DNA of 64,000 nucleotides from Octopus vulgaris (Eukaryota). The position numbers were made by a program, and so were the translations under genes. Each line of letters starts with the position of its first letter. Positions within the stretch are counted from its first letter, which is position 1. The notes beneath the pieces are model-generated. The model ran no database searches. It was not told the origin of the DNA and saw only the letters and a program-made list of their open reading frames with translations. The stretch spans positions 37,696,001-37,760,000 of the forward strand of contig OX597827.1 of NCBI GenBank assembly GCA_951406725.2, read 5' to 3'. Shown one piece after another: positions 1 through 64,000 of this stretch.

Positions 1-89
1 TTGGGCACGTGTCTTCAACTATAGCCTCAGCCCGATAAAAGCCTTGTGAGTGGTTGGACTTGGTAGACGGAAACTGAAAGAAGCCCGTC

Positions 90-90
<1 letters not shown>
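1..90 (+). mobile_element. Partial tRNA-derived SINE (window edge)
   Basis: Matches the head/core of the full SINE at 9283-9690 (gtgtcttc..ctatagcctc..gccttgtgagtg..ttggtagacggaaactgaaagaagcccgtc). Confidence 0.7.
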
Positions 91-158
<68 letters not shown>

Positions 159-306
159 GAAACTGCACCGTTATAACAGTAGGGTTGCAATTGCAACAGT
201 TACTAATCGACGCAGTAGAAACACGTGTAGGTCTATTTGAAGCTGTATATATGTGTGCGTGTATGTATATATATATGTGCGTGTGTGTGTCTGTGTGTGT
301 GTGTGT

Positions 307-590
307 ATCATCATCATCATTATCATCATTGTTCGACCGTGGTCGAGACAATGGAATTTACCATGCTACGCCAGACTTCACGGTCCATCATAGCATTACG
401 GAGGTCCTGTTGCTGGATGCCTGTATCCCTGAAGATTACATCAGGGTAGGAGAGTGTGCGCCCTCTGGTATTGCAAGTAGATGGCTTCCAGAGGAGAAGA
501 GTAGAAATTGCCTCGTTTTCAGCTCTACAACAATGTCCAGCAAACTGGACTCTCCTACCTTTCACAAGAGATGACACAGGTGGTAGTTTC
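307..590 (-). mobile_element. 3' end of a 5'-truncated RTE-clade LINE with (TGA)n tail
   Basis: Minus-strand translation [47 protein letters not shown] is typical of the RTE ORF C-terminus; the stop is followed by a (TGA)n tail. Confidence 0.8.
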
Positions 591-621
591 CCATATATTT
601 GCATTTGTATATATATGTGTG

Positions 622-657
<36 letters not shown>

Positions 658-1587
658 TGTATGTATGTATGTATGTATGTATGTATGTGTGCATATAATA
701 AAATTGCCAACTAAATGTGGCGGTCCCATAGAGGACGATGCTACTGTTGTTTCTAGCTCCGGCTGGCTTACGACACACTCTCTGTGTCCGATTAGTATTT
801 GCGAGGAGATATGTGTATGCATATTTATATACGTCACCATGTGTACGTGCCTGTGTGTAACGTATGTGTGTATGTGTCTGTGTTTATGTGCGTGCGTCGA
901 TGTGTGTGCGTGTCCGTGTACCGTTATGTGTGGGTGGGGTATGCGTGCGTGTTTGTGTGAGAGTACTACATAACTGTCTTTAGACGTTTTAAACGCGTTT
1001 TACAATTACAGAACATTGCATACATATTTTTTTTATTTCTCGCTAAGTTTAACTGGAGGTATGAAGCATCTCTTATATCCATTAACTGTTAAGTTCTCAC
1101 CAATATTATACAACAATGTATTAGTGATACCGAACATTATGTCGATGAACATTTAACTTCCTGTAACACCACTTCTTCATAAGAAGGCAACATCACAGTA
1201 ACAGAACATCCGTAGTTCTTATCGCGGTGCCATCACAATAACGTTCAAGTTAATAATTGTTCACTGGTCGCGCATTTAATTAATCTTATCGTAAGGAGTT
1301 CAGCTGTTTTCTGCGAAATATGTGAGCAGATGTGTGTGTGTGTGTATGTTGTATGTATATATATGTATGTATGCATGCATGTATGTATGTATGTATGTAT
1401 GTATGTATGTATGTATGTATGTATGTATGCATGTATGTATGTATGCATGTTTGTGTATACACACACACACACACACAAACACACAAACACACATACATAT
1501 ACAGATAGATAGATAGATAGATAGATGGATAGATAGATAGATAGATAGATAGATGGATGGATGGATGGATGGATGGATGGATGGATG

Positions 1588-1654
<67 letters not shown>

Positions 1655-1674
1655 GGATGGATGGATGGATGGAT

Positions 1675-1790
1675 GGAATTTACCATGCTACGCCAGACTT
1701 CACGGTCCATCATAGCATTACGGAGGTCCTGTTGCTGGATGCCTGTATCCCTGAAGATTACATCAGGGTAGGAGAGTGTGCGCCCTCTGG
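1675..1790 (-). mobile_element. ~115 bp duplicate of the RTE fragment embedded in (GATG)n
   Basis: Reads identical to 353-469. Confidence 0.85.
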
Positions 1791-1852
1791 ATGGATGGGT
1801 GGATGGATGGATGGATAGATAGATAGATAGATGGATAGATAGATAGATGGAC

Positions 1853-1925
<73 letters not shown>

Positions 1926-2173
1926 CACACACACGCGCGCATGTACATACATGTATGTATGTATGTAAGCTATACTTGTGAAAAATGTCTGTGTATGTGT
2001 GTATGCATGTTCTTGAAGGCGGTGGAGAAAGAAATAGCAAAGGTGATGTGAATGATATTTTCAACAGAGGGAAACAGGAAAACGCACACAGAGATGCCGA
2101 GATACAGAAGCACACAGACACGCACACACACACTCACGGGTGCGCACATGCATACATACATACATACATACAT

Positions 2174-2259
<86 letters not shown>

Positions 2260-3269
2260 GGCATATACACGCATATGCAAATACAAATACACTCAAAAAG
2301 AGATTTTAAAAAAGCAGGATTAGAGCTGAGGGAGAGATGCGTGTATGTACACACACATACATATCTGTGTGTGTGTGTGTGATTTTGTGGGGGTAATAAA
2401 AAGGGTAGGGGCAATGATATTTTGAACACACACAAATACATACATACATATATACATGCATGCATACATGCATACATGCATACATACATATATACGTACG
2501 TACATACATACATACGTACGTACGTACATACATACATACATACATACATACAAACATACATACATACATACATACATACATACATACATACATACATACA
2601 TACATACATACATACATACATACATACATACATACATACATACATACATACATACGTACGTACGTACGTACATACATACATACATACATACATACATACA
2701 TACATACATGCATACATGCATACATACATACATACATACATACATACATACATACATACATACATACATGCATACATACATACATACATACATACATACA
2801 TACATACATGCATGCATGCATGCATGCATACATACATACATACATACATACATACATACATACATACATACATACATACATACATACATACATACATACA
2901 CACGTGCAAACATGCAAACATGCAAAGAGAGATAAGGAGTAGAGAGAGCCTGAAAGATAGAGTGGGAATCGATAAGATTTTAAGAGAATTTTATACAATA
3001 CAGAGTCAAAAACTTTGTCTATGAATGAGCGATGTGCGAAACGTTGCATTTCAGTGGCGAACAGAGACGACCCGCAAACAGAAAACAGGTAAACTGCCGA
3101 GATAATGAGAGCCTCTACTTGGTCGCTCCCTTACCAGAAATAGCAACCAAATATTTCTCAAATGAAAACTTCGTCACCTTTAAAAAGCCAAAAGAACGAC
3201 ATATCGGAAAATGTTATTCCAGATGAGTAAAACTTGATGCTTACAGTTGAAATACCATTGATCGGTATA

Positions 3270-3547
3270 ATAATAGTTGTTGACTACTATTGTTGTATCA
3301 AGAAGGAAGACAACTCTGTTCATGTTTCTACCTTATTATGATTTCATCAATAAACCAATAGATCGGTGTTCAGTTTATGTTAACACATTTAATAGAAAGA
3401 ATAATAAAAATTTAACTGGAAATGATAATCATAATCATCATTATGGAAAAAAAATAATAGTTGTTGACTACTATTGTTGTATCAAGAAAGAAGACAACTC
3501 TGAACATGTTTCTACCTTATTCTGATTTCATCAATAAACCAATAGAT
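3270..3547 (+). repeat. Direct repeat of ~95 bp (3270-3363 and 3453-3547)
   Basis: ataatagttgttgactactattgttgtatcaagaa..ttcatcaataaaccaatagat occurs twice. Confidence 0.85.
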
Positions 3548-4021
3548 ACCACTGTATTTGCCGAAGTAATAACAACTGGTTCACTAAGTTAATGGATAAT
3601 AAAGAACCAGGGTATCTTTAGGAAAATATTGATGTTAAGAGAATAATTTACTGTTAAACACCATTGCATGAAAAGCAATATTTTAGTTAACGTTAATATG
3701 ATTAATAGTGCAAAGAGAAAGGAAAAAATCAAGCTAAAAGTACATTTTGTGATAAGAAAAAGTGATAATATTATCACTGGGCTTACCCGGGGGTAAATAA
3801 CAACAGACGGACTTACTTCCGAAAGATATAGCTTGGCAGATAGACAGTTAGAAAAACTGGTAAGGACTGGTGTTAGACAGAGAGAAAAACTTCAAACTAA
3901 GGTGGAAAGGGGGAGAGAGTGTTAGAGAGAGAGGGGGGGCTTCTGGTAAAGAGGGAGGAAACTGGAGAAAGTATGAAAGTATGGATGGATGGATGGATGG
4001 ATGGATGGATGGATGGATATA

Positions 4022-4325
4022 AAAATGGCACTCCGTCGGTTACGACGACGAGGTTTCAGTTGAGCCTACTCGTGAACTTCATGTTCAAGTGGTTGAGTAC
4101 TCCACATACACGCGTGCCCTTAACGTGGTTCTCAGGGAGATTCAGTGTCACACAGAATGTGACAAGGCTGGCCTTTGAAATACAGATACAACACATTATT
4201 GCCAGCTGAGTAGACTGGAGCAACGTGAAATAAAGTGTCTTGCTCAAGGACAACGCACCGCTGGAAATCGAACGCACGTCCTTACAATCGTGAGCCGAAT
4301 ACCTTAACCACTTGGTCACACACCT
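4022..4325 (-). mobile_element. tRNA-derived SINE
   Basis: Minus strand has gtggttaaggtattcggctcacgattgtaagg..gttcgatt (A/B-box-like); homologous to 7420-7715 and 35385-35690. Confidence 0.8.
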
Positions 4326-4328
4326 TTA

Positions 4329-4402
<74 letters not shown>

Positions 4403-4871
4403 CGTACATACACAGTAAAAATTCTCTATGCATGCATGTATATGTTAGATTGCTTGAGACCACTGCTGATAACATGTAAGTCTGTAATCCTATTGTATGG
4501 TCTGGACATTGGTGCATGAACTGGTAACCCTGAAATGCTTGTTTGGTGAGCAGGGGAATTTAGGAACCCTGCAGGATGAAAAACAAACCTGTCAAAGAAT
4601 GGATAAACTCCAGGAAGTCAATGACCATCCAGTAATGTGTATCTATGCTCACTGTGTGGGTGACTCGTGATATGCTTTCATTTATTCAAATGAAACATGG
4701 AAGAAATAAGTAAATTTCATCTCCGCGGATTCGAGGTTGGTGGCCGCAGGTTAATGGTGCATGTGGTTATATACTGTCATGCTGGGATAGAAGCTATGAT
4801 GGAGGGCAAATATCTAGTACAAAGTTTTATGATCTGAACACACCACATTAGATGGTAATGAGAGGTCTGGA

Positions 4872-5068
4872 GAAGGCGGTGAGCTGGCGAAATGCTTAGC
4901 GGCACTTCGTCTGTCATTACGCTTTGAGTTCAAATACAACCGAGGTCGACTTCGCCTTTCATCTTTTCGGGGTCGTTAAAATAAGTATCAGTTGAGCATT
5001 AAGGTCGATTTAATCGACTAGCCCCCACCCCAAACTGGCTGGCCTAGTACCAAAATTTGAAATCAATC
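4872..5068 (+). mobile_element. SINE (gagttcaaattccgccgaggtcgac family)
   Basis: Homologous to 19420-19630, 15975-16600 and 32143-32290. Confidence 0.75.
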
Positions 5069-5567
5069 TCTTTAACTATTTTAGTAGTCACTTATATTCG
5101 TATAAAAGTTCAGTTGTCTAGATTATCTTGCCATAGGGCATACTGTATAAGAAGGAAAGAGTGAGTGTGCGCAACTCTTTCTCACTTTAAAATACACTTT
5201 CATTACTTTAGCATCTATGTCTAGCGGGGCACAAATTTTACAGACCCCAACTGAAAGGTCAAATAGTTTTGTTGTGGAGGCTGGGATATTTCTGTACGTC
5301 TGCAACAATGAAATAGCGCCACGTCCGTAGTTTCAGGCGCGCAGGTGTAACACGTGCAGCTACACCGGCGTCTTTCTGACCCCGCCACCACATGATTGTG
5401 TTCCTTGTTGAAGTGATGTGCAATCAGTCGAAGTTTTCACTGATTATTGATATTTGAAACTTCTTGGAACCACAAACAGCAACCTTCCATTACAACAGTT
5501 GAAATAACAATGTTGAGGTAGCTTCAAGCACACGGAAGGTCATCTACACAAATTTATTCAGACATAT

Positions 5568-5611
<44 letters not shown>

Positions 5612-5954
5612 GCACACACACACACACATGTATATCGTAATATGTAGATACAATCGTATATGTTACCGTCTTTATTTCTTTGTTTTGCCAGAGGCAGCTA
5701 TGATTCTTTGGTCCCCTTTATAGATGTGTTCTTTGTTTAGGTCGCGTATAGTTAAACTCATTATCTTCATTGAGCACAAAAAAAAGCGAAAATAACTTTA
5801 AGCATCCTTCTTTTTCTCTTCTTTTATTTATTTTTGCCAGCTGTTAGGTCAGCGTCAACTTTGACGGACAAACTTTCATTATTGCCATGTATGCATACAT
5901 ATATGTATATGTGTGTGTGTGTGTTTGTGTGTATGTGTACATGTGTGTACATGC

Positions 5955-6007
<53 letters not shown>

Positions 6008-6153
6008 CGTGTATAGAGGTTTCTACACAATAAATTGAATTAATTAAATTAAGTTACTGTATAATGACGGCTTTAAACTCCCAAATGAATTGAATACTTT
6101 CGTTTGTTGAATTATATTAAAACAGTAGCAGTGTGTGCGTAACCACGCAGAAG

Positions 6154-6234
<81 letters not shown>

Positions 6235-6317
6235 TGAGGGGGGAGAAATATACAGCAAGAAAGAATGGAAGAAACAAAGAAGGTAACATATGCGATTATA
6301 TCTACATATTACGATAT

Positions 6318-6415
<98 letters not shown>

Positions 6416-6660
6416 AAATGTCTGAATATATTTGTGTAGATGACCAATTCGATGGATTGATATTCCGTAGTGATGAAACGCTGCTCTTTCTTAAAGTCCA
6501 CTTCAGTTCCCATGTGATGCACATCTCTGGTGGGTATTTTGTTCCGTTATTTCTTTTGCTCTTTAAAATCGATTTGTTTCACTTTTTTCTATGTAATATT
6601 AACCCTGACATTAACTATAGAACTATAATTGCAGTCTACAGCATAAGGCGCAAAGAAGGT

Positions 6661-6721
<61 letters not shown>

Positions 6722-7419
6722 GAGAGACACAAACACATGGCCATATATACCCAAACACCACACGCACGCGTACTCACAAAGATACATATAGAGATACATC
6801 CATACATAGACGGACGTACATAATTACGCAAATTCATATACATAGACACACTCAAACACGCACACGCAAGGAAGCAGAGGTACACATACAAATGCACACA
6901 ACTACATACACACACAAGCACGAACGCACACACAAACACATGAATATGCAGAAAGCATACATACGTACGTACGTACGTACATACATATATACAAACATAC
7001 GTACGCACGCACGCACACACATACATACATACATACATACATACATACATACATACATACATGCATGCATGCATGCATACATACATACATACATACATGC
7101 ATGCATGCATGCATACATACATACATACATACATACATACATACATACATACATACATACATACATACATACACAAGCACACGCACGCTGACGCACACAC
7201 TCACACGCACGCGACAAAATCTCAAACAGACAAAAAGATCGCAGCTCTGATAACGGACACGAACAGACTCAACATTCATTGACAAGGTTGCAAAAGCGAC
7301 GAAAATTTTTGGCGTACATGAAAAAAAAATAATAAATGAGAGGAAATTGAAAACCGGTGAGTATGTTAGATATCAAGGTAGTATGACTCTCCCTAGACTC
7401 AACAAAATATACATACATA

Positions 7420-7715
7420 ACTGGCACTCCTTCAGTTACGACCAGTTGACCCGATCAAGGGAACAGCCTGCTCCTGAAATTAACGTGCAAGTGGCTGAGC
7501 ACTCCACAGACACGAGCACACTTGACGTAGGTCTCAGGAAGATTCAGCGTGACACAGAGTGTGACAAGGCTGGCCCTTTGAAATACAGGCACTACTCATT
7601 TTTGCCAGCTGAGTGGACTGGAGCAACGTGAAAAAGAAATTGTCTTGCTCAAGGAGACAGTGCGTCGTCTGGAATTGAACTCACGACCTTACAATCGTGA
7701 GCCGAATACCCTAAC
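7420..7715 (-). mobile_element. tRNA-derived SINE
   Basis: Homologous to 4022-4325. Confidence 0.8.
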
Positions 7716-7832
7716 ACATATATATATATAGATAGATATATATTTAAATAATATATATGTATGCATATATACATACATGTACATACTTACACATATATGT
7801 ATATACATATGCATATATGGGTACAGGACGTC

Positions 7833-7868
<36 letters not shown>

Positions 7869-8098
7869 TGTATGTATGCATGTATATATGTCCGTATGTA
7901 TATATTTATGTATGTATGTATGTATCTATATATGTATGTATGTATGTATGTATATATATATATATGTATGTATGTATGTATGTATCTATATATGTATGTA
8001 TGTATCTATATATGTATGTATGTATGTATCTATATATGTATGTATGTATGTATCTATATATGTATGTATGTATCTATATATGTATGTATGTATGTATC

Positions 8099-8132
<34 letters not shown>

Positions 8133-8590
8133 TGTATGTATGTATGTATGTATGTATGTATGTATGTATGTATATATGTATGTATCAGGCATGTGCCGTC
8201 AGTAATTATTCAGGGTAGGCAGTTGGTGACGTTTATGTAGTAAAACACACAAAAAAATAAGCAAAACACAGGCGTATGACTGAGTTATAGGCAAATTTAC
8301 CTCTGCTTTTATAGCTCATAAAGAAAACATTGTTGTAGGAATGTACGCAGCACATGTACTACAGTAGTCCTATGCAGGGATAAATTATGCCTACATAATC
8401 TACAAAAAATATGTTTTGTATTTTATGTATAGTATTCAGAGTAACCTTCATAATTTTATTGAAATCGGTGCATATTTTGCCATAAAAGGAAAACGTTACT
8501 ATCGATCTATTTTATTCAGGTTAGGCACAGCCTACCTTGCCGATCTAGGCTGCACGTCCCTGTTATGTGAGTGTGTGTGTGTGTGTGAGT

Positions 8591-8646
<56 letters not shown>

Positions 8647-9220
8647 TTATATCGCTTCCTTCGAGTGTAGACGGCTTTTCTGTGCCTCCACCGTTCTCAA
8701 AAAAAAGCGTTCGTAATATTTTCTCTCGTTTGGCTTAACAGCCCTCCTTGTATGTGTTACTGTTATTCTCCTTGTCCTGTCTTTTACTATTTATATTTTG
8801 TACTGTCTTTACTGTCCTGTTTTTGTTACCATTTTTACCCCTCCGCAAAAAAATCTCAAATTTTATTTAATTTGCCTTTTGCGGGAAGGAATGTTTCACC
8901 GAAGTCGTGTCTCGCCTTTACCTCCGAAATGCGGAGTAGATGAAACAGAGACGACAGAAGAAGGGGAATTTTCCTTGTGTTCTATGTCCTGTACTCTATT
9001 TTTTCGTTGTTTAAGAAAAATGTCCATTTCCTTGCTTTTGTGTTTATGTTTTCGTTTCTCATTGTGTTCGACGTTTTTTTGATGTCCTGTACCCATATAT
9101 GCATGTATATATACATGTAGATGTAGGTACGTACATATATGTATGTATATATGCATATGTTTTATTTATTAATTTGTTTTTATACGACAGAACGCACGCA
9201 TCCCTTTCTAAGTAAGTTTG

Positions 9221-9278
<58 letters not shown>

Positions 9279-9282
9279 GAAT

Positions 9283-9691
9283 GCAGGAGTGGCTATGTTG
9301 TATGTAGCTTGCTTACCAGCCACAAGGTTCCGGGTTCATTCCCTCTGCGTATCACCTTGGGCAAGTGTCTTCCACTATAGCCTCGGGCCGACCGAAGCCT
9401 TGTGAGTGAATTTGGTAAACGGAAACTGAAAGAAGCCCGTCGTATATATGTATATATATATATATATGCATGTGTGTATATATGTTTGTGTATCTGTGTT
9501 TTCCCACCAACTTCACTTGACAACCGATGGTGGTGTGTTTACGTCCCCGTAACTTAGCGGTTCGGCAAAAGAGACCTATAGAATAAGTACTAAGCTTACA
9601 AAGAATAAGTCCTAGGATCCATTTGCTCGACTAAAGGCGGTGCTCCAGCACGGCCGCGGTCAAATGACTGAAACAAGTAAAAGAGTAAAGA

Positions 9692-9695
<4 letters not shown>
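9283..9695 (+). mobile_element. Full-length tRNA-derived SINE with internal (TA/TG)n and (AAAGAGTA)n tail
   Basis: gcaggagtggct..ccgggttcattccc head, conserved core and agtaaaagagtaaagagta tail; homologous to 18308-18745 and 26400-26715. Confidence 0.85.
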
Positions 9696-9741
<46 letters not shown>

Positions 9742-10227
9742 GTATATATAAGCACACATACACACACTCACATGTATGCCTATGACAGTATGTATGTATG
9801 CGTACATATGTATTGAAATAAAATGCTAGAGGCGCGCGTGCGCACGTGGGGGAATGATCCTAGCAAAACCAAAACGAATGAAATATTTTTCATGAGACAA
9901 ACAGACAGACATTCCTCCTTGAAACTCACTATCCCATTCACTTGTTCCTCTCTGACATTTCACAAGAATTTCAACACAACTTTTACTCAAATGTTGCTTT
10001 GGAGATTGGTTTATTCATTCAATCATTGTCGTCATCATCTCCCCCATCACCAACATCATCAACAACAACAACAGCGTCGTCATCAACAATAACAGCAATT
10101 ATATTACAACTGTCAATACTAATAATCTTGATGTTGTTAGCTGCGCTCATCGACGTTATTGGTCTTCTAAATTCTGCTGGCATTGTCAATATAATTAATT
10201 GGTTCGGAGAAATAATGATGACATCAT

Positions 10228-10292
10228 GGTGATGGTGGTGGTGGTGGTGGTGATGGTCGTCGTCGTCATTGTCGTTGTCATCGTCGTGGTTG

Positions 10293-10346
<54 letters not shown>

Positions 10347-10361
10347 CGACGATGATGGTGG

Positions 10362-10456
<95 letters not shown>

Positions 10457-10470
10457 GCGAGGATGAGTAT
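10228..10470. repeat. (GAT)n/(GGT)n trinucleotide microsatellite
   Basis: Direct; source of the poly-Met pseudo-ORF. Confidence 0.95.
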
Positions 10471-10779
10471 GATGAGTGGAGTAATAAAAATAATTATTGC
10501 TTACATTTTTGTTCTCTTCCTATATATATTAGCACCTTCCTACATTAGAGAACGAAGAACGGAAGTAGTGTAATTTCCTTTCAATATCTCATTTGACAAT
10601 ATATCATATCAATTCTGTAATGTCACAAGTTCCTTCTATGAACGCATTTACATACGCATGTGTGCCTGTATGTATATATTATGAGTATGTGCGCGTGTGT
10701 ATTTGCGTGTGTGTCTGCGTGCATGTGCTTATACATGAGTGTTCTTATGTATGTACGTATGTATGTATATATGTATGTA

Positions 10780-10817
<38 letters not shown>

Positions 10818-11147
10818 AAATAAGAAAATGGAGAAATACATCTAAATCAAATATCAATTACCAGATAATACTCAATCACATACTTTATTAAACCACCACA
10901 TAAGAAACTATAGGGTTAAACATAAAAAAGTAGAGCAAAACAGTGTACATAAAGGAGTATACATAAAAAAGTGTACATAAAAGAGTAATGTTATACAACA
11001 AGTAGAATATATATAAGAGAATATAAATATAAGTAAATATAAATATAAATATAGATTACATCTTACTACTGTTTCGGCCAGTATATTGGATATATGTTAT
11101 CCCATGGATGTTTGCATTTACAGCCCCTATCTCAATTTGTATATATT

Positions 11148-11169
<22 letters not shown>

Positions 11170-11178
<9 letters not shown>

Positions 11179-11500
11179 AATCCAAACGGGAAACAAAAAA
11201 ACAACAACAAGGGAACAATTACAGTATTATTATTAATAGGCGCTCAGGAAATGGAAGCAGGAAGGTATGACGTTTCGAGCGGAGCTCTTCGTCGGAAACA
11301 TAAAGAAGGAAGAGAGAGTATATATATAGTTGAAATTTATAGAAAAACAAAAGACAGGTGTAGGAACAACAAGTGTATTAGTTTGACGTTCGGGGAAAGT
11401 GAGAAAAGTCTTTTACGTTTCGAGCCTACGCTCTTCAATAGAAAGGAATAAGAGAAAATATACTGGGAGAGAATGAAAAAAATTGTAGATTTCAACTGTC
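11170..11500 (-). mobile_element. Interspersed repeat carrying a GAAGAGC-N-GCTCGAAACGT motif (possibly Penelope-like termini)
   Basis: Motif at ~11270-11300 and ~11415-11440 (minus); same family at 12470-12650 and 23520-23645 (plus). Confidence 0.5.
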
Positions 11501-12415
11501 CAACATGGCAAATAATTGGGAAAAAAGAGGTTGAAAGAAAGAATGATAATAATAAAAAAGAGCTTGAATGAATTGGAGATAAGGAAGAATGAGTGGGAGA
11601 TAGTGCTTCTGATCCAAGAGAAAGTGTGCGTTTGTGAGTGTGTATGTGAGAATCGCTAGAAATGAGAGCCAAAATTTAACTCGAATAGCCACACAAAAGC
11701 ACTAACCTCATGAAATATTCGGGACTACGAGCAGCAAGTTATAACATCTTTCCTTGGCGAGATGCACTCGCAGAATGAGGTAGTTTGATAAAATGCTAAT
11801 GCGTAATTTCGAAATTTGATCAACAGAATTTAGTTTCTCATCAGATTTTTCTACAATTACTTCGAGTTAAGAAATAGCCTGCCTCCCATTCGTTCGTGAC
11901 AAAAACCTTTGAAAAGCGAGCGCTAAAATCGAAAACTGTTAAAGTGTATAGTAACATACTATAAGTTATTATAATAATATACTATGATAATATATTAAGA
12001 TATATTAAATACATAATAATATAGGTGGCTATAGCGATTAAAACCAAACAGGTAAAATTAATAAATGAGGATGCAAAATAGCACCTACTATTGCCAGAAA
12101 TGAGAGCTTAAATTTAAATATATGTATAGATTTACATATTAGTGTATATTATACACAGGCACACACACACACGCACGTACACCCTTACATACACACATGT
12201 ATGTATGTATGTATGTATGTATGTATGTATGTATGTATGTATGTATGTATGTATGTATGTATGTATGTGTTTGTGTCTAAAGGTTAAAGACCCCTTCGGC
12301 CACGTATAACTATGGAATTACACCTAGAAAAGCTACCACCGCTTTCACTTATATATTGTTCCTTGAAGGGGTCTTTCTAGGTGCAACCCCATGATCATTA
12401 ATGATCGAAGGAGGG

Positions 12416-12463
<48 letters not shown>

Positions 12464-12646
12464 GATAGATCAGTAGCCACTACATACATTTTTTTCTCAC
12501 CTTGTTTCTTTCTGTGTTCCTTTCTGTGGAAGAGCGTAGGCTAGAAACGTTAAAGACTTTTTCAATTCCCGAGCGTTACACGAATACATCTGTTTGTTTT
12601 CTACACCACCTGTCTTCGTCTTTTGTTTTTTTTCGTGAATTCTCCC

Positions 12647-12694
<48 letters not shown>

Positions 12695-12780
12695 TCAACA
12701 ATTGAGGGTAAAATTAATTAATTAATCAATTTCACCAAGTGTTCAGTATGTAAAAGGACCATTTAAGGCGAATTCAAAAT

Positions 12781-13037
12781 ATTACATTATATAATTAGGG
12801 CTTAGTAAAATAAATTACTTTGCCACATACTGAACTTAGTAGAAATAGCAGCCAAAAAAATTTTCTTAGCATTTCTACTACTTAAAGAAAACATTATCTG
12901 AGAGAAACATTATCTGAGAGAAATTTTCTTTAAGTAGTAGAAATGCTAAGAAATTTTTTTTTTTGGCTGCTATTTCTACTAAGTTCAGTATGTGGCAAAG
13001 TAATTTATTTTACTAAGCCCTAATTATATAATGTAAT
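12781..13037. repeat. Near-perfect inverted repeat (~111 bp arms) around a duplicated 16 bp spacer
   Basis: 12781-12891 is the reverse complement of 12924-13037. Confidence 0.9.
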
Positions 13038-13081
13038 ATATATATAATTATATATAAATATATATATATAATTATATATAA

Positions 13082-13200
<119 letters not shown>

Positions 13201-13394
13201 GATGGCTTGTTACCAAAAGACAACAGTACGCTTGTGTCACATAGCCAACTGGAAACGGTGTTTCCTGGGGCTAAATGGCAGTTGCATTCTTCCCCTTACT
13301 GGGACTGCCACAATAAGTTGGCAACAAACCATCACTTTATTGAACTGCTACTATATAAATCTGAGAGATTTAGAAATGTAATATTTCTGATTTA

Positions 13395-13440
<46 letters not shown>

Positions 13441-13479
13441 ATATATATATATCACCTTGTTTAGTAAAATGGCTTCGAT

Positions 13480-14235
<756 letters not shown>

Positions 14236-14397
14236 TTCTCTTGGCACCCCGCCCCTCGTAGGTCTTCCCCGTTTCACATTCCTTAGCCCAGTTACCAATT
14301 TCTTTTTATACTAATGAAACCAATGTATTTCGTTTAGAAAGAGGAGGACACTGTACATGTCTATGTGTTGTACGTGAGTTTATGTACGTGTGTGTGC

Positions 14398-14438
<41 letters not shown>

Positions 14439-14648
14439 CGTACGTACGTCAAACTTCTAAACCATTTTCGTCAGACAAAATGATTTAAAAATGTATTGTC
14501 CAGCCTCGGGCTATAACAGAAGGGTACAATATAATTGCTGAAAATTCCGCGTGCGAGAAATATACCTAGAACTACGTGTTTTCCGAGCGAACACCTTAAC
14601 CACATAGCTATATCTGCACCATTTATCTACGTGTATCTGTATGTATGT

Positions 14649-14690
<42 letters not shown>

Positions 14691-15974
14691 CAGAGAGAGA
14701 GAGTGTGTGTGTGTGTGGATACGCATATTCATATGTATACGTGTGTTTCTAATATATGAGGCAATTGAAACACTAGACGGATGCCAAAGACAACAATTAT
14801 TACTATTGTTCTTGTAATTGTTGTTATTCTTGTTGTCATTGAGGTTTTCTCTTGTTTCATAGCATAATAATCTACAAGTAATCGATACAGAGACATTATT
14901 TGGCCCTGAACACAATGCATCGTAATTTCTAGTATTGTGTTATTTTCAAGGCAATCGATTAGTCAAGGATAGAAACACAGTTCACATTTAACATCAGAGA
15001 AAATTCTAAACGTTTTAAAAGCTTTCATTTATTTCCTTTTCTTTATTTTTTTATTATCTTCCCACAGCCTTCTGCTTAAAACTTTTTTTCTATTTCTATT
15101 TTAGCAGTAGGAGTCATAAGGCCGGTTCGCCCGTTGTAGGTTCAAGGCCGGCAATTTTTAGAGGAGTCGATTACAACGATTCCGGTACTTGTCTAGTACT
15201 TTATTTTATCTACCCTGAAGGAATAAATTGCAGAGTTGCCCTCGAGGGCGGACGGGGGTTACTTCAGAACGTAAAGAGCCGAAAGAAATGCTGCTAAGCA
15301 TCTTGTCCAAGGTGCTAACGATTCTGCCATCTCACCATCTTTCTATTTAAAGCTTTTTTTTTTTTTTGTCAAATTCGAAATCGCATAAATGTATTTATGC
15401 GGTTTCAAATTCCGGTAGGCAACTCTTCTATTCAATGGTTTTATAGGAAATCTATAATTCCTTTGTCGGTTATATCCTGCTTTCACAGGATATTGAAAAT
15501 GTATAATTCTTTTGTCGGTTATATCCTGCTTTTACAAAGCAATTTGTTGCTCAGTTTTATAACATTTCTGATGTGATTTGGAGCATTCTAAAATGTTGTA
15601 AATATGCTCTGATTGGACAGGTCTATGACCAAGAGTATTTCAAGCCTCGTATTAACATATTTGCTGGCATTCTATAACAAGGACATCCTTCTTTTTCTAA
15701 TATAGTAGAATGTATGATCGAGAAATATTTAGCTACTGTCGAGCAGTTCAAGGGAGAGCGTAAAGGTTCCCTCTTTGGTGCAAATGTTTATTGGAATGGT
15801 AATGTTTTGGTTAAGATCCACAAGGAAATAGATTTATTTTCCTGCTTTTCTTTATGTTCATCAGACATAGTGCTCTATACATTACTGGTACTCTTCTCAC
15901 TTCCAAACCCTAATCATAACCTACTGTTTGCTTATTATCATATTTTATATTTTATTATTTATTGTTGTATCGGA

Positions 15975-16600
15975 CAAAATGCTTAGCGGTATTTTGTCTA
16001 CCGCTACGTTCTGAGTTCAAATTCCGCCGAGGTCGGCTTTGCCTTTCATCCTTTCGGGGTCGATAAATTAAGTACCATAACGCACTGGGGTCGATGTAAT
16101 CGACTTAATACCTATGTCTGTCCTTGTTTGTCCACTCTATGTTTAGCCCCTTGTGGCTAATAAAGAAATAGGTATTTCGTCTGCCGCTACGTTTTGAGTT
16201 CAAATTCCGCCGAGGTCCACTTTGCCTTTCATCCTTTCGGGGTCGATAAATTAAGTACCAGTTACGCACTGGGGTCGATCTAATCGACTTAATCCGTTTG
16301 TCTGTCCTTGTTTGTCCTCTCTGTGTTTAGCCCCTTGTGGGTAGTAAAGAAATAAGTATTTCGTCTGTCTTGACATTCGGATTTCAAATTCTGCCGAGGT
16401 CGGCTTTGCTTTCATCCTTTTAGTGTCTATAAATAAGTACCCTCGAAATTGCTGGCCGTGTGTCAAAATTTGAAGCCGTTATTATTTATTATTGGTACTA
16501 ATGGTGGTGGGCTGGCAGAAAAGTTACCACGCCGTACAAAATGCTTAGCTGCATTTCTTCCCACTTAATGTTCTGTATTCAAATGCTGCCAAGGTTGACT
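15975..16600 (+). mobile_element. Tandem SINE units (~184 bp); two carry the GCCCCTTGTGG-N-TA(A/G)TAAAGAAATA tail
   Basis: Units end at 16170 and 16354; further degenerate units follow. Confidence 0.85.
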
Positions 16601-16665
16601 TTGTCTTTCTTGTACCGTGATACTTTTTCAACTTCACTCCAGGCGAGAGAGTTAATAAAAACTGT

Positions 16666-18145
16666 GGAGCTTCTTTAGAAACGCCCCTTTCCAATTAATG
16701 AAGAAAAATAAATAATGTATGCAAGAAATTAGAAAGATTCATACATTTTTTTTTTATATTTTACACTAAAAAATAAAACAGAAACGGGAAACGGGCACCT
16801 GTGGACAATCTACTTTTACCAATCAGGTACTATTAATGATACGCGGGGCCCGACAATATCGTTTGCAAATTCTTGATTGTTTTTTATCAGATTTTTTTTA
16901 CTGCGCACACTCGTTAGTTAGGGTTAGGGTTAGGATTAGGGTTAAGATTAGTTAAGGTTAGGATTAGGGTTAGAGTTAGTGTTAGGGTTAGGGTTAGAAT
17001 TAGGGCTAGGGTTAGTCAAGGTTAGGGTTAGTTAAGATTAGGGTTAGCGTTAGGGTTAGAATTAGGGTTAAGATTAGTTAAGGTTAGGATTAGGGTTAGA
17101 GTTAGTGTTAGGGTTAGGGCTAGAATTAGGGCTAGGGCTAGTCAAGGTTAGGGTTAGTTAAGATTAGGGTTAGCGTTAGGGTTAGAATTAGGGTTAAGAT
17201 TAGTTAAGGTTAGGATTAGGGTTAGAATTAGGGCTAGGGCTAGGGCTAGTCAAGGTTAGGGTTAGTTAAGATTAGGGTTAGCGTTAGGGTTAGAATTAGG
17301 GTTAAGATTAGTTAAGGTTAGGATTAGGGTTAGAGTTAGTGTTAGGGTTAGGGTTAGAATTAGGGCTAGGGCTAGTCAAGGTTAGGGTTAGTTAAGATTA
17401 GGGTTAGCGTTAGGGTTAGAATTAGGGTTAAGATTAGTTAAGGTTAGGATTAGGGTTGAGGTTAGTGTTAGAGTTAGGGTTAGAATTAGGGTTAGGGCAA
17501 GTCAAGGTTAGAGTTAGTTAAGATTAGGGTTAGCGTTAGGGTTAGAATTAGGGTTAGTTAGGGTTAGGATTAGGATTAGGGCTAGGGCTAGTCAAGGTTA
17601 GGTTTAGTTAAGATTAGGGTTAGCGTTAGGGTTAGAATTAGGGTTAGTTAGGGTTAGGGTTAGAGTTAGTATTAGGGTTAGGTTAGATTTAGGGTTAGGA
17701 TTAGGGTTAGGTTTAGGGTTAGGGCTAGGATTAGGGTTGGGGTTAGGGTTAGATGGTGATCACGCGCTTTATTTCGCCCATTTTATGATATTGTGATAAA
17801 CGACAAAAATAATTATAAAACAACAGAGTAAGGCGTACGCAAGTTTTGTAATTTTTATTTTTGTTTTTCAAGAAACAGATTGTGAAACGGTCTTCTTATA
17901 ATTCGCAACCGATATTGTCGGGCCCCTCATATCATTAATAATACCTGATTGGTAAAAGTATCGCCCAATTCCACATATATTCCACGAGTGCCCGTTCCCG
18001 TTTCTGTGTTATTTTTTAGTATTAAATATTTAAAAATGAATGTATCTTTCTAATTTTTTGCATGCATTATTTATTTTGCATATATTATCCGTTTTCATAA
18101 CATTTTCTTCATTTATATAGAGAGGTGCGTTTCTAAAGAAGCGCC
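16666..18145. mobile_element. Non-autonomous TIR (foldback) element, Merlin-like, filled with telomere-like repeats
   Basis: ~200 bp imperfect TIRs (16666-16870 and ~17900-18145), GG..CC termini, 8 bp flanking near-duplication aaaactgt/aaagctgt. Confidence 0.7.
16915..17752 (+). repeat. Degenerate (TTAGGG)n array with ~126 bp higher-order unit
   Basis: agattagttaagg recurs at 16945, 17071, 17197, 17305 and 17431. Confidence 0.9.
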
Positions 18146-18307
18146 AAAGCTGTTGTCAATAACGAGACAGAAGGGGATTCCAAAAACCTGGTTTTCGGCA
18201 TTCAGATACTATTAATAACAAGAAAACAATAATTATACCTATTTCGTGGGCGGGGGATGTTTTTTGAGGGTTTTTTTAAATTTCAAGAAAATATAAACTT
18301 CTAGAAT

Positions 18308-18472
18308 TGGTGCGGTTGTGCGGTAAGAAGTTCGCTTCTCAGTTACATGGTTCCGGATTCAATCCCACTACGTGGCACTTTGGGCAAGTGTCTTCTACTA
18401 TAGCTCTGGGCAGACTAAAGCTTTCTAAGTGGATCTAATTGTGAGAAAGGGTTAGGGTTAAGAATCATATCG

Positions 18473-18540
<68 letters not shown>

Positions 18541-18745
18541 CGCGTGTGTGCCTTTAAATTTGAGTTTGTCCCCCACCACAGCTTCACAACCGTAACTTAG
18601 CAATATAGCAAAAGATACCGATAGCATAAGTACCAGGCTTTAAAAAATTATTACGGTTGTCGATTTGTTCGACTAAACCCTCTAGTGCAATGCTCCAGCA
18701 TGGCCGCAGTCCAATGACTGAAAGCACCAAAAGATAAAAGAAAAT
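18308..18745 (+). mobile_element. tRNA-derived SINE
   Basis: Homologous to 9283-9695. Confidence 0.75.
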
Positions 18746-19419
18746 AAGCTTGTATGTTTGTCTCTCTATTCTTTGACAATGATATCCCTAATATTCTAAG
18801 ACAGTGAGACTTTGTCGCTTTTAGAGATTTCTTGTTTGTTTTGTACTCTCTGTTTTATACATCAATCTGGTAGAATTTATTTATACACACTTTTCCAGTG
18901 TATATCGTTACTTCTGATCTGTCTGCCAATAAAACTGTTTCATTTTGTTTAATTCTTTACTGAGATAAGGATATCATGAATAGCAGTCTAGAGTCGTGCA
19001 TGGTCGAATGATTAAGAAGTTCGCTTAAACCTCAGGTTCGATCCCCACTGCACAGCTTGCTGGATGGATATCTTCTACTGTAGCTTTATCAATAAAAGAA
19101 ATGCAACAGAATTGGCCCGTCGGATAGATTATAATTAAAAGGATAATCCTTTTCCCTTACAATGCTATGAGGAGTCTGGGTGAGGATTTTGTACAGGGCA
19201 CACTTATGTGCGAAATACCATAATATACGGTACTCTATAATACAAAGAATGTGTGCTTCAGTTGATCAAACAGCGGGATTGTTCATCATTCAAACCGACA
19301 CAGAATCTATTCAGCTAAACCGAAACAAGACAACGGTTTTGATTCCTACTTAGCCCAGTGTCACCGAAAATCTTCATATTCAATTCTAATATATTCGGAA
19401 TATTGGCATCATTAAAGAC

Positions 19420-19630
19420 TGTGAGCTGGCAGAATCGTTAGCACGCCGGGCATAATGCTTAACGACATTTTGTCCGTCTGTACGTTGAGTTCAAATTTCA
19501 CCGTGGTTGACTTCATTTTCATCCTTTCGGGGTCGATAAAGTAAGTACTAGTTGAGCACTTGAGTCGATTTAATCTACTTGACCCCGCCCTCAAAACTGC
19601 TGGCCTTGTGCCAAAATTTGAAACCAATAT
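19420..19630 (+). mobile_element. SINE
   Basis: gagctggcagaatcgttagcacgccggg..gagttcaaat..ggccttgtgccaaaatttgaaaccaat. Confidence 0.75.
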
Positions 19631-20469
19631 TGGCATCATTAGACTGTCGGTGGTGCCCCAGCATGGCCGCGGCCTTCGGGCTAAAACATTTTTAAGGATT
19701 TAAGGATTTAAGTCTTTTATAAGGCCAATACTTGGAGCTAACTAGCTTAAAGTCACGCAGAAGAAAAGGTGAGAAATGATTCTAGATTCAAGGTGTTCAT
19801 TTCTATAAAGGTAATATTTTGTGTAATAAAGAAAACAAAGAGCTATAGTGACCTACCATCTAATGGGAAATCCGTTTTCAGTAATTTCACTTTCTCACCT
19901 CTCAGAAAGAATTTTGTATACCTCATTTAGACACACTTTCCAGTGCATATCGCTGCTTCTGTTCTGTCTGTAAATATAATTGTTTTATTCGGTGTTGAAT
20001 AACAAGTTTATGAACTTCATTTTACAAAGACATATTTTTGTTTGTTTTGTTTTTTAGTTTGTTTTTTTGTCTTTTTTTCTCCGTCTCTAATATAAAGGTG
20101 AAGATGTGTAGTCTAGTTGTTAAGGTTTTGCACTCATGGTTGCAAGAACATGGCTTCGATTTCCCAGGTACATTATGTTCTTGAGAAAAAACTTCATTTC
20201 ACGTTACTCTAATCGAATCCAAGAGAGGTTTCGCTTCATGTCGAAATTACTGTCGTTTTCAAGTTTTCAGGAAATATACCAATGCGTAGTCTTTTCTTGG
20301 TATACTGAGTGTTTCACATACAGGTCTTCTTTGAACTGTATAAGTCCAGCAGTTTTGGGCTGTACGGGAGGTCATCGGGAAGAGAGTGTATCCTGAGGAG
20401 CTCGCTGCCGACACGTTGGACACTGAGAACAAAATTTTTCGGTACAAAATTCAGGTTTATATTTTTGCT

Positions 20470-20910
20470 GAAGTTGCTTAACAAGTACTATCTGAGAGAG
20501 ATTATGCCACATTCGCAGGCTGTCAACACTGATCTCAAGCCCCTGCCTCCTTCGTCTCTCTTAAGTAGAGCCTGTGGACCTTATTATTTCTATGGACATT
20601 TCCAGTTGATATCAGGAACTTGCGGATTTTAATGTCTAAAAAATAGATTTCTTCCACAGGTCAATCAAGTATCCGAAATGCTGGAATCAGCAGTGGTACT
20701 GCAAATGCACTGTGGGATATTTTCTTGTACGTGGACAGTTCTGACTGCCATATTTTTCTATGGCCTAATATTCTCGGGTCATTCCATCTTTATTCACAGT
20801 ACCTTCGTATTATATATTTTCATCAGCACATTCTTTGTGTTGGATAAGGGAGACATAAACATTTCTTTTGGCTAAATTCTATTCCTATGTCAGCTGAAAA
20901 TATTATTAAT
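20470..20910 (-). pseudogene. Degenerate RT fragment of a second, older R4/Dong-like family
   Basis: Minus translation FSADIGIEF..KC / RKIWQSELSTYKK..AFAVPLLIP..LDIKIRKFLISTGNVHRNNKVHRLYL..GGRGL aligns with FSDDIGMEF..RAVLKSELNARNK..IDRKIRKLL..HPKADVDRLYL..GGRGL of the 28617-31046 ORF; contains stops and frameshifts. Confidence 0.75.
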
Positions 20911-21372
20911 TCCATGTATGTATGCATCAATGTATGTATGTATTATGTATGTATGTCTGTCTGTATGTGTGTATGTATCTATGTATTTATGCATGTATGT
21001 ATGTATGTATGTATGTATGTATGTATGTATGCATGTATGTATGCATGTATGTATGTGTGTATAAATATTTAAATACCTGAAGGGCAGCCCAGTTGACTCT
21101 GTCTACATATAATATGATACTCTTGAGTAAAGTTTAAATTTCTTCTTTAAACACGATTTGTTTATTATTCTTAAATTATTAAATATCTCACACACCCACA
21201 CACACACGTATGCAATACAGACATACACATATGCACTTAACACACATTTGTCTCGCGTGCGTTTTATCTTTCAGTCCGCTGAATGTGTCTATCTATTCCT
21301 CAATTATACAGTCAATACCGCTATCAATAATTCACACATACACACACATACGCACACACACACACACACAAC

Positions 21373-21418
<46 letters not shown>

Positions 21419-22239
21419 TCTAATACGTACACACCACTTTGCTTTTCAGCTCTTTTCTGCGCATTGTTATAGTTATTGGGTATTTGGGTATTGTTATGTT
21501 AATAATTAGTACACAATTCTCATGGAAAATGCTAGGTTCATTATGAGCTGTCTGCTGATTACTATGTAAACTACCTATTCTTTGAGAGAAAAAAAACGGT
21601 CCTATCCTCCTTCTCTGACATATTAGGCTGAGTACGGGTATAAACTCACAATACTACCTCAGCACGTACATCAAATGTGGCTTGTAGATATTTCGCAGTC
21701 ACTTGACCTCAATAAATAGGTTGTTCTTCAACTATTTAACATAATCAAGTAGTATCTAATTTAAGAGCGATATGTAAACAGGAAATTATTTACATGGCCT
21801 AATTTGACAGAGACCACAAGATCTGTTTAGTGTAATCGGCAATGACGGTTCGATAATTGATCGTTTAGCAGACATTACATACTTGTTTCGAGTCCCACTA
21901 TAAACCCTAGCCTCTTATTCATCTTTTCTAGATGGTACTAGCAAATAACTTAAATATGTGTGTGTCTTGGAGAGAAAGAAAGAGAGCACTTACATTTACA
22001 TATTTAAATAAGTGCGTATGTGTGTGTGTATATATAACAATAATAATAATAATAACAATAATAATGAATATTATTCTAAACTTACAGGGAAAAATTCAAT
22101 TTAGTAATACTAAATCTTGGCACGATATGAACTCTAATGTAAAGATATAGAACTGAAAGAAATGACACCAGCATTTTGTCTATCGCGCTAACGATTCTGC
22201 CAACTTGCCGCCTTCTTTAACACTAAAACTAATGTAGTT

Positions 22240-22710
22240 TTTTTATAAAAGGCTTCCATAGTGAATAGCGTCACTAATTCTTTAATTGATTAACAGGCAA
22301 AGGGATATGAGAGAGCTACAGAATCAGATATAGAGCACATGTTTCACAGTAAAAGAATTCGCAAAAAAAAAGTTTAAGGTGTGTTGATGAGGTTCCAAGT
22401 ACAGTTGACCGAATATTCGACTTGACTTTTTATTCTTTATCGGAGAGATTTTCACAGTTACAATCACTAAATAACATATGGGAGTCTTTAAATAGCATAA
22501 AATATTGAGCAGATTAAAAATAAACTAAGATGCCAAAACTTTGAAGATAAGGTACCAAGAAATATCGTGATATTAACGGATGTGATCTCTTGACTGAAGT
22601 AGATATTATTACCTGAAAATGTAAAGCTTCCAATAGAAGCCATTAGATTCCTCAACTCTCATAAATTACAAGATGTCTTGCTAAAATTGGAGGTTGCATT
22701 CAGAATTTAA
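22240..22710 (+). pseudogene. hAT-like transposase relic (C-terminal region)
   Basis: Fragmentary translations IEHMFHSKRIRKKK, SLSERFSQLQS and LEVAFRI resemble hAT C-terminal motifs. Confidence 0.5.
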
Positions 22711-23643
22711 TTAGGTCTGTCATGAACCTTAGGACTCATAAGACCGGGGCTTAATCCCGTTTCATGGCATATAAGTGACTGAGATTACAACATTCCTCCC
22801 TGAACGGGACGCCCTAATCTGTCATGGAACACATTTACAGCTAGGTGGACCCCAGTGGTCAACGTGTACTAGACAATGAAACGGGAATCGAAACCACCCT
22901 AACCACTAGGCCAGGTACCTTAAGCATTAAGAATAATACCTATAACTGTGTCTATACGAGAGAAAAGCTCTATTAAAGTAAAGCCAATAAAGATATATTA
23001 TCACACGACGCAAGAAGCGAGACAAACTGGTGGGGAAGAGCAATTTTATCATGAGAAATTATACTGTAAAAATGAAAATTTTTACATTTCTAAAGTCGAA
23101 AAGATATATTTAAGTCCGAACAATGTGTAGTTGTTTCATTGTTTATATTCTTTGAATCTTTGGCATAAAGTACGTTACACGGGCAGATCAATGGTACTCT
23201 TCGAACATTCCTTCACCCATTCATTCTCCATTGGGTGTTCATCTTAAAAATGTATCACGATCATAGCTAAATAGTGCTGACACTTTCCTTCTGCCTATTG
23301 CAATTTTTGCGATATAAACTAGTCTATCATATATCTGTGTTTGAGTACATGCTTATCAGCATCTCTCTCTCCCTTTCTTTTCCCTTTTCGTCTTCTCTTC
23401 TTCATTTCTCCTCCTTTTCTCTCCGTTTCCCTTTTTCTTTATTTTTCTTCTCTTGCCTTAGTATTTTTCATCTCTTCATGCCTTTTGAATTTTTTCTCCT
23501 TATGCCTTTTGTATTCTCTCTCTGCTTATTTCCTCGTGTTCCTTTCTGTTGAAGAGCGTAGGCTCGAAACGTAAAAGACTTTCTCACCTTTCCAAGCGTT
23601 AAACTAATACACCTGTCTTCGTCTTTTGTTTTTCTGTAAATTT

Positions 23644-23686
<43 letters not shown>

Positions 23687-23689
<3 letters not shown>

Positions 23690-23720
23690 TAGCTGTTGGA
23701 CCCGGCCTTGCCCGTGTTTC
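23687..23720 (-). mobile_element. Helitron-like 3' terminus
   Basis: Minus strand cacgggcaaggccgggtccaacagCTAGt: imperfect GC hairpin followed by CTAG. Confidence 0.5.
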
Positions 23721-23819
23721 CCGTGTTGAAGTTAAGCCCACCTCTGACCTTGTATTGAAATCTTCTACGTTCCCCGTGCCAACTATTACCCATTAAGATG
23801 CTATATACACATATATATG

Positions 23820-23851
<32 letters not shown>

Positions 23852-23969
23852 TGTATGTATGTATGTATGTATGTATGTATGTATGTATGTATACACACAC
23901 ACATACACAGAACGGATTTTATATAATAGATATATATAAAATAAAACAAGGAAAGGTAAGAGATAAGAA

Positions 23970-24150
23970 CAATGTTTTCCTTGGTAATGGCAGTTACTGG
24001 ACGTCCAAACCTAAGGTCATCTTCAAAACTCTCCCCCACATCTCCGGATGTAGTAACCATGTCAGCATGAATGTCGTTGGGGTGGGGGATTAGCCCTTTT
24101 TCTGCAGGTACTTGATAACACCACGATGCCAAATTTTGTCCATTTTCAAA
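23970..24150 (-). pseudogene. mariner transposase N-terminal relic
   Basis: MDKIWHRGVIKYLQKKG..DIHADMVTT..ESFEDDLRFGRPVTAITKENI (HTH plus GRP linker), internally deleted. Confidence 0.75.
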
Positions 24151-24630
24151 AGAAGTTGCTACTTGTTACTTTTGAAGTCTTCTTTGAACAATCAGATGTC
24201 AATTTACCTGGAAAGAAACAATGCAGTTAAATATAAAAAGCTTTGAAATTAATGAGAAGACGTGCAATGGTTGTTATAAAATGGAATGTTAGCAAAATAA
24301 AACAGTTAAACATGCATCTGAAGAAATCCGCATCTGGCTGGCAGGTGAGGTTGGTGGCATCAGTCGTTTAAGAATCGAACTACACACTCCTTGAATCTCA
24401 GCCAAAAACAAGTAACTCTACACCTTGCAACCAAGAAATATTCATCCATTAAATCATTTTTAAACATGAAATGAAATAACTCTGTCGACACCCTCACCCC
24501 TCCAATATATATCAAGAAACATTGAGATGCTGTGTAAAGGCTAGAAATAGCAGCCAAATCTCCCTCCAACCACACTCTACTGTTTTCAACAAAAGAACAT
24601 ACAGTGCAATGCAAACCATGATCTTTTATA

Positions 24631-24852
24631 TTGAGTTGTCCGGAAAGTTCGTGCCGATTTTTAAAGGAAAGAAAAAGGTCAATAAATATTTGCCATTACA
24701 TTTTTAATCAACAAAATATGAACCATTTTGTTGCACCGGTCTCCATCTTTCCTTTAACTTGAAAATACCCTCTTCCCAGAATTGAGGTGCCTGGGAGGCT
24801 AAGTCGAAAGGTAAGCTACTTTAAATCAGCACGAACTTTCCGGGCAACCCAA
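24631..24852 (-). mobile_element. Internally deleted mariner (MITE) with TIRs and TA target duplication
   Basis: TA|ttgagttgtccggaaagttcgtgccgattt ... aaatcagcacgaactttccgggcaacccaa|TA; internal minus-strand QFWEEGIFKLKERWR..QNGSYFVD* is a mariner C-terminus. Confidence 0.85.
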
Positions 24853-25584
24853 TACATGAAAAAATTACGAAGATGGAATGTCTGAGCTTATACTAATTTC
24901 TTCGTTTCTTCTTGAAATGTATGTGCTTGTGTGTGTGTGTGTGTGTGTGTGCATGCATAATTTTCGGTTTACGCAATGGAAGCTGTATTGAGTTAAAACA
25001 GGCATTTATGTTACATACTTAATAATTTATAAATACTCCATTGACAGACAAGCTACTACGGTTTTTATCCGAGATAAAAATCTTTTGAGAGCGTGCCATG
25101 TTTAAAAGCACAGTCGTTTCAGTCGTGGTTAACGGGAACACCAGAAGCATATCGGTCTTGTCAGTGGTGTATACTCGCAGCTAGTCATATGCCTGAACGA
25201 GATTTGTCGCCACTGATACAGAAAACAGTAAATAATACATAAACTGATATTGCGAATAGCAGCCAGGCTGAATAAATAATCCGGTGTATGCGATTGAAGC
25301 AGTATTAAATTAAAGTACCCATCAATATATTATGATTAACCCTTTAGCATTCAGATTACTCTTTCAAATTTAATACTTATTTATTCACATTGTTTTGAAT
25401 AAATCATGCATCAGCCCATAACTTCAATATTTTAATGATGGAGTAACTTATTCTTAGATTGACGTTGTAGAATAGGTGAGAGATGCCAGATCTGGCCAGC
25501 ATTAACATAAAACAGGATATTTTTGGCTGGATATGGCCGGTTTAAGCACTAACTGGTTTATATACATACACACACGCACGCACG

Positions 25585-25663
<79 letters not shown>

Positions 25664-26147
25664 GAATTGATTCAACTATCCAGGCGTCAACAAACACTTC
25701 CTTGCAACAATGTAACATTTCATTTAATCAAGATATCCACGGCCTGAAGTGTAGCCTGAAGTGTACACCTCGATCCGCTCGCTATGAAACATATGTAGCC
25801 CAGATCTTATCTACTCCATTGCTTAACACTTGGATTCTTGTTCGCACACCCGGCAACCTTGGTCGCCTCCCGTGAAATATAAAAAGAACTTTTTCAGCTT
25901 ATCGTACTTCGATACGAAAAACTCGCCAACCTTCTGACTCAATAAACCACTATTGTCCATGAAAGTCGTTTTTTACGGATTGCTTGAATCTAACTTTCTT
26001 CCTACACTTCGATCCGTGGATCTTACATTTATATATATATATATACGCACACACATATATATACATATGTGTATACACACTCACACACATATACACGCGC
26101 GGGCGCGTGCAGAGATGCATATAGTGCTCTTGGTAGCCGCTGGCGGA

Positions 26148-26304
26148 ACGACTTTTGTCTCCCTCCGATATATGTTGCGTTTTTAAACATATCACGTCCA
26201 TAAGAGATTATATCTCGGACGAAAACCAGTGTAACTTGCCTATCATTTAAATAAGATACGTATAAGTTATACATAGATATGTATTCTTATAGAAATACAC
26301 GTAT

Positions 26305-26402
<98 letters not shown>

Positions 26403-26717
26403 TCTCTTTTACTTGTTTCAGTCATTTGACTGCGGCCATGCTGAAGCACCGCCTTTAGTCGAGCAAATCGACCCCAGGACTTATTCTTTGTATGCCCAGT
26501 ACTTATTCTCTCTCGGTCACTTTTGTCCCCCTAGCATTGCTTGACAACCGATGCTGGTGTGTTTACGTCCCCGTCACTTAGCGGCTCGGCAAAAGTGACC
26601 GATAGAATAAGTACTGGGCATACAAAGAATAAGTCCTGGGGTCGATTTGCTCGACTAAAGGCGGTGCTTCAGCATGGCCGCAGTCAAATGACTGAAACAA
26701 GTAAAAGAGAGTAAAAG

Positions 26718-26780
<63 letters not shown>

Positions 26781-26932
26781 TGTATTTCTATAAGAATACA
26801 TATCTATGTATAACTTATACGTATCTTATTTAAATGATAGGCAAGTTACACTGGTTTTCGCCCGAGATATAATCTCTTATGGACGTGATATGTTTAAAAA
26901 CGCAACATATATCGGCGGGAGACAAAAGTCGT
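26148..26932. repeat. Large palindrome (inverted duplication of a SINE 3' half plus flank)
   Basis: 26148-26526 is the reverse complement of ~26590-26932; spacer ~63 bp. Confidence 0.9.
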
Positions 26933-27443
26933 CCGATTTCCACTCATATAGTAATTTATCTTTTCTAAAACTTTCGTTGCGTCCTGCAACTTTTTCAATA
27001 ATTGTTGACTCAGTCCATTATCAGAGCTGCGTTCTTTTGGTTTGTTTATTTGTGCGCATGTGTATACGTCAGTGTGCATGTACATGCACATATGTATGTA
27101 TACATGTATGTATGAGTGTGTATGTATGCATGTGTGTATGCATATATATGTATGCGTGTGTGTACGTTTGTATGTATGTATTCTGCATATTCATGTGTTT
27201 GTGTGTTCATTTTTGTGTGTTTGTATGAGTGTGTGCGTTTGTATTTGTGTGTACTTCTGTCTCCTTGTGTATGCATGTTTGAGTGTGTCTATGTGTATGG
27301 ATTTGTATGCCTGTACGTGTGTCTGTTATGTATGTATGTGTGTATGTGTGTGTGTCCTTGTCTGTCCGTATTACCTATGCATCTATCTACCTATTTATCT
27401 ATCTGTTTACTTACATATCCATTTACTTACACGCACACATAGT

Positions 27444-27990
27444 TTAACAAAGGAATCAATGGTTGATTCAGCAAAATGGTAATGTGAAAATTATAAGATA
27501 ATTAAAGGTGCCTAGACGCAATTTAAAGCCAACAAGGAAATGATTCACCTTCACTAAAAATGACTAAGGCTGCTGGGTAGCACCGGCATTGCTAGAAACA
27601 AAAGAGTAAAAGACTTTAACCACGTCAAAAGCACTGTTCTATGTACTGACAAGGGAGACAACAATTATAATTTTCACATTGCCATTTTGCTGAAACAGCT
27701 ATTGGTTCTTATGGTAAATTCTGTAAAGACTGACAAATGGAATTCAGCTTCACTACCAGCATTAGAGTAGCACTACCGATGAGCATTAATTTCATTCGAA
27801 ATTGGCGTGCCAATCTCATGCCCTCACTTTCTGTGGGGAGGTTGTCTCCCTTGTCAGTACATAGAACCGTGCTCAGTTCGGGGCTAAAGAGTCTTTAACT
27901 CTTGATTTTAGCAATGCTAGTACCTCCCTGCACGTTTAGTCACTTTTAGTGACAGTGAATTTTTCCTTTTTTGGTTTTAAATTACATCTA
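27444..27990. repeat. Interleaved degenerate inverted repeats (probable old MITE)
   Basis: 27444-27495 inverts to 27664-27720; 27512-27662 inverts to 27841-27990. Confidence 0.7.
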
Positions 27991-28041
27991 ATTATTTTAT
28001 ACATGTGTGTGTATAAGTGTGTGTGTGTGTGTGAATCAAGA

Positions 28042-28328
28042 CTAACTAAAGCCAATGAACACTGACTGTGCGATTAAGATATCTGTTTCGCAACTCAGTG
28101 GTTTTGGCGTCATATTCCACACCATTTTGGTGTCTTCTAGCCTAAATTCGGGTCGGCCATTAACTTGTAAGTGGAATCGGAGTAAAAAGTCGGTCAGACT
28201 AACACTTCCTTTTCTGGGTTTACCACTCACACTACTACCCAATAGCCTTTGGGAATCTAGCTTAGGTACCTGGTCTGAAGACAACTTCTTATCTTCTCTC
28301 CCACCACCTCGCCCAATTATCGAATGCC
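28042..28328 (-). CDS. Possible terminal coding exon of an unidentified host gene
   Basis: Minus-strand acceptor gtcttttcAG followed by an open frame HSIIGRGGGREDKKLSSDQVPKLDSQRLLGSSVSGKPRKGSVSLTDFLLRF..FIGFS*; non-repetitive composition; no recognised domain. Confidence 0.35.
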
Positions 28329-28390
28329 CTGAAAAGACTCACAAAATGCAGTCTGTTTTATCATTATTATTATTGTTGTTGTTGTTGTCG

Positions 28391-28427
<37 letters not shown>

Positions 28428-28454
28428 CATCATCATCATTATTACTATTATTAT

Positions 28455-31175
<2,721 letters not shown>

Positions 31176-31729
31176 GAGTGAGAGAGCAGTTCATGCCATC
31201 AAAGTGACACTGGGGTAAAATATACGAAGCCCAATATACCCATCATGACTACCCGTCTGATAAGGGCACACCAGGCACATGCATCACAACCATATGTGTG
31301 CGACATGGTGATCTCATATCAAGATAAACAGCACATGACCTTGCAGGTGGGGCCCAGTTAGAATTTTCTTCAGGTTGAGTAGCCCATCCCGCTCAAACGG
31401 TCCCTGAATAAGGGTTGTTTAAGGATGTTGAAATAACCACCCATGTTTCCAGAGGTGAATTATTCAAACCCCAAAGAATCCCTCTCAACACATGGCTATG
31501 ATGCTCCCCCACTACTTCTGCTTGTGATCAGAGATGCACATATCGTCAGCCACTAAGGGACATGCTCAACTGGTTAAGGTCAAACAACTGACAAACAAAT
31601 CTGTGGTATTGAGCAGAATATTTGCTGTAGCCCATCTTTTATACCAAGACAAAACAATGTACATGATAACACTTCCAAACAGTTAAGATCAGAAGCCATG
31701 AGAGCCATTGCCTGGTACTGCATCAGGGC

Positions 31730-31731
<2 letters not shown>
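31176..31731 (-). mobile_element. ~555 bp non-coding retroposon-like unit between (TAA)n tracts
   Basis: Complex sequence bounded on both sides by (ATT)n, directly upstream of the Dong copy; orientation inferred. Confidence 0.55.
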
Positions 31732-31795
<64 letters not shown>

Positions 31796-31933
31796 CATCA
31801 TTATTATTATTAAAGGATTGACGTAACTCCTCACAAAGGTAAATAGACAATACGAAGAGCGCGATTATGCAATAGATATTTTTATTGGTTTGAATAAAAT
31901 ATGAATCGTAGTAGTTTCGCGCTCTTCGTTTTG

Positions 31934-31965
<32 letters not shown>

Positions 31966-31976
31966 CATCATCATCA

Positions 31977-32025
<49 letters not shown>

Positions 32026-32058
32026 TACTACTACTACTACTACTACTACTATTATTAC

Positions 32059-32143
<85 letters not shown>
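31731..32143. repeat. (ATT)n-rich microsatellites
   Basis: Direct. Confidence 0.95.
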
Positions 32144-32145
<2 letters not shown>

Positions 32146-35032
32146 AATTCCGCCGAGGTCGACTTTGCATTTTATCCTTTTGGGGTCGATAAATTAAGTA
32201 CCAGGGAAATACTGGGTCGATATAATCGACTAGTCGCCTCCCAACAAAAATTGATTGCAGGCCTTGTGCCTATAGTAGAAAGGAATATTATTATTATTAT
32301 TATATTTATTCAAGGGGGAAGATAGTGCCCTTTTACATGGGCTCCGAAACTGGTAGAAGGAAGAGAAGGGAATACAACAAAAATAAACTCAGAGGTGTTA
32401 ATGTAGCTGTAATTAAACATGAAAAATAATCAAGGTTCTGCTGTATATAGTGACTCTTAATTATTACGTTAAATATTCACAATTCAAACGCTTTCCAGTA
32501 AATTACATAAATATTTCTATGATATATAGGGCGGGCTTATAACTTTTTCCCAAACGTATACTGCTTATTGTTATGGACATTTACAGATATTTTCATGGCA
32601 GCTTTTACTGGAAATGATAATCTTCTATAGAATGAAAAAAACTGAGCCGACTTCAAAGGAATTTAACTTGGATATGTAATGTCTTTATCAATTTACACAG
32701 CTGTGCAGCAGTGCAGCATGACATAGACGCCAGTTAGTTGCGAAAAAACTATCCAAATTTTCAATGGTGCAACGGTATTCAATGTCGACACAGAGATGGA
32801 TGTATGTTAAGTTCTTTGTGTAAACACAAGGTTTTGATTTCTAGACTACTGAGTAATAACTTGGGCGAATGTTTTTTGTGTTGTTTTTTTTACCGTAATG
32901 GCTGACTTGTGAGTAAAATTTGGTCCCCAGAAACTGTGTGGAAGCCGTCAGTAGAACCGTTTTTGTTCTTGAGTGGTGGACCTTATTCATTACCCAGTTT
33001 AACACTACCTCTTAGTCCTTTGGAGTCTTTACCGGAGTCTACTTTCTTTATCGTTTAGGAAATGAAGGGCAACATATACGGTCCTTTATGTTTTAGAGTG
33101 CTCTAAGACTGGTGAAATGATAAAACAAAGTTATCTTCAAACCGGAGTCTTTGACCAAATTCTTGCAACAAAGTGAACTCCACTAAAGAGCAAGTGTTGA
33201 TTTTAAATTAGATTAAAACTGATTAAGTCTGCCACCTCAAAATTTAGGAGACAAAGAACTAGAATAAGCATCACAATACATCTCGTCTAGTGATCTAACA
33301 ATTCAGTCAGCCCACAACCTTTAACTGGTGCTTTAGTTTATCGACCCCCGAACGGATGAAAGACAAATTTGACTATGGTGAGATTTGAACTTAAAGCGCA
33401 GATAACTAGAACAAATATTGCAATGCATTTATTTTTTTTTTTTAGCGTTCTAATGACTCTGCCTATTTATTCGGGCCGAATCTCTCCCTCCCCACTTGGG
33501 AGTCTCTTTAAAAAGGGTCATAGGTGCTACCCCGTTTCTCTACTGACGAAGCCTTTAATAAAGAACAATAAACCACACCGAAGTCAACTTTTACTATTAT
33601 CATTAGTAATAGGTGGATATACTGAATAATATTTCTGGTTGGTGGCCATTGTGATGGAATCAGCTGAGGAGAATAAGCTCATGGGATTATATTTCTCTTT
33701 GATTTCCATATTAATAAATCCTTATTAAATCGGTGCAGGAGGAATACGGCAAACACATGTCCAGGTCCGGGTGTTATTAATGCTGCACGTGTTCACGACT
33801 CTGTCAGCTCACTACCTTACGAGCTTATATAATATTGAACGTCTGTTCCAATATCATTAACCAGGGCTCAGCAACACTATTGAAAGGGAAGGGATCCGGC
33901 AACGATTTGGAAAACGTGTTCTAGTGCGGAGTTTGGTGAGCGAGGTGCAGGAGTGTATACAAAAGTAGGATTGGTCGATGCATCGAGTGATGGACGAGGT
34001 GTGAGTGTTACACAGTTTATCAGGAGCAAATGCAACTGTTGTTGCAGTATAAGAAGTAGAGAGAAGAAACAGGAGGTTTGTGGGCTTGTTATATAGCGTA
34101 TCAGTAAGTGAATCTTTACAAATCAGTCGCGTGACTAAGAGTGGTTGTTGTTGCTGTTGTTTTTACTGATGTTGTTGTTGTTGTTGCTGCTGCTGCTGCT
34201 GTTGTTGTTGTTGTTGTTGTTGTTGTCTAGGATGTTTGTGTCTGTAGCAGCAGTTCTTGGCAAACATGTCGAGTCGGGATCATCACCACAGCAAAACTTA
34301 GTCAGATTCCAGATGGCATGTATATTTCAAATTGCTAGGACGTTAAGTATAAATAAATATTAACCATTATCACCATCACGATCACCATCATCATCATCAT
34401 CATCATAATCATCATCATCACCATCGTTACTATCACCACCACACCATCACCACCACAGAATCATCATCACTACCACCATCATCGTTACCGCCACTATCAT
34501 CCTCACCACCACCACCATTACTACTGTCGTCGACGTCGTCGTCATCATCATCATCACCATCATCATCATCACCATCATCATCATCACCATCATCATCACC
34601 ACTATCATCATAACCACTACGTCATCATTATAGTCATCAATTTTCCGTCATCATTATCAACGCTACTACAATATTCACCACCAGCATCATCATCCTCATT
34701 ATCATCATCATTATCATCATCATCATCATCATCATTTCAATTTTTAAACACGCTACACATACCATGTGGCTGTTTCCCCCTTCTATACTAAAATATTGTG
34801 CAACGTGTTTTTATTACATTAAACATAGCTCAATCAACAAATTTTTGTCTCTTTGTTTTTTTTAAATCTTGATCCACTTCTTTCGCAAACAAATTTGCAA
34901 ATATTACAAAAGCACAAAATAAAAAAAAACGCAGTACAGATAAATAGATACAAAACTTAGTAAAAATTTCTTCAGATTAAACAACGAAATCATTGAAAGA
35001 AAACATTGACAAAATAAAAAAATTACTAAATG

Positions 35033-35363
35033 CATTAATCCCTCGACTATCGTGGGTGTTACGTTCCAAAAACCTCACGATAGGTGAAAATTCGCGAAGT
35101 AGAAACAGTACCGTGCTATATATATATATTTTTTTTATTATTCTTAAAATTTGTATATATTATTTTCATAATTTGACAACGGTGGTGCCCCAGCATGGCC
35201 GCAGCCTTCGGGCTGAAACATTTTAAAGGAATTTAAGGATTTATATATTTATTTCATTATAAATGCAAAACAACACCACGGAGGAATTGACGTAAGCTCA
35301 AATAATAAACCGCGATAGGAGAACCGTGAGAGGTAAACCGCGATATGGCGAGGGATTACTGTA
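35033..35363. mobile_element. Tigger/pogo-like MITE with a short SINE-tail insertion (~35180-35243)
   Basis: taatccctcg ... cgagggattactg|ta inverted termini; the insert is also present at 19649-19710. Confidence 0.6.
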
Positions 35364-35384
35364 TATTATTCATAAGCACAGTCA

Positions 35385-35690
35385 CCGACACTTCGTTGAC
35401 GACGAGGGTTCCTATTGATCCGATCAAAGTAACAGCCTGCTCATGAAATTAACGTGGAGGCAGCTGAGCACTCCGCAGACACGCGCACCCTTAATGTAGT
35501 TCTTGGGGAGATTCAACGTGACACAAAATGCCACAAAGTTGGCTCTTTGAAATGTAGGCACGACTAATTTTGCCAACCAATTGGACTGGAGCAACGTGAA
35601 TTATCTTGATCAAGTATCTTGATCAAGGACACAACACGCCGCCCCGGAATCGAACTCACTGCCTTACGATTGTGAGTCGAATACCACGGG
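35385..35690 (-). mobile_element. tRNA-derived SINE
   Basis: Homologous to 4022-4325 and 7420-7715. Confidence 0.75.
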
Positions 35691-36399
35691 CCTTCAATTA
35701 CGCACAAACACACACATATGGAGAAAGAGAGAAATAAATTAAGAAAATAAAGAGTGGGAGGATTAAGGTGTTCCTTCATTCAGGTGCGTTTTCTGAGCAC
35801 GTAACAACAATTCTGATGTTCTTATAGTAAGTAGTTCCAGAGAAATCGACGGATGGAAATTTCAGTGTGTGGGTGCGCGCGCGCGTGCGTGCGTGTGTGT
35901 TGTATGTATATGTATGTGTGTATGTGTGCGTACGTTCGTGTAAATATGTATGTACGTACGCACTCACACATTAGCGTATGTATGAATGTACGTACGCATT
36001 GATACATTAGCGTATCTGTGTTGATATGATAGCAGTCGATATATACGTTTGTGAAGGTGTTTTAATGTGCTTCTCATTAAATGACCTAATAACTTTTTAC
36101 TTGGTTCCTGTGTTGATGCGTATATAATGTGTATAGAATGTATCATCGACTTCCTTCACATCTTATTTACATCACACCATACTTTCTAAAACTGCCTCGA
36201 CTTCATCTTCTGGTGCACATATCCTTAAAATATAAATTCAAGTAGAAAATGCATTACGACCAATTTTTTTTTTTTAGAGGAGTGTAGGTTGATTTACTTT
36301 TAAAAAATAACATATAAAGACATAGTGTGTGCATGCGTGTTGGTATATATCTTTATATATATATATATCTAAATACATACATACACATATATACATGTG

Positions 36400-36469
36400 T
36401 GTGTATATATAAATATATATATATACCCGAGTAAGCACATATATATGCACACACACATATATATATATA

Positions 36470-36500
<31 letters not shown>

Positions 36501-36533
36501 CCGAGTAAGCACATATATATGCACACACATATA

Positions 36534-36587
<54 letters not shown>

Positions 36588-36632
36588 ATATATATATATC
36601 CGAGTAAGCACATATATATGCACACACATATA

Positions 36633-36718
<86 letters not shown>
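36400..36718. repeat. AT-rich minisatellite (ccgagtaagcacatatatatgcacacac x3) in (TA)n
   Basis: Direct. Confidence 0.85.
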
Positions 36719-36722
<4 letters not shown>

Positions 36723-37103
36723 GTTATTCCATAAATTCTGTCCGATTTTACCTTTTTAAAATTGAATGAAATTTAATAGTATTTTAGAATGTCTAATGGA
36801 ATTGAAAATTATTTTTATGTACATTTAAACTAATTAAATATTATTTTACAGAATAATAGAATTAAAATTCCTTTGATTAAAACCCTTTCTAACATGGAGG
36901 TATCCAAAGAGCATTTGAGGCACATAATGCTTTATGAGTACAAAAAAGGAAACTCTGCAGACGAAGCGACTCGAAACATACACACAATTTATGAGAATGA
37001 ATGCTTGAATGAAAGAACTTGCAAAAGATGGTTTGCAAAATTCAGAAGTGGAGATTTCTGCCTTGAAGATGAAGATCTAACAGGACGTCCAGTTGAGTTT
37101 GAC
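36719..37103 (+). mobile_element. 5' half of a mariner element (TIR plus N-terminal transposase)
   Basis: TA|tcaggttattccataaattctgtccgattt TIR; ATG 36894 MEVSKEHLRHIMLYEYKKGNSADEATRNI..TCKRWFAKFRSGDFCLEDEDLTGRPVEFD. Confidence 0.85.
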
Positions 37104-37522
37104 AAGTTCCTTAAGGTCAGTCTGCGTATTTACTGATCCACTGCCGAGCGAGAGGCCTTCCCTTAAAAGGTCCAACTTCATTTTCGCTGTTACAAACAGA
37201 GTTCTTCGGAAACTCATGTCTCTCATAAACTGTCTCTGATAAAGTGCTTAACAACATTTTTTCGGTTTTACGTTCTAAGTTCAAATGCCGCTGAGGTCGA
37301 CTTTGCTTTTCATCATTTCGTGGTCGATATAATATGTACCAGTTGAAATTATACGACAATTAAAAAAACTTTAAATTTCTAGAACCTGCAATGCATCCCC
37401 ATTCACTCCATACTGGCATGATTTAGCGCCTCCTCCTTTAGAAACATGCCCCAGCTTAAAATCAGAGTTGTGTGTGTGTGCGCGGCGTGTGTGTGTTTGC
37501 ATGTATGTATATATATATATGT

Positions 37523-37595
<73 letters not shown>

Positions 37596-37607
<12 letters not shown>

Positions 37608-38180
37608 AAACTGAGAATGTGTGTATGTCTGTCTTCTGTCTGTCTGTCTGTGTGTTTCCCTAAAACTTGAGAACTACACAACCAATTTCATTCAAATTTT
37701 ACACATGTCTTACTTAGGGTCCGGGGAGTGTCATCGGCAAAAAAAATGTTCAACTTTTTGCCTAGGGTGAGCCCACAGCAATATCATATCTTCTCCTCTA
37801 CGATTCCCTAAAACTTGAGAACTACACAACCAATTCCATTCAAATTTTATACATGCTTTACTTAGGGTCCATGTAGTTTCATGGGCAAAAAAATGTTCAA
37901 CTTCTTGTCTAGAGCGAGCGTATAGCAATATCATATCTTCTCCACTATTTCAGTATTACGTGTTAAAAGTGAAACAAAAACGTTTCTCTATTTTATGTCA
38001 GATACTCTCACTTTAACAATAAAAATAATAATAACAATTGAATTATATGTAGTAAGTAATAATTAGAATCAAACTAAAGTATAATATAATCGTAACATAA
38101 CAAAAGTAAAAATAGCAATTGGTATAAAATTGCATCAATGACTTGAACTTGAATAAGTGGTTTCACATGAATGGGAATAA
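37596..38180 (+). mobile_element. 5' part of a non-autonomous Helitron-like element with ~150 bp internal tandem repeat
   Basis: tatatataaaa..(GTCT)n..aactacacaaccaatttcattcaaattt start resembles non-autonomous Helitrons; ccctaaaacttgagaactacacaacc repeated at 37658 and 37806. Confidence 0.55.
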
Positions 38181-38242
38181 ATTGAAAATAAAATTAGCGT
38201 GCAGAAATGGAATAGTCCAGATGGATAATAAAAAATTAAATT

Positions 38243-38291
38243 AAAGAAAAGACTATTGTCTATAAAGTATACAATGTAGAGGAAAAAGGTG
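38243..38291 (+). pseudogene. ORF1 relic, family C, left part (split by the array)
   Basis: KEKTIVYKVYNVEEK matches B KRTIVYRVFANERK and A KRTITYRTWCVESK. Confidence 0.75.
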
Positions 38292-40086
38292 GCGTTTTTT
38301 TCGGCTCCCGTGTTTTTTTGAGTTAGTTAGTTGAGTTATTCTGGTGTGTTTATTCTGGTGTGTTTATTTCGAGTAAAGAGGTTGTGAGTTCGAGTTCGTT
38401 GGAGGACGTGGAAAAATTTTTTCTTGAAAATGCAAGAGCAGACTTACGCGCGAGCGGCAGGCAGAGGCCTGGTTGCCGGTGAACTGGAAATGGAGGAGGT
38501 GATGGTCGAACAGAAGACTTTACAGAAGTATTTCGACAGTTTAAAGAGGGAGGGTGACTGTGTGATAGTCACACCGTCCGAGGAGGAGGAAAGCAGTGCA
38601 GAGAAGCGTACTATAACGTACAGGACGTGGTGCGTGGAGTCGAAGAAGATTGAAGTAGCGGAAATGGAAGAAGTGGAAAGGTGTCTGAAGGAAATTGAGG
38701 GTGAACCAGCATTTTTTAAAAGAGGAAGGAAGTATGCCACGGTAGTGGTGTATTTTAAAACAGAAGAGGAGGCAAAAAAGAACGCTACAAGAATTTTGAA
38801 ATCGGATAAGTGGACTTTGCTACCAAGTTACTGCGGAAGGAGAGCAGTGAGGATGAGAATCAATAGAATCTCACCCGAATTTAATATGGAAAGGTTGCTG
38901 GCAGCAGTGCTGTTTAACTGCAAGGATGATGTGGAGGTACTGAAGGTGGAGAAGTCAGCAGAGGTGAAGTGGTGGGGATATACGGTGCAGGTTCTGGCAC
39001 ACATAACCGTGCGAGACCTGTACAACATCCCGGAGGAGTTGGTCTACCCTGACGAAACACGGCTCCGAGTTGTGGTAGAGGGAAGACCCCCAATTTGCTA
39101 TAACTGTAAATCGAGGGGCCACATGAAGGATGTGTGCCCGCGAGAAAAAACAAAAGCACCAGAGGTTGTGATAGAGGAGTGTAAAGAAGCGTGTGTGGAG
39201 GAAGCGAAAGCGGAGGAAACACAAATGGAGGAGCAGTTAAATGAGGAAGAACGAGCAAGTGCAGAAGAGGAAAAAACAGAAGACAAGAAGAGATCAAGGG
39301 TGGAATCACCACCGAAAGATATAAAAAAGAAAAAAATCAAAAGCAAGATAGCAGAAGAGAGAGAAGAGAAAAAAGAACAGGAAGTAAAAGAAAAGGTGAG
39401 AGAGCGACCAAGGACAGAGTTTGAACAAGAATGGGAGACAAGAGTGAACGAACAATTGGAATCGTGTAAATATGGAAGAAGGCCTACAGGAAAAAACTTG
39501 AAGGCAGTTGTGATGTATATCAAGAATACAGAAGTGGAAAAGAGACTTGTAGGTAAGAAAGGGTTGGTCAGGGTGAAGGTGAACCCAAAACTGTATGGTG
39601 AAGATGTAAAAGGCGTCATTATAGACAAGGAGACATACACAAAATTAAAAAAGATATATCATGCTATGCATATAATGCATTATGTACGGTATGATAAATT
39701 ACCAGATGTAATAGATCAAACGGACCTATTGGATTATATGACGGACGAGTGTCTAATGTAAAAGAATTAGAATTGTTACTTGTAAAATTATTTGATGTAA
39801 AGTTGTGTTTTTGAACAGGAATATATGTAATGTTAACATGTAAAATTGTAAAATTATTGTACTGTGAACTGGAATATATGTAACTGTAAAATTGTATTTT
39901 GAACTGGAATATATGAAATGTATAATTGTATTTTAAACGGAACTGCGAGTTGGGGGTTCGTAAGCCGTTCCATCTCATTACATATAAATTCATCTTTTAC
40001 TTCATATTTTATTTTTACTTTATGTACCCCATGTCCCGTCTTGTAATGTCCCCCTCTTCGTGGCCCCTTGTGGGTAATAAAAAAAT
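38292..40086 (+). mobile_element. ORF1-only (HAL1-like) non-autonomous retroelement, family A
   Basis: 5' GCGTTTTTTTCGGCTCCCGTGTTTTTTT, single ORF, 3' GCCCCTTGTGGGTAATAAAAAAAT; termini shared with family B. Confidence 0.85.
38430..39761 (+). CDS. Tx1/L1-type ORF1 (gag-like nucleic-acid-binding protein, CCHC knuckle), 443 aa from ATG
   Basis: Intact ORF; N-terminal TYA motif, putative RRM-like region, VVVEGRPPICYNCKSRGHMKDVC (CX2CX4HX4C), E/K-rich linker. Confidence 0.8.
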   Translation: MQEQTYARAAGRGLVAGELEMEEVMVEQKTLQKYFDSLKREGDCVIVTPSEEEESSAEKRTITYRTWCVESKKIEVAEMEEVERCLKEIEGEPAFFKRGRKYATVVVYFKTEEEAKKNATRILKSDKWTLLPSYCGRRAVRMRINRISPEFNMERLLAAVLFNCKDDVEVLKVEKSAEVKWWGYTVQVLAHITVRDLYNIPEELVYPDETRLRVVVEGRPPICYNCKSRGHMKDVCPREKTKAPEVVIEECKEACVEEAKAEETQMEEQLNEEERASAEEEKTEDKKRSRVESPPKDIKKKKIKSKIAEEREEKKEQEVKEKVRERPRTEFEQEWETRVNEQLESCKYGRRPTGKNLKAVVMYIKNTEVEKRLVGKKGLVRVKVNPKLYGEDVKGVIIDKETYTKLKKIYHAMHIMHYVRYDKLPDVIDQTDLLDYMTDECLM

Positions 40087-40261
40087 CGCGTTTTTTTCGG
40101 CTCGTGTTTTTTCGGCTTAAAATTCGGTAAAAAAGAACAAAAAGCGTTGTTGTTGTTGTGGAAATTCTGAACGGCGTTGACGCGGTTTCGCGTTTCGCTC
40201 GTTCAGCGCGTTACACTTTTTCTGTTTTGGCGGCCGTTTTCGGTCTGTCAGACAGAAGGAA

Positions 40262-41676
40262 ATGGACTATGAGTCTCTAACAGACTTGTCCACGACAGAT
40301 GAGGAACTGGAACAGGCAATTGCAATGAAGCTGATGGAAGAAAAGGCTGGAGTTTTCGAGTCTTTATCAGACTTGTCTACGTCTGAGGAGGAGCTAGAAA
40401 TGGCAGTGAGGAAAATGGATCAGAAGCTGGGTTATACCTATGCCGGTGTAACCAAGAAGGCGGAAGAGAAAGGGGTCGACATGGCCAAGTTGCCAAGTTA
40501 CCAGAAATACATGAAAAAGGAAAGCGGTGAGGTGGAACTATCACCGACACCCAGGAGAAAAGAATGGTATGATAAGAGGACCATTGTTTACAGGGTGTTC
40601 GCAAACGAAAGGAAGAGGGTAGAAGTTGTAACCATGGAATGGATAGAGGAAGCCCTGCGAAGAACTGAGGAGGAAATAAATTTTCTGACTCGAGGATCCA
40701 AGTACGGGACCGTAGTTGTGCACTTTAAAAGTGAATCTGCAGCGAGGAAGATGGCAGCGAAGGCGGTGAAGTCGGAAAAGGTAACACTGTTACCTACGTA
40801 TTTAAACAGGAGGATTACACGAATAAGGGTGGAGGGAGTGCCACCAAACGTGGAGGCAGAATGGATTGTGGCGGCTGTGATCAGCGGCCACGAGGACGAA
40901 GTGGATATTCTCCATGCCTCGGTTAAGTCCGAGGGCTGGAGAGGCGTAACAGTGGAGCTGAACGTACAGGCAGAGACCGAGGTACTGGTGGACCTGACGG
41001 AAAGCATCAGACTGGGAGAAGTGATCATGAGAGTGTGGGTGGAGGGCAGGGCTCCACGTTGTTACAAGTGTGGCCTGAGGGGTCACATAAGAGCCTTCTG
41101 CCCTCCCCCAGGGAAAGAAATGGATCCCGAACCAGAGAGAGAGAAGCAGAAACCAGAGGAGAAGGAAACAGAGGAAGAGAATACACAGAAATGGAAGGAA
41201 GCTGGAAGTAAGAGGAAGAGAAGAATCGTGGAAAAGAAAATAATATGGAACTCCAATCTACCCCAAAACCACCCACACCCTCTGAGTCCCACCCTATCCA
41301 TGCAGACATTGAACCCACCCGCTCCCCCCCAACAAGAAAACAAAAGAAAAAAAAGAATACACACACACAAGAGATTGAAATCGAACCCAGGCCGTACATT
41401 TGTACTATGACTGAACAGAAAGAAGTTAAAAGTCTAATGGAAGAGTATAAATGGTTTGATGTTGGAGAGACTAGGTATGCTGTGATTGAAAAGAAGAACA
41501 TAGGTGAGTTTATGGTGAGGTGTGAAAGGGAGAATTGGGAGGTGAAAGATATAAGAATGAGCGATGAATTCGTGGAAAATATGGATGAGTATTTCGGAGT
41601 AAGAATGGATATGGAATTTATTCGTATTGGCAAAGAACATTCAAGTGACTATGAAAAACAAAGGACAGGTAAGTGA
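40262..41676 (+). CDS. Family B ORF1, copy B1 (one frameshift)
   Basis: ORFs 40262-41410 and 41245-41676; VWVEGRAPRCYKCGLRGHIRAFC. Confidence 0.75.
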
Positions 41677-42360
41677 TGCTGACGGACGGGGCCGTTGGTA
41701 TCGCTTTCATTTTATCATTTTTTTCGTTTAACAATTCATGTTCATAAAGTTTAATTATAATGTTCAATGTCCCCATGTCTTTTGTTGTCCCCCTCTGTGT
41801 CGCCCCTTAGTGGGTAATAAAAAATCAGCTGTGATTGAAAAAAAGAACATAGGTGAGTTTATGGGGAGGTGTGAAAGGGAGAATTGGGAGGTGAAAGATA
41901 TAAGAATGAGCGATGAATTCGTGGAAAATATGGATGAGTATTTCGGAGTAAGAATGGATATGGAATTTATTCGTATTGGCAAAGAACATTCAAGTGACTA
42001 TGAAAAACAAAGGACAGGTAAGTGATGCTGACGGACGGGGCCGTTGGTATCGCTTTCATTTTATCATTTCTTCGTTTAACACTTCATGTTCTTATAGTTT
42101 AATTATAATGTTCTATGTCCCCATGTTTTGTTATGTCCACCACTCTTCGTAGCCCCTTAGTGGGTAATAAAGAAATACATGTTTTTTTCGGCTCCGTGTT
42201 TTTTTTTTCGGCTCCTGAAAATTCGGTAAAAAGGAACAAAAAGGGTTGTTGTTGTTGTGGAAATTCTGAACGGCGTTGACGCGGTTTCGCGTTTCGCTCG
42301 TTCGGCGCGTTACACTTTTTCTGTTTTGGCGGCCGTTCTCGGTCTGTCAGACAGAAGGAA

Positions 42361-43776
42361 ATGGACTATGAGTCTCTAACAGACTTGTCCACGACGGATG
42401 AGGAGCTGGAACAGGCAATTGCAATGAAGCTGATGGAAGAAAAGGCTGGAGTTTTCGAGTCTTTATCAGACTTGCCTACGTCTGAGAAGGAGCTAGAAAC
42501 GGCAGCAAGGGAATTGGAAGAGAAGCTGGGTTATACCTATGCCGGTGTAACCAAGAAGGCGGAAGAGAAAGGGGTCGACATGGCCAAGTTGCCAAGTTAC
42601 CAGAAATACATGAAAAAGGAAAGCGGTGAGGTGGAACTATCACCGACACCCAGGAGAAAAGAATGGTATGATAAGAGGACCATTGTTTACAGGGTGTGCG
42701 CAAACGAAAGGAAGAGGGTAGAAGTTGTATCCATGGAATGGATAGAGGAAGCCCTGCGAAGAACTGAGGAGGAAATAAATTTTCTGACTCGAGGATCCAA
42801 GTACGGGACCGTAGTTGTGCACTTTAAAAGTGAATCTGTAGCGAGGAAGATGGCAGCGAAGGCGGTGAAGTCGGAAAAGGTAACACTGTTACCTACGTAT
42901 TTAAACAGGAGGATTACACGAATAAGGGTGGAGGGAGTGCCACCAAACGTGGAGGCAGAATGGATTGTGGCGGCTGTGATCAGCGGCCACGAGGACGAAG
43001 TGGATATTCTCCATGCCTCGGTTAAGTCCGAGGGCTGGAGAGGCGTAACAGTGGAGCTGAACGTACAGGCAGAGACCGAGGTACTGGTGGACCTGACGGA
43101 AAGCATCAGACTGGGAGAAGTGATCATGAGAGTGTGGGTGGAGGGCAGGGCTCCACGTTGTTACAAGTGTGGCCTGAGGGGTCACATAAGAGCCTTCTGC
43201 CCTCCCCCAGGGAAAGAAATGGATCCCGAACCAGAGAGAGAGAAGCAGAAACCAGAGGAGAAGGAAACAGAGGAAGAGAATACACAGAAATGGAAGGAAG
43301 CTGGAAGTAAGAGGAAGAGAAGAATATGTGGAAAAAAAGAAAATAATATGGAACTCCAATCTACCCCAAAACCTCCCACACCCTCTGAGTCCCACCCTAT
43401 CCATGCAGACATTGAACCCACCCGCTCCCCCCAACAAGAAAACAAAAGAAAAAAAAGAATACACACACACAAGAGATTGAAATCGAACCCAGGCCGTACA
43501 TTTGTACTATGACTGAACAGAGGGAAGTTAAAAGTCTAATGGAAGAGTATAAACGGTATGATGTTGGAGAGACTAGGTATGCTGTGATTGAAAAAAGAAC
43601 ATAGGTGAGTTTATGGGGAGGTGTGAAAGGGAGAATTGGGAGGTGAAAGATATAAGAATGAGCGATGAATTCGTGGAAAATATGAATGAGTATTTCGGAG
43701 TAAGAATGGATATGGAATTTATTCGTATTGGCAAAGAACATTCAAGTGACTATGAAAAACAAAGGACAGGTAAGTG
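42361..43776 (+). CDS. Family B ORF1, copy B2 (homopolymer frameshifts)
   Basis: ORF 42361-43512 plus a disrupted C-terminal segment. Confidence 0.7.
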
Positions 43777-44111
43777 ATGCTGACGGACGGGGCCGTTGGT
43801 ATCGCTTTCATTTTATCATTTTTTTTCGTTTAACAATTCATGTTCATAAAGTTTAATTATAATGTTCTATGTCCCCATGTCTTTTGTTGTCCCCCTCTGT
43901 GTCGCCCCTTAGTGGGTAATAAAAAATCACATGTTTTTTTCGGCTCCGTGTTTTTTTTCGGCTCCTGAAAATTCGGTAAAAAAGAACAAAAAAGGTTGTT
44001 GTTGTTGTGGAAATTCTGAACGGCGTTGACGCGGTTTCGCGTTTCGCTCGTTCAGCGCGTTACACTTTTTCTGTTTTGGTGGCCGTTTTCGGTCTGTCAG
44101 ACAGAAAGGAA

Positions 44112-45530
44112 ATGGACTATGAGTCTCTAACAGACTTGTCCACGACAGATGAGGAACTGGAACAGGCAATTGCAATGAAGCTGATGGAAGAAAAGGCTGG
44201 AGTTTTCGAGTCTTTATCAGACCTGCCTACGTCTGAGAAGGAGCTAGAAATGGCAGCAAGGAATTTGGAAGAGAAGCTGGGTTATACCTATGCCGGTGTA
44301 ACCAAGAAGGCGGAAGAGAAAGGGGTCGACATGGCCAAGTTGCCAAGTTACCAGAAATACATGAAAAAGGAAAGCGGTGAGGTGGAACTATCACCGACAC
44401 CCAGGAGAAAAGAATGGTATGATAAGAGGACGATTATTTACAGGGTGTTCGCAAACGAAAGGAAGAGGGTAGAAGTTGTAACCATGGAATGGATAGAGGA
44501 AGCCCTGCGAAGAACTGAGGAGGAAATAAATTTTCTGACTCGAGGATCCAAGTACGGTACCGTAGTTGTGCATTTCAAAACTGAGTCTGCAGCGAGGAAG
44601 ATGGCGGCGAAGGCGGTGAAGTCAGAAAAGGTAAGCCTATTACCTACGTATTTAAACAGGAGGATTACACGAATAAGGGTGGAGGGAGTGCCACCAAACG
44701 TGGAGGCAGAATGGATTGTGGCGGCTGTGATCAGCGGCCACGAGGACGAAGTGGATATTCTCCATGCCTCGGTTAAGTCCGAGGGCTGGAGAGGCGTAAC
44801 AGTGGAGCTGAACGTACAGGCAGAGACCGAGGTACTGGTGGACCTGACGGAAAGCATCAGACTGGGAGACGTGATCATGAGAGTGTGGGTGGAGGGCAGG
44901 GCTCCACGTTGTTACAAGTGTGGCCTGAGGGGTCACATAAGAGCCTTCTGCCCTCCCCCAGGGAAAGAAATGGATTCCGAACCAGAGAGAGAGAAGCAGA
45001 AACCAGAGGAGAAGGAAACAGAGGAAGAGAATACACAGAAATGGAAGGAAGCTGGAAGTAAGAGGAAGAGAAGAATTCGTGGTAAAGAAAATAATATGGA
45101 ACTCCAATCTACCCCAAAACCACCCACACCCTCTGAGTCCCACCCTATCCATGCAGACATTGAACCCACCCGCTCCCCCCCCAACAAGAAAACAAAAGAA
45201 AAAAAAGAATACACACACACACAAGAGATTGAAATCGAACCCAGGCCGTACATTTGTACTATGACTGAACAGAGGGAAGTTAAAAGTCTAATGGAAGAGT
45301 ATAAACGGTATGATGTTGGAGAGACTAGGTATGCTGTGATTGAAAAAAAGAACATAGGTGAGTTTATGGGGAGGTGTGAAAGGGAGAATTGGGAGGTGAA
45401 AGATATAAGAATGAGCGATGAATTCGTGGAAAATATGAATGAGTATTTCGGAGTAAGAATGGATATGGAATTTATTCGTATTGGCAAAGAACATTCAAGT
45501 GACTATGAAAAACAAAGGACAGGTAAGTGA
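44112..45530 (+). CDS. Family B ORF1, copy B3, uninterrupted (472 aa from ATG)
   Basis: Open from MDYESL to KQRTGK*; CCHC knuckle; homologous to the family A ORF. Confidence 0.85.
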   Translation: MDYESLTDLSTTDEELEQAIAMKLMEEKAGVFESLSDLPTSEKELEMAARNLEEKLGYTYAGVTKKAEEKGVDMAKLPSYQKYMKKESGEVELSPTPRRKEWYDKRTIIYRVFANERKRVEVVTMEWIEEALRRTEEEINFLTRGSKYGTVVVHFKTESAARKMAAKAVKSEKVSLLPTYLNRRITRIRVEGVPPNVEAEWIVAAVISGHEDEVDILHASVKSEGWRGVTVELNVQAETEVLVDLTESIRLGDVIMRVWVEGRAPRCYKCGLRGHIRAFCPPPGKEMDSEPEREKQKPEEKETEEENTQKWKEAGSKRKRRIRGKENNMELQSTPKPPTPSESHPIHADIEPTRSPPNKKTKEKKEYTHTQEIEIEPRPYICTMTEQREVKSLMEEYKRYDVGETRYAVIEKKNIGEFMGRCERENWEVKDIRMSDEFVENMNEYFGVRMDMEFIRIGKEHSSDYEKQRTGK

Positions 45531-46154
45531 TGCTGACGGACGGGGCCGTTGGTATCGCTTTCATTTTATCATTTTTTTCGTTTAACACTTCATGTTCATA
45601 TAGTTTAATTATAATGTTCTATGTCCCCATGTTTTGTTATGTCCGCCGTTCTTCGTAGCCCCTTAGTGGGTAATAAAGAAATAGAAATAGAAAGATATAA
45701 GAATGAGCGATGAATTCGTGGAAAATATGAATGAGTATTTCGGAGTAAGAATGGATATGGAATTTATTCGTATTGGCAAAGAACATTCAAGTGACTATGA
45801 AAAACAAAGGACAGGTAAGTGATGCTGACGGACGGGGCCGTTGGTATCGCTTTCATTTTATCATTTTTTCGTTTAACAATTCATGTTCATAAAGTTTAAT
45901 TATAATGTTCTATGTCCCCATGTCTTTTGTTGTCCCCCTCTGTGTCGCCCCTTAGTGGGTAATAAAAAATCACATGTTTTTTTCGGCTCGTGTTTTTTTT
46001 TTCGGCTCCTGAAAATTCGGTAAAAAAGAACAAAAAAGGTTGTTGTTGTTGTGGAAATTCTGAACGGCGTTGACGCGGTTTCGCGTTTCGCTCGTTCAGC
46101 GCGTTACACTTTTTCTGTTTTGGTGGCCGTTTTCGGTCTGTCAGACAGAGGGAA

Positions 46155-47570
46155 ATGGATTATGAGTCTCTAACAGACTTGTCCACGACAGATGAGGAAC
46201 TGGAACAGGCAATTGCAATGAAGCTGATGGAAGAAAAGGCTGGAGTTTTCGAGTCTTTATCAGACTTGCCTACGTCTGAGAAGGGGCTAGAAATGGCAGC
46301 AAGGAAATTGGAAGACAAGCTGAGTTATACCTATGCCGGTGTAACCAAGAAGGCGGAAGAGAAAGGGGTCGACATGGCCAAGTTGCCAAGTTACCAGAAA
46401 TACATGGAAAAGGAAAGCGGTGAGGTGGAACTATCACCGACACCCAGGAGAAAAGAATGGTATGATAAGAGGACCATTGTTTACAGGGTGTGCGCAAACG
46501 AAAGGAAGAGGGTAGAAGTTGTATCCATGGAATGGATAGAGGAAGCCCTGCGAAGAACTGAGGAGGAAATAAATTTTCTGACTCGAGGATCCAAGTACGG
46601 GACCGTAGTTGTGCACTTTAAAAGTGAATCTGCAGCGAGGAAGATGGCAGCGAAGGCGGTGAAGTCGGAAAAGGTAACACTGTTACCTACGTATTTAAAC
46701 AGGAGGATTACACGAATAAGGGTGGAGGGAGTGCCACCAAACGTGGAGGCAGAATGGATTGTGGCGGCTGTGATCAGCGGCCACGAGGACGAAGTGGATA
46801 TTCTCCATGCCTCGGTTAAGTCCGAGGGCTGGAGAGGCGTAACAGTGGAGCTGAACGTACAGGCAGAGACCGAGGTACTGGTGGACCTGACGGAAAGCAT
46901 CAGACTGGGAGAAGTGATCATGAGAGTGTGGGTGGAGGGCAGGGCTCCACGTTGTTACAAGTGTGGCCTGAGGGGTCACATAAGAGCCTTCTGCCCTCCC
47001 CCAGGGAAAGAAATGGATCCCGAACCAGAGAGAGAAAGCAGAAACCAGAGGAGAAGGAAACAGAGGAAGAGAATACACAGAAATGGAAGGAAGCTGGAAG
47101 TAAGAGGAAGAGAAGAATATGTGGAAAAAAGAAAATAATATGGAACTCCAATCTATCCCAAAACCTCCCACACCCTCTGAGTCCCACCCTATCCATGCAG
47201 ACATTGAACCCACCCGCTCCCCCCCAACAAGAAAACAAAAGAAAAAAAGAATACACACACACAAGAGATTGAAATCGAACCCAGGCCGTACATTTGTACT
47301 ATGACTGAACAGAGGGAAGTTAAAAGTCTAATGGAAGAGTATAAATGGTATGATGTTGGAGAGACTAGGTATGCTGTGATTGAAAAGAAGAACATAGGTG
47401 AGTTTATGGGGAGGTGTGAAAGGGAGAATTGGGAGGTGAAAGATATAAGAATGAGCGATGAATTCGTGGAAAATATGAATGAGTATTTCGGAGTAAGAAT
47501 GGATATGGAATTTATTCGTATTGGCAAAGAACATTCAAGTGACTATGAAAAACAAAGGACAGGTAAGTGA
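46155..47570 (+). CDS. Family B ORF1, copy B4 (frameshifts)
   Basis: ORFs 46155-47138, 47119-47304 and 47301-47570. Confidence 0.7.
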
Positions 47571-47901
47571 TGCTGACGGACGGGGCCGTTGGTATCGCTT
47601 TCATTTTATCATTTTTTTCGTTTAACAATTCATGTTCATAAAGTTTAATTATAATGTTCTATGTCCCCATGTCTTTTGTTGTCCCCCTCTGTGTCGCCCC
47701 TTAGTGGGTAATAAAAAATCACATGTTTTTTTCGGCTCGTGTTTTTTTTTCGGCTCCTGAAAATTCGGTAAAAAAGAACAAAAAGGTTGTTGTTGTTGTG
47801 GAAATTCTGAACGGCGTTGACGCGGTTTCGCGTTTCGCTCGTTCAGCGCGTTACACTTTTTCTGTTTTGGCGGCCGTTTTCGGTCTGTCAGACAGAAGGA
47901 A

Positions 47902-49317
47902 ATGGACTATGAGTCTCTAACAGACTTGTCCACGACGGATGAGGAACTGGAACAGGCAATTGCAGTGAAGCTGATGGAGAAAAGGCTGGAGTTTTCGAGT
48001 CTTTATCAGACTTGCCTACGTCTGAGAAGGAGCTAGAAATGGCAGCAAGGAAATTGGAAGACAAGCTGGGTTATACCTATGCCGGTGTAACCAAGAAGGC
48101 GGAAGAGAAAGGGGTCGACATGGCCAAGTTGCCAAGTTACCAGAAATACATGAAAAAGGAAAGCGGTGAGGTGGAACTATCACCGACACCCAGGAGAAAA
48201 GAATGGTATGATAAGAGGACCATTGTTTACAGGGTGTTCGCAAACGAAAGGAAGAGGGTAGAAGTTGTATCCATGGAATGGATAGAGGAAGCCCTGCGAA
48301 GAACTGAGGAGGAAATAAATTTTCTGACTCGAGGATCCAAGTACGGGACCGTAGTTGTGCACTTTAAAAGTGAATCTGCAGCGAGGAAGATGGCAGCGAA
48401 GGCGGTGAAGTCGGAAAAGGTAACACTGTTACCTACGTATTTAAACAGGAGGATTACACGAATAAGGGTGGAGGGAGTGCCACCAAACGTGGAGGCAGAA
48501 TGGATTGTGGCGGCTGTGATCAGCGGCCACGAGGACGAAGTGGATATTCTCCATGCCTCGGTTAAGTCCGAGGGCTGGAGAGGCGTAACAGTGGAGCTGA
48601 ACGTACAGGCAGAGACCGAGGTACTGGTGGACCTGACGGAAAGCATCAGACTGGGAGAAGTGATCATGAGAGTGTGGGTGGAGGGCAGGGCTCCACGTTG
48701 TTACAAGTGTGGCCTGAGGGGTCACATAAGAGCCTTCTGCCCTCCCCAGGGAAAGAAATGGATCCCGAACCAGAGAGAGAGAAGCAGAAACCAGAGGAGA
48801 AGGAAACAGAGGAAGAGAATACACAGAAATGGAAGGAAGCTGGAAGTAAGAGGAAGAGAAGAATATGTGGAAAAAAAGAAAATAATATGGAACTCCAATC
48901 TACCCCAAAACCTCCCACACCCTCTGAGTCCCACCCTATCCATGCAGACATTGAACCCACCCGCTCCCCCCAACAAGAAAACAAAAGAAAAAAAAGAATA
49001 CACACACACAAGAGATTGAAATCGAACCCAGGCCGTACATTTGTACTATGACTGAACAGAGGGAAGTTAAAAGTCTAATGGAAGAGTATAAATGGTATGA
49101 TGTTGGAGAGACTAGGTATGCTGTGATTGAAAAGAAGAACATAGGTGAGTTTATGGGGAGGTGTGAAAGGGAGAATTGGGAGGTGAAAGATATAAGAATG
49201 AGCGATGAATTCGTGGAAAATATGAATGAGTATTTCGGAGTAAGAATGGATATGGAATTTATTCGTATTGGCAAAGAACATTCAAGTGACTATGAAAAAC
49301 AAAGGACAGGTAAGTGA
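47902..49317 (+). CDS. Family B ORF1, copy B5 (frameshifts)
   Basis: ORFs 48012-49019, 48674-49051 and 49048-49317. Confidence 0.7.
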
Positions 49318-49646
49318 TGCTGACGGACGGGGCCGTTGGTATCGCTTTCATTTTATCATTTTTTTCGTTTAACAATTCATGTTCATAAATTTAATTATAA
49401 TGTTCTATGTCCCCATGTCTTTTGTTGTCCCCCTCTGTGTCGCCCCTTAGTGGGTAATAAAAAATCACATGTTTTTTCGGCTCGTGTTTTTTTTCGGCTC
49501 CTGAAAATTCGGTAAAAAAGAACAAAAAGCGTTGTTGTTGTTGTGGAAATTCTGAACGGCGTTGACGCGGTTTCGCGTTTCGCTCGTTCAGCGCGTTACA
49601 CTTTTTCTGTTTTGGCGGCCGTTTTCGGTCTGTCAGACAGAAGGAA

Positions 49647-51063
49647 ATGGACTATGAGTCTCTAACAGACTTGTCCACGACAGATGAGGAACTGGAACAG
49701 GCAATTGCAATGAAGCTGATGGAAGAAAAGGCTGGAGTTTTCGAGTCTTTATCAGACTTGCCTACGTCTGAGAAGGAGCTAGAAATGGCAGCAAGGAAAT
49801 TGGAAGACAAGCTGAGTTATACCTATGCCGGTGTAACCAAGAAGGCGGAAGAGAAAGGGGTCGACATGGCCAAGTTGCCAAGTTACCAGAAATACATGGA
49901 AAAGGAAAGCGGTGAGGTGGAACTATCACCGACACCCAGGAGAAAAGAATGGTATGATAAGAGGACCATTGTTTACAGGGTGTTCGCAAACGAAAGGAAG
50001 AGGGTAGAAGTTGTAACCATGGAATGGATAGAGGAAGCCCTGCGAAGAACTGAGGAGGAAATAAATTTTCTGACTCGAGGATCCAAGTACGGGACCGTAG
50101 TTGTGCACTTTAAAAGTGAATCTGCAGCGAGGAAGATGGCAGCGAAGGCGGTGAAGTCGGAAAAGGTAACACTGTTACCTACGTATTTAAACAGGAGGAT
50201 TACACGAATAAGGGTGGAGGGAGTGCCACCAAACGTGGAGGCAGAATGGATTGTGGCGGCTGTGATCAGCGGCCACGAGGACGAAGTGGATATTCTCCAT
50301 GCCTCGGTTAAGTCCGAGGGCTGGAGAGGCGTAACAGTGGAGCTGAACGTACAGGCAGAGACCGAGGTACTGGTGGACCTGACGGAAAGCATCAGACTGG
50401 GAGAAGTGATCATGAGAGTGTGGGTGGAGGGCAGGGCTCCACGTTGTTACAAGTGTGGCCTGAGGGGTCACATAAGAGCCTTCTGCCCTCCCCCAGGGAA
50501 AGAAATGGATCCCGAACCAGAGAGAGAGAAGCAGAAACCAGAGGAGAAGGAAACAGAGGAAGAGAATACACAGAAATGGAAGGAAGCTGGAAGTAAGAGG
50601 AAGAGAAGAATATGTGGAAAAAAAGAAAATAATATGGAACTCCAATCTACCCCAAAACCTCCCACACCCTCTGAGTCCCACCCTATCCATGCAGACATTG
50701 AACCCACCCGCTCCCCCCAACAAGAAAACAAAAGAAAAAAAGAATACACACACACAAGAGATTGAAATCGAACCCAGGCCGTACATTTGTACTATGACTG
50801 AACAGAGGGAAGTTAAAAGTCTAATGGAAGAGTATAAACGGTATGATGTTGGAGAGACTAGGTATGCTGTGATTGAAAAGAAGAACATAGGTGAGTTTAT
50901 GGGGAGGTGTGAAAGGGAGAATTGGGAGGTGAAAGATATAAGAATGAGCGATGAATTCGTGGAAAATATGAATGAGTATTTCGGAGTAAGAATGGATATG
51001 GAATTTATTCGTATTGGCAAAGAACATTCAAGTGACTATGAAAAACAAAGGACAGGTAAGTGA
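49647..51063 (+). CDS. Family B ORF1, copy B6 (frameshift)
   Basis: ORFs 49647-50765 and 50614-51063. Confidence 0.7.
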
Positions 51064-51400
51064 TGCTGACGGACGGGGCCGTTGGTATCGCTTTCATTTT
51101 ATCATTTTTTCGTTTAACAATTCATGTTCATAAAGTTTAATTATAATGTTCTATGTCCCCATGTTTTGTTATGTCCGCCATTCTTCGTAGCCCCTTAGTG
51201 GGTAATAAAGAAATCACAGCGTTTTTTTCGGCTCCGTGTTTTTTTTTTCGGCTCCTGAAAATTCGGTAAAAAAGAACAAAAAAGGTTGTTGTTGTTGTGG
51301 AAATTCTGAACGGCGTTGACGCGGTTTCGCGTTTCGCTCGTTCAGCGCGTTACACTTTTTCTGTTTTGGCGGCCGTTTTCGGTCTGTCAGACAGAAGGAA

Positions 51401-52818
51401 ATGGACTATGAGTCTCTAACAGACTTGTCCACGACAGATGAGGAACTGGAACAGGCAATTGCAATGAAGCTGATGGAAGAAAAGGCTGGAGTTTTCGAGT
51501 CTTTATCAGACTTGCCTATGTCTGAGAAGGAGCTAGAAATGGCAGCAAGGAAATTGGAAGACAAGCTGAGTTATACCTATGCCGGTGTAACCAAGAAGGC
51601 GGAAGAGAAAGGGGTCGACATGGCCAAGTTGCCAAGTTACCAGAAATACATGAAAAAGGAAAGCGGTGAGGTGGAACTATCACCGACACCCAGGAGAAAA
51701 GAATGGTATGATAAGAGGACCATTGTTTACAGGGTGTGCGCAAACGAAAGGAAGAGGGTAGAAGTTGTAACCATGGAATGGATAGAGGAAGCCCTGCGAA
51801 GAACTGAGGAGGAAATAAATTTTCTGACTCGAGGATCCAAGTACGGGACCGTAGTTGTGCACTTTAAAAGTGAATCTGCAGCGAGGAAGATGGCAGCGAA
51901 GGCGGTGAAGTCGGAAAAGGTAACACTGTTACCTACGTATTTAAACAGGAGGATTACACGAATAAGGGTGGAGGGAGTGCCACCAAACGTGGAGGCAGAA
52001 TGGATTGTGGCGGCTGTGATCAGCGGCCACGAGGACGAAGTGGATATTCTCCATGCCTCGGTTAAGTCCGAGGGCTGGAGAGGCGTAACAGTGGAGCTGA
52101 ACGTACAGGCAGAGACCGAGGTACTGGTGGACCTGACGGAAAGCATCAGACTGGGAGAAGTGATCATGAGAGTGTGGGTGGAGGGCAGGGCTCCACGTTG
52201 TTACAAGTGTGGCCTGAGGGGTCACATAAGAGCCTTCTGCCCTCCCCCAGGGAAAGAAATGGATCCCGAACCAGAGAGAGAGAAGCAGAAACCAGAGGAG
52301 AAGGAAACAGAGGAAGAGAATACACAGAAATGGAAGGAAGCTGGAAGTAAGAGGAAGAGAAGAATATGTGGAAAAAAAGAAAATAATATGGAACTCCAAT
52401 CTACCCCAAAACCTCCCACACCCTCTGAGTCCCACCCTATCCATGCAGACATTGAACCCACCCGCTCCCCCCAACAAGAAAACAAAAAAAAAAAAAGAAT
52501 ACACACACACAAGAGATTGAAATCGAACCCAGGCCGTACATTTGTACTATGACTGAACAGAGGGAAGTTAAAAGTCTAATGGAAGAGTATAAACGGTATG
52601 ATGTTGGAGAGACTAGGTATGCTGTGATTGAAAAAAAGAACATAGGTGAGTTTATGGGGAGGTGTGAAAGGGAGAATTGGGAGGTGAAAGATATAAGAAT
52701 GAGCGATGAATTCGTGGAAAATATGAATGAGTATTTCGGAGTAAGAATGGATATGGAATTTATTCGTATTGGCAAAGAACATTCAAGTGACTATGAAAAA
52801 CAAAGGACAGGTAAGTGA
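51401..52818 (+). CDS. Family B ORF1, copy B7 (frameshift)
   Basis: ORFs 51401-52552 and 52549-52818. Confidence 0.7.
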
Positions 52819-53148
52819 TGCTGACGGACGGGGCCGTTGGTATCGCTTTCATTTTATCATTTTTTCGTTTAACAATTCATGTTCATAAAGTTTAATTATA
52901 ATGTTCTATGTCCCCATGTCTTTTGTATGTCCCCTCTGTGTCGCCCCTTAGTGGGTAATAAAAAATCACATGTTTTTTTCGGCTCCGTGTTTTTTTTTCG
53001 GCTCCTGAAAATTCGGTAAAAAAGAACAAAAAGGTTGTTGTTGTTGTGGAAATTCTGAACGGCGTTGACGCGGTTTCGCGTTTCGCTCGTTCAGCGCGTT
53101 ACACTTTTTCTGTTTTGGCGGCCGTTTTCGGTCTGTCAGACAGAGGAA

Positions 53149-54567
53149 ATGGACTATGAGTCTCTAACAGACTTGTCCACGACAGATGAGGAACTGGAAC
53201 AGGCAATTGCAATGAAGCTGATGGAAGAAAAGGCTGGAGTTTTCGAGTCTTTATCAGACTTGCCTACGTCTGAGAAGGAGCTAGAAATGGCAGCAAGGGA
53301 AATTGGAAGACAAGCTGAGTTATACCTATGCCGGTGTAACCAAGAAGGCGGAAGAGAAAGGGGTCGACATGGCCAAGTTGCCAAGTTACCAGAAATACAT
53401 GAAAAAGGAAAGCGGTGAGGTGGAACTATCACCGACACCCAGGAGAAAAGAATGGTATGATAAGAGGACCATTGTTTACAGGGTGTTCGCAAACGAAAGG
53501 AAGAGGGTAGAAGTTGTAACCATGGAATGGATAGAGGAAGCCCTGCGAAGAACTGAGGAGGAAATAAATTTTCTGACTCGAGGATCCAAGTACGGGACCG
53601 TAGTTGTGCACTTTAAAAGTGAATCTGCAGCGAGGAAGATGGCAGCGAAGGCGGTGAAGTCGGAAAAGGTAACACTGTTACCTACGTATTTAAACAGGAG
53701 GATTACACGAATAAGGGTGGAGGGAGTGCCACCAAACGTGGAGGCAGAATGGATTGTGGCGGCTGTGATCAGCGGCCACGAGGACGAAGTGGATATTCTC
53801 CATGCCTCGGTTAAGTCCGAGGGCTGGAGAGGCGTAACAGTGGAGCTGAACGTACAGGCAGAGACCGAGGTACTGGTGGACCTGACGGAAAGCATCAGAC
53901 TGGGAGAAGTGATCATGAGTGTGTGGGTGGAGGGCAGGGCTCCACGTTGTTACAAGTGTGGCCTGAGGGGTCACATAAGAGCCTTCTGCCCTCCCCCAGG
54001 GAAAGAAATGGATCCCGAACCAGAGAGAGAGAAGCAGAAACCAGAGGAGAAGGAAACAGAGGAAGAGAATACACAGAAATGGAAGGAAGCTGGAAGTAAG
54101 AGGAAGAGAAGAATATGTGGAAAAAAAGAAAATAATATGGAACTCCAATCTATCCCAAAACCTCCCACACCCTCTGAGTCCCACCCTATCCATGCAGACA
54201 TTGAACCCACCCGCTCCCCCCCAACAAGAAAACAAAAGAAAAAAAGAATACACACACACAAGAGATTGAAATCGAACCCAGGCCGTACATTTGTACTATG
54301 ACTGAACAGAGGGAAGTTAAAAGTCTAATGGAAGAGTATAAACGGTATGATGTTGGAGAGACTAGGTATGCTGTGATTGAAAAGAAGAACATAGGTGAGT
54401 TTATGGGGAGGTGTGAAAGGGAGAATTGGGAGGTGAAAGATATAAGAATGAGCGATGAATTCGTGGAAAATATGAATGAGTATTTCGGAGTAAGAATGGA
54501 TATGGAATTTATTCGTATTGGCAAAGAACATTCAAGTGACTATGAAAAACAAAGGACAGGTAAGTGA
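53149..54567 (+). CDS. Family B ORF1, copy B8 (frameshifts)
   Basis: ORFs 53303-54301 and 54298-54567. Confidence 0.7.
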
Positions 54568-54899
54568 TGCTGACGGACGGGGCCGTTGGTATCGCTTTCA
54601 TTTTATCATTTTTTCGTTTAACAATTCATGTTCATAAAGTTTAATTATAATGTTCTATGTCCCCATGTCTTTTGTTATGTCCGCCCTCTTCGTAGCCCCT
54701 TAGTGGGTAATAAAAAATCACATGTTTTTTTCGGCTCGTGTTTTTTTTTTCGCTCTGAAAATTCGGTAAAAAAGAACAAAAAGGTTGTTGTTGTTGTGGA
54801 AATTCTGAACGGCGTTGACGCGGTTTCGCGTTTCGCTCGTTCAGCGCGTTACACTTTTTCTGTTTTGGCGGCCGTTTTCGGTCTGTCAGACAGAAGGAA

Positions 54900-56314
54900 A
54901 TGGACTATGAGTCTCTAACAGACTTGTCCACGACAGATGAGGAACTGGAACAGGCAATTGCAATGAAGCTGATGGAAGAAAAGGCTGGAGTTTTCGAGTC
55001 TTTATCAGACTTGCCTACGTCTGAGAAGGAGCTAGAAATGGCAGCAAGGAAATTGGAAGAAAGCTGAGTTATACCTATGCCGGTGTAACCAAGAAGGCGG
55101 AAGAGAAAGGGGTCGACATGGCCAAGTTGCCAAGTTACCAGAAATACATGAAAAAGGAAAGCGGTGAGGTGGAACTATCACCGACACCCAGGAGAAAAGA
55201 ATGGTATGATAAGAGGACCATTGTTTACAGGGTGTTCGCAAACGAAAGGAAGAGGGTAGAAGTTGTAACCATGGAATGGATAGAGGAAGCCCTGCGAAGA
55301 ACTGAGGAGGAAATAAATTTTCTGACTCGAGGATCCAAGTACGGGACCGTAGTTGTGCACTTTAAAAGTGAATCTGCAGCGAGGAAGATGGCAGCGAAGG
55401 CGGTGAAGTCGGAAAAGGTAACACTGTTACCTACGTATTTAAACAGGAGGATTACACGAATAAGGGTGGAGGGAGTGCCACCAAACGTGGAGGCAGAATG
55501 GATTGTGGCGGCTGTGATCAGCGGCCACGAGGACGAAGTGGATATTCTCCATGCCTCGGTTAAGTCCGAGGGCTGGAGAGGCGTAACAGTGGAGCTGAAC
55601 GTACAGGCAGAGACCGAGGTACTGGTGGACCTGACGGAAAGCATCAGACTGGGAGAAGTGATCATGAGAGTGTGGGTGGAGGGCAGGGCTCCACGTTGTT
55701 ACAAGTGTGGCCTGAGGGGTCACATAAGAGCCTTCTGCCCTCCCCCAGGGAAAGAAATGGATCCCGAACCAGAGAGAGAGAAGCAGAAACCAGAGGAGAA
55801 GGAAACAGAGGAAGAGAATACACAGAAATGGAAGGAAGCTGGAAGTAAGAGGAAGAGAAGAATATGTGGAAAAAAAGAAAATAATATGGAACTCCAATCT
55901 ATCCCAAAACCTCCCACACCCTCTGAGTCCCACCCTATCCATGCAGACATTGAACCCACCCGCTCCCCCCAACAAGAAAACAAAAAAAAAAAGAATACAC
56001 ACACACAAGAGATTGAAATCGAACCCAGGCCGTACATTTGTACTATGACTGAACAGAGGGAAGTTAAAAGTCTAATGGAAGAGTATAAATGGTATGATGT
56101 TGGAGAGACTAGGTATGCTGTGATTGAAAAGAAGAACATAGGTGAGTTTATGGGGAGGTGTGAAAGGGAGAATTGGGAGGTGAAAGATATAAGAATGAGC
56201 GATGAATTCGTGGAAAATATGAATGAGTATTTCGGAGTAAGAATGGATATGGAATTTATTCGTATTGGCAAAGAACATTCAAGTGACTATGAAAAACAAA
56301 GGACAGGTAAGTGA
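54900..56314 (+). CDS. Family B ORF1, copy B9 (early frameshift, remainder continuous)
   Basis: ORF 55118-56314. Confidence 0.7.
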
Positions 56315-56629
56315 TGCTGACGGACGGGGCCGTTGGTATCGCTTTCATTTTATCATTTTTTCGTTTAACAATTCATGTTCATAAAGTTTAATTATAATGT
56401 TCTATGTCCCCATGTTTTGTTGTGTCCCCTCTGTGTCGCCCCTTAGTGGGTAATAAAAAATCACTTGTTTTTTTTTTGCGCTCTGTAAAATTCGGTAAAA
56501 AAGAACAAAAAGCGTTGTTGTTGTTGTGGAAATTCTGAACGGCGTTGACGCGGTTTCGCGTTTCGCTCGTTCAGCGCGTTACACTTTTTCTGTTTTGGCG
56601 GCCGTTTTCGGTCTGTCAGACAGAAGGAA

Positions 56630-58047
56630 ATGGACTATGAGTCTTTAACAGACTTGTCCACGACAGATGAGGAACTGGAACAGGCAATTGCAATGAAGCT
56701 GATGGAAGAAAAGGCTGGAGTTTTCGAGTCTTTATCAGACTTGTCTACATCTGAGGAGGAGCTAGAAATAGCAGTGAGGAAAATGGATCAGAAGCTGGGT
56801 TATACCTATGCCGGTGTAACCAAGAAGGCGGAAGAGAAAGGGGTCGACATGGCCAAGTTGCCAAGTTACCAGAAATACATGAAAAAGGAAAGCGGTGAGG
56901 TGGAACTATCACCGACACCCAGGAGAAAAGAATGGTATGATAAGAGGACCATTGTTTACAGGGTGTTCGCAAACGAAAGGAAGAGGGTAGAAGTTGTAAC
57001 CATGGAATGGATAGAGGAAGCCCTGCGAAGAACTGAGGAGGAAATAAATTTTCTGACTCGAGGATCCAAGTACGGGACCGTAGTTGTGCACTTTAAAAGT
57101 GAATCTGCAGCGAGGAAGATGGCAGCGAAGGCGGTGAAGTCGGAAAAGGTAACACTGTTACCTACGTATTTAAACAGGAGGATTACACGAATAAGGGTGG
57201 AGGGAGTGCCACCAAACGTGGAGGCAGAATGGATTGTGGCGGCTGTGATCAGCGGCCACGAGGACGAAGTGGATATTCTCCATGCCTCGGTTAAGTCCGA
57301 GGGCTGGAGAGGCGTAACAGTGGAGCTGAACGTACAGGCAGAGACCGAGGTACTGGTGGACCTGACGGAAAGCATCAGACTGGGAGAAGTGATCATGAGA
57401 GTGTGGGTGGAGGGCAGGGCTCCACGTTGTTACAAGTGTGGCCTGAGGGGTCACATAAGAGCCTTCTGCCCTCCCCCAGGGAAAGAAATGGATCCCGAAC
57501 CAGAGAGAGAGAAGCAGAAACCAGAGGAGAAGGAAACAGAGGAAGAGAATACACAGAAATGGAAGGAAGCTGGAAGTAAGAGGAAGAGAAGAATATGTGG
57601 AAAAAAAGAAAATAATATGGAACTCCAATCTACCCCAAAACCTCCCACACCCTCTGAGTCCCACCCTATCCATGCAGACATTGAACCCACCCGCCCCCCC
57701 CAACAAGAAAACAAAAGAAAAAAAAGAATACACACACACAAGAGATTGAAATCGAACCCAGGCCGTACATTTGTACTATGACTGAACAGAGGGAAGTTAA
57801 AAGTCTAATGGAAGAGTATAAACGGTATGATGTTGGAGAGACTAGGTATGCTGTGATTGAAAAGAAGAACATAGGTGAGTTTATGGGGAGGTGTGAAAGG
57901 GAGAATTGGGAGGTGAAAGATATAAGAATGAGCGATGAATTCGTGGAAAATATGAATGAGTATTTCGGAGTAAGAATGGATATGGAATTTATTCGTATTG
58001 GCAAAGAACATTCAAGTGACTATGAAAAACAAAGGACAGGTAAGTGA
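56630..58047 (+). CDS. Family B ORF1, copy B10 (frameshift)
   Basis: ORFs 56630-57781 and 57778-58047. Confidence 0.7.
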
Positions 58048-58199
58048 TGCTGACGGACGGGGCCGTTGGTATCGCTTTCATTTTATCATTTTTTTCGTTT
58101 AACAATTCATGTTCATAAAGTTTAATTATAATGTTCTATGTCCCCATGTTTTGTTATGTCCGCCATTCTTCGTAGCCCCTTAGTGGGTAATAAAGAAAT

Positions 58200-58500
58200 C
58201 ACATGGAGGAAAGCACCTTCGAAAAGTGTCTTGGTACGACTATGAAAGGTATCTAATCAGAGGCGGTAAATTCGCCACAATAGAAGCAAGGTTCGAGTCA
58301 ACGGAGCGTGCAAGGGAGTACTCGACTCGAACTTTCAAAGTGGAAATATTTTATTTTTACCTTTATATCTGGGACGTAGGACGTCCCGGAAAAAAATAAA
58401 AAATACCCCCCCCCCCCCCGAAGTAGAGGTAGGCCGGATTGTAGCCACAATTCTATACAAGAGGGAGGACAAGATACAATTGATCGAAATTGCAAGAGAC
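58200..58500 (+). pseudogene. ORF1 relic, family C, right part
   Basis: HMEESTFEKCL / YLIRGGKFATIEARFESTERAREYSTRTF / ILFLPLYLGRRTSR / PEVEVGRIVATILYKREDKIQLIEI aligns collinearly with A and B (RGRKYATVVVYFKTEEEAKK, LLPSYCGRR, PNVEAEWIVAAVISGHEDEVDIL). Confidence 0.85.
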
Positions 58501-58636
58501 GGGCTTACGTATTGTTATCACTAGCGATATCAAGATATAACTTTGTATTTTGTATTTTATGTGTAGATGTATATATATAGATATACATGTAATATGTACA
58601 CATATATATACACATATATACATGCACTAGCACTAT

Positions 58637-58667
58637 GACCCGGCAACGACGGGTCTTTAATGCTAGT
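58637..58667 (+). mobile_element. Helitron 3' terminus (hairpin + CTAG)
   Basis: GACCCG-gcaacga-CGGGTC, then tttaatg CTAG|T. Confidence 0.7.
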
Positions 58668-59380
58668 ATATATATACGCGCATGTGTGGTGTGTGTACAA
58701 CGAACATCTATTTCTCTATAGCATACTGCGGTCACGCAGTGATGCGCATTGAAGATTTTATTTAATCAATTGTATTGAGTCAAGTTATTTGTCTAATATT
58801 CGTATAATCGATCTCTATTTAACGAATCGTTGAAATCTCCGAATTATTAAGGATAAAATTGAATTTAAATTATCACAACTAATAGAAAAAAGTTTCGTGC
58901 TCTCTGTTGGTCAGGGTCTGACCTGTTCTATGGCTACCATCTTTTTACAACTGATTAAATTGTTTTCTTTTTTATCTTTATTTTCTCTGTTCGTGTTTTT
59001 TCTATTATAACATTTTTGTTTCTTTTATAAGAGATATCCACTAGTATGTTAATGTATTAACACATTTTCCTTCGTGCTGTTTATGAAATTCTAAACCTTT
59101 AATGCGATGCCGTGCTATTTGAATTGCTATGGGAATGTTATACATGACGTTGGTAGTTGTAGAGGTGGTTGTAGTCAACGGTAGTCTGTAATCTCAACCC
59201 AACCGTAAAAATAATTATCCTATGATGTTATCGGAGACGTGTTATTTTAGAGAAAAAAAAACTAATTCTAGAAATTGTAGCATTTGAAGATTTGTAGTGA
59301 TTATTGAAGCAGCGATAATCAAATAAACAATAAGTCTTTAAGATTTTCTCCTTTTTTTAGTTCTTTACTACTACTACTAC

Positions 59381-59423
<43 letters not shown>

Positions 59424-59426
<3 letters not shown>

Positions 59427-59963
59427 CAAAGAAAACCAAACCTGGGAAGAAATCAAACCTGGAGAAGTAAAATTGAAAAAGAGATTGAATTTATGAGAGG
59501 GGAAATATCAATATTAAATGAACTAATATGTGGAAATGATGTAAGATCCAGAACAGGAAGAAAAATGAAGAGAAAATTTGGATCCTCACCAAGAGAAGAA
59601 CTGATATTAATAAAAGAAACGCTGAAACAAAAAGTCCAAGCAAAAGCCCAAAGAATACGAAGATTTGAGAAGAGAAACAAGTTTTACAAGCAAAATAAGC
59701 TGTTCACATCCAATGCCAAAAAATTCTACAGAGAAATAGGGAAGGAGAAAGTAACCGTTAAAGACCCCCCTCCCATGGAAGAAGTTCAAAACTTTTGGAA
59801 AAGGATTTGGAGTGACAAGAAGACGTATAACATAAATGCAGACTGGATTATACAAACAGAAGGATCCTACCAAAATTTACAACAACAAGCATGGGAAGAC
59901 ATCACAATAGCAGACCTAAGAAAGGCACTCACGAAGGCCCATAATCGGAAATCCCCCGGTAAA
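59424..59963 (+). mobile_element. R4/Dong internal fragment upstream of the RT domain, between (TAA)n tracts
   Basis: ORF 59493-59966; its last ~200 bp duplicate the start of the downstream copy. Confidence 0.85.
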
Positions 59964-59980
59964 TAATAATGATGATGATG

Positions 59981-60030
<50 letters not shown>

Positions 60031-60033
<3 letters not shown>

Positions 60034-62610
60034 GACCCCCCCTCCCATGGAAGAAGTCCAAAACTTTTGGAAAAGGATTTGGAGTGACGAGAAGACGTAC
60101 AACATAAATGCAGACTGGATTATACAAACAGAAGTATCCTACCAAAATTTACAACAAGCATGGGAAGACATCACAATAGCAGACCTAAGAAAGGCACTCA
60201 CGAAGACCCATAATTGGAAATCCCCCGGTAAAGATAGGGTGCCGAATTTCTGGCTCGCATCGCTCCCATGCGCACACGGTAAGCTAGTTCAGCTGCTCAA
60301 TGGAATTATGAGAGACTCAAAGAAAACACCTGAATGGTTAGCAAGTGGTATTACTTACCTACTCCCTAAGAATAACGAAACCAAACTTCCAAAAAACTAT
60401 CGGCCTATAACCTGTTTATCCACCACGTATAAAATCCTAACATCTATCCTGGCGGAGAAAACATATGCATTCATGGAGAAGAACGATATTTTCCCCATTG
60501 AACAAAAAGGATGCCGCCGTGGCTCATACAGATGCAAAGATCAACTGCTAATTAATCGTATGATCCTTGAGAACTGTCACAACAAGCGCAGAAATCTCAG
60601 CTCCGCATGGATTGACTATAAGAATGCCTTCGACAGTATACCACATCCATGGATCTTGAGATCGCTGGACATCTTCAAAATTTCCCCTGTGATTTCAAGC
60701 TTCCTGAAGCACAATATGTCGTTGTGGAATACGAATCTCCAATTATACCACTCTAATAGAGTACTTGCCTCAGAAAATATAAACATCAACTGTGGAATTT
60801 TTCAAGGTGACTCACTTTCACCTTTAATATTCTGCATAGCCCTAATACCCCTTACAAGTGAATTAAACAGAACAAGGTATGGGTATAAAATTGCCAATAA
60901 AAAAATAAGCCATCTATTTTATATGGATGACTTAAAATTCTATGGTAAAGACGATAATGAACTTGAAGGCCTATTGCGCACTGTGAAAGCATTCAGCGAT
61001 GACATCGGGATGGATTTTGGGCTTGAGAAGTGTGCCAAGGCCACTTTCAAGAAAGGGAAAGTGAAGACCACAAATTCAGTCGTGTTAGATGTTGACACAG
61101 TCATAAGAGAGCTTGAGCAAGAACAAACCTACAAATATTTAGGGATAAATGAAGGCTCTGGTATTCAGCATGCAAGCATGAAAGAGAAGATCAGGAAGGA
61201 ATGTTATAGGAGAGTTCGAGCAGTCCTGAAATCTGAACTAAATGCACGTAATAAGGTGTTAGCTATAAATTCCTTACCAGTTCCAGTTGTTACTTATAGC
61301 TACAATGTGTTGAACTGGAATATGAGTGAAGTAAAGAATATAGATAGGAAAATACGCAAGCTGCTGAGTTGTAATAGGATGCACCACCCAAAGGCAGACG
61401 TAGATCGCCTTTACTTTCCCAGATCCCAAGGAGGTCGAGGCCTGATCCAATTTGAACTAGCTTACAAAACAACCACTATTGGACTGGCCAAATATCTCGA
61501 AATAACGAATGACTGGATGCTAAAGCTCGTGGCAAATCACGAGAGACGAAAGAAGCTTCATTCTATCATAAAGGAAAGCACCCAAACTGAACAACCCGAG
61601 GGAAGTACGGCAACTATTGTTGCAAAGAAGGTGAAAATAATGGCAAAGAAAAAAGCGCACGAGGCTGATAGGTGGGAGGAGAAACCCTGCACGGCAAATA
61701 TGTGGCCCGCAGCAAACAAGCTGATGTTGACCAGAAGGAAACCCATCAGTGACTACGGAGCTCAGGGCTAAATGCAGAGAGCGAAGGTTTTATCCTGGCA
61801 GCTCAAGATCAAAGCCTATTAACCCGGAACTACCAGGCCAATGTGATGAAAAATGGAGCAGACTCAAAATGCCGATTCTGCAACGACATGATTGAAACAG
61901 TGGACCACCTAATCTCTGGATGTAAAGTCTTAGCACCAGTGGAGTATAAATTAAGACATGACTGAGTTGGCCAATATCTACACTGGCTAATAAGTCGGCA
62001 TTACAATATCAAAACTGCCGACAAGTGGTATAATCACCACCCTGAATCTGTAACTGAAGGAGAAAATGTAACGATTTTGTGCGACACTCCAGTACATACA
62101 GACCGAACCATCAAAGCCAATAAACCAGATATTGTTGTGAAAGACCAAAACAATAAAGTTTGCTTATTGATCGACATGAGCATCCCCTGTGATCATAAAA
62201 TCTCGGTGAAAGAATTTGACAAGCTCCGAAAATATAAAGACCTGCTCATTGAAATTGAGAAAATGTGGCATCTCAAGGCGGTTACAATACCAGTGATCGT
62301 AGGAGCACTAGGAATGATCAAGAAGGGAACCGAAAATTATATGAGAATGATCCCTGGATTACCATCACTGCAAGAAGTGCAAAAGATTGTCTTAACTGGT
62401 ACATCACACGTATTGAGAAGAGCATTGTCGATGTGAGAACTATTACCACCCATGTATTTTAATTTAACTTTAAAAAAAAATGAACGAACTAGTGAGTTTA
62501 GTTTAATGGCCTAGCAATGTATACTATGAGTTTCTTTGCCCTAGGAGTCGGGAAGACACTCGGCAAGAAATAGAAGCAAATTTGAAAGAAGAAAAAAAAA
62601 GGAAGAAAAA
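60031..62610 (+). mobile_element. R4/Dong-clade retrotransposon copy 2 (5'-truncated, frameshift and stop), in (TAA)n
   Basis: ORFs 59969-61771 and 62077-62436 are close homologues of 28617-31046; same 3' UTR; (TAA)n tail. Confidence 0.9.
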
Positions 62611-62617
62611 TAATAAC

Positions 62618-62667
<50 letters not shown>

Positions 62668-62835
62668 TAATAATAATAATAATAGAGTCAAAATTAAAAG
62701 AAGAGTGTCATTGTTATCTAGTGAACGATATTTCGACATCTTGTGTGTCTTCAAAAAATAAATTTGTCAAGAAAGGTATGTATAAATAACTTTCTTTGGC
62801 GCACACACACACACACATACTTAAAGTTCTGTATG

Positions 62836-62879
<44 letters not shown>

Positions 62880-63650
62880 CTGTGCGGTAAATTACAGCCC
62901 AAATCCAATGGAAACTACCTTTTCCCATTCTGTCATTCCTGTTTGTGATGTGTGTATTTAAAAACCTGATCTTTCATTTAAACTCACAAGGAAGTTATCT
63001 CGCAAATCCTGTCCTTTACCTGTTGTTTCTTTTCTCAATTTACATTCCTATGTTTTCCATACAGGAGATTTGTATTTTGCCTGAAAGCCGATAGCTGATG
63101 GGTAGCCGAGTATTTCTTTAAAAAAAATTTAAATTTTCAAAAACAAATTATATTTTCCACCTTTGTAATCTCTGTATTTTTCCATGTCGATAATAAACAA
63201 AATTCGAAAATTAGTTAAAAATTAGGAAATTTCGGTCGGGAGGGGAGAAATTATAATTTTGAAAACGTGATTTCTGGGCAAAATCATATTAACTCCTCTT
63301 TAGTCTATGAAACAGTATATAGTTTGTGATTCATCTTAAGAATATAAACAAATTTCATGCAAATTTTAATCCCAGCCACTTCACTTCTGAACAAACAATA
63401 ATTTCCATTATTATTGTAATCCACTCTACTTATATATCAGCTAACAGAATGCATTATGCTTATCAACACAGAACATACCCAAATCATTTAGAGTTTACCG
63501 CTTCTTCTCATAATAACGGTATACATATTGACATATGAATTTTTCCTCATCTCTTCATTCGTTACTAAAAAGTGAAATTATTCAATGCACACATTCAAAC
63601 TGCTATGTCTTCCATCTTATATATTACTTAATCGTTCGCTCTTTTCAGCC

Positions 63651-64000
63651 ATGCCACCAAAACGAAGACATTGTAATTTATCTCCACAAACAAGGGCCGC
63701 AAAGAAAACTGCCTCTATTCGTGCTCAAGAAAACTCACTTCAGCGATGCCCAAATGTACAATATTTCAAAATGAACACCGACGGCAGAAGTTCTGCTCCA
63801 AACTACACTTATTGTCTCGGATGAATGCACGATGGCACACTGTCGTGCATTAGAAGCCCTAGATAGGTCATTAACGGATATTAGAAACAATACTATTATA
63901 GGGGTAAGCATAACTGTTGTCCTTGCAGGGGCTTTCCGTCAAATATTACCAGTCATACCACGGGGTTCGGGAGCTAATGAGATCTATTCGTATCTGAAGT
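63651..64000 (+). pseudogene. Internally deleted Helitron Rep-helicase relic (PIF1-type helicase motifs)
   Basis: YNISK*TPTAEVLLQTTLIVSDECTMAHCRALEALDRSLTDIRNN..ITVVLAGAFRQILPVIPRGS corresponds to PIF1 motifs II and III. Confidence 0.85.

Follow-up and report, generated by a model that had tools for sequence, protein, structure and literature searches.

A 3' tail shared by a SINE and two ORF1-only element families in Octopus vulgaris, and a proposed origin of their stacks inside related elements

Why do a SINE and two families of ORF1-only elements end in the same 3' sequence, and why do both stand in head-to-tail stacks? The question is raised by a 64,000-nt stretch of the Octopus vulgaris genome (contig OX597827.1; here referred to as the window), which is rich in microsatellites and contains about eleven copies of one SINE body. 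As a general rule, SINEs share their 3' tails with the LINE that mobilises them. An initial annotation of the window proposed that one unseen LINE drives both kinds of element and that the tail itself may determine stacking. The elements concerned lie at two loci. Near 16 kb, SINE units are arranged head to tail, as first described (TRF period, 184; 2.5 copies).

15971..15987, forward strand: 17-nt SINE head remnant with GCTTAGC at its end, in the simplest reading the 5' part of an older host SINE
15988..16170, forward strand: SINE unit 1, with a B box and without an A box (boxes by eye); shared tail at about 16118-16169
16171..16354, forward strand: SINE unit 2, 91.8% identical to unit 1; shared tail at about 16302-16353
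16355..16480, forward strand: unit 3, a more decayed SINE body with an internal deletion and a different tail; putative insertion host
16501..16609, forward strand: further SINE copy, 20 nt past unit 3, with its head intact and its tail missing

The second locus is an array, 19.9 kb long, in which copies of the ORF1-only families A and B split the decayed ORF1 of a third relative, family C.

38240..38291, forward strand: left piece of the C ORF1 (profile positions 39-53)
38292..40086, forward strand: family A, ORF1-only, with the shared tail; ORF at 38430-39761 (443 aa), no RT or endonuclease
40087..58199, forward strand: family B array of 10 full and two 5'-truncated copies, head to tail, each ending in the shared tail
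41826-42176 and 45683-45970, forward strand: the truncated B copies, with 5' ends at positions 1406 and 1471 of a full copy
58200..58521, forward strand: frameshifted right piece of the C ORF1, with CACATG at its start (profile positions 58-156)

In the window, 15 copies of the tail motif were found, always on the forward strand; they are carried by two SINE units (16146 and 16330), by A (40063), and by the 12 B copies. The last 52 nt of the SINE units matched those of A, B1, and B10 in 41 to 43 of 54 to 56 columns (75 to 81% identity), compared with 30 to 34 matches in 60 to 62 columns for the 52 nt upstream. Local alignment scores for the tail (38 to 44) were reached by none of 1,000 dinucleotide shuffles in each of six comparisons; the shuffle maxima were 25 to 34, and the best of 3,643 background windows scored 31. 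The likeness greatly exceeds chance and is confined to about 50 nt, which bears out the initial annotation in equating the SINE tail with that of the ORF1-only elements. The SINE and A endings read as it had quoted them. The tail that it gave for B was present in all 12 copies, but in two variants (7/12 and 5/12). Instead of a long poly(A), the tail has a short stretch rich in A, or a repeat of the AGAAAT type, at its end. No common stable RNA fold was found, with one of six tails folding better than its shuffles (z, -2.95) and the structures disagreeing. Searches of paper full texts with tail and body motifs returned two unrelated papers, and the tail pattern had one match in bacterial and archaeal genomes, within an ordinary 421-aa bacterial gene, which we judged to be due to chance. 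In the literature covered, which did not extend to Repbase or Dfam, no description of the shared tail or of octopus ORF1-only elements was found.

In families A (1.8 kb) and B (full copies, 1,738 to 1,755 nt), neither an RT nor an endonuclease was matched in the stretch from ORF1 to the 3' end, and the 3' UTRs measure about 325 and 150 nt, respectively. At the DNA level A and B are alike over the first 28 nt or so and have little else in common besides the tail; their ORF1 proteins are 30% identical. The 472-aa B ORF1 is intact in one of the 10 full copies (44115-45530), and the frameshifts in the other nine, which fall at homopolymer or dinucleotide runs, may be assembly errors. Synonymous changes were in excess among the B copies, both in the core (9 of 18 changes, P = 0.010) and in the whole ORF (21 of 58, P = 0.005), which suggests that the source elements were under selection for ORF1. 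Every synonymous change in the core was confined to a single copy. Mosaic patterns were seen across 36 informative sites. The differences shared between B copies fall in three short blocks (alignment columns 300-360, 1260-1275, and 1713-1764 of 40087-58199), and the independent assortment of these blocks suggests template switching or conversion between source elements.

The A ORF1 consists of two RRM-like domains followed by one CCHC knuckle. The predicted structure of its core (pLDDT, 94.9) matched tandem-RRM proteins; zf-CCHC, which fell under the Pfam cutoff in A and B, was matched by 21 of 40 aligned homologues. For the A core protein, the sole homologue returned was a UniRef entry from Octopus bimaculoides (56% identical), and the ORF1 profile gathered 870 clusters at E values up to 0.001. 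A PDB sequence search gave zinc-knuckle matches as the only ones of note. From the predicted fold, the A and B ORF1 proteins would appear to serve in RNA packaging. No RT or endonuclease domain was detected in 24 homologues, picked for length from the 150 listed of the 870 clusters. No ORF1-ORF2 fusion was detected among proteins of 1,508 to 4,305 aa, and four ORF1 matches were found among those of 100 to 1,507 aa. Because ORF1 and ORF2 lie in separate frames, such fusion and domain searches are weak tests for an RT partner. ORF1 fragments of this family were also embedded in larger predicted products (P0035, P0055, and P0096), together with WD40 domains in P0035 and LDL-receptor domains in P0055, and these are probably chimeric gene predictions.

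Family C, which the initial annotation had overlooked, was recognized from the two flanks of the array, which supplied the top 4 of 2,090 peptides outside the array (A and B masked) in a comparison with the ORF1 profile. Their profile positions are collinear (39-53 on the left; 58-74, 75-111, and 97-156 on the right; E values of 0.031, 0.29, 3.5e-08, and 2.1e-11, respectively). The left piece is weak when taken alone (E = 0.031) and adjoins the array at the correct profile position; protein P0133 is among the best matches of both flanks, with about two residues unaccounted for at the break. The CACATG of the right flank consists of C's own codons, and 10 of the 12 internal junctions of the array open with 1 to 6 of its bases. 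In order, the prefixes shared with the right flank measure 1, 2, 0, 6, 0, 6, 6, 6, 4, 6, 6, and 3 bases, so that an identical CACATG spacer recurs at six junctions; its final G may be the element's first base. One of the two zero-prefix junctions reads ACATG, and the other is a tail repeat that overlaps the first bases of a truncated copy. The CA ahead of the first truncated B copy is not element sequence, and the 5' end of A has no target duplication.

Several separate insertion events are implied by the junctions, which are of at least five distinct types, and the 5' truncation of 2 of the 12 B copies and the 10 junctions that begin with target bases are features of target-primed reverse transcription. 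The array is, with good likelihood, the product of repeated insertion at one position with a variable target duplication, and unequal exchange may have added further copies. Stepwise local duplication of B was not supported, since adjacent full copies are not more alike (31.3 substitutions, versus 30.9 over all pairs) and the nearest relative was the neighbor for none of the 10.

At the SINE locus, units 2 and 3 begin at the same internal register, past the A box and at the point that follows the GCTTAGC head motif preceding unit 1. The tail-bearing units are incomplete SINEs in which the A box is absent, and the body of unit 3 is 79 to 80% identical to theirs. The simplest reading of this arrangement is that an older SINE with the other tail was interrupted in its head by the tail-bearing units. 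The 17-nt remnant would then be assigned to the host SINE, although it could instead belong to unit 1. Insertion into the head followed by re-insertion is slightly favored for this locus, and unit 2 could be a product of unequal exchange. A-box- and B-box-like motifs were found by eye in the SINE copy at 19420. ARAGORN predicted 0 genes. Over 15900-16700 and 19380-19720, Rfam gave no tRNA match and, at E values up to 10, no snRNA match that would point to a U1- or U2-derived head. A hairpin at the SINE head junction is weak (z, -0.2 to -2.4 in four copies).

Copies with other tails had been described as solitary, which held for those at 4872, 19420, and 32143, whose nearest SINE copy is at least 1,001 nt away. 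It fails as a rule, because unit 3, a copy that the initial annotation had missed, carries another tail in the same tandem and a further copy follows 20 nt on. The proposed comparison of tandem frequency by tail type was run in the window only, where one of one tail-bearing SINE loci and one of eight others were tandem (Fisher's exact test, P = 0.22), a comparison that has no power with a single tail-bearing locus. The tail was unreadable in four of the other SINE copies.

We propose, at a probability of roughly 0.6, that the SINE and families A and B are three passengers of one two-ORF LINE lineage, stacked by the re-cutting of a regenerated site. The SINE subfamily (putatively tRNA-type) and the two families would carry the 3' recognition end of this lineage and would be copied by the ORF2 of the partner via target-primed reverse transcription, with A and B supplying their own putative RNA-packaging ORF1, as HAL1 and HeT-A do. 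Stacks would arise as the enzyme re-cut the same spot. In the order of events that we envisage, A would first have inserted in the ORF1 of C, just ahead of CACATG, and later copies would have joined their 3' ends at the same position, each leaving 0 to 6 duplicated target bases. At 16 kb, a tail-bearing SINE would have entered the head of an older SINE; homology between the incoming cDNA and its target could have primed the second strand at the matching register, giving seamless, head-less 184-nt units. Second-strand priming by annealing to the upstream target has been proposed for R1 and R2 (PMC2718515). The tail, then, probably specifies the enzyme to be borrowed, and the stacks are probably built by repeated cutting at the regenerated site.

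This division of labor departs from the initial suggestion that the tail determines stacking, which is weakened by two findings: at neither locus did the founding insertion follow a tail, each lying inside a relative instead, and what stays constant at the array junctions is sequence from the target, on the downstream side of the tail. The stacking model rests on two loci, whose targets (CACATGGAGG and RGTATTTCG) have no obvious sequence in common, so a single sequence-specific nuclease fails to explain both.

The SINE, A, and B very probably use a common partner lineage. To that extent, the claim that one LINE drives both kinds of element stands, as far as the sharply bounded tail points to common borrowed machinery. 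The single LINE is unproven, however, since neither the window nor the proteins and the bacterial and archaeal genomes searched yielded an RT-encoding element with this tail. Given tails that are 75 to 81% alike and ORF1 proteins that are 30% identical, a group of related partners fits as well as one. A Tx1/L1-type partner is marginally favored by the single-knuckle type I ORF1, by weak leads from the Atlas (look-alikes among ZCCHC3-type RBD and DUF4283 clusters, with scores of 0.88 to 0.90 and TM of 0.30 or less; leads only), by the fact that coleoid LINEs include L1-Tx1 (PMC8967140), and by the behavior of Tx1 families. An ORF1 with RRM and CCHC (type I) is consistent with Tx1 (PMC5203782) and occurs in several clades (PMC4120745), so it is not diagnostic.

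The alternative that survives best changes the clade alone and overlaps our explanation in all other respects: the partner might be a stringent-tail LINE of the Nimb/I, L2, or CR1 clade, a possibility that we regard as real and clearly the less probable one. Such a partner would suit the conserved tail of 50 nt and the short repeat at its end. Bivalve SINEs have partners among CR1, CR1-Zenon, L2, and Nimb, with shared tails of 35 to 61 bp and 72 to 95% identity (PMC11481361), and type I ORF1 proteins are found in Nimb/I, L2, and CR1 as well (PMC4120745). The Atlas look-alikes cited above, leads though they are, speak against it.

A second alternative gives the tail itself the role of a landing pad, its A-rich end being nicked or annealing the incoming RNA and so attracting the next copy. 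All 15 tails in the window do sit in stacks, all 12 later insertions in the array lie directly after a tail, and at one junction a tail repeat overlaps the first bases of a truncated copy. Neither founding insertion came after a tail, however, and the final tail bases mostly track the copy's own B variant (AAAG in 4/5 copies of one, AAAA in 7/7 of the other), which indicates that they derive from the RNA and not from the preceding copy. The association of tail with tandem arrangement was not significant in the window (P = 0.22, with one tail-bearing SINE locus). We consider this reading unlikely as a replacement for site re-use, with which it is compatible, as both could act together.

Less probable still is that each locus received one or two insertions and was then shaped by unequal exchange and gene conversion. 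At the SINE locus, one tail-bearing unit would have inserted, and a crossover between the bodies of units 1 and 3 would have yielded unit 2, so that units 2 and 3 would automatically begin at one register. The six identical array spacers and the mosaicism over the 36 informative sites in B also suit exchange, and Martelossi et al. proposed unequal recombination of one target site duplication (TSD) with another for bivalve SINE arrays (PMC11481361). Exchange cannot, however, yield two distinct 5' truncations, varied spacer lengths, or the A-to-B junction; adjacent B copies are not more alike, and unit 1 diverges from unit 2 by about 8%. Exchange may have acted on the SINE pair and in a portion of the array.

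The Dong/R4-like elements of the window (28.5-31.1 kb and 59.4-62.6 kb), although the sole RT-encoding elements found there, were rejected as the partner, a role that is highly improbable given that their 3' ends scored 14 to 18 against the tail (reached by 63 to 657 of 1,000 shuffles) and that they lie in TAA-type repeats with no ORF1 relative found within them. Since these elements lack the tail, the partner is unseen.

HeT-A, too, is arranged in head-to-tail arrays. ORF1-only LINEs have been reported from the L1 (HAL1), Jockey (HeT-A), and CR1 (Ag-Sponge) clades (PMC5786205). By architecture, an ORF1-type RNA-binding protein (as predicted) without ORF2, and by their LINE-like ends, A and B are of this kind. 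They differ in having a type I ORF1 with one knuckle, in that families about 30% alike share a tail with a SINE, and in the interstitial position of the array, nested in a relative.

Sequential insertion has precedents as a source of tandem copies (PMC4494074, PMC2718515, 10.1101/158386). In crocodilians, SINEU elements insert preferentially in another transposon and form tandem copies by sequential insertion, separated by the TSD, and transposons are the target of some Tx1 families (PMC4494074). The octopus stacks resemble SINEU/Tx1-Mar in having tandem copies separated by target bases inside another transposon. SINEU, however, has heads from U1/U2, ends in poly(A), and lies in a Mariner element with a TSD of 16 bp (PMC4494074), whereas the octopus elements have a putatively tRNA-like head, a conserved 50-nt tail, spacers of 0 to 6 nt, and hosts that are their own relatives. 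Drosophila R1 arrays and double-insertion dimers likewise consist of head-to-tail non-LTR copies with target sequence between them, a fixed 3' junction, and a variable 5' junction, distinct 5' truncations marking separate events, and they are thought to extend at the 5' TSD (PMC2718515, 10.1101/158386). Unlike the octopus passengers, R1 is autonomous and targets 28S rDNA with a fixed 14-bp TSD (PMC2718515, 10.1101/158386). The tRNA-derived conserved-domain SINEs of mollusks (octopus OK/OR1/OR2, Meta, and Deu/Nin) similarly combine a head and body with exchangeable tails, and tandem SINE structures are known in bivalves; in the parts of this literature consulted, no shared tail, ORF1-only relative, or insertion into a SINE's own head was found described (PMC4824008, PMC11481361, PMC8967140).

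Each ingredient therefore has precedent, and the combination, with nesting in kin at both loci, is the interesting part. A broader view, which we offer tentatively, is that a SINE and numerous ORF1-only families in octopus genomes form a guild, all of them passengers of a single LINE lineage, whose members share a stringent tail, land preferentially in kin, and re-cut the regenerated junction. If so, HeT-A-like stacks of 20 kb would exist away from telomeres, and a SINE targeting its own head would lose its promoter at each round. About 40% of the transposable-element content of octopuses consists of SINEs (PMC8967140), and no partner of an octopus SINE was found named in the portions of the literature consulted; the 50-nt tail provides a direct handle on one such partner. 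A diverse octopus ORF1-only group sharing a SINE tail would add a case to those above and allow a test of the benefit of ORF1 in cis. The array, with several insertions at one position and a range of duplication lengths, is a natural readout of second-strand cleavage and bears on how transposon satellites start.

Other repeats of the window, listed here, include the two RT-encoding elements, whose assignment to the Dong/R4 clade we presume from their layout and TAA-repeat sites.

16652-16871 and 17900-18159: inverted repeat arms (72 to 92% complementary) flanking the next feature
16917-17752: degenerate TTAGGG-type array, 835 nt, with higher-order periods of 126 and 234
18305-18450: different SINE, with a TG repeat directly after it
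28462-31190 (reverse strand) and 59430-62612 (forward strand): two Dong/R4-like RT elements, 95 to 97% identical, within TAA-type repeats
36834-37133 and 63775-63999: fragments of a Mariner transposase (HTH) and of a PIF1-like helicase, respectively (Pfam)

A Pfam scan of 91 of 138 selected stop-to-stop frames and three Dong frames matched only Mos1-type HTH, PIF1, and Dong RT, with no other RT or endonuclease remnants. Among the 150 of 205 Rfam matches listed for the window, all were microsatellite noise under the gathering scores. At 59430-60035, a partial Dong-like copy is followed by a TAA run and then by a second copy, whose starting position matches that of the truncated copy at 31060. 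The other SINE tail (5020-5075, 16435-16490, and 19580-19635), which scored at chance level against the shared tail, has the 10-nt word AAATTTGAAA in common with the Dong-like 3' end (62530-62612). The corresponding alignment scores were reached by 10 to 40 of 1,000 shuffles for three copies and by 158 to 740 for a fourth, and the word may offer a weak lead to a Dong-like partner for that tail. The SINE at 18305-18450 we take to be similar to CORE-type octopus SINEs. The stretch at 16652-18159 resembles a MITE- or foldback-like element with telomere-like repeats and lies near the point where the SINE copy at 16501 breaks off. Finally, a microsatellite-bearing stretch (37600-38290) and a strong hairpin (58615-58672; z, -4.5) ending in CTAG-T bracket the split C fragment and the array. 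We assume that these two features resemble the ends of a nonautonomous Helitron, and family C may be a fragment captured within a Helitron-like element.

What the first reader, a model, noticed from the sequence alone, without database searches (positions are those of the whole stretch)
38243..58500. The array splits a degenerate ORF1 of a third related family
Seen: the left flank translates as KEKTIVYKVYNVEEK. The right flank continues HMEESTFEKCL..RGGKFATIEARFESTERAR..LFLPLYLGRR..PEVEVGRIVATILYKREDKI. Joined, these are collinear with A (KRTITYRTWCVESKKIEVAEMEEVERCL..RGRKYATV..LLPSYCGRR..PEFNMERLLAAVL) and B. Neither piece appears in the ORF track. Inference: the founder inserted into a relative, so three families meet at one locus. 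Landing by chance in a ~350 bp homologous relic seems unlikely unless relics are abundant, which hints at preferential targeting of kin elements.
Basis: partly seen in the sequence, partly recalled or inferred. Interest (0 to 1): 0.8.

Follow-up and report, generated by a model that had tools for sequence, protein, structure and literature searches.

The report
Helitron-borne ORF1 scrap as landing pad
A 20-kb train of 13 half-size jumping genes sits inside a small rolling-circle transposon that carries a dead scrap of a related jumping gene; over a hundred copies of that transposon are hit at the same base by several families, most likely because they borrow a site-specific enzyme and not because they recognise the scrap as kin.

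Summary
Observation confirmed. The flanks are a frameshifted ~350-bp ORF1 fragment (RRM region), collinear with A and B far above chance. It is not a lone relic: it lies inside a ~1.1-kb non-autonomous Helitron (C) with about 1,000 copies in this octopus genome. Exact-pattern searches found 372 empty sites and 117 sites filled at the same base. The occupants are an autonomous L1/Tx1-type LINE (D), a second one (G) and at least six ORF1-only families, in mixed head-to-tail arrays. Inserts are about three times younger than their Helitron flanks and scattered over the Helitron tree, so targeting is real, not chance or hitch-hiking.

'Kin recognition' is not supported. None of 219 junctions lies at the homologous position of an A/B/D/E/F ORF1 (168 intact). 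A Helitron variant lacking most of the scrap is still targeted. The scrap's nearest relative is a (TC)n-targeting family, not its invaders.

Best model: site-specific target-primed reverse transcription by a Tx1-like ORF2p, used in trans by HAL1-like partners. Closest known: crocodilian Tx1-Mar/SINEU in Mariner-N4, plus HAL1 and HeT-A. The scan already noted this system at other loci of this genome. New variant of a known kind.

The parts
37594..38288 (+). Left arm of non-autonomous Helitron C. The 5' terminus is degenerate here (other copies begin TC after an A). Holds a CTGT microsatellite and an internal ~145-bp duplication
38243..38288 (+). First ~15 codons of the ORF1 relic; includes the purine tract left of the insertion point
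38289..40087 (+). Unit A: ORF1-only element (ORF 38430-39761, 443 aa, CCHC knuckle; two RRM-like domains by alignment to B), with the shared 3' tail
40088..41827 (+). B unit 1 (ORF1-only)
41828..42177 (+). 5'-truncated B piece (3' ~350 bp)
42178..45683 (+). B units 2 and 3; unit 3 has an unbroken 472-aa ORF1 (44112-45530)
45690..45972 (+). 5'-truncated B piece (3' ~285 bp)
45973..58200 (+). B units 4-10, ~1.75 kb each, head to tail. The ten full units differ pairwise by 0.4-3.2%. Most junctions begin with the first bases of the target
58201..58500 (+). Rest of the ORF1 relic (frameshifted); begins at the conserved insertion point
58501..58666 (+). Right arm of Helitron C: 19-bp palindrome at 58637-58655, CTAG end at 58666, followed by T

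Best explanation
The two flanks are one non-autonomous Helitron that carries a dead ORF1 fragment in about a thousand genomic copies, and one base inside that fragment is hit again and again by an autonomous L1/Tx1-type LINE and several ORF1-only partners, which likely borrow the LINE's site-specific endonuclease and reverse transcriptase. SHOWN: Helitron-type ends; empty and filled sites; the same insertion base for families A, B, B2, B4, D, E, F and G; intact APE-RT ORF2 in D; a shared 3' tail; duplications and 5' truncation; inserts younger than flanks. INFERRED: (1) a Helitron captured or retained a piece of an old Tx1-lineage ORF1 and spread it; (2) ORF2p nicks at a pyrimidine|purine step about 7 nt right of the purine tract and primes reverse transcription on any RNA with the shared tail; (3) the elements' 5' heads mimic the target and anneal to it, which regenerates a site at the left junction, so chains most likely grow leftwards; the B-type joint that deletes the target would then stop D-type additions and explain the order B-type, then E/F, then D. 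The ORF1 kinship is inferred to be a passenger of the landing pad, not the signal.
For: Helitron ends at both termini of many copies, matching the definition in PMC6544945 (passages). 117 filled and 372 empty exact matches; 490 forward-strand matches to the left motif, about 980 copies. D ORF2 of 1131 aa has Exo_endo_phos, RVT_1 and zf-RVT; its best solved relative is L1 ORF2p (5e-65; R2 5e-26). 16-bp duplications flank two truncated D copies at the site. Clean 15-19-bp duplications appear at 15 of 35 off-site loci, including B-type copies, all at a pyrimidine|purine step (read by eye). Inserts differ between loci by a median 1.4-2.0% (D, B, B2) while their right flanks differ by 5.6-6.2%, like empty copies (6.4%). 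On the flank tree the D label needs 20 changes for 26 rows, shuffled mean 19.5. Order: B-type before D-type 10 of 10, E/F before D 7 of 7 in 41 loci. A left-flank variant occurs at 11 of 29 filled junctions and 0 of 20 empty sites (p=0.0014). A copy with 181 A>G among 225 differences points to passage through edited RNA.
Against: No age gradient along arrays: right neighbour older 10, left older 15, ties 3, so leftward growth is not shown. One D-then-F order exists (L127), and a G copy sits left of B-type units (L151/L130). Targeting is not strict: 20 of 54 and 7 of 18 array-end tails lay elsewhere by hand count; some of these proved to be SINEs, internal junctions or more distant families. 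Only 1 of 10 exact G tails lay in a C array. Which ORF2p moves which partner is untested. The local motif is too short to explain the specificity. Tx1-clade membership could not be tested against named references. B2 flanks are slightly clustered (16 of 500 shuffles as low).
Confidence: 0.85

Rival explanations
1. Kin recognition: the elements seek out ORF1 sequence of relatives, by homology or as a way of disabling competitors.
For: The target does lie inside a homologous ORF1 fragment, in the same orientation at all sampled sites. The elements also insert at each other's 5' heads (117 of 219 junctions).
Against: 0 of 219 junctions fall at the homologous ORF1 position of A/B/B2/D/E/F; 168 such sites are intact (the sample is drawn largely from arrays). 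The relic has no detectable DNA similarity to A, B, D, E, F or G (blastn empty) and only 28-37% protein identity to them. Its nearest relative H (42-44%) sits in (TC)n at 14 of 14 loci where its head was visible. The short C variant lacking most of the relic is filled at a similar ratio (5:14 versus 29:61, p=0.79, from two different listings).
Confidence: 0.06
2. Same target, but the arrays are made in single events: ORF2p starts on one RNA (often its own, hence D at the 3' end) and jumps from template to template.
For: D is nearly always 3'-most and never left of a B-type unit. There is no age gradient along arrays. Template jumping is invoked for SINEU 5' extensions (PMC4494074, section read).
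Against: Junctions carry locus-specific DNA: local target variants at internal heads (L124-L126) and 19-35-bp pieces of the local flank (L112, L121, L122). These look like duplications from separate nicks. 15 of 41 loci have no D at all. Private mutation loads of D and B in one array do not correlate clearly (rho 0.45, p 0.23, n=9).
Confidence: 0.25
3. Part of the window's B run grew by unequal crossing-over or local re-copying after a few insertions.
For: 6 of 10 window units have their nearest neighbour inside the window (0.4-0.8%). Other arrays repeat one odd spacer or one truncation point many times (L156-L158, L170).
Against: No two window units are identical, 4 of 10 are closer to a copy elsewhere, tails of two subtypes alternate, and truncated pieces are interspersed. 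This rival does not explain the target choice.
Confidence: 0.25
4. Hitch-hiking: one insertion happened once and the Helitron amplified the composite.
For: B-type left junctions are nearly uniform across loci. B2 flanks show weak clustering.
Against: At least eight families and different truncations occur at the site. Flanks are three times more diverged than inserts. The D label is random on the flank tree.
Confidence: 0.03

Closest known systems
Tx1-Mar and SINEU in Mariner-N4_AMi (crocodilians); Tx1L in Tx1D (Xenopus); Tx1-9_AMi in Harbingers (PMC4494074, passages and part 3 of 5 read)
   Same: An APE-type LINE prefers a site inside a non-autonomous DNA transposon. Non-autonomous partners share the site. 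Tandem insertions sandwich a ~16-bp duplication. Hitch-hiking is excluded by the same logic. A 5' extension derived from the target is described for one SINEU subfamily.
   Different: Here the host is a Helitron, and the site lies in a captured ORF1 fragment of the LINEs' own lineage. The partners code for ORF1 rather than being SINEs. Arrays reach 13 or more units of mixed families in a fixed order.
HAL1, HeT-A, Ag-Sponge: ORF1-present non-autonomous LINEs (PMC5786205, passage; Bao and Jurka 2010 not held)
   Same: ORF1 only, with a LINE-like 3' tail and no RT. HeT-A forms head-to-tail arrays with autonomous partners (search listing).
   Different: Several deeply diverged families (about 36-38% ORF1 identity of A, D and F to B) share one internal, non-telomeric site. 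The ORF1 has two RRM-like domains and a CCHC knuckle.
Non-autonomous Helitrons with captured gene fragments (PMC6544945, passages)
   Same: 5'-TC, 3' palindrome plus CTAG, no duplication, internal captured fragment, deletion variants.
   Different: The captured piece is a retrotransposon ORF1 and serves as an insertion hot spot.
Kibi, the (TC)n-targeting Tx1 family of fish (PMC4494074, passage)
   Same: Family H, the relic's nearest relative here, sits in (TC)n.
   Different: H was not tested for orthology to Kibi, and its ORF2 was not examined.

Membership tests
Helitron (non-autonomous) | 5' TC terminus | tested here: met
   Present in most of the 28 5' ends listed; degenerate in the window copy
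Helitron (non-autonomous) | 16-20-bp palindrome close to a 3' CTRR end | tested here: met
   19-bp palindrome, 7 nt, then CTAG in the window and in most of the 44 3' ends listed
Helitron (non-autonomous) | Inserted between A and T, without duplication or terminal inverted repeats | tested here: met
   A before TC and T after CTAG. Many flanks are (TA)n, which would hide a short duplication
Helitron (non-autonomous) | Autonomous RepHel partner with the same ends | not tested
   Not searched
L1 group LINE (family D) | ORF1 plus ORF2 with N-terminal APE, RT and C-terminal zinc motif | tested here: met
L1 group LINE (family D) | 5' truncation and target duplications | tested here: met
Tx1 clade | RT groups with named Tx1/Keno/Kibi/Koshi sequences | not testable with these tools
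   No named Tx1 reference among the best 120 hits or in the cluster names
Tx1 clade | Sequence-specific targeting of multicopy sequences | tested here: met
   the relative H targets (TC)n
HAL1-like ORF1-only LINE (A, B) | Single ORF homologous to a LINE ORF1, no RT or endonuclease | tested here: met
   predicted fold matches tandem RRMs
HAL1-like ORF1-only LINE (A, B) | 3' tail shared with an autonomous LINE, and LINE-type insertion marks | tested here: met
   duplications at B-type off-site copies L117-L120
HAL1-like ORF1-only LINE (A, B) | Mobilisation in trans shown by experiment | not testable with these tools
   Needs a retrotransposition assay
HAL1 proper (mammalian L1-derived) | Descent from mammalian L1 ORF1 | tested here: not met
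   Pfam gives only zf-CCHC; the ORF1 profile finds no L1 ORF1p in the PDB at E<=1. Works like HAL1, not a member

The most novel reading that the evidence does not exclude
A self-made landing pad. A rolling-circle transposon spread a scrap of a Tx1-lineage gene to ~1,000 sites, and a guild of LINEs and half-LINEs of that lineage co-evolved with it. Their 5' heads mimic the target and overwrite the left flank by homology (R2-like joining in an APE-type element). They rebuild the site for the next arrival in a fixed order, and subfamilies re-tuned their heads when a deletion changed the Helitron. This would be a natural system for testing how APE-type LINEs gain and shift target specificity.
Probability: 0.35. 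Interest if true: 0.7.

Novelty: new variant of a known kind. Interest (0 to 1): 0.52.

Why it matters
Site-specific APE-type retrotransposons are few and are of interest as gene-insertion tools. This system has intact autonomous copies, hundreds of natural empty and filled sites, off-site insertions that show the minimal cut motif, and a target variant with matching re-tuned subfamilies. The determinants of specificity can therefore be read from the genome and tested directly. It also shows ORF1-only elements forming HeT-A-like trains away from telomeres. Each ingredient is known; I did not find the combination in seven literature searches. Repbase and most subscription papers were not searchable, and the 2026 O. 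vulgaris repeat paper lists 13 active L1-Tx1 families without describing nesting in the passages I saw (supplements not opened).

Tried and rejected
Chance nesting: rejected. A generic tail search as denominator failed because a SINE with ~25,000 copies shares the tail. TATA-box tethering, a lead from an earlier scan note: a TATA-like hexamer does lie 30-39 nt left of the C site, but only 2 of 21 off-site loci with a duplication had one at 25-42 nt, against a 5% background; not supported in this small, mostly truncated sample. Age gradient along arrays: none. Intact source family of the relic: not found among 50 loci from a 150-hit ORF1 search or 4 database homologs; the best is H at 42-44%. 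Extension of the relic beyond ~120 codons: not found. Expression: no RNA holder on record was listed; contigs from four runs guessed to be RNA cover C and parts of A and B, which is not evidence either way. Named Tx1 references: none returned. One Fisher test used a miscount (12 instead of 11) and was redone. Two loci with truncated flanks were dropped from the flank comparison, and three units from the private-mutation count.

Full report
What is in the window. Positions 38289-58200 hold 13 head-to-tail units: one A, ten full B and two 5'-truncated B pieces, each ending in the same short tail. A and B code for one protein with a CCHC knuckle. The predicted fold of the B core (pLDDT 86) matches tandem RRM domains. 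There is no RT. A frameshift-aware alignment of the abutted flanks scores 128, 124 and 172 against A, B and D, with control maxima of 39-51; the left piece alone is not significant. The relic spans about 120 codons and no more.

What the flanks are. A genome search with the right flank gave 2,110 candidates, 40 scored. Of 20 loci fetched, 9 were uninterrupted and 11, the window included, were filled at the same base. The shared element runs 37594-38288 plus 58201-58666. Its copies start with TC after an A and end with a 19-bp palindrome and CTAG before a T, the Helitron signature given in PMC6544945 (passages). An exact left-arm motif has 490 forward matches, so about 980 copies. Of 85 distinct sites listed, 61 were empty long form, 14 an empty short form lacking ~315 bp of the relic, 9 filled and 1 deleted (hand count). 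The host is an octopus: D ORF1 is 99% identical to an O. sinensis predicted protein.

Who lands there. Exact patterns give 117 filled and 372 empty sites. In the first 40 filled loci plus the window, the units fall into an autonomous 5.26-kb LINE D and ORF1-only families A, B, B2, B3, B4, E and F. D's 1131-aa ORF2 has APE, RT and zf-RVT and is closest to L1 ORF2p among solved structures. A second autonomous family G (75-77% DNA identity to D) has a B-type head and tail and heads one C array, but only 1 of its 10 exact tails lies in a C array. Family-specific tail searches give the denominators. For D/E/F tails, 72 distinct sites were listed: 18 internal, 29 at the C base, 5 in the short C variant and 20 other. 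For B/B2 tails, 70 were listed: 52 internal, 11 at the C base and 7 other (hand counts). Fetching all 27 'other' sites showed mostly 5'-truncated copies, some SINEs and some internal junctions. Chance for the exact base is about 2e-7.

Independent retrotransposition. Between loci D, B and B2 differ by a median 1.9, 2.0 and 1.4%. The right flanks of the same loci differ by 5.6, 5.9 and 6.2%, and empty copies by 6.4% (two truncated flanks dropped). On a tree of 59 flanks D-filled copies are randomly placed (20 changes, shuffled mean 19.5) and B2 is weakly clustered (support is low). Truncated D copies at the site have 16-bp duplications. 15 of 35 off-site loci have clean 15-19-bp duplications, all at a pyrimidine|purine step. 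One B4 copy differs from another by 181 A>G of 225 changes and one B by 63 of 82. I read this as A-to-I editing of the RNA before insertion (inference).

Is kinship the signal? Three tests say no. First, none of 219 distinct tail junctions continues at the homologous ORF1 position, while 168 such positions are intact; 117 continue at another element's 5' head (the sample is enriched for arrays). Second, the short C variant keeps only the left ~15 codons and is still filled, about 7 nt right of the same purine tract, by subfamilies 87-93% like D whose heads copy the new target. The filled:empty ratios are alike (p=0.79). Third, among 25 ORF1s compared the relic is closest to family H (42-44%; tree support 84/93), ahead of D (36-37%) and A or B (28-33%). 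H lies in (TC)n at 14 of 14 loci where its head was seen, out of 20 fetched. No DNA-level similarity to the invaders was found. Bases right of the cut, or subfamily age, also matter: one C subfamily makes up 23 of 28 filled ends but 14 of 59 empty sites (p=4e-7).

How the arrays likely form. Full-length D-type elements begin with a target-like head, so the left junction looks like a fresh target. Internal heads carry the local target variant (L124-L126). B-type left junctions usually delete 8-11 target bases. They bring a flank variant seen at 11 of 29 filled and 0 of 20 empty sites, and in three loci a second variant further left. This suggests homologous joining through a target-like 5' end. 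B-type units always lie left of D-type units (10 of 10), although B-type units use the intact target at 13 or more loci. This fits growth at the left junction. Against it, there is no age gradient, so template jumping stays open. The window's units are all different (0.4-3.2%); 6 of 10 are closest to a neighbour in the window, so some local re-copying is possible.

Comparison with what is known. Tx1 LINEs that target non-autonomous DNA transposons with non-autonomous partners are described (PMC4494074: passages and part 3 of 5). So are ORF1-only LINEs (PMC5786205: passage) and Helitron capture (PMC6544945: passages). D works like Tx1-Mar; formal Tx1 membership could not be tested. A and B work like HAL1 and HeT-A but are not mammalian HAL1. 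I did not find a Helitron target, or a target inside a captured ORF1; Repbase was not available. After these analyses I saw that the scan had noted the same system at other loci. Those notes are not independent evidence; the one new lead (TATA tethering) was tested and not supported.

Verdict. The cause is a multicopy, Helitron-borne landing site, not recognition of kin. New variant of a known kind; interest 0.52.

Noticed in passing
window 15989-16441; genome-wide: A 184-bp SINE in tandem copies ends in the same 3' tail as A/B/D. The generic tail pattern has 12,472 forward matches, mostly this SINE, which is probably moved by the same LINE lineage.
   Followed up: partly
L090, L053 first unit, L067 last unit: Copies with strand-specific A>G excess (181 of 225; 63 of 82; 31 of 53), likely RNA-editing marks fixed in DNA.
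   Followed up: partly
L211-L227: An abundant related family H inserted in (TC)n microsatellites, Kibi-like. Its head shares a motif with B-type heads, and it is the relic's nearest sampled relative.
   Followed up: partly
L112, L121, L122: Off-site tandem pairs that repeat 19-32 bp of local flank. In L122 two different B subtypes share one truncation point, suggesting that a new copy's 5' end is joined by homology to the resident copy.
   Followed up: partly
L156-L158 (C2), L166, L170: A longer array (about 14 B units plus D) with a repeated 30-bp foreign spacer; another repeats a left-arm piece with a private deletion; another repeats one 5' truncation four times.
   Followed up: no
L172, L180: Two family-G copies share a different downstream sequence, and L172 contains part of the spacer seen in the L156-L158 array; G may have a second repetitive target.
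   Followed up: no
window 59430-62500 (+) and 28553-31109 (-): Two 95% identical copies of an unrelated RT-coding LINE set in (TAA)n runs. The C-terminal motifs look like a restriction-like endonuclease of the R4/Dong type (recalled, not tested).
   Followed up: no
window 16917-17752: An 830-bp degenerate interstitial TTAGGG-type array with 126- and 234-bp higher-order periods.
   Followed up: no
P0002: A database protein named 'EPM2A-interacting 1-like' in O. vulgaris is 75% identical to D ORF1, so it is probably a misnamed LINE ORF1.
   Followed up: no

Follow-up and report, generated by a model that had tools for sequence, protein, structure and literature searches.

What are the short, single-ORF units that stand head to tail for 20 kb in Octopus vulgaris, and why do they stack at this place? 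The window, by which we mean the whole 64,000-nucleotide stretch of contig OX597827.1 that was analysed, was read in an earlier note, from the sequence alone, as holding an array of HAL1-like retrotransposons that encode ORF1 and lack reverse transcriptase (RT).

The array and its ORF1 protein

A motif scan of the window gives 13 tail motifs (GTGGGTAATAAA), all on the + strand and spanning 40070 to 58183, and these agree with the unit boundaries on the composition claimed in the earlier note: 13 units on one strand, with one A, ten full-length B and two 5′-truncated B. The first unit (38289..40087) is ORF1-only, belongs to subfamily A1 and begins with a B-type head of ~28 nt. It is followed by a full B unit whose ORF is frameshifted in the assembly (40088..41826), a 5′-truncated B unit of 351 nt with its tail intact (41827..42177), another full B unit (42178..43928), a full B unit carrying an uninterrupted 472-aa ORF1 at 44112-45530 (43929..45683) and a 5′-truncated B unit of 288 nt whose 5′ junction shows a slipped GAAATA repeat (45684..45971). 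Seven more full B units, at a mutual distance of 0.8-2.9%, fill 45972..58201 (45972-47720, 47721-49466, 49467-51216, 51217-52967, 52968-54719, 54720-56462 and 56463-58201), and the 4-nt target remnant CATG joins most of them. All of these are on the + strand, and the open reading frames of the window include no RT or endonuclease within the array, as had been claimed.

The 472-aa frame is uninterrupted in just one of the ten full B units of the window in this assembly, the rest being frameshifted, and 18 of 93 B copies genome-wide have an open, uninterrupted ORF1. Relative to the intact B unit, 23 of 36 indels in the window B units fall in runs of at least 4 bases, and the break at 41226-41231 of the first B is in frame in four other sequencing runs. 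Two runs presumed to be RNA cover A and B, but only as contigs, which cannot demonstrate transcription. Given that six of the ten full window B units have their nearest relative within the array, local duplication or conversion contributed to it.

The claim that A and B share their ends stands for this array, where both have the opening ~28 nt and the closing ~60 nt in common, and fails as a statement about the lineage. The 28-nt B-type head is missing from the other A copies at the sampled A loci, and is a piece borrowed by subfamily A1, not a lineage-wide terminus.

Mammalian L1 ORF1p has a coiled-coil/RRM/CTD layout. The 443-aa ORF1 of A (38430..39761, + strand) has two RRM-like domains (about 50-137 and 138-220), a CCHC knuckle (222-237), a disordered linker and then an ordered C-terminal domain (330-436), in line with the RRM-like plus CCHC protein first proposed. 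It is homologous to, yet diverged from, the 472-aa B protein (38% identity across 216 aa, E 5e-40), and the array ORF1s align with five ORF1s that precede an ORF2, with 15 invariant columns. Pfam gives a sub-threshold zf-CCHC alone, and a sequence search against solved structures matches the knuckle alone; L1 ORF1p is absent from the fold matches listed for ORF1, and the C-terminal domain has no usable match in the Atlas. A profile search recovered homologues of A where a word-indexed search had found nothing. The public homologues are labelled uncharacterised CCHC proteins, as the earlier note anticipated, and the nearest named ones are octopod.

The suggested dN/dS comparison gives values of 0.05-0.17 (A lineage, 0.05-0.11; C1/C2, 0.17; E/E2, 0.09), and ORF1 is under purifying selection in several ORF1-only lineages. 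A+E and B+C lie on opposite sides of a supported branch, but a single clade of ORF1-only lineages is not rejected (p-AU 0.45).

Dispersal, the Helitron target and the autonomous relative D

Dispersed copies, which had been predicted, occur genome-wide for both A and B. All 150 scored B matches are 94-100% identical, lie on many contigs and are mostly tandem, and A matches range from 100 down to 49% identity. The 93 full B units all end in the tail without an ORF2, and at 19 of the 20 A-lineage loci sampled no match to ORF2 lies within 2.3 kb; the exception (L170, A-like, 57%) has an ORF2 3′ fragment right after a shortened ORF1. At loci other than the window, target-site duplications are ~13-18 bp. 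One A copy has A>G in 167 of 178 substitutions, its edited sites avoiding 5′-G neighbours (11/183, versus 100/232 after A), and three of the 93 B copies are A>G-rich (22/23, 16/18 and 18/18), every one within an array. From these hyper-edited copies we conclude that the elements have an RNA intermediate, and that ADAR-type editing became fixed in genomic copies.

The 3′ tail consists of a pyrimidine tract, a short hairpin and AATAAA. By RNAalifold the hairpin is weak (4 pairs, 2 with two-sided changes), and Rfam finds neither a ribozyme nor a small-RNA head, whether in the array or at the 20 A loci. We also looked by eye at whether the tail could be HDV-like, and discarded the idea.

The window array is inserted within a ~1.1-kb Helitron at GAACA|CATGGAGGAAAG. 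The carrier 5′ half (37597..38288, + strand; start approximate, in a TA run) recurs at 24 loci that are filled and at 20 distinct loci that are empty, and its last ~55 nt belong to a captured, decayed ORF1 fragment. A TATA-like TATAAAG (38261..38267, + strand), which lies 28 nt before the head of the first unit, is from its sequence a candidate borrowed promoter. On the other side, also on the + strand, the right half of the target site, CATGGAGGAAAG (58202..58213), is the fixed point at which the 3′ ends of B, C1, E and the autonomous D join. A captured, frameshifted fragment of a related ORF1 occupies 58202..58500 (hhalign 96.6%, E 6e-10) and is found in empty carriers by hmmsearch with iE down to 1e-15; the Helitron 3′ end (58501..58666) has the hairpin CCCGGCAACGACGGG (58639-58653) and CTAG|T. 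Helitrons have a 5′ TC, a 3′ hairpin plus CTRR, and insert between A and T. The carrier, with termini TC...CTAG|T, a hairpin, A/T flanks and a gene fragment, is a non-autonomous Helitron.

Genome-wide, the exact empty site occurs 321 times and the exact filled right junction 90 times, with 0 for reversed controls, and the two flanks of the window array combine into one known empty carrier. Divergence is 4-5% for the carriers, 0.2% for A1, 0.46% for D1 and 1.3% for C1; for B as a whole it is 3.4%, an age not clearly below that of the carriers. Since A1, C1 and D1 are far younger than the carriers, they were inserted and not carried along.

The autonomous partner that the earlier note expected, with an ORF2 and the same 3′ tail, is family D, a 5.26-kb element that has a homologous ORF1 and shares the target as well. 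Its 1131-aa ORF2 contains Exo_endo_phos, RVT_1 and zf-RVT, and the best solved structure is L1 ORF2p (E 5e-65; R2, 5e-26). Its ORF1, together with an ORF2 that combines an APE endonuclease, an RT and a zinc motif at the C terminus, places D in the L1/Tx1 group, and its homologues are unnamed or generic RT proteins of fish, amphibian and turtle. Among 35 further D1 3′ ends, 26 lie against the right half of the Helitron and 4 against a D/E head, a Tx1-style target preference in 30 of 35. Seven full-length D1 lie directly in the carrier, flanked by 11-bp repeats, and 15 have a B, C or E-type tail before them, D often standing at the 3′ end of such arrays. The genome has five distinct autonomous ORF1 types, and also a SINE with the same tail. 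On the basis of the shared tail and target, D is a likely helper that would mobilise ORF1-only families in trans.

How the arrays arose

We consider it very probable that the units are non-LTR retrotransposons of the L1/Tx1 group that are non-autonomous, encode ORF1 only and stack at the Helitron site with D as helper. Each unit would be transcribed and would make its own RNA-binding ORF1 protein, which we infer to be a chaperone in cis, and the unit's 3′ tail would be accepted in trans by the ORF2 endonuclease/RT of D. The endonuclease would nick GAACA|CATGG in the multicopy Helitron, and target-primed reverse transcription would insert the copy. Because the right half of the site survives, later copies could reuse the same nick and the array would grow. 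In the event order that this suggests, 5′-truncated units would mark separate insertions, and A1, bearing its B-type head, would insert before resident heads. Some units appear to spread as multimers or with donor 5′ flank, so that transcripts would contain flanking sequence, and local duplication or conversion may add to some arrays. The tandem stacking first described is real; what the earlier description missed is its explanation, a fixed target inside a Helitron whose halves form the flanks.

The arrays might instead form in single events, in which RT jumps from target-primed autonomous RNA to ORF1-only RNAs or read-through multimers are copied whole, and the ORF1-only families would then be passengers of D's insertion. 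We regard this as possible and clearly the less likely course. The order of units fits it, with A/B/C2, then C1, E and D toward the 3′ end, a sequence unbroken in all 21 informative arrays (0 of 20000 shuffles, with groups defined on the same data and one divergent 5′-positioned autonomous copy left out), as do the absence of an A/B/C head after the D1 3′ end in all 35 further cases and a three-unit B array in a SINE at C7:4.98 Mb, in which only the first unit is truncated and the linkers match another locus's flank. However, D is absent from many arrays, the window array included, a B or C1 tail terminates 24 of the 90 exact filled junctions, and a divergent D stands ahead of C2 at C1:108.56 Mb and ahead of B at C26:13.9 Mb. 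D1 and A1, moreover, are the youngest yet lie at opposite ends, which sequential insertion into different targets explains. It is far more doubtful that a single element was picked up by a Helitron and multiplied with it through rolling-circle transposition, with arrays arising via unequal crossing-over only. The same carrier does hold most sampled B arrays, several chromosomes share some rare junctions (a B cut at position 119; a tail with 70 nt of carrier attached), and the window units show the six-in-ten affinity to one another given above. As the main route, however, capture is largely refuted: the cargo is much younger than the carriers, filled and empty carriers are intermingled (13 changes versus 15.2 when shuffled), and in 231 of 253 locus pairs the B copies are closer to each other than the carriers are, with no correlation between the two distances (rho 0.01). 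Cargo composition also varies among loci, single A>G-edited units occur within arrays, just 19 of 73 array B copies are closest to a B of their own array, and copies in other targets have their own duplications.

That the array is an assembly artefact is highly improbable. Homopolymer runs do hold clustered frameshifts, and no contig among the sequencing-run contigs examined crosses the whole stretch; but the units differ by 0.8-3.2% in mosaic patterns, the flanks fit one empty carrier, arrays of 1-13 units are found at many loci, and A and B occur in runs of four studies. A tandemly expanded host family of ZCCHC3-like CCHC proteins has practically no chance of being the answer. The protein's Atlas features resemble the ZCCHC3 RNA-binding cluster (0.90, rank 8) and selection is purifying, but introns are absent, and dispersal, target duplications, 5′ truncations and edited copies are all seen, together with direct homology to the ORF1 of ORF2-bearing elements. 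The empty sites and the helper data refute this idea.

Other targets, known systems and meaning

Older A copies lie in other repeats, 12 of 20 sampled being just upstream of a predicted type I hammerhead ribozyme, with a CUGANGA/GAAA core, three covarying helices and a short palindromic helix III. Across 11 sequences, 89% of cells are paired and 11 of 13 pairs have two-sided changes (0 of 500 shuffles; layout judged after PMC4209133), and an Rfam scan did not report the hammerhead. The hammerhead-bearing repeat may be the pLTR of a Penelope-like element, which would have an RT plus GIY-YIG ORF next to it; at the two loci inspected, no such ORF occurs within ~3-4 kb on each side, and one of them is flanked by an inverted repeat copy. 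TATA[AT][AG] occurs at -24 to -40 in five of nine target classes versus 8.9% background, motif and window having been chosen after four classes were seen and one of the remaining five fitting, and we treat this placement as a lead only. B copies in different targets are 0.6-3.4% from Helitron-borne B, and A copies with 97% identical protein occupy different targets; such near-identical copies disfavour ORF1 as sole target determinant.

On a more speculative reading, which we hold less likely than not, the ORF1-only lineages could be long-lived "promoter and ribozyme squatters" steered by their flanks. They would land ~30 nt below TATA-like boxes of the Helitron, an LTR-like repeat and the hammerhead-bearing repeat, the boxes might drive their transcription, and RNA flanks might guide new copies back to like sites. 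A subfamily would then retarget when its donor's neighbours change, and A1 would aim at B heads because one was captured. A downstream hammerhead would set the RNA 3′ end, and ORF1 or its C-terminal domain may tether the particle to transcription start machinery.

According to PMC5753468, which cites Bao and Jurka 2010, mammalian HAL1 (half-L1) elements are non-autonomous, encode ORF1p only and have more than one origin. The octopus elements are alike in being non-autonomous and encoding ORF1 alone, and the HAL1-like reading holds as far as ORF1 homology, ORF2 absence and RNA-based mobility (dispersed copies, duplications, 5′ truncation). They are not mammalian HAL1 proper but an independent analogue: the host is a mollusc, ORF1 combines two RRM-like domains with a CCHC knuckle and has octopod nearest named homologues, the origin is separate, there is a target preference with tandem stacking, and a poly(A) tail is lacking. 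HeT-A and others, the ORF1-only telomeric elements of Drosophila as described in bioRxiv 10.1101/2025.06.09.658640, are of the Jockey clade and have a host function at chromosome ends. In contrast, the octopus elements are of the L1/Tx1 group, interstitial, and use an endonuclease-made nick with target duplications. Nor are they HeT-A/TART/TAHRE elements, whose arrays lie at chromosome ends, since most of the octopus arrays are interstitial, the window being at 37.7 Mb on an 84.7-Mb contig. Similar in habit are Xenopus Tx1L in Tx1D and crocodilian Tx1-Mar and SINEU in Mariner-N4_AMi (PMC4494074). There, too, a Tx1-type element shares with the non-autonomous elements that depend on it a preference for a single site within a non-autonomous DNA transposon; a target duplication lies between tandem insertions, and transcription from the flank has been proposed. 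Unlike those, the octopus dependants are protein-coding and under purifying selection, and they target a Helitron (within its captured fragment of ORF1), a repeat that bears a hammerhead, an LTR-like repeat and sister heads.

The Octopus vulgaris annotation lists 13 recently active L1-Tx1 families (PMC13282606); the portion available to us mentions no ORF1-only families, arrays or targets, and its Zenodo consensus library may hold the sequences. Full-text searches of the literature turned up no account of molluscan Tx1 elements that have ORF1 alone, nor of Helitrons or the neighbourhood of hammerheads as Tx1 targets. By analogy, the system would work like HAL1/HeT-A plus Tx1L-in-Tx1D, a combination that we did not find in the literature.

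It is a young system (A1 0.2%, D1 0.46%), with helper, ORF1-only dependants, SINE, and empty and filled sites in one genome. This makes it testable why a non-autonomous element holds an ORF1 under long, strong selection, and whether the endonuclease or flanking RNA sets L1/Tx1 target choice. Among the "uncharacterised CCHC proteins" of octopus are ORF1s of transposons, and "half" elements can persist long by squatting in other repeats.

Units and reading frames of the array

The array in the window has 13 tails, all on one strand. A single A unit is joined by ten full-length B units (1739–1755 nt each) and by two B units with 5′ truncations (351 and 288 nt), in agreement with the composition given in the earlier note. 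No reverse transcriptase (RT) or endonuclease frame was found inside the array, as had been claimed, and the A (443 aa) and B (472 aa) proteins, described as homologous yet diverged, are 38% identical across 216 residues. The nearest relative of the ten full window units is an array mate for six and lies elsewhere for four.

In this assembly, only one full B unit in the window has an uninterrupted frame, and frameshifts in the window B units cluster in base runs, where 23 of 36 indels are located. Among 93 full-length B copies at 43 loci, the conserved core is unbroken in 81 and the complete frame is open in 18, while an in-frame stop occurs in 3. For one window break, the in-frame form is present in four other sequencing runs. 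We read most of the B frame breaks as probable sequencing errors, a judgement on the set as a whole.

A candidate helper and the ORF1 protein

A candidate for the autonomous partner that the earlier note had proposed to look for was found at C12:75.77 Mb. Here a B unit is immediately followed by a 5.26-kb element (D), itself in tandem, which combines ORF1 with an ORF2 of 1131 aa and has the tail GCCCCTTGTGGGTAATAA. The best solved-structure match of this ORF2 is L1 ORF2p. The autonomous ORF1s encountered fall into at least five types. We sampled 35 further 3′ ends of D1 from the 40 best matches (the remaining 5 were already in the set); 26 adjoin the right half of the Helitron that carries the arrays, 4 a D/E head, and 5 other sequence. 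At the expected 5′ end, 7 of the 35 sit in the carrier itself, flanked by 11-bp repeats; a B, C or E-type tail precedes 15 and a D tail 4, and 9 have no visible head.

An abundant SINE, present as 2.5 tandem copies of 184 nt at window 15989–16441 and also at loci L033, L042, L049, and L138, ends in TGTCCCC...GCCCCTTGTGGG(C/T)AATAAAGAAAT, which is the tail of A, B, and D, so it is probably served by the same helper group. Two RT elements lie beside TAA repeats at window 28617–31046 (minus strand; RVT_1, E 4e-26) and 59493–61771 (plus strand); the array tail is absent from both, and they are candidate R4/Dong restriction-like-endonuclease elements by appearance. Window 16917–17752 is a degenerate interstitial TTAGGG-like array with higher-order periods of 126 and 234 nt.

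AlphaFold, at a mean pLDDT of 74, predicts that the A protein folds into two ferredoxin-like domains and a CCHC knuckle, followed by a disordered linker and then by a C-terminal domain that is ordered. The fold search suggested earlier did return tandem-RRM proteins as the top Foldseek matches (E about 3e-4), and the VIA match to the La RRM (Z 8.5, rmsd 3.1 over 82 residues) barely exceeds the ordinary range. Atlas features of ORF1 indicate CCHC proteins and a ZCCHC3 RNA-binding cluster. What we regard as decisive for the identity of the protein is its sequence homology to the first ORF of ORF2-carrying elements. Named homologues in Octopus vulgaris, O. bimaculoides, O. sinensis, and Argonauta hians are labelled uncharacterised or CCHC proteins, just as had been predicted, and two O. 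bimaculoides proteins group within the A+E branch. Four related ORF1 proteins in cluster P0016 are on contigs of only 1849–1930 nt, the size of an ORF1-only unit. Residues 330–436 of A ORF1 (window 38430–39761) form a confidently modelled alpha/beta domain that is conserved across the A lineage and has no Pfam or Atlas match. Nei–Gojobori dN/dS on the ORF1 core is low wherever it is measurable (0.05–0.11 for five A-lineage pairs with A1, 0.17 for C1/C2, 0.09 for E/E2), the remaining pairs being saturated.

The Helitron target site and array growth

The flanks of the window array were found again around arrays at other loci, and in empty copies they join seamlessly into a 1.0–1.17-kb element with Helitron ends, whose target site falls within a decayed fragment that it carries, derived from the same family of ORF1. 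Genome-wide, we counted 321 exact empty sites and 90 exact filled right junctions, where the tails, typed by reading the list, are D/E (63), C1 (15), B (9), or another (3). We compared 24 filled carrier rows with 21 empty ones, of which 20 are distinct and all were picked for their closeness to the window flank; together they gave a star phylogeny with 3–5% pairwise divergence in which filled copies do not cluster. Between-locus cargo divergence is 0.2% for A1 (16 copies), 0.46% for D1 (6), 1.3% for C1 (12), 1.7% for E (4), and 3.4% for B (93), and B distance is unrelated to carrier distance.

The ORF1-only families C1, C2, and E are also present in arrays, and tail type is linked to the next sequence: C1 is followed by a CATG-type target (12/12) and A1 by a T-rich head (16/16). 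In all 21 informative arrays, A, B, or C2 lies upstream of C1, E, and D, with orders typed by hand, post hoc groups, and one divergent 5′ autonomous copy excluded; two exceptions to the order both involve a divergent D. Assembly of arrays in single events or as multimers would account for this order and is a serious, if less likely, alternative; flank-guided promoter squatting is an equally tentative proposal. Truncated units behind an intact tail are consistent with growth at a regenerated 3′ nick or with template jumping. Linkers in some arrays duplicate 35–70 nt of upstream flank, one truncation is common to three chromosomes, and a trimer bears the flank of a different locus, which together indicate that flanking sequence, and in some cases whole multimers, is carried along with the RNA; gene conversion is a less favoured possibility.

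Dispersal, editing, and relation to known elements

Dispersed copies, another check proposed earlier, are plentiful: B has at least 150 genomic copies at 94–100% identity (about 58 clusters among the matches listed), and A matches span 100 to 49%. From 150 A matches we chose 20 at 57–97% identity, favouring long open frames. An ORF2 match within 2.3 kb was absent at 19 of the 20 loci, and the tail was seen in 17, its hairpin altered in older copies. Twelve copies lie 30–47 nt upstream of a hammerhead core with covarying helices; other copies occupy an LTR-like repeat or another Helitron-like end. By eye, none of the 20 has the A1-type 28-nt head in its 5′ flank, so the 5′ terminus that the earlier note took as conserved between families is not lineage-wide: it is a B-type head that A1 has captured.

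Loci L154–L168 contain diverse type I hammerhead motifs, which Rfam did not report, in a repeat of ~400 nt with an upstream covarying hairpin (TCAGTGA...TCACTGA). The surroundings of two hammerhead-repeat loci contained no Penelope ORF. At L241 1693–2470, with an A copy 1.7 kb downstream, is a 259-codon open frame that has an apparent resemblance to a Schlafen/AlbA-type domain. The hammerhead-bearing repeat resembles the pLTRs described in PMC4209133.

The A-lineage copy at L160 (G000:C7:29255800–29258100) differs from that at L152 by 178 substitutions, 167 of which are A>G on the sense strand, genomically fixed across an ORF whose frame is still open (454 aa). The changes carry the 5′-neighbour bias of ADAR, and the locus has a 13-bp duplication; the same A>G pattern occurs in 3 of 93 B copies. 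This editing signature is evidence of an RNA intermediate. At L045 3540–7824 and L132 8953–9870, B and A copies are inverted and face each other, with one B internally inverted, and such loci could be a source of edited double-stranded RNA.

As far as the accessible portions of the sources go, the octopus elements resemble HAL1 (PMC5753468) and HeT-A-type ORF1-only families (bioRxiv 10.1101/2025.06.09.658640) in coding, and Tx1L/Tx1D and Tx1-Mar/SINEU (PMC4494074) in using a non-autonomous DNA transposon as target and in tandem insertion; they are neither mammalian HAL1 nor telomeric. An octopus repeat annotation, in the accessible part of PMC13282606, has L1-Tx1 families without ORF1-only, array, or target features, and the portions seen of PMC8967140 and PMC8869645 add nothing further on these families. 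Membership of the Tx1 clade is likely. We conclude with high confidence that these are ORF1-only elements of the L1/Tx1 group, stacking at a Helitron site and probably mobilised in trans by a D-type ORF2.

Follow-up and report, generated by a model that had tools for sequence, protein, structure and literature searches.

The window analyzed here, a stretch of 64,000 nt from Octopus vulgaris (contig OX597827.1), contains an array of 13 head-to-tail units on the + strand, spanning positions 38290 to 58199. One unit belongs to family A and twelve belong to family B; ten of the latter are full-length and two are 5'-truncated (351 and 288 nt). Each full unit carries a single open reading frame (ORF) with a CCHC knuckle (the zf-CCHC match is weak, under the Pfam cut-off), and reverse transcriptase (RT) is absent from the full units. 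The 13 units are non-autonomous copies of ORF1-only LINEs, similar to HAL1. An A6-type tail is present on 9 of them. The features of the locus are listed in Table 1.

Table 1. Features of the array and of the repeat that hosts it (positions within the window).
Feature	Positions	Strand	Description
Host left half	37590..38289	+	Part of a ~1.18-kb repeat, taken to be a non-autonomous Helitron-like element
Unit A	38290..40086	+	ORF1-only LINE, family A; ORF 38388-39761 with CCHC knuckle; A6-type tail; 0 private substitutions
B unit 1	40087..41825	+	CGCG head; A6-type (T1) tail
B unit 2	41826..42176	+	3' fragment, from unit position 1401; starts GCT; GAAAT (T2) tail
B unit 3	42177..43927	+	CATG head; T1 tail; closest relative on contig C4
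B unit 4	43928..45682	+	CATG head; T2 tail; longest open ORF1 in the array
B unit 5 and repeated tail word	45683..45970	+	3' fragment, from unit position 1466; without CATG; T1 tail
B units 6-11	45971..56461	+	CATG head in five units, CAGCG in one; related mosaic cluster
B unit 12	56462..58199	+	CTTG head followed by another type of head (GCGCTCTGT); T2 tail adjoins the host
Host right half	58200..58667	+	Target CACATGGAGGAAAGC; decayed ORF1 relic (~58200-58495); 3' hairpin; CTAGT end

Both flanks of the array are halves of one element of ~1.18 kb. From its end features (TC at the 5' end; at the 3' end a hairpin and CTAG, the latter with a T after it in 21 of 22 cases; an AT-rich insertion context) we take this repeat to be non-autonomous and Helitron-like. 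The right flank had been considered unique in an earlier note on this DNA; the genome, however, holds 331 exact matches to its first 22 nt, and a sample of 30 of these contained 26 intact empty sites, two sites with a tail and two that were otherwise rearranged. The empty site reads GTAGAGAAAAAAG(AA)GATTTGAA|CACATGG and sits within a decayed ORF1 relic carried by the host. At the left junction of the array 10 nt of the empty site are absent, as they are in most filled copies.

The pattern combining tail and target was found in 156 rows, the first 100 of which represented 78 distinct filled junctions, within 1-2 nt (hand count). Filled hosts were intermixed with empty ones (permutation p 0.32 for 41 right halves and 0.43 for 33 left halves). 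Since empty and filled sites occur within one repeat and the filled hosts do not cluster, the repeated and independent site-specific insertion into this host is real. The serial insertion at one site put forward in the earlier note is upheld as repeated retrotransposition, and so is a role of the junction as target. A single filled Helitron copied around the genome with its cargo, with no site-specific retrotransposition, would account for the same left junction, with its 10 missing nt, in most filled copies. This explanation is refuted and keeps practically no probability: the filled hosts are unclustered, the array content is different at every locus, and the hosts are 2-3% off their majority sequence while the units of the array carry 0-1 private substitutions each.

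The expected signs of retrotransposition, namely 5' truncation, a fixed 3' end and target duplications, were all observed. Exact target duplications of 13-23 nt were found in nine dispersed LINE-type copies among 50 loci; the remaining loci either showed no such repeat or had their left end beyond the stretch in view. The passengers, at least six ORF1-coding families, form stacks of up to 15 units and have a 3' end in common with an autonomous partner (CCCC..GTGGGTAATAA). A conserved stem-loop at this 3' end was considered and rejected, its folding not being significant (z -0.6 to -1.9).

The autonomous partner is 5.25 kb long, has ORF1 and an endonuclease-RT ORF2, and is present in other arrays, at the same Helitron site, in unrelated host copies. 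Its Pfam domains are Exo_endo_phos, RVT_1 and zf-RVT, and its best PDB match is L1 ORF2p (E 8.6e-65; R2 only 4.9e-26). Its ORF1, APE endonuclease, RT and C-terminal zinc motif place it in the L1 group, its RT being closest to L1 among solved structures. One of 25 homologues is named 'Transposon TX1 149 kDa protein' (26% identity), and the Tx1-clade trait of preferring a multicopy target was observed, as a preference that is not exclusive, many copies being dispersed. The ORF1 of the passenger families is only 33-36% identical to that of the partner; for B unit 4 (ORF1 at 43980-45530, 472 aa counted from the Met at 44112) identity is 35% over 236 aa (E 2e-48). It is likely that this L1/Tx1-group partner mobilizes the ORF1-only units.

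The letters at the 13 junctions were re-read exactly as reported earlier: C at 40087, CA at 41826, ACAT at 42177, CACA at 51215, CACT at 56462, CACAT at six junctions, an extra AGAAATA at 45683 and CACATG at 58200. They had been interpreted as target-site duplications of variable length, nested in CACATG. The unit boundary used for that interpretation was misplaced. The duplications of nine dispersed copies start after the CA or the A of the tail. At three loci (L156, L094 and L116) they start after ...AAATCA or ...AAACA and the upstream flank clearly has no CA. CA therefore belongs to the end of the element itself, which leaves true spacers of 0-4 nt. The C that follows unit A belongs to the junction AAAAAAT|CGCG, which also follows A at other loci, and B unit 2 is joined directly to the upstream CA, where a duplication is absent.

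Spacers of this size are far shorter than the target duplications of the family (13-23 nt), which does not support reading them as fresh duplications of the right flank. The full-length target duplication of R1 type was not seen: at none of the 12 internal junctions does the flank sequence following CA exceed 4 nt. In other arrays ending in the same flank, none of 35 head junctions carries CATG, and both truncated units, which had been thought to carry flank-derived spacers, are without CATG. Among 68 junctions the unit heads start with CGCG (16), CGTG (9), CGTGG (8) and others; CATG occurs seven times, every time in the array under study. The tail followed by CACATG, T7 and CGG was found at five places in the 2.8-Gb genome, all inside this array, the pattern by construction omitting the variants at 42177 and 49466.

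The run of CATG in the array is not due to chance. CATG is the head CGTG/CGCG in a version private to this array, which may be derived from the flank or may have arisen by a G-to-A change of CGTG; 11 of the 68 head junctions read CAT... when the CA is left on, which makes it possible that some of the letters come from the flank. That all members of the family end in a fixed CACAT was considered and rejected: only CA is near-fixed, and CATG is private to the array. The doubling of the head (CGGCTC-CGTG) was also tried as a fresh duplication around unit A and rejected, as it is found on A whatever comes next.

Spacer sharing clusters by array: it was seen in 54 of 113 pairs, where 11.8 would be expected, and in 33 of 68 when the window is left out. 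Distant bodies share a spacer in 42 of 139 pairs from the same array versus 148 of 4442 from different arrays, and near-identical bodies in different arrays do so in 25 of 121. Since sharing follows both the array and, across arrays, the near-identical body, the spacers are part local and part lineage-borne. Some spacers elsewhere are pieces of the host left flank or of the upstream tail, and pieces of 16-100 nt of the Helitron left flank were found inside arrays; these suggest RNA leaders or insertion ahead of a resident head.

The comparison of internal spacers with each array's own right flank, as suggested in the earlier note, gave a divided result. Agreement was found over 18 nt at C2:158.83M, where the duplication stands at both ends and at all junctions, over 9 nt beyond the CACA at C4:124.83M and, though not without mismatches, at C1:118.74M. 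There was none at C8:32.26M, C2:138.78M, C2:71.85M, C3:20.08M and C5:100.95M, and at the last of these the internal spacer agrees with the left junction, not with the right flank. True duplications of the Helitron target, 15-16 nt long, separate tandem copies at L161, L162 and L187, which indicates that a duplication mechanism operates at the Helitron site, although not visibly in the studied array.

The direction of growth was examined through tails, unit order and age. If copies were always added beside CACATGG, each internal tail would once have been terminal. The A6-type tail was found at 61 of 178 sampled non-terminal junctions versus 0 of 51 flank junctions (Fisher p 1.5e-8), and among at least 476 such tails in the genome, SINEs included, none stands against CATGG. 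The tail GAAAT followed by AC was found at 29 head junctions and no flank junction, and followed by CA at one head and eight flank junctions (p 1.8e-7).

The order of the units across arrays is near-fixed: A, B/F, C, E and the autonomous element last. Counted in pairs at 53 loci, another family stands to the left of the autonomous element 91 times and never to its right, A or B precedes C 40 times and never follows it, and A precedes B 35 times and follows it 3 times. Half of a set of 40 loci had been selected because their terminal tail was of the autonomous type. This choice inflates 'autonomous last', and the random-order probability of 1e-12 for that placement, inflated in the same way, is not relied on. 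One exception, an autonomous-type tail followed by a C head, lies at L092, outside the 53 loci. Family A is first in 8 of the 10 arrays that hold it (2.4 expected), and none of its 16 copies is last or stands alone (p 0.043).

In 18 of 24 arrays, private substitutions are fewer in the leftmost unit seen than in the other units (p 0.023). Of 32 arrays, 18 have an older and 13 a younger rightmost unit (sign p 0.47, Wilcoxon p 0.011). This age gradient, confounded by family sampling, leans weakly against rightward growth. Within the studied array, where every unit has 0-1 private substitutions, no gradient was detected, and A is not more diverged than its neighbors.

These observations bear on the scheme of the earlier note, in which each copy enters at tail|CACATGG and leaves a trimmed duplication of the flank, so that the array grows rightwards and A is the oldest unit. 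The scheme agrees with the identity of CA plus CATG to the flank over 6 nt, with the presence of CATG on at least three unrelated bodies and, as far as right-side insertion is concerned, with the flank duplications at L161, L162 and L187. It is contradicted by the tail type of 9 of the 13 units, which never adjoins CATGG, by the missing CATG in other arrays with the same flank and in the truncated units, by spacers far below the duplication length of the family, and by unit A, which has 0 private substitutions and is leftmost by family habit. We consider it largely refuted and very unlikely.

Copy relationships show that several units came from elsewhere. Unit 3 differs at 2 positions from a copy on another contig versus 8 within the array, unit 4 at 9 versus 24 and unit 12, whose closest relatives are on C2 and C8, at 2 versus 12. 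Being nearer to copies on other contigs than to their neighbors, these units arrived from outside. This is in agreement with the earlier statement that unequal crossover alone is insufficient, three units with CATG or CTTG heads having their closest relatives on other contigs. B unit 12 is likely to be the founder or near it.

Units 6-11 show 3-6 differences between nearest units, and one array-private variant is common to three of them; 71 of 190 site pairs fail the four-gamete test. The mosaic haplotypes could partly be polishing artefacts. No identical pair of units was found within the array, and no exact block duplication was found within the window, although one is present at C8:32.26M. 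A small founding stack, expanded mainly by unequal crossover and gene conversion that multiplied one CACATG junction, would explain the cluster of units 6-11 with its shared variant and failed site pairs, the duplicated three-unit block in the C8:32.26M array and the units 0-2 sites apart at C2:138.78M. As the main process it is unlikely, given the outside relatives of units 3, 4 and 12 and the lack of identical units in the array, and neither the family order nor the tail asymmetry would result from it.

In template jumping, the RT would prime at the target, copy an RNA to its 5' end and jump to the next 3' end, producing a concatemer in one or a few events. The polarity would again be right-first, so that the tail asymmetry and the family order fit, as do the equal youth of all units of the array and the existence of RNA-borne leaders. 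Truncated internal units, starting at unit positions 114, 1401, 1466, 1545 and 1728, join the upstream tail without duplication, where a microhomology of 1-4 nt is possible. The process leaves unexplained how a head word private to one array came onto unrelated bodies, and the rightmost unit at C8:32.26M is decayed (7.2 versus 0-2.9 private substitutions per kb, with a stop), as is that at C4:93.34M, which has much younger neighbors. We give this process a small probability, similar to that of expansion mainly by crossover.

The reading that we consider somewhat more probable than not is of a stack at one fixed site of the Helitron-like repeat, which the partner likely mobilized and to which new copies were likely added mostly ahead of those already resident. 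Its first step, insertion of a GAAAT- or TAAAA-tailed copy at GAACA|CATGG of an empty host, was observed in the family. Later copies, including all those with A6-type tails, would be primed at a resident's 5' head, at the flank|head or tail|head junction, so that the incoming copy comes to lie left of the resident. A staggered cut would duplicate about 13-23 nt of the resident head, to which the homologous head of the incoming copy may anneal; the visible 'spacer' would then be just the first few local head letters, and annealing would spread the array-private word CATG onto unrelated incoming bodies. Some spacers elsewhere would travel on RNA as 5' leaders, unequal crossover probably multiplied units 6-11 locally, and the truncated units may be due to template switches or to insertion into a resident.

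In this mechanism the nicking at heads is putative and the partner is the candidate mobilizer. The tail asymmetry, the family order, the low number of private substitutions in leftmost units and the clustering of spacers by array, also between distant bodies, speak for it. Among the points that count against it are that the unit heads (CGTGTTTTT) are unlike the Helitron target, that flank duplications do occur between tandem copies at L161, L162, L187 and C2:158.83M, that the age gradient is weak, and that part of the spacer sharing is lineage-borne.

In HeT-A, the 3' end of a new copy joins the 5' end of the previous copy. A more tentative proposal, which we hold as possible but doubtful, is an interstitial, HeT-A-like parasitic hierarchy, in which only some of the at least six ORF1-only families would open the Helitron site and the others would prime on the heads of a resident family. 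Growth would then be upstream, the order of the families would be set by junction identity and not by time, and a Helitron with a captured piece of ORF1 would provide hundreds of nucleation sites.

The closest known case is that of Tx1-Mar and SINEU-3 in the crocodilian Mariner-N4_AMi, reported together with Tx1L in Tx1D of Xenopus (PMC4494074). The parts of that report used here describe L1/Tx1-group LINEs and non-autonomous passengers at fixed positions of a non-autonomous DNA transposon, with two hot spots, tandem insertions, host-derived 5' extensions and hitchhiking excluded; there, a target duplication lies between the tandem copies, and SINEs are the passengers. The octopus stacks differ in their Helitron-like host, at least six ORF1-coding families, up to 15 units, near-fixed order and most junctions without flank duplication. 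The mammalian HAL1 (half-L1) elements are non-autonomous L1 derivatives that likewise encode only ORF1p and have a 3' end similar to that of the autonomous partner; site-specific stacks are unmentioned in the sections cited (PMC5753468), and the octopus ORF1 has a CCHC knuckle and the low identity to its partner given above.

HeT-A, TART and TAHRE, as outlined in the portion of the source cited (PMC5537684), combine a pol-less element with an autonomous helper in head-to-tail arrays, and transcripts can start in the upstream copy. The Drosophila arrays are telomeric and terminal with random copy order, whereas those of the octopus are interstitial, Helitron-seeded and ordered. The R1 tandems of Drosophila, with repeated insertion at one site followed by expansion through unequal exchange, correspond to the rightward-growth proposal and fit the C2:158.83M array; the passages cited report a 33-nt target duplication at R1 junctions (PMC5932611), whereas the junctions studied here have 0-4 nt. 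Zepp of green algae also accumulates on its own earlier copies, but according to the cited part of the source it is nested, with one cluster per chromosome (PMC3446292), whereas the octopus units are joined cleanly head-to-tail in many dispersed hosts.

In the literature searched, no description of LINEs stacked in a Helitron as ordered, multi-family arrays was found; subscription journals, Repbase entries or supplements may describe the families. In the part considered of a 2026 octopus repeat annotation, Tx1 is mentioned once and the words 'nested' and 'target' never (PMC13282606). Each of the ingredients is known by itself. The feature described in the earlier note is real, while the origin proposed for its spacers and the polarity of its growth are mostly reversed.

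The usual account of tandem LINEs is re-insertion behind an old copy with target duplication, followed by unequal exchange. The young arrays described here, present at many loci, differ from it in their right-first polarity, in tails that never touch the original target and in their ordered families. They amount to dozens of natural replicates of the start of a retrotransposon satellite and of site choice by non-autonomous LINEs, and they allow one to ask whether the head of an element can itself serve as a target outside telomeres.

The Helitron-like repeat that hosts the array of LINE units was found by blastx to contain a decayed L1/Tx1-type ORF1 fragment (E values down to 1.7e-8). The same relic is present in host copies without a LINE insertion, at the sampled loci L068, L070, L073, L085 and L089, and the LINE target site is located in its upstream part. 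A second insertion hot spot was observed at host position ~993, about 310 nt downstream of the first target site and at the opposite end of the relic; it is occupied by an autonomous subfamily (loci L104, L105, L106, L117 and L119).

Other array structures of the LINE family were seen in the same genome. At C2:158.83M (contig and Mb position; loci L124/L123) an array of five units lies in unique DNA, and each of its junctions, like both its ends, carries a duplication of 18 nt; these 18 nt, followed by the head, recur within a Helitron array on C3. In L136 (439-1379; C1:74.68M) the 3' part of an in-array B unit is inverted. At C4:124.83M, C3:93.39M and C22:14.25M a second repeated target sequence was struck, at several positions; downstream of it lies what resembles a Mariner-type end.

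Features in the window, with strand and supporting match
Feature	Position	Strand	Match
RT-coding element in (TAA)n tract	28617-31190	-	RVT_1
RT-coding element in (TAA)n tract	about 59420-62620	+	RVT_1
Degenerate interstitial (TTAGGG)n tract	16913-17752		
Decayed L1/Tx1-type ORF1 fragment of host	58200-58495		blastx

Both RT-coding elements resemble Dong/R4, and the (TTAGGG)n tract shows higher-order periodicity at 126 and 234 nt. A short SINE-like repeat (window 15989-16441, also L152 and L154) has the same 3' end as the array LINEs, is associated with duplications of 16-19 nt and also forms 184-nt tandems.
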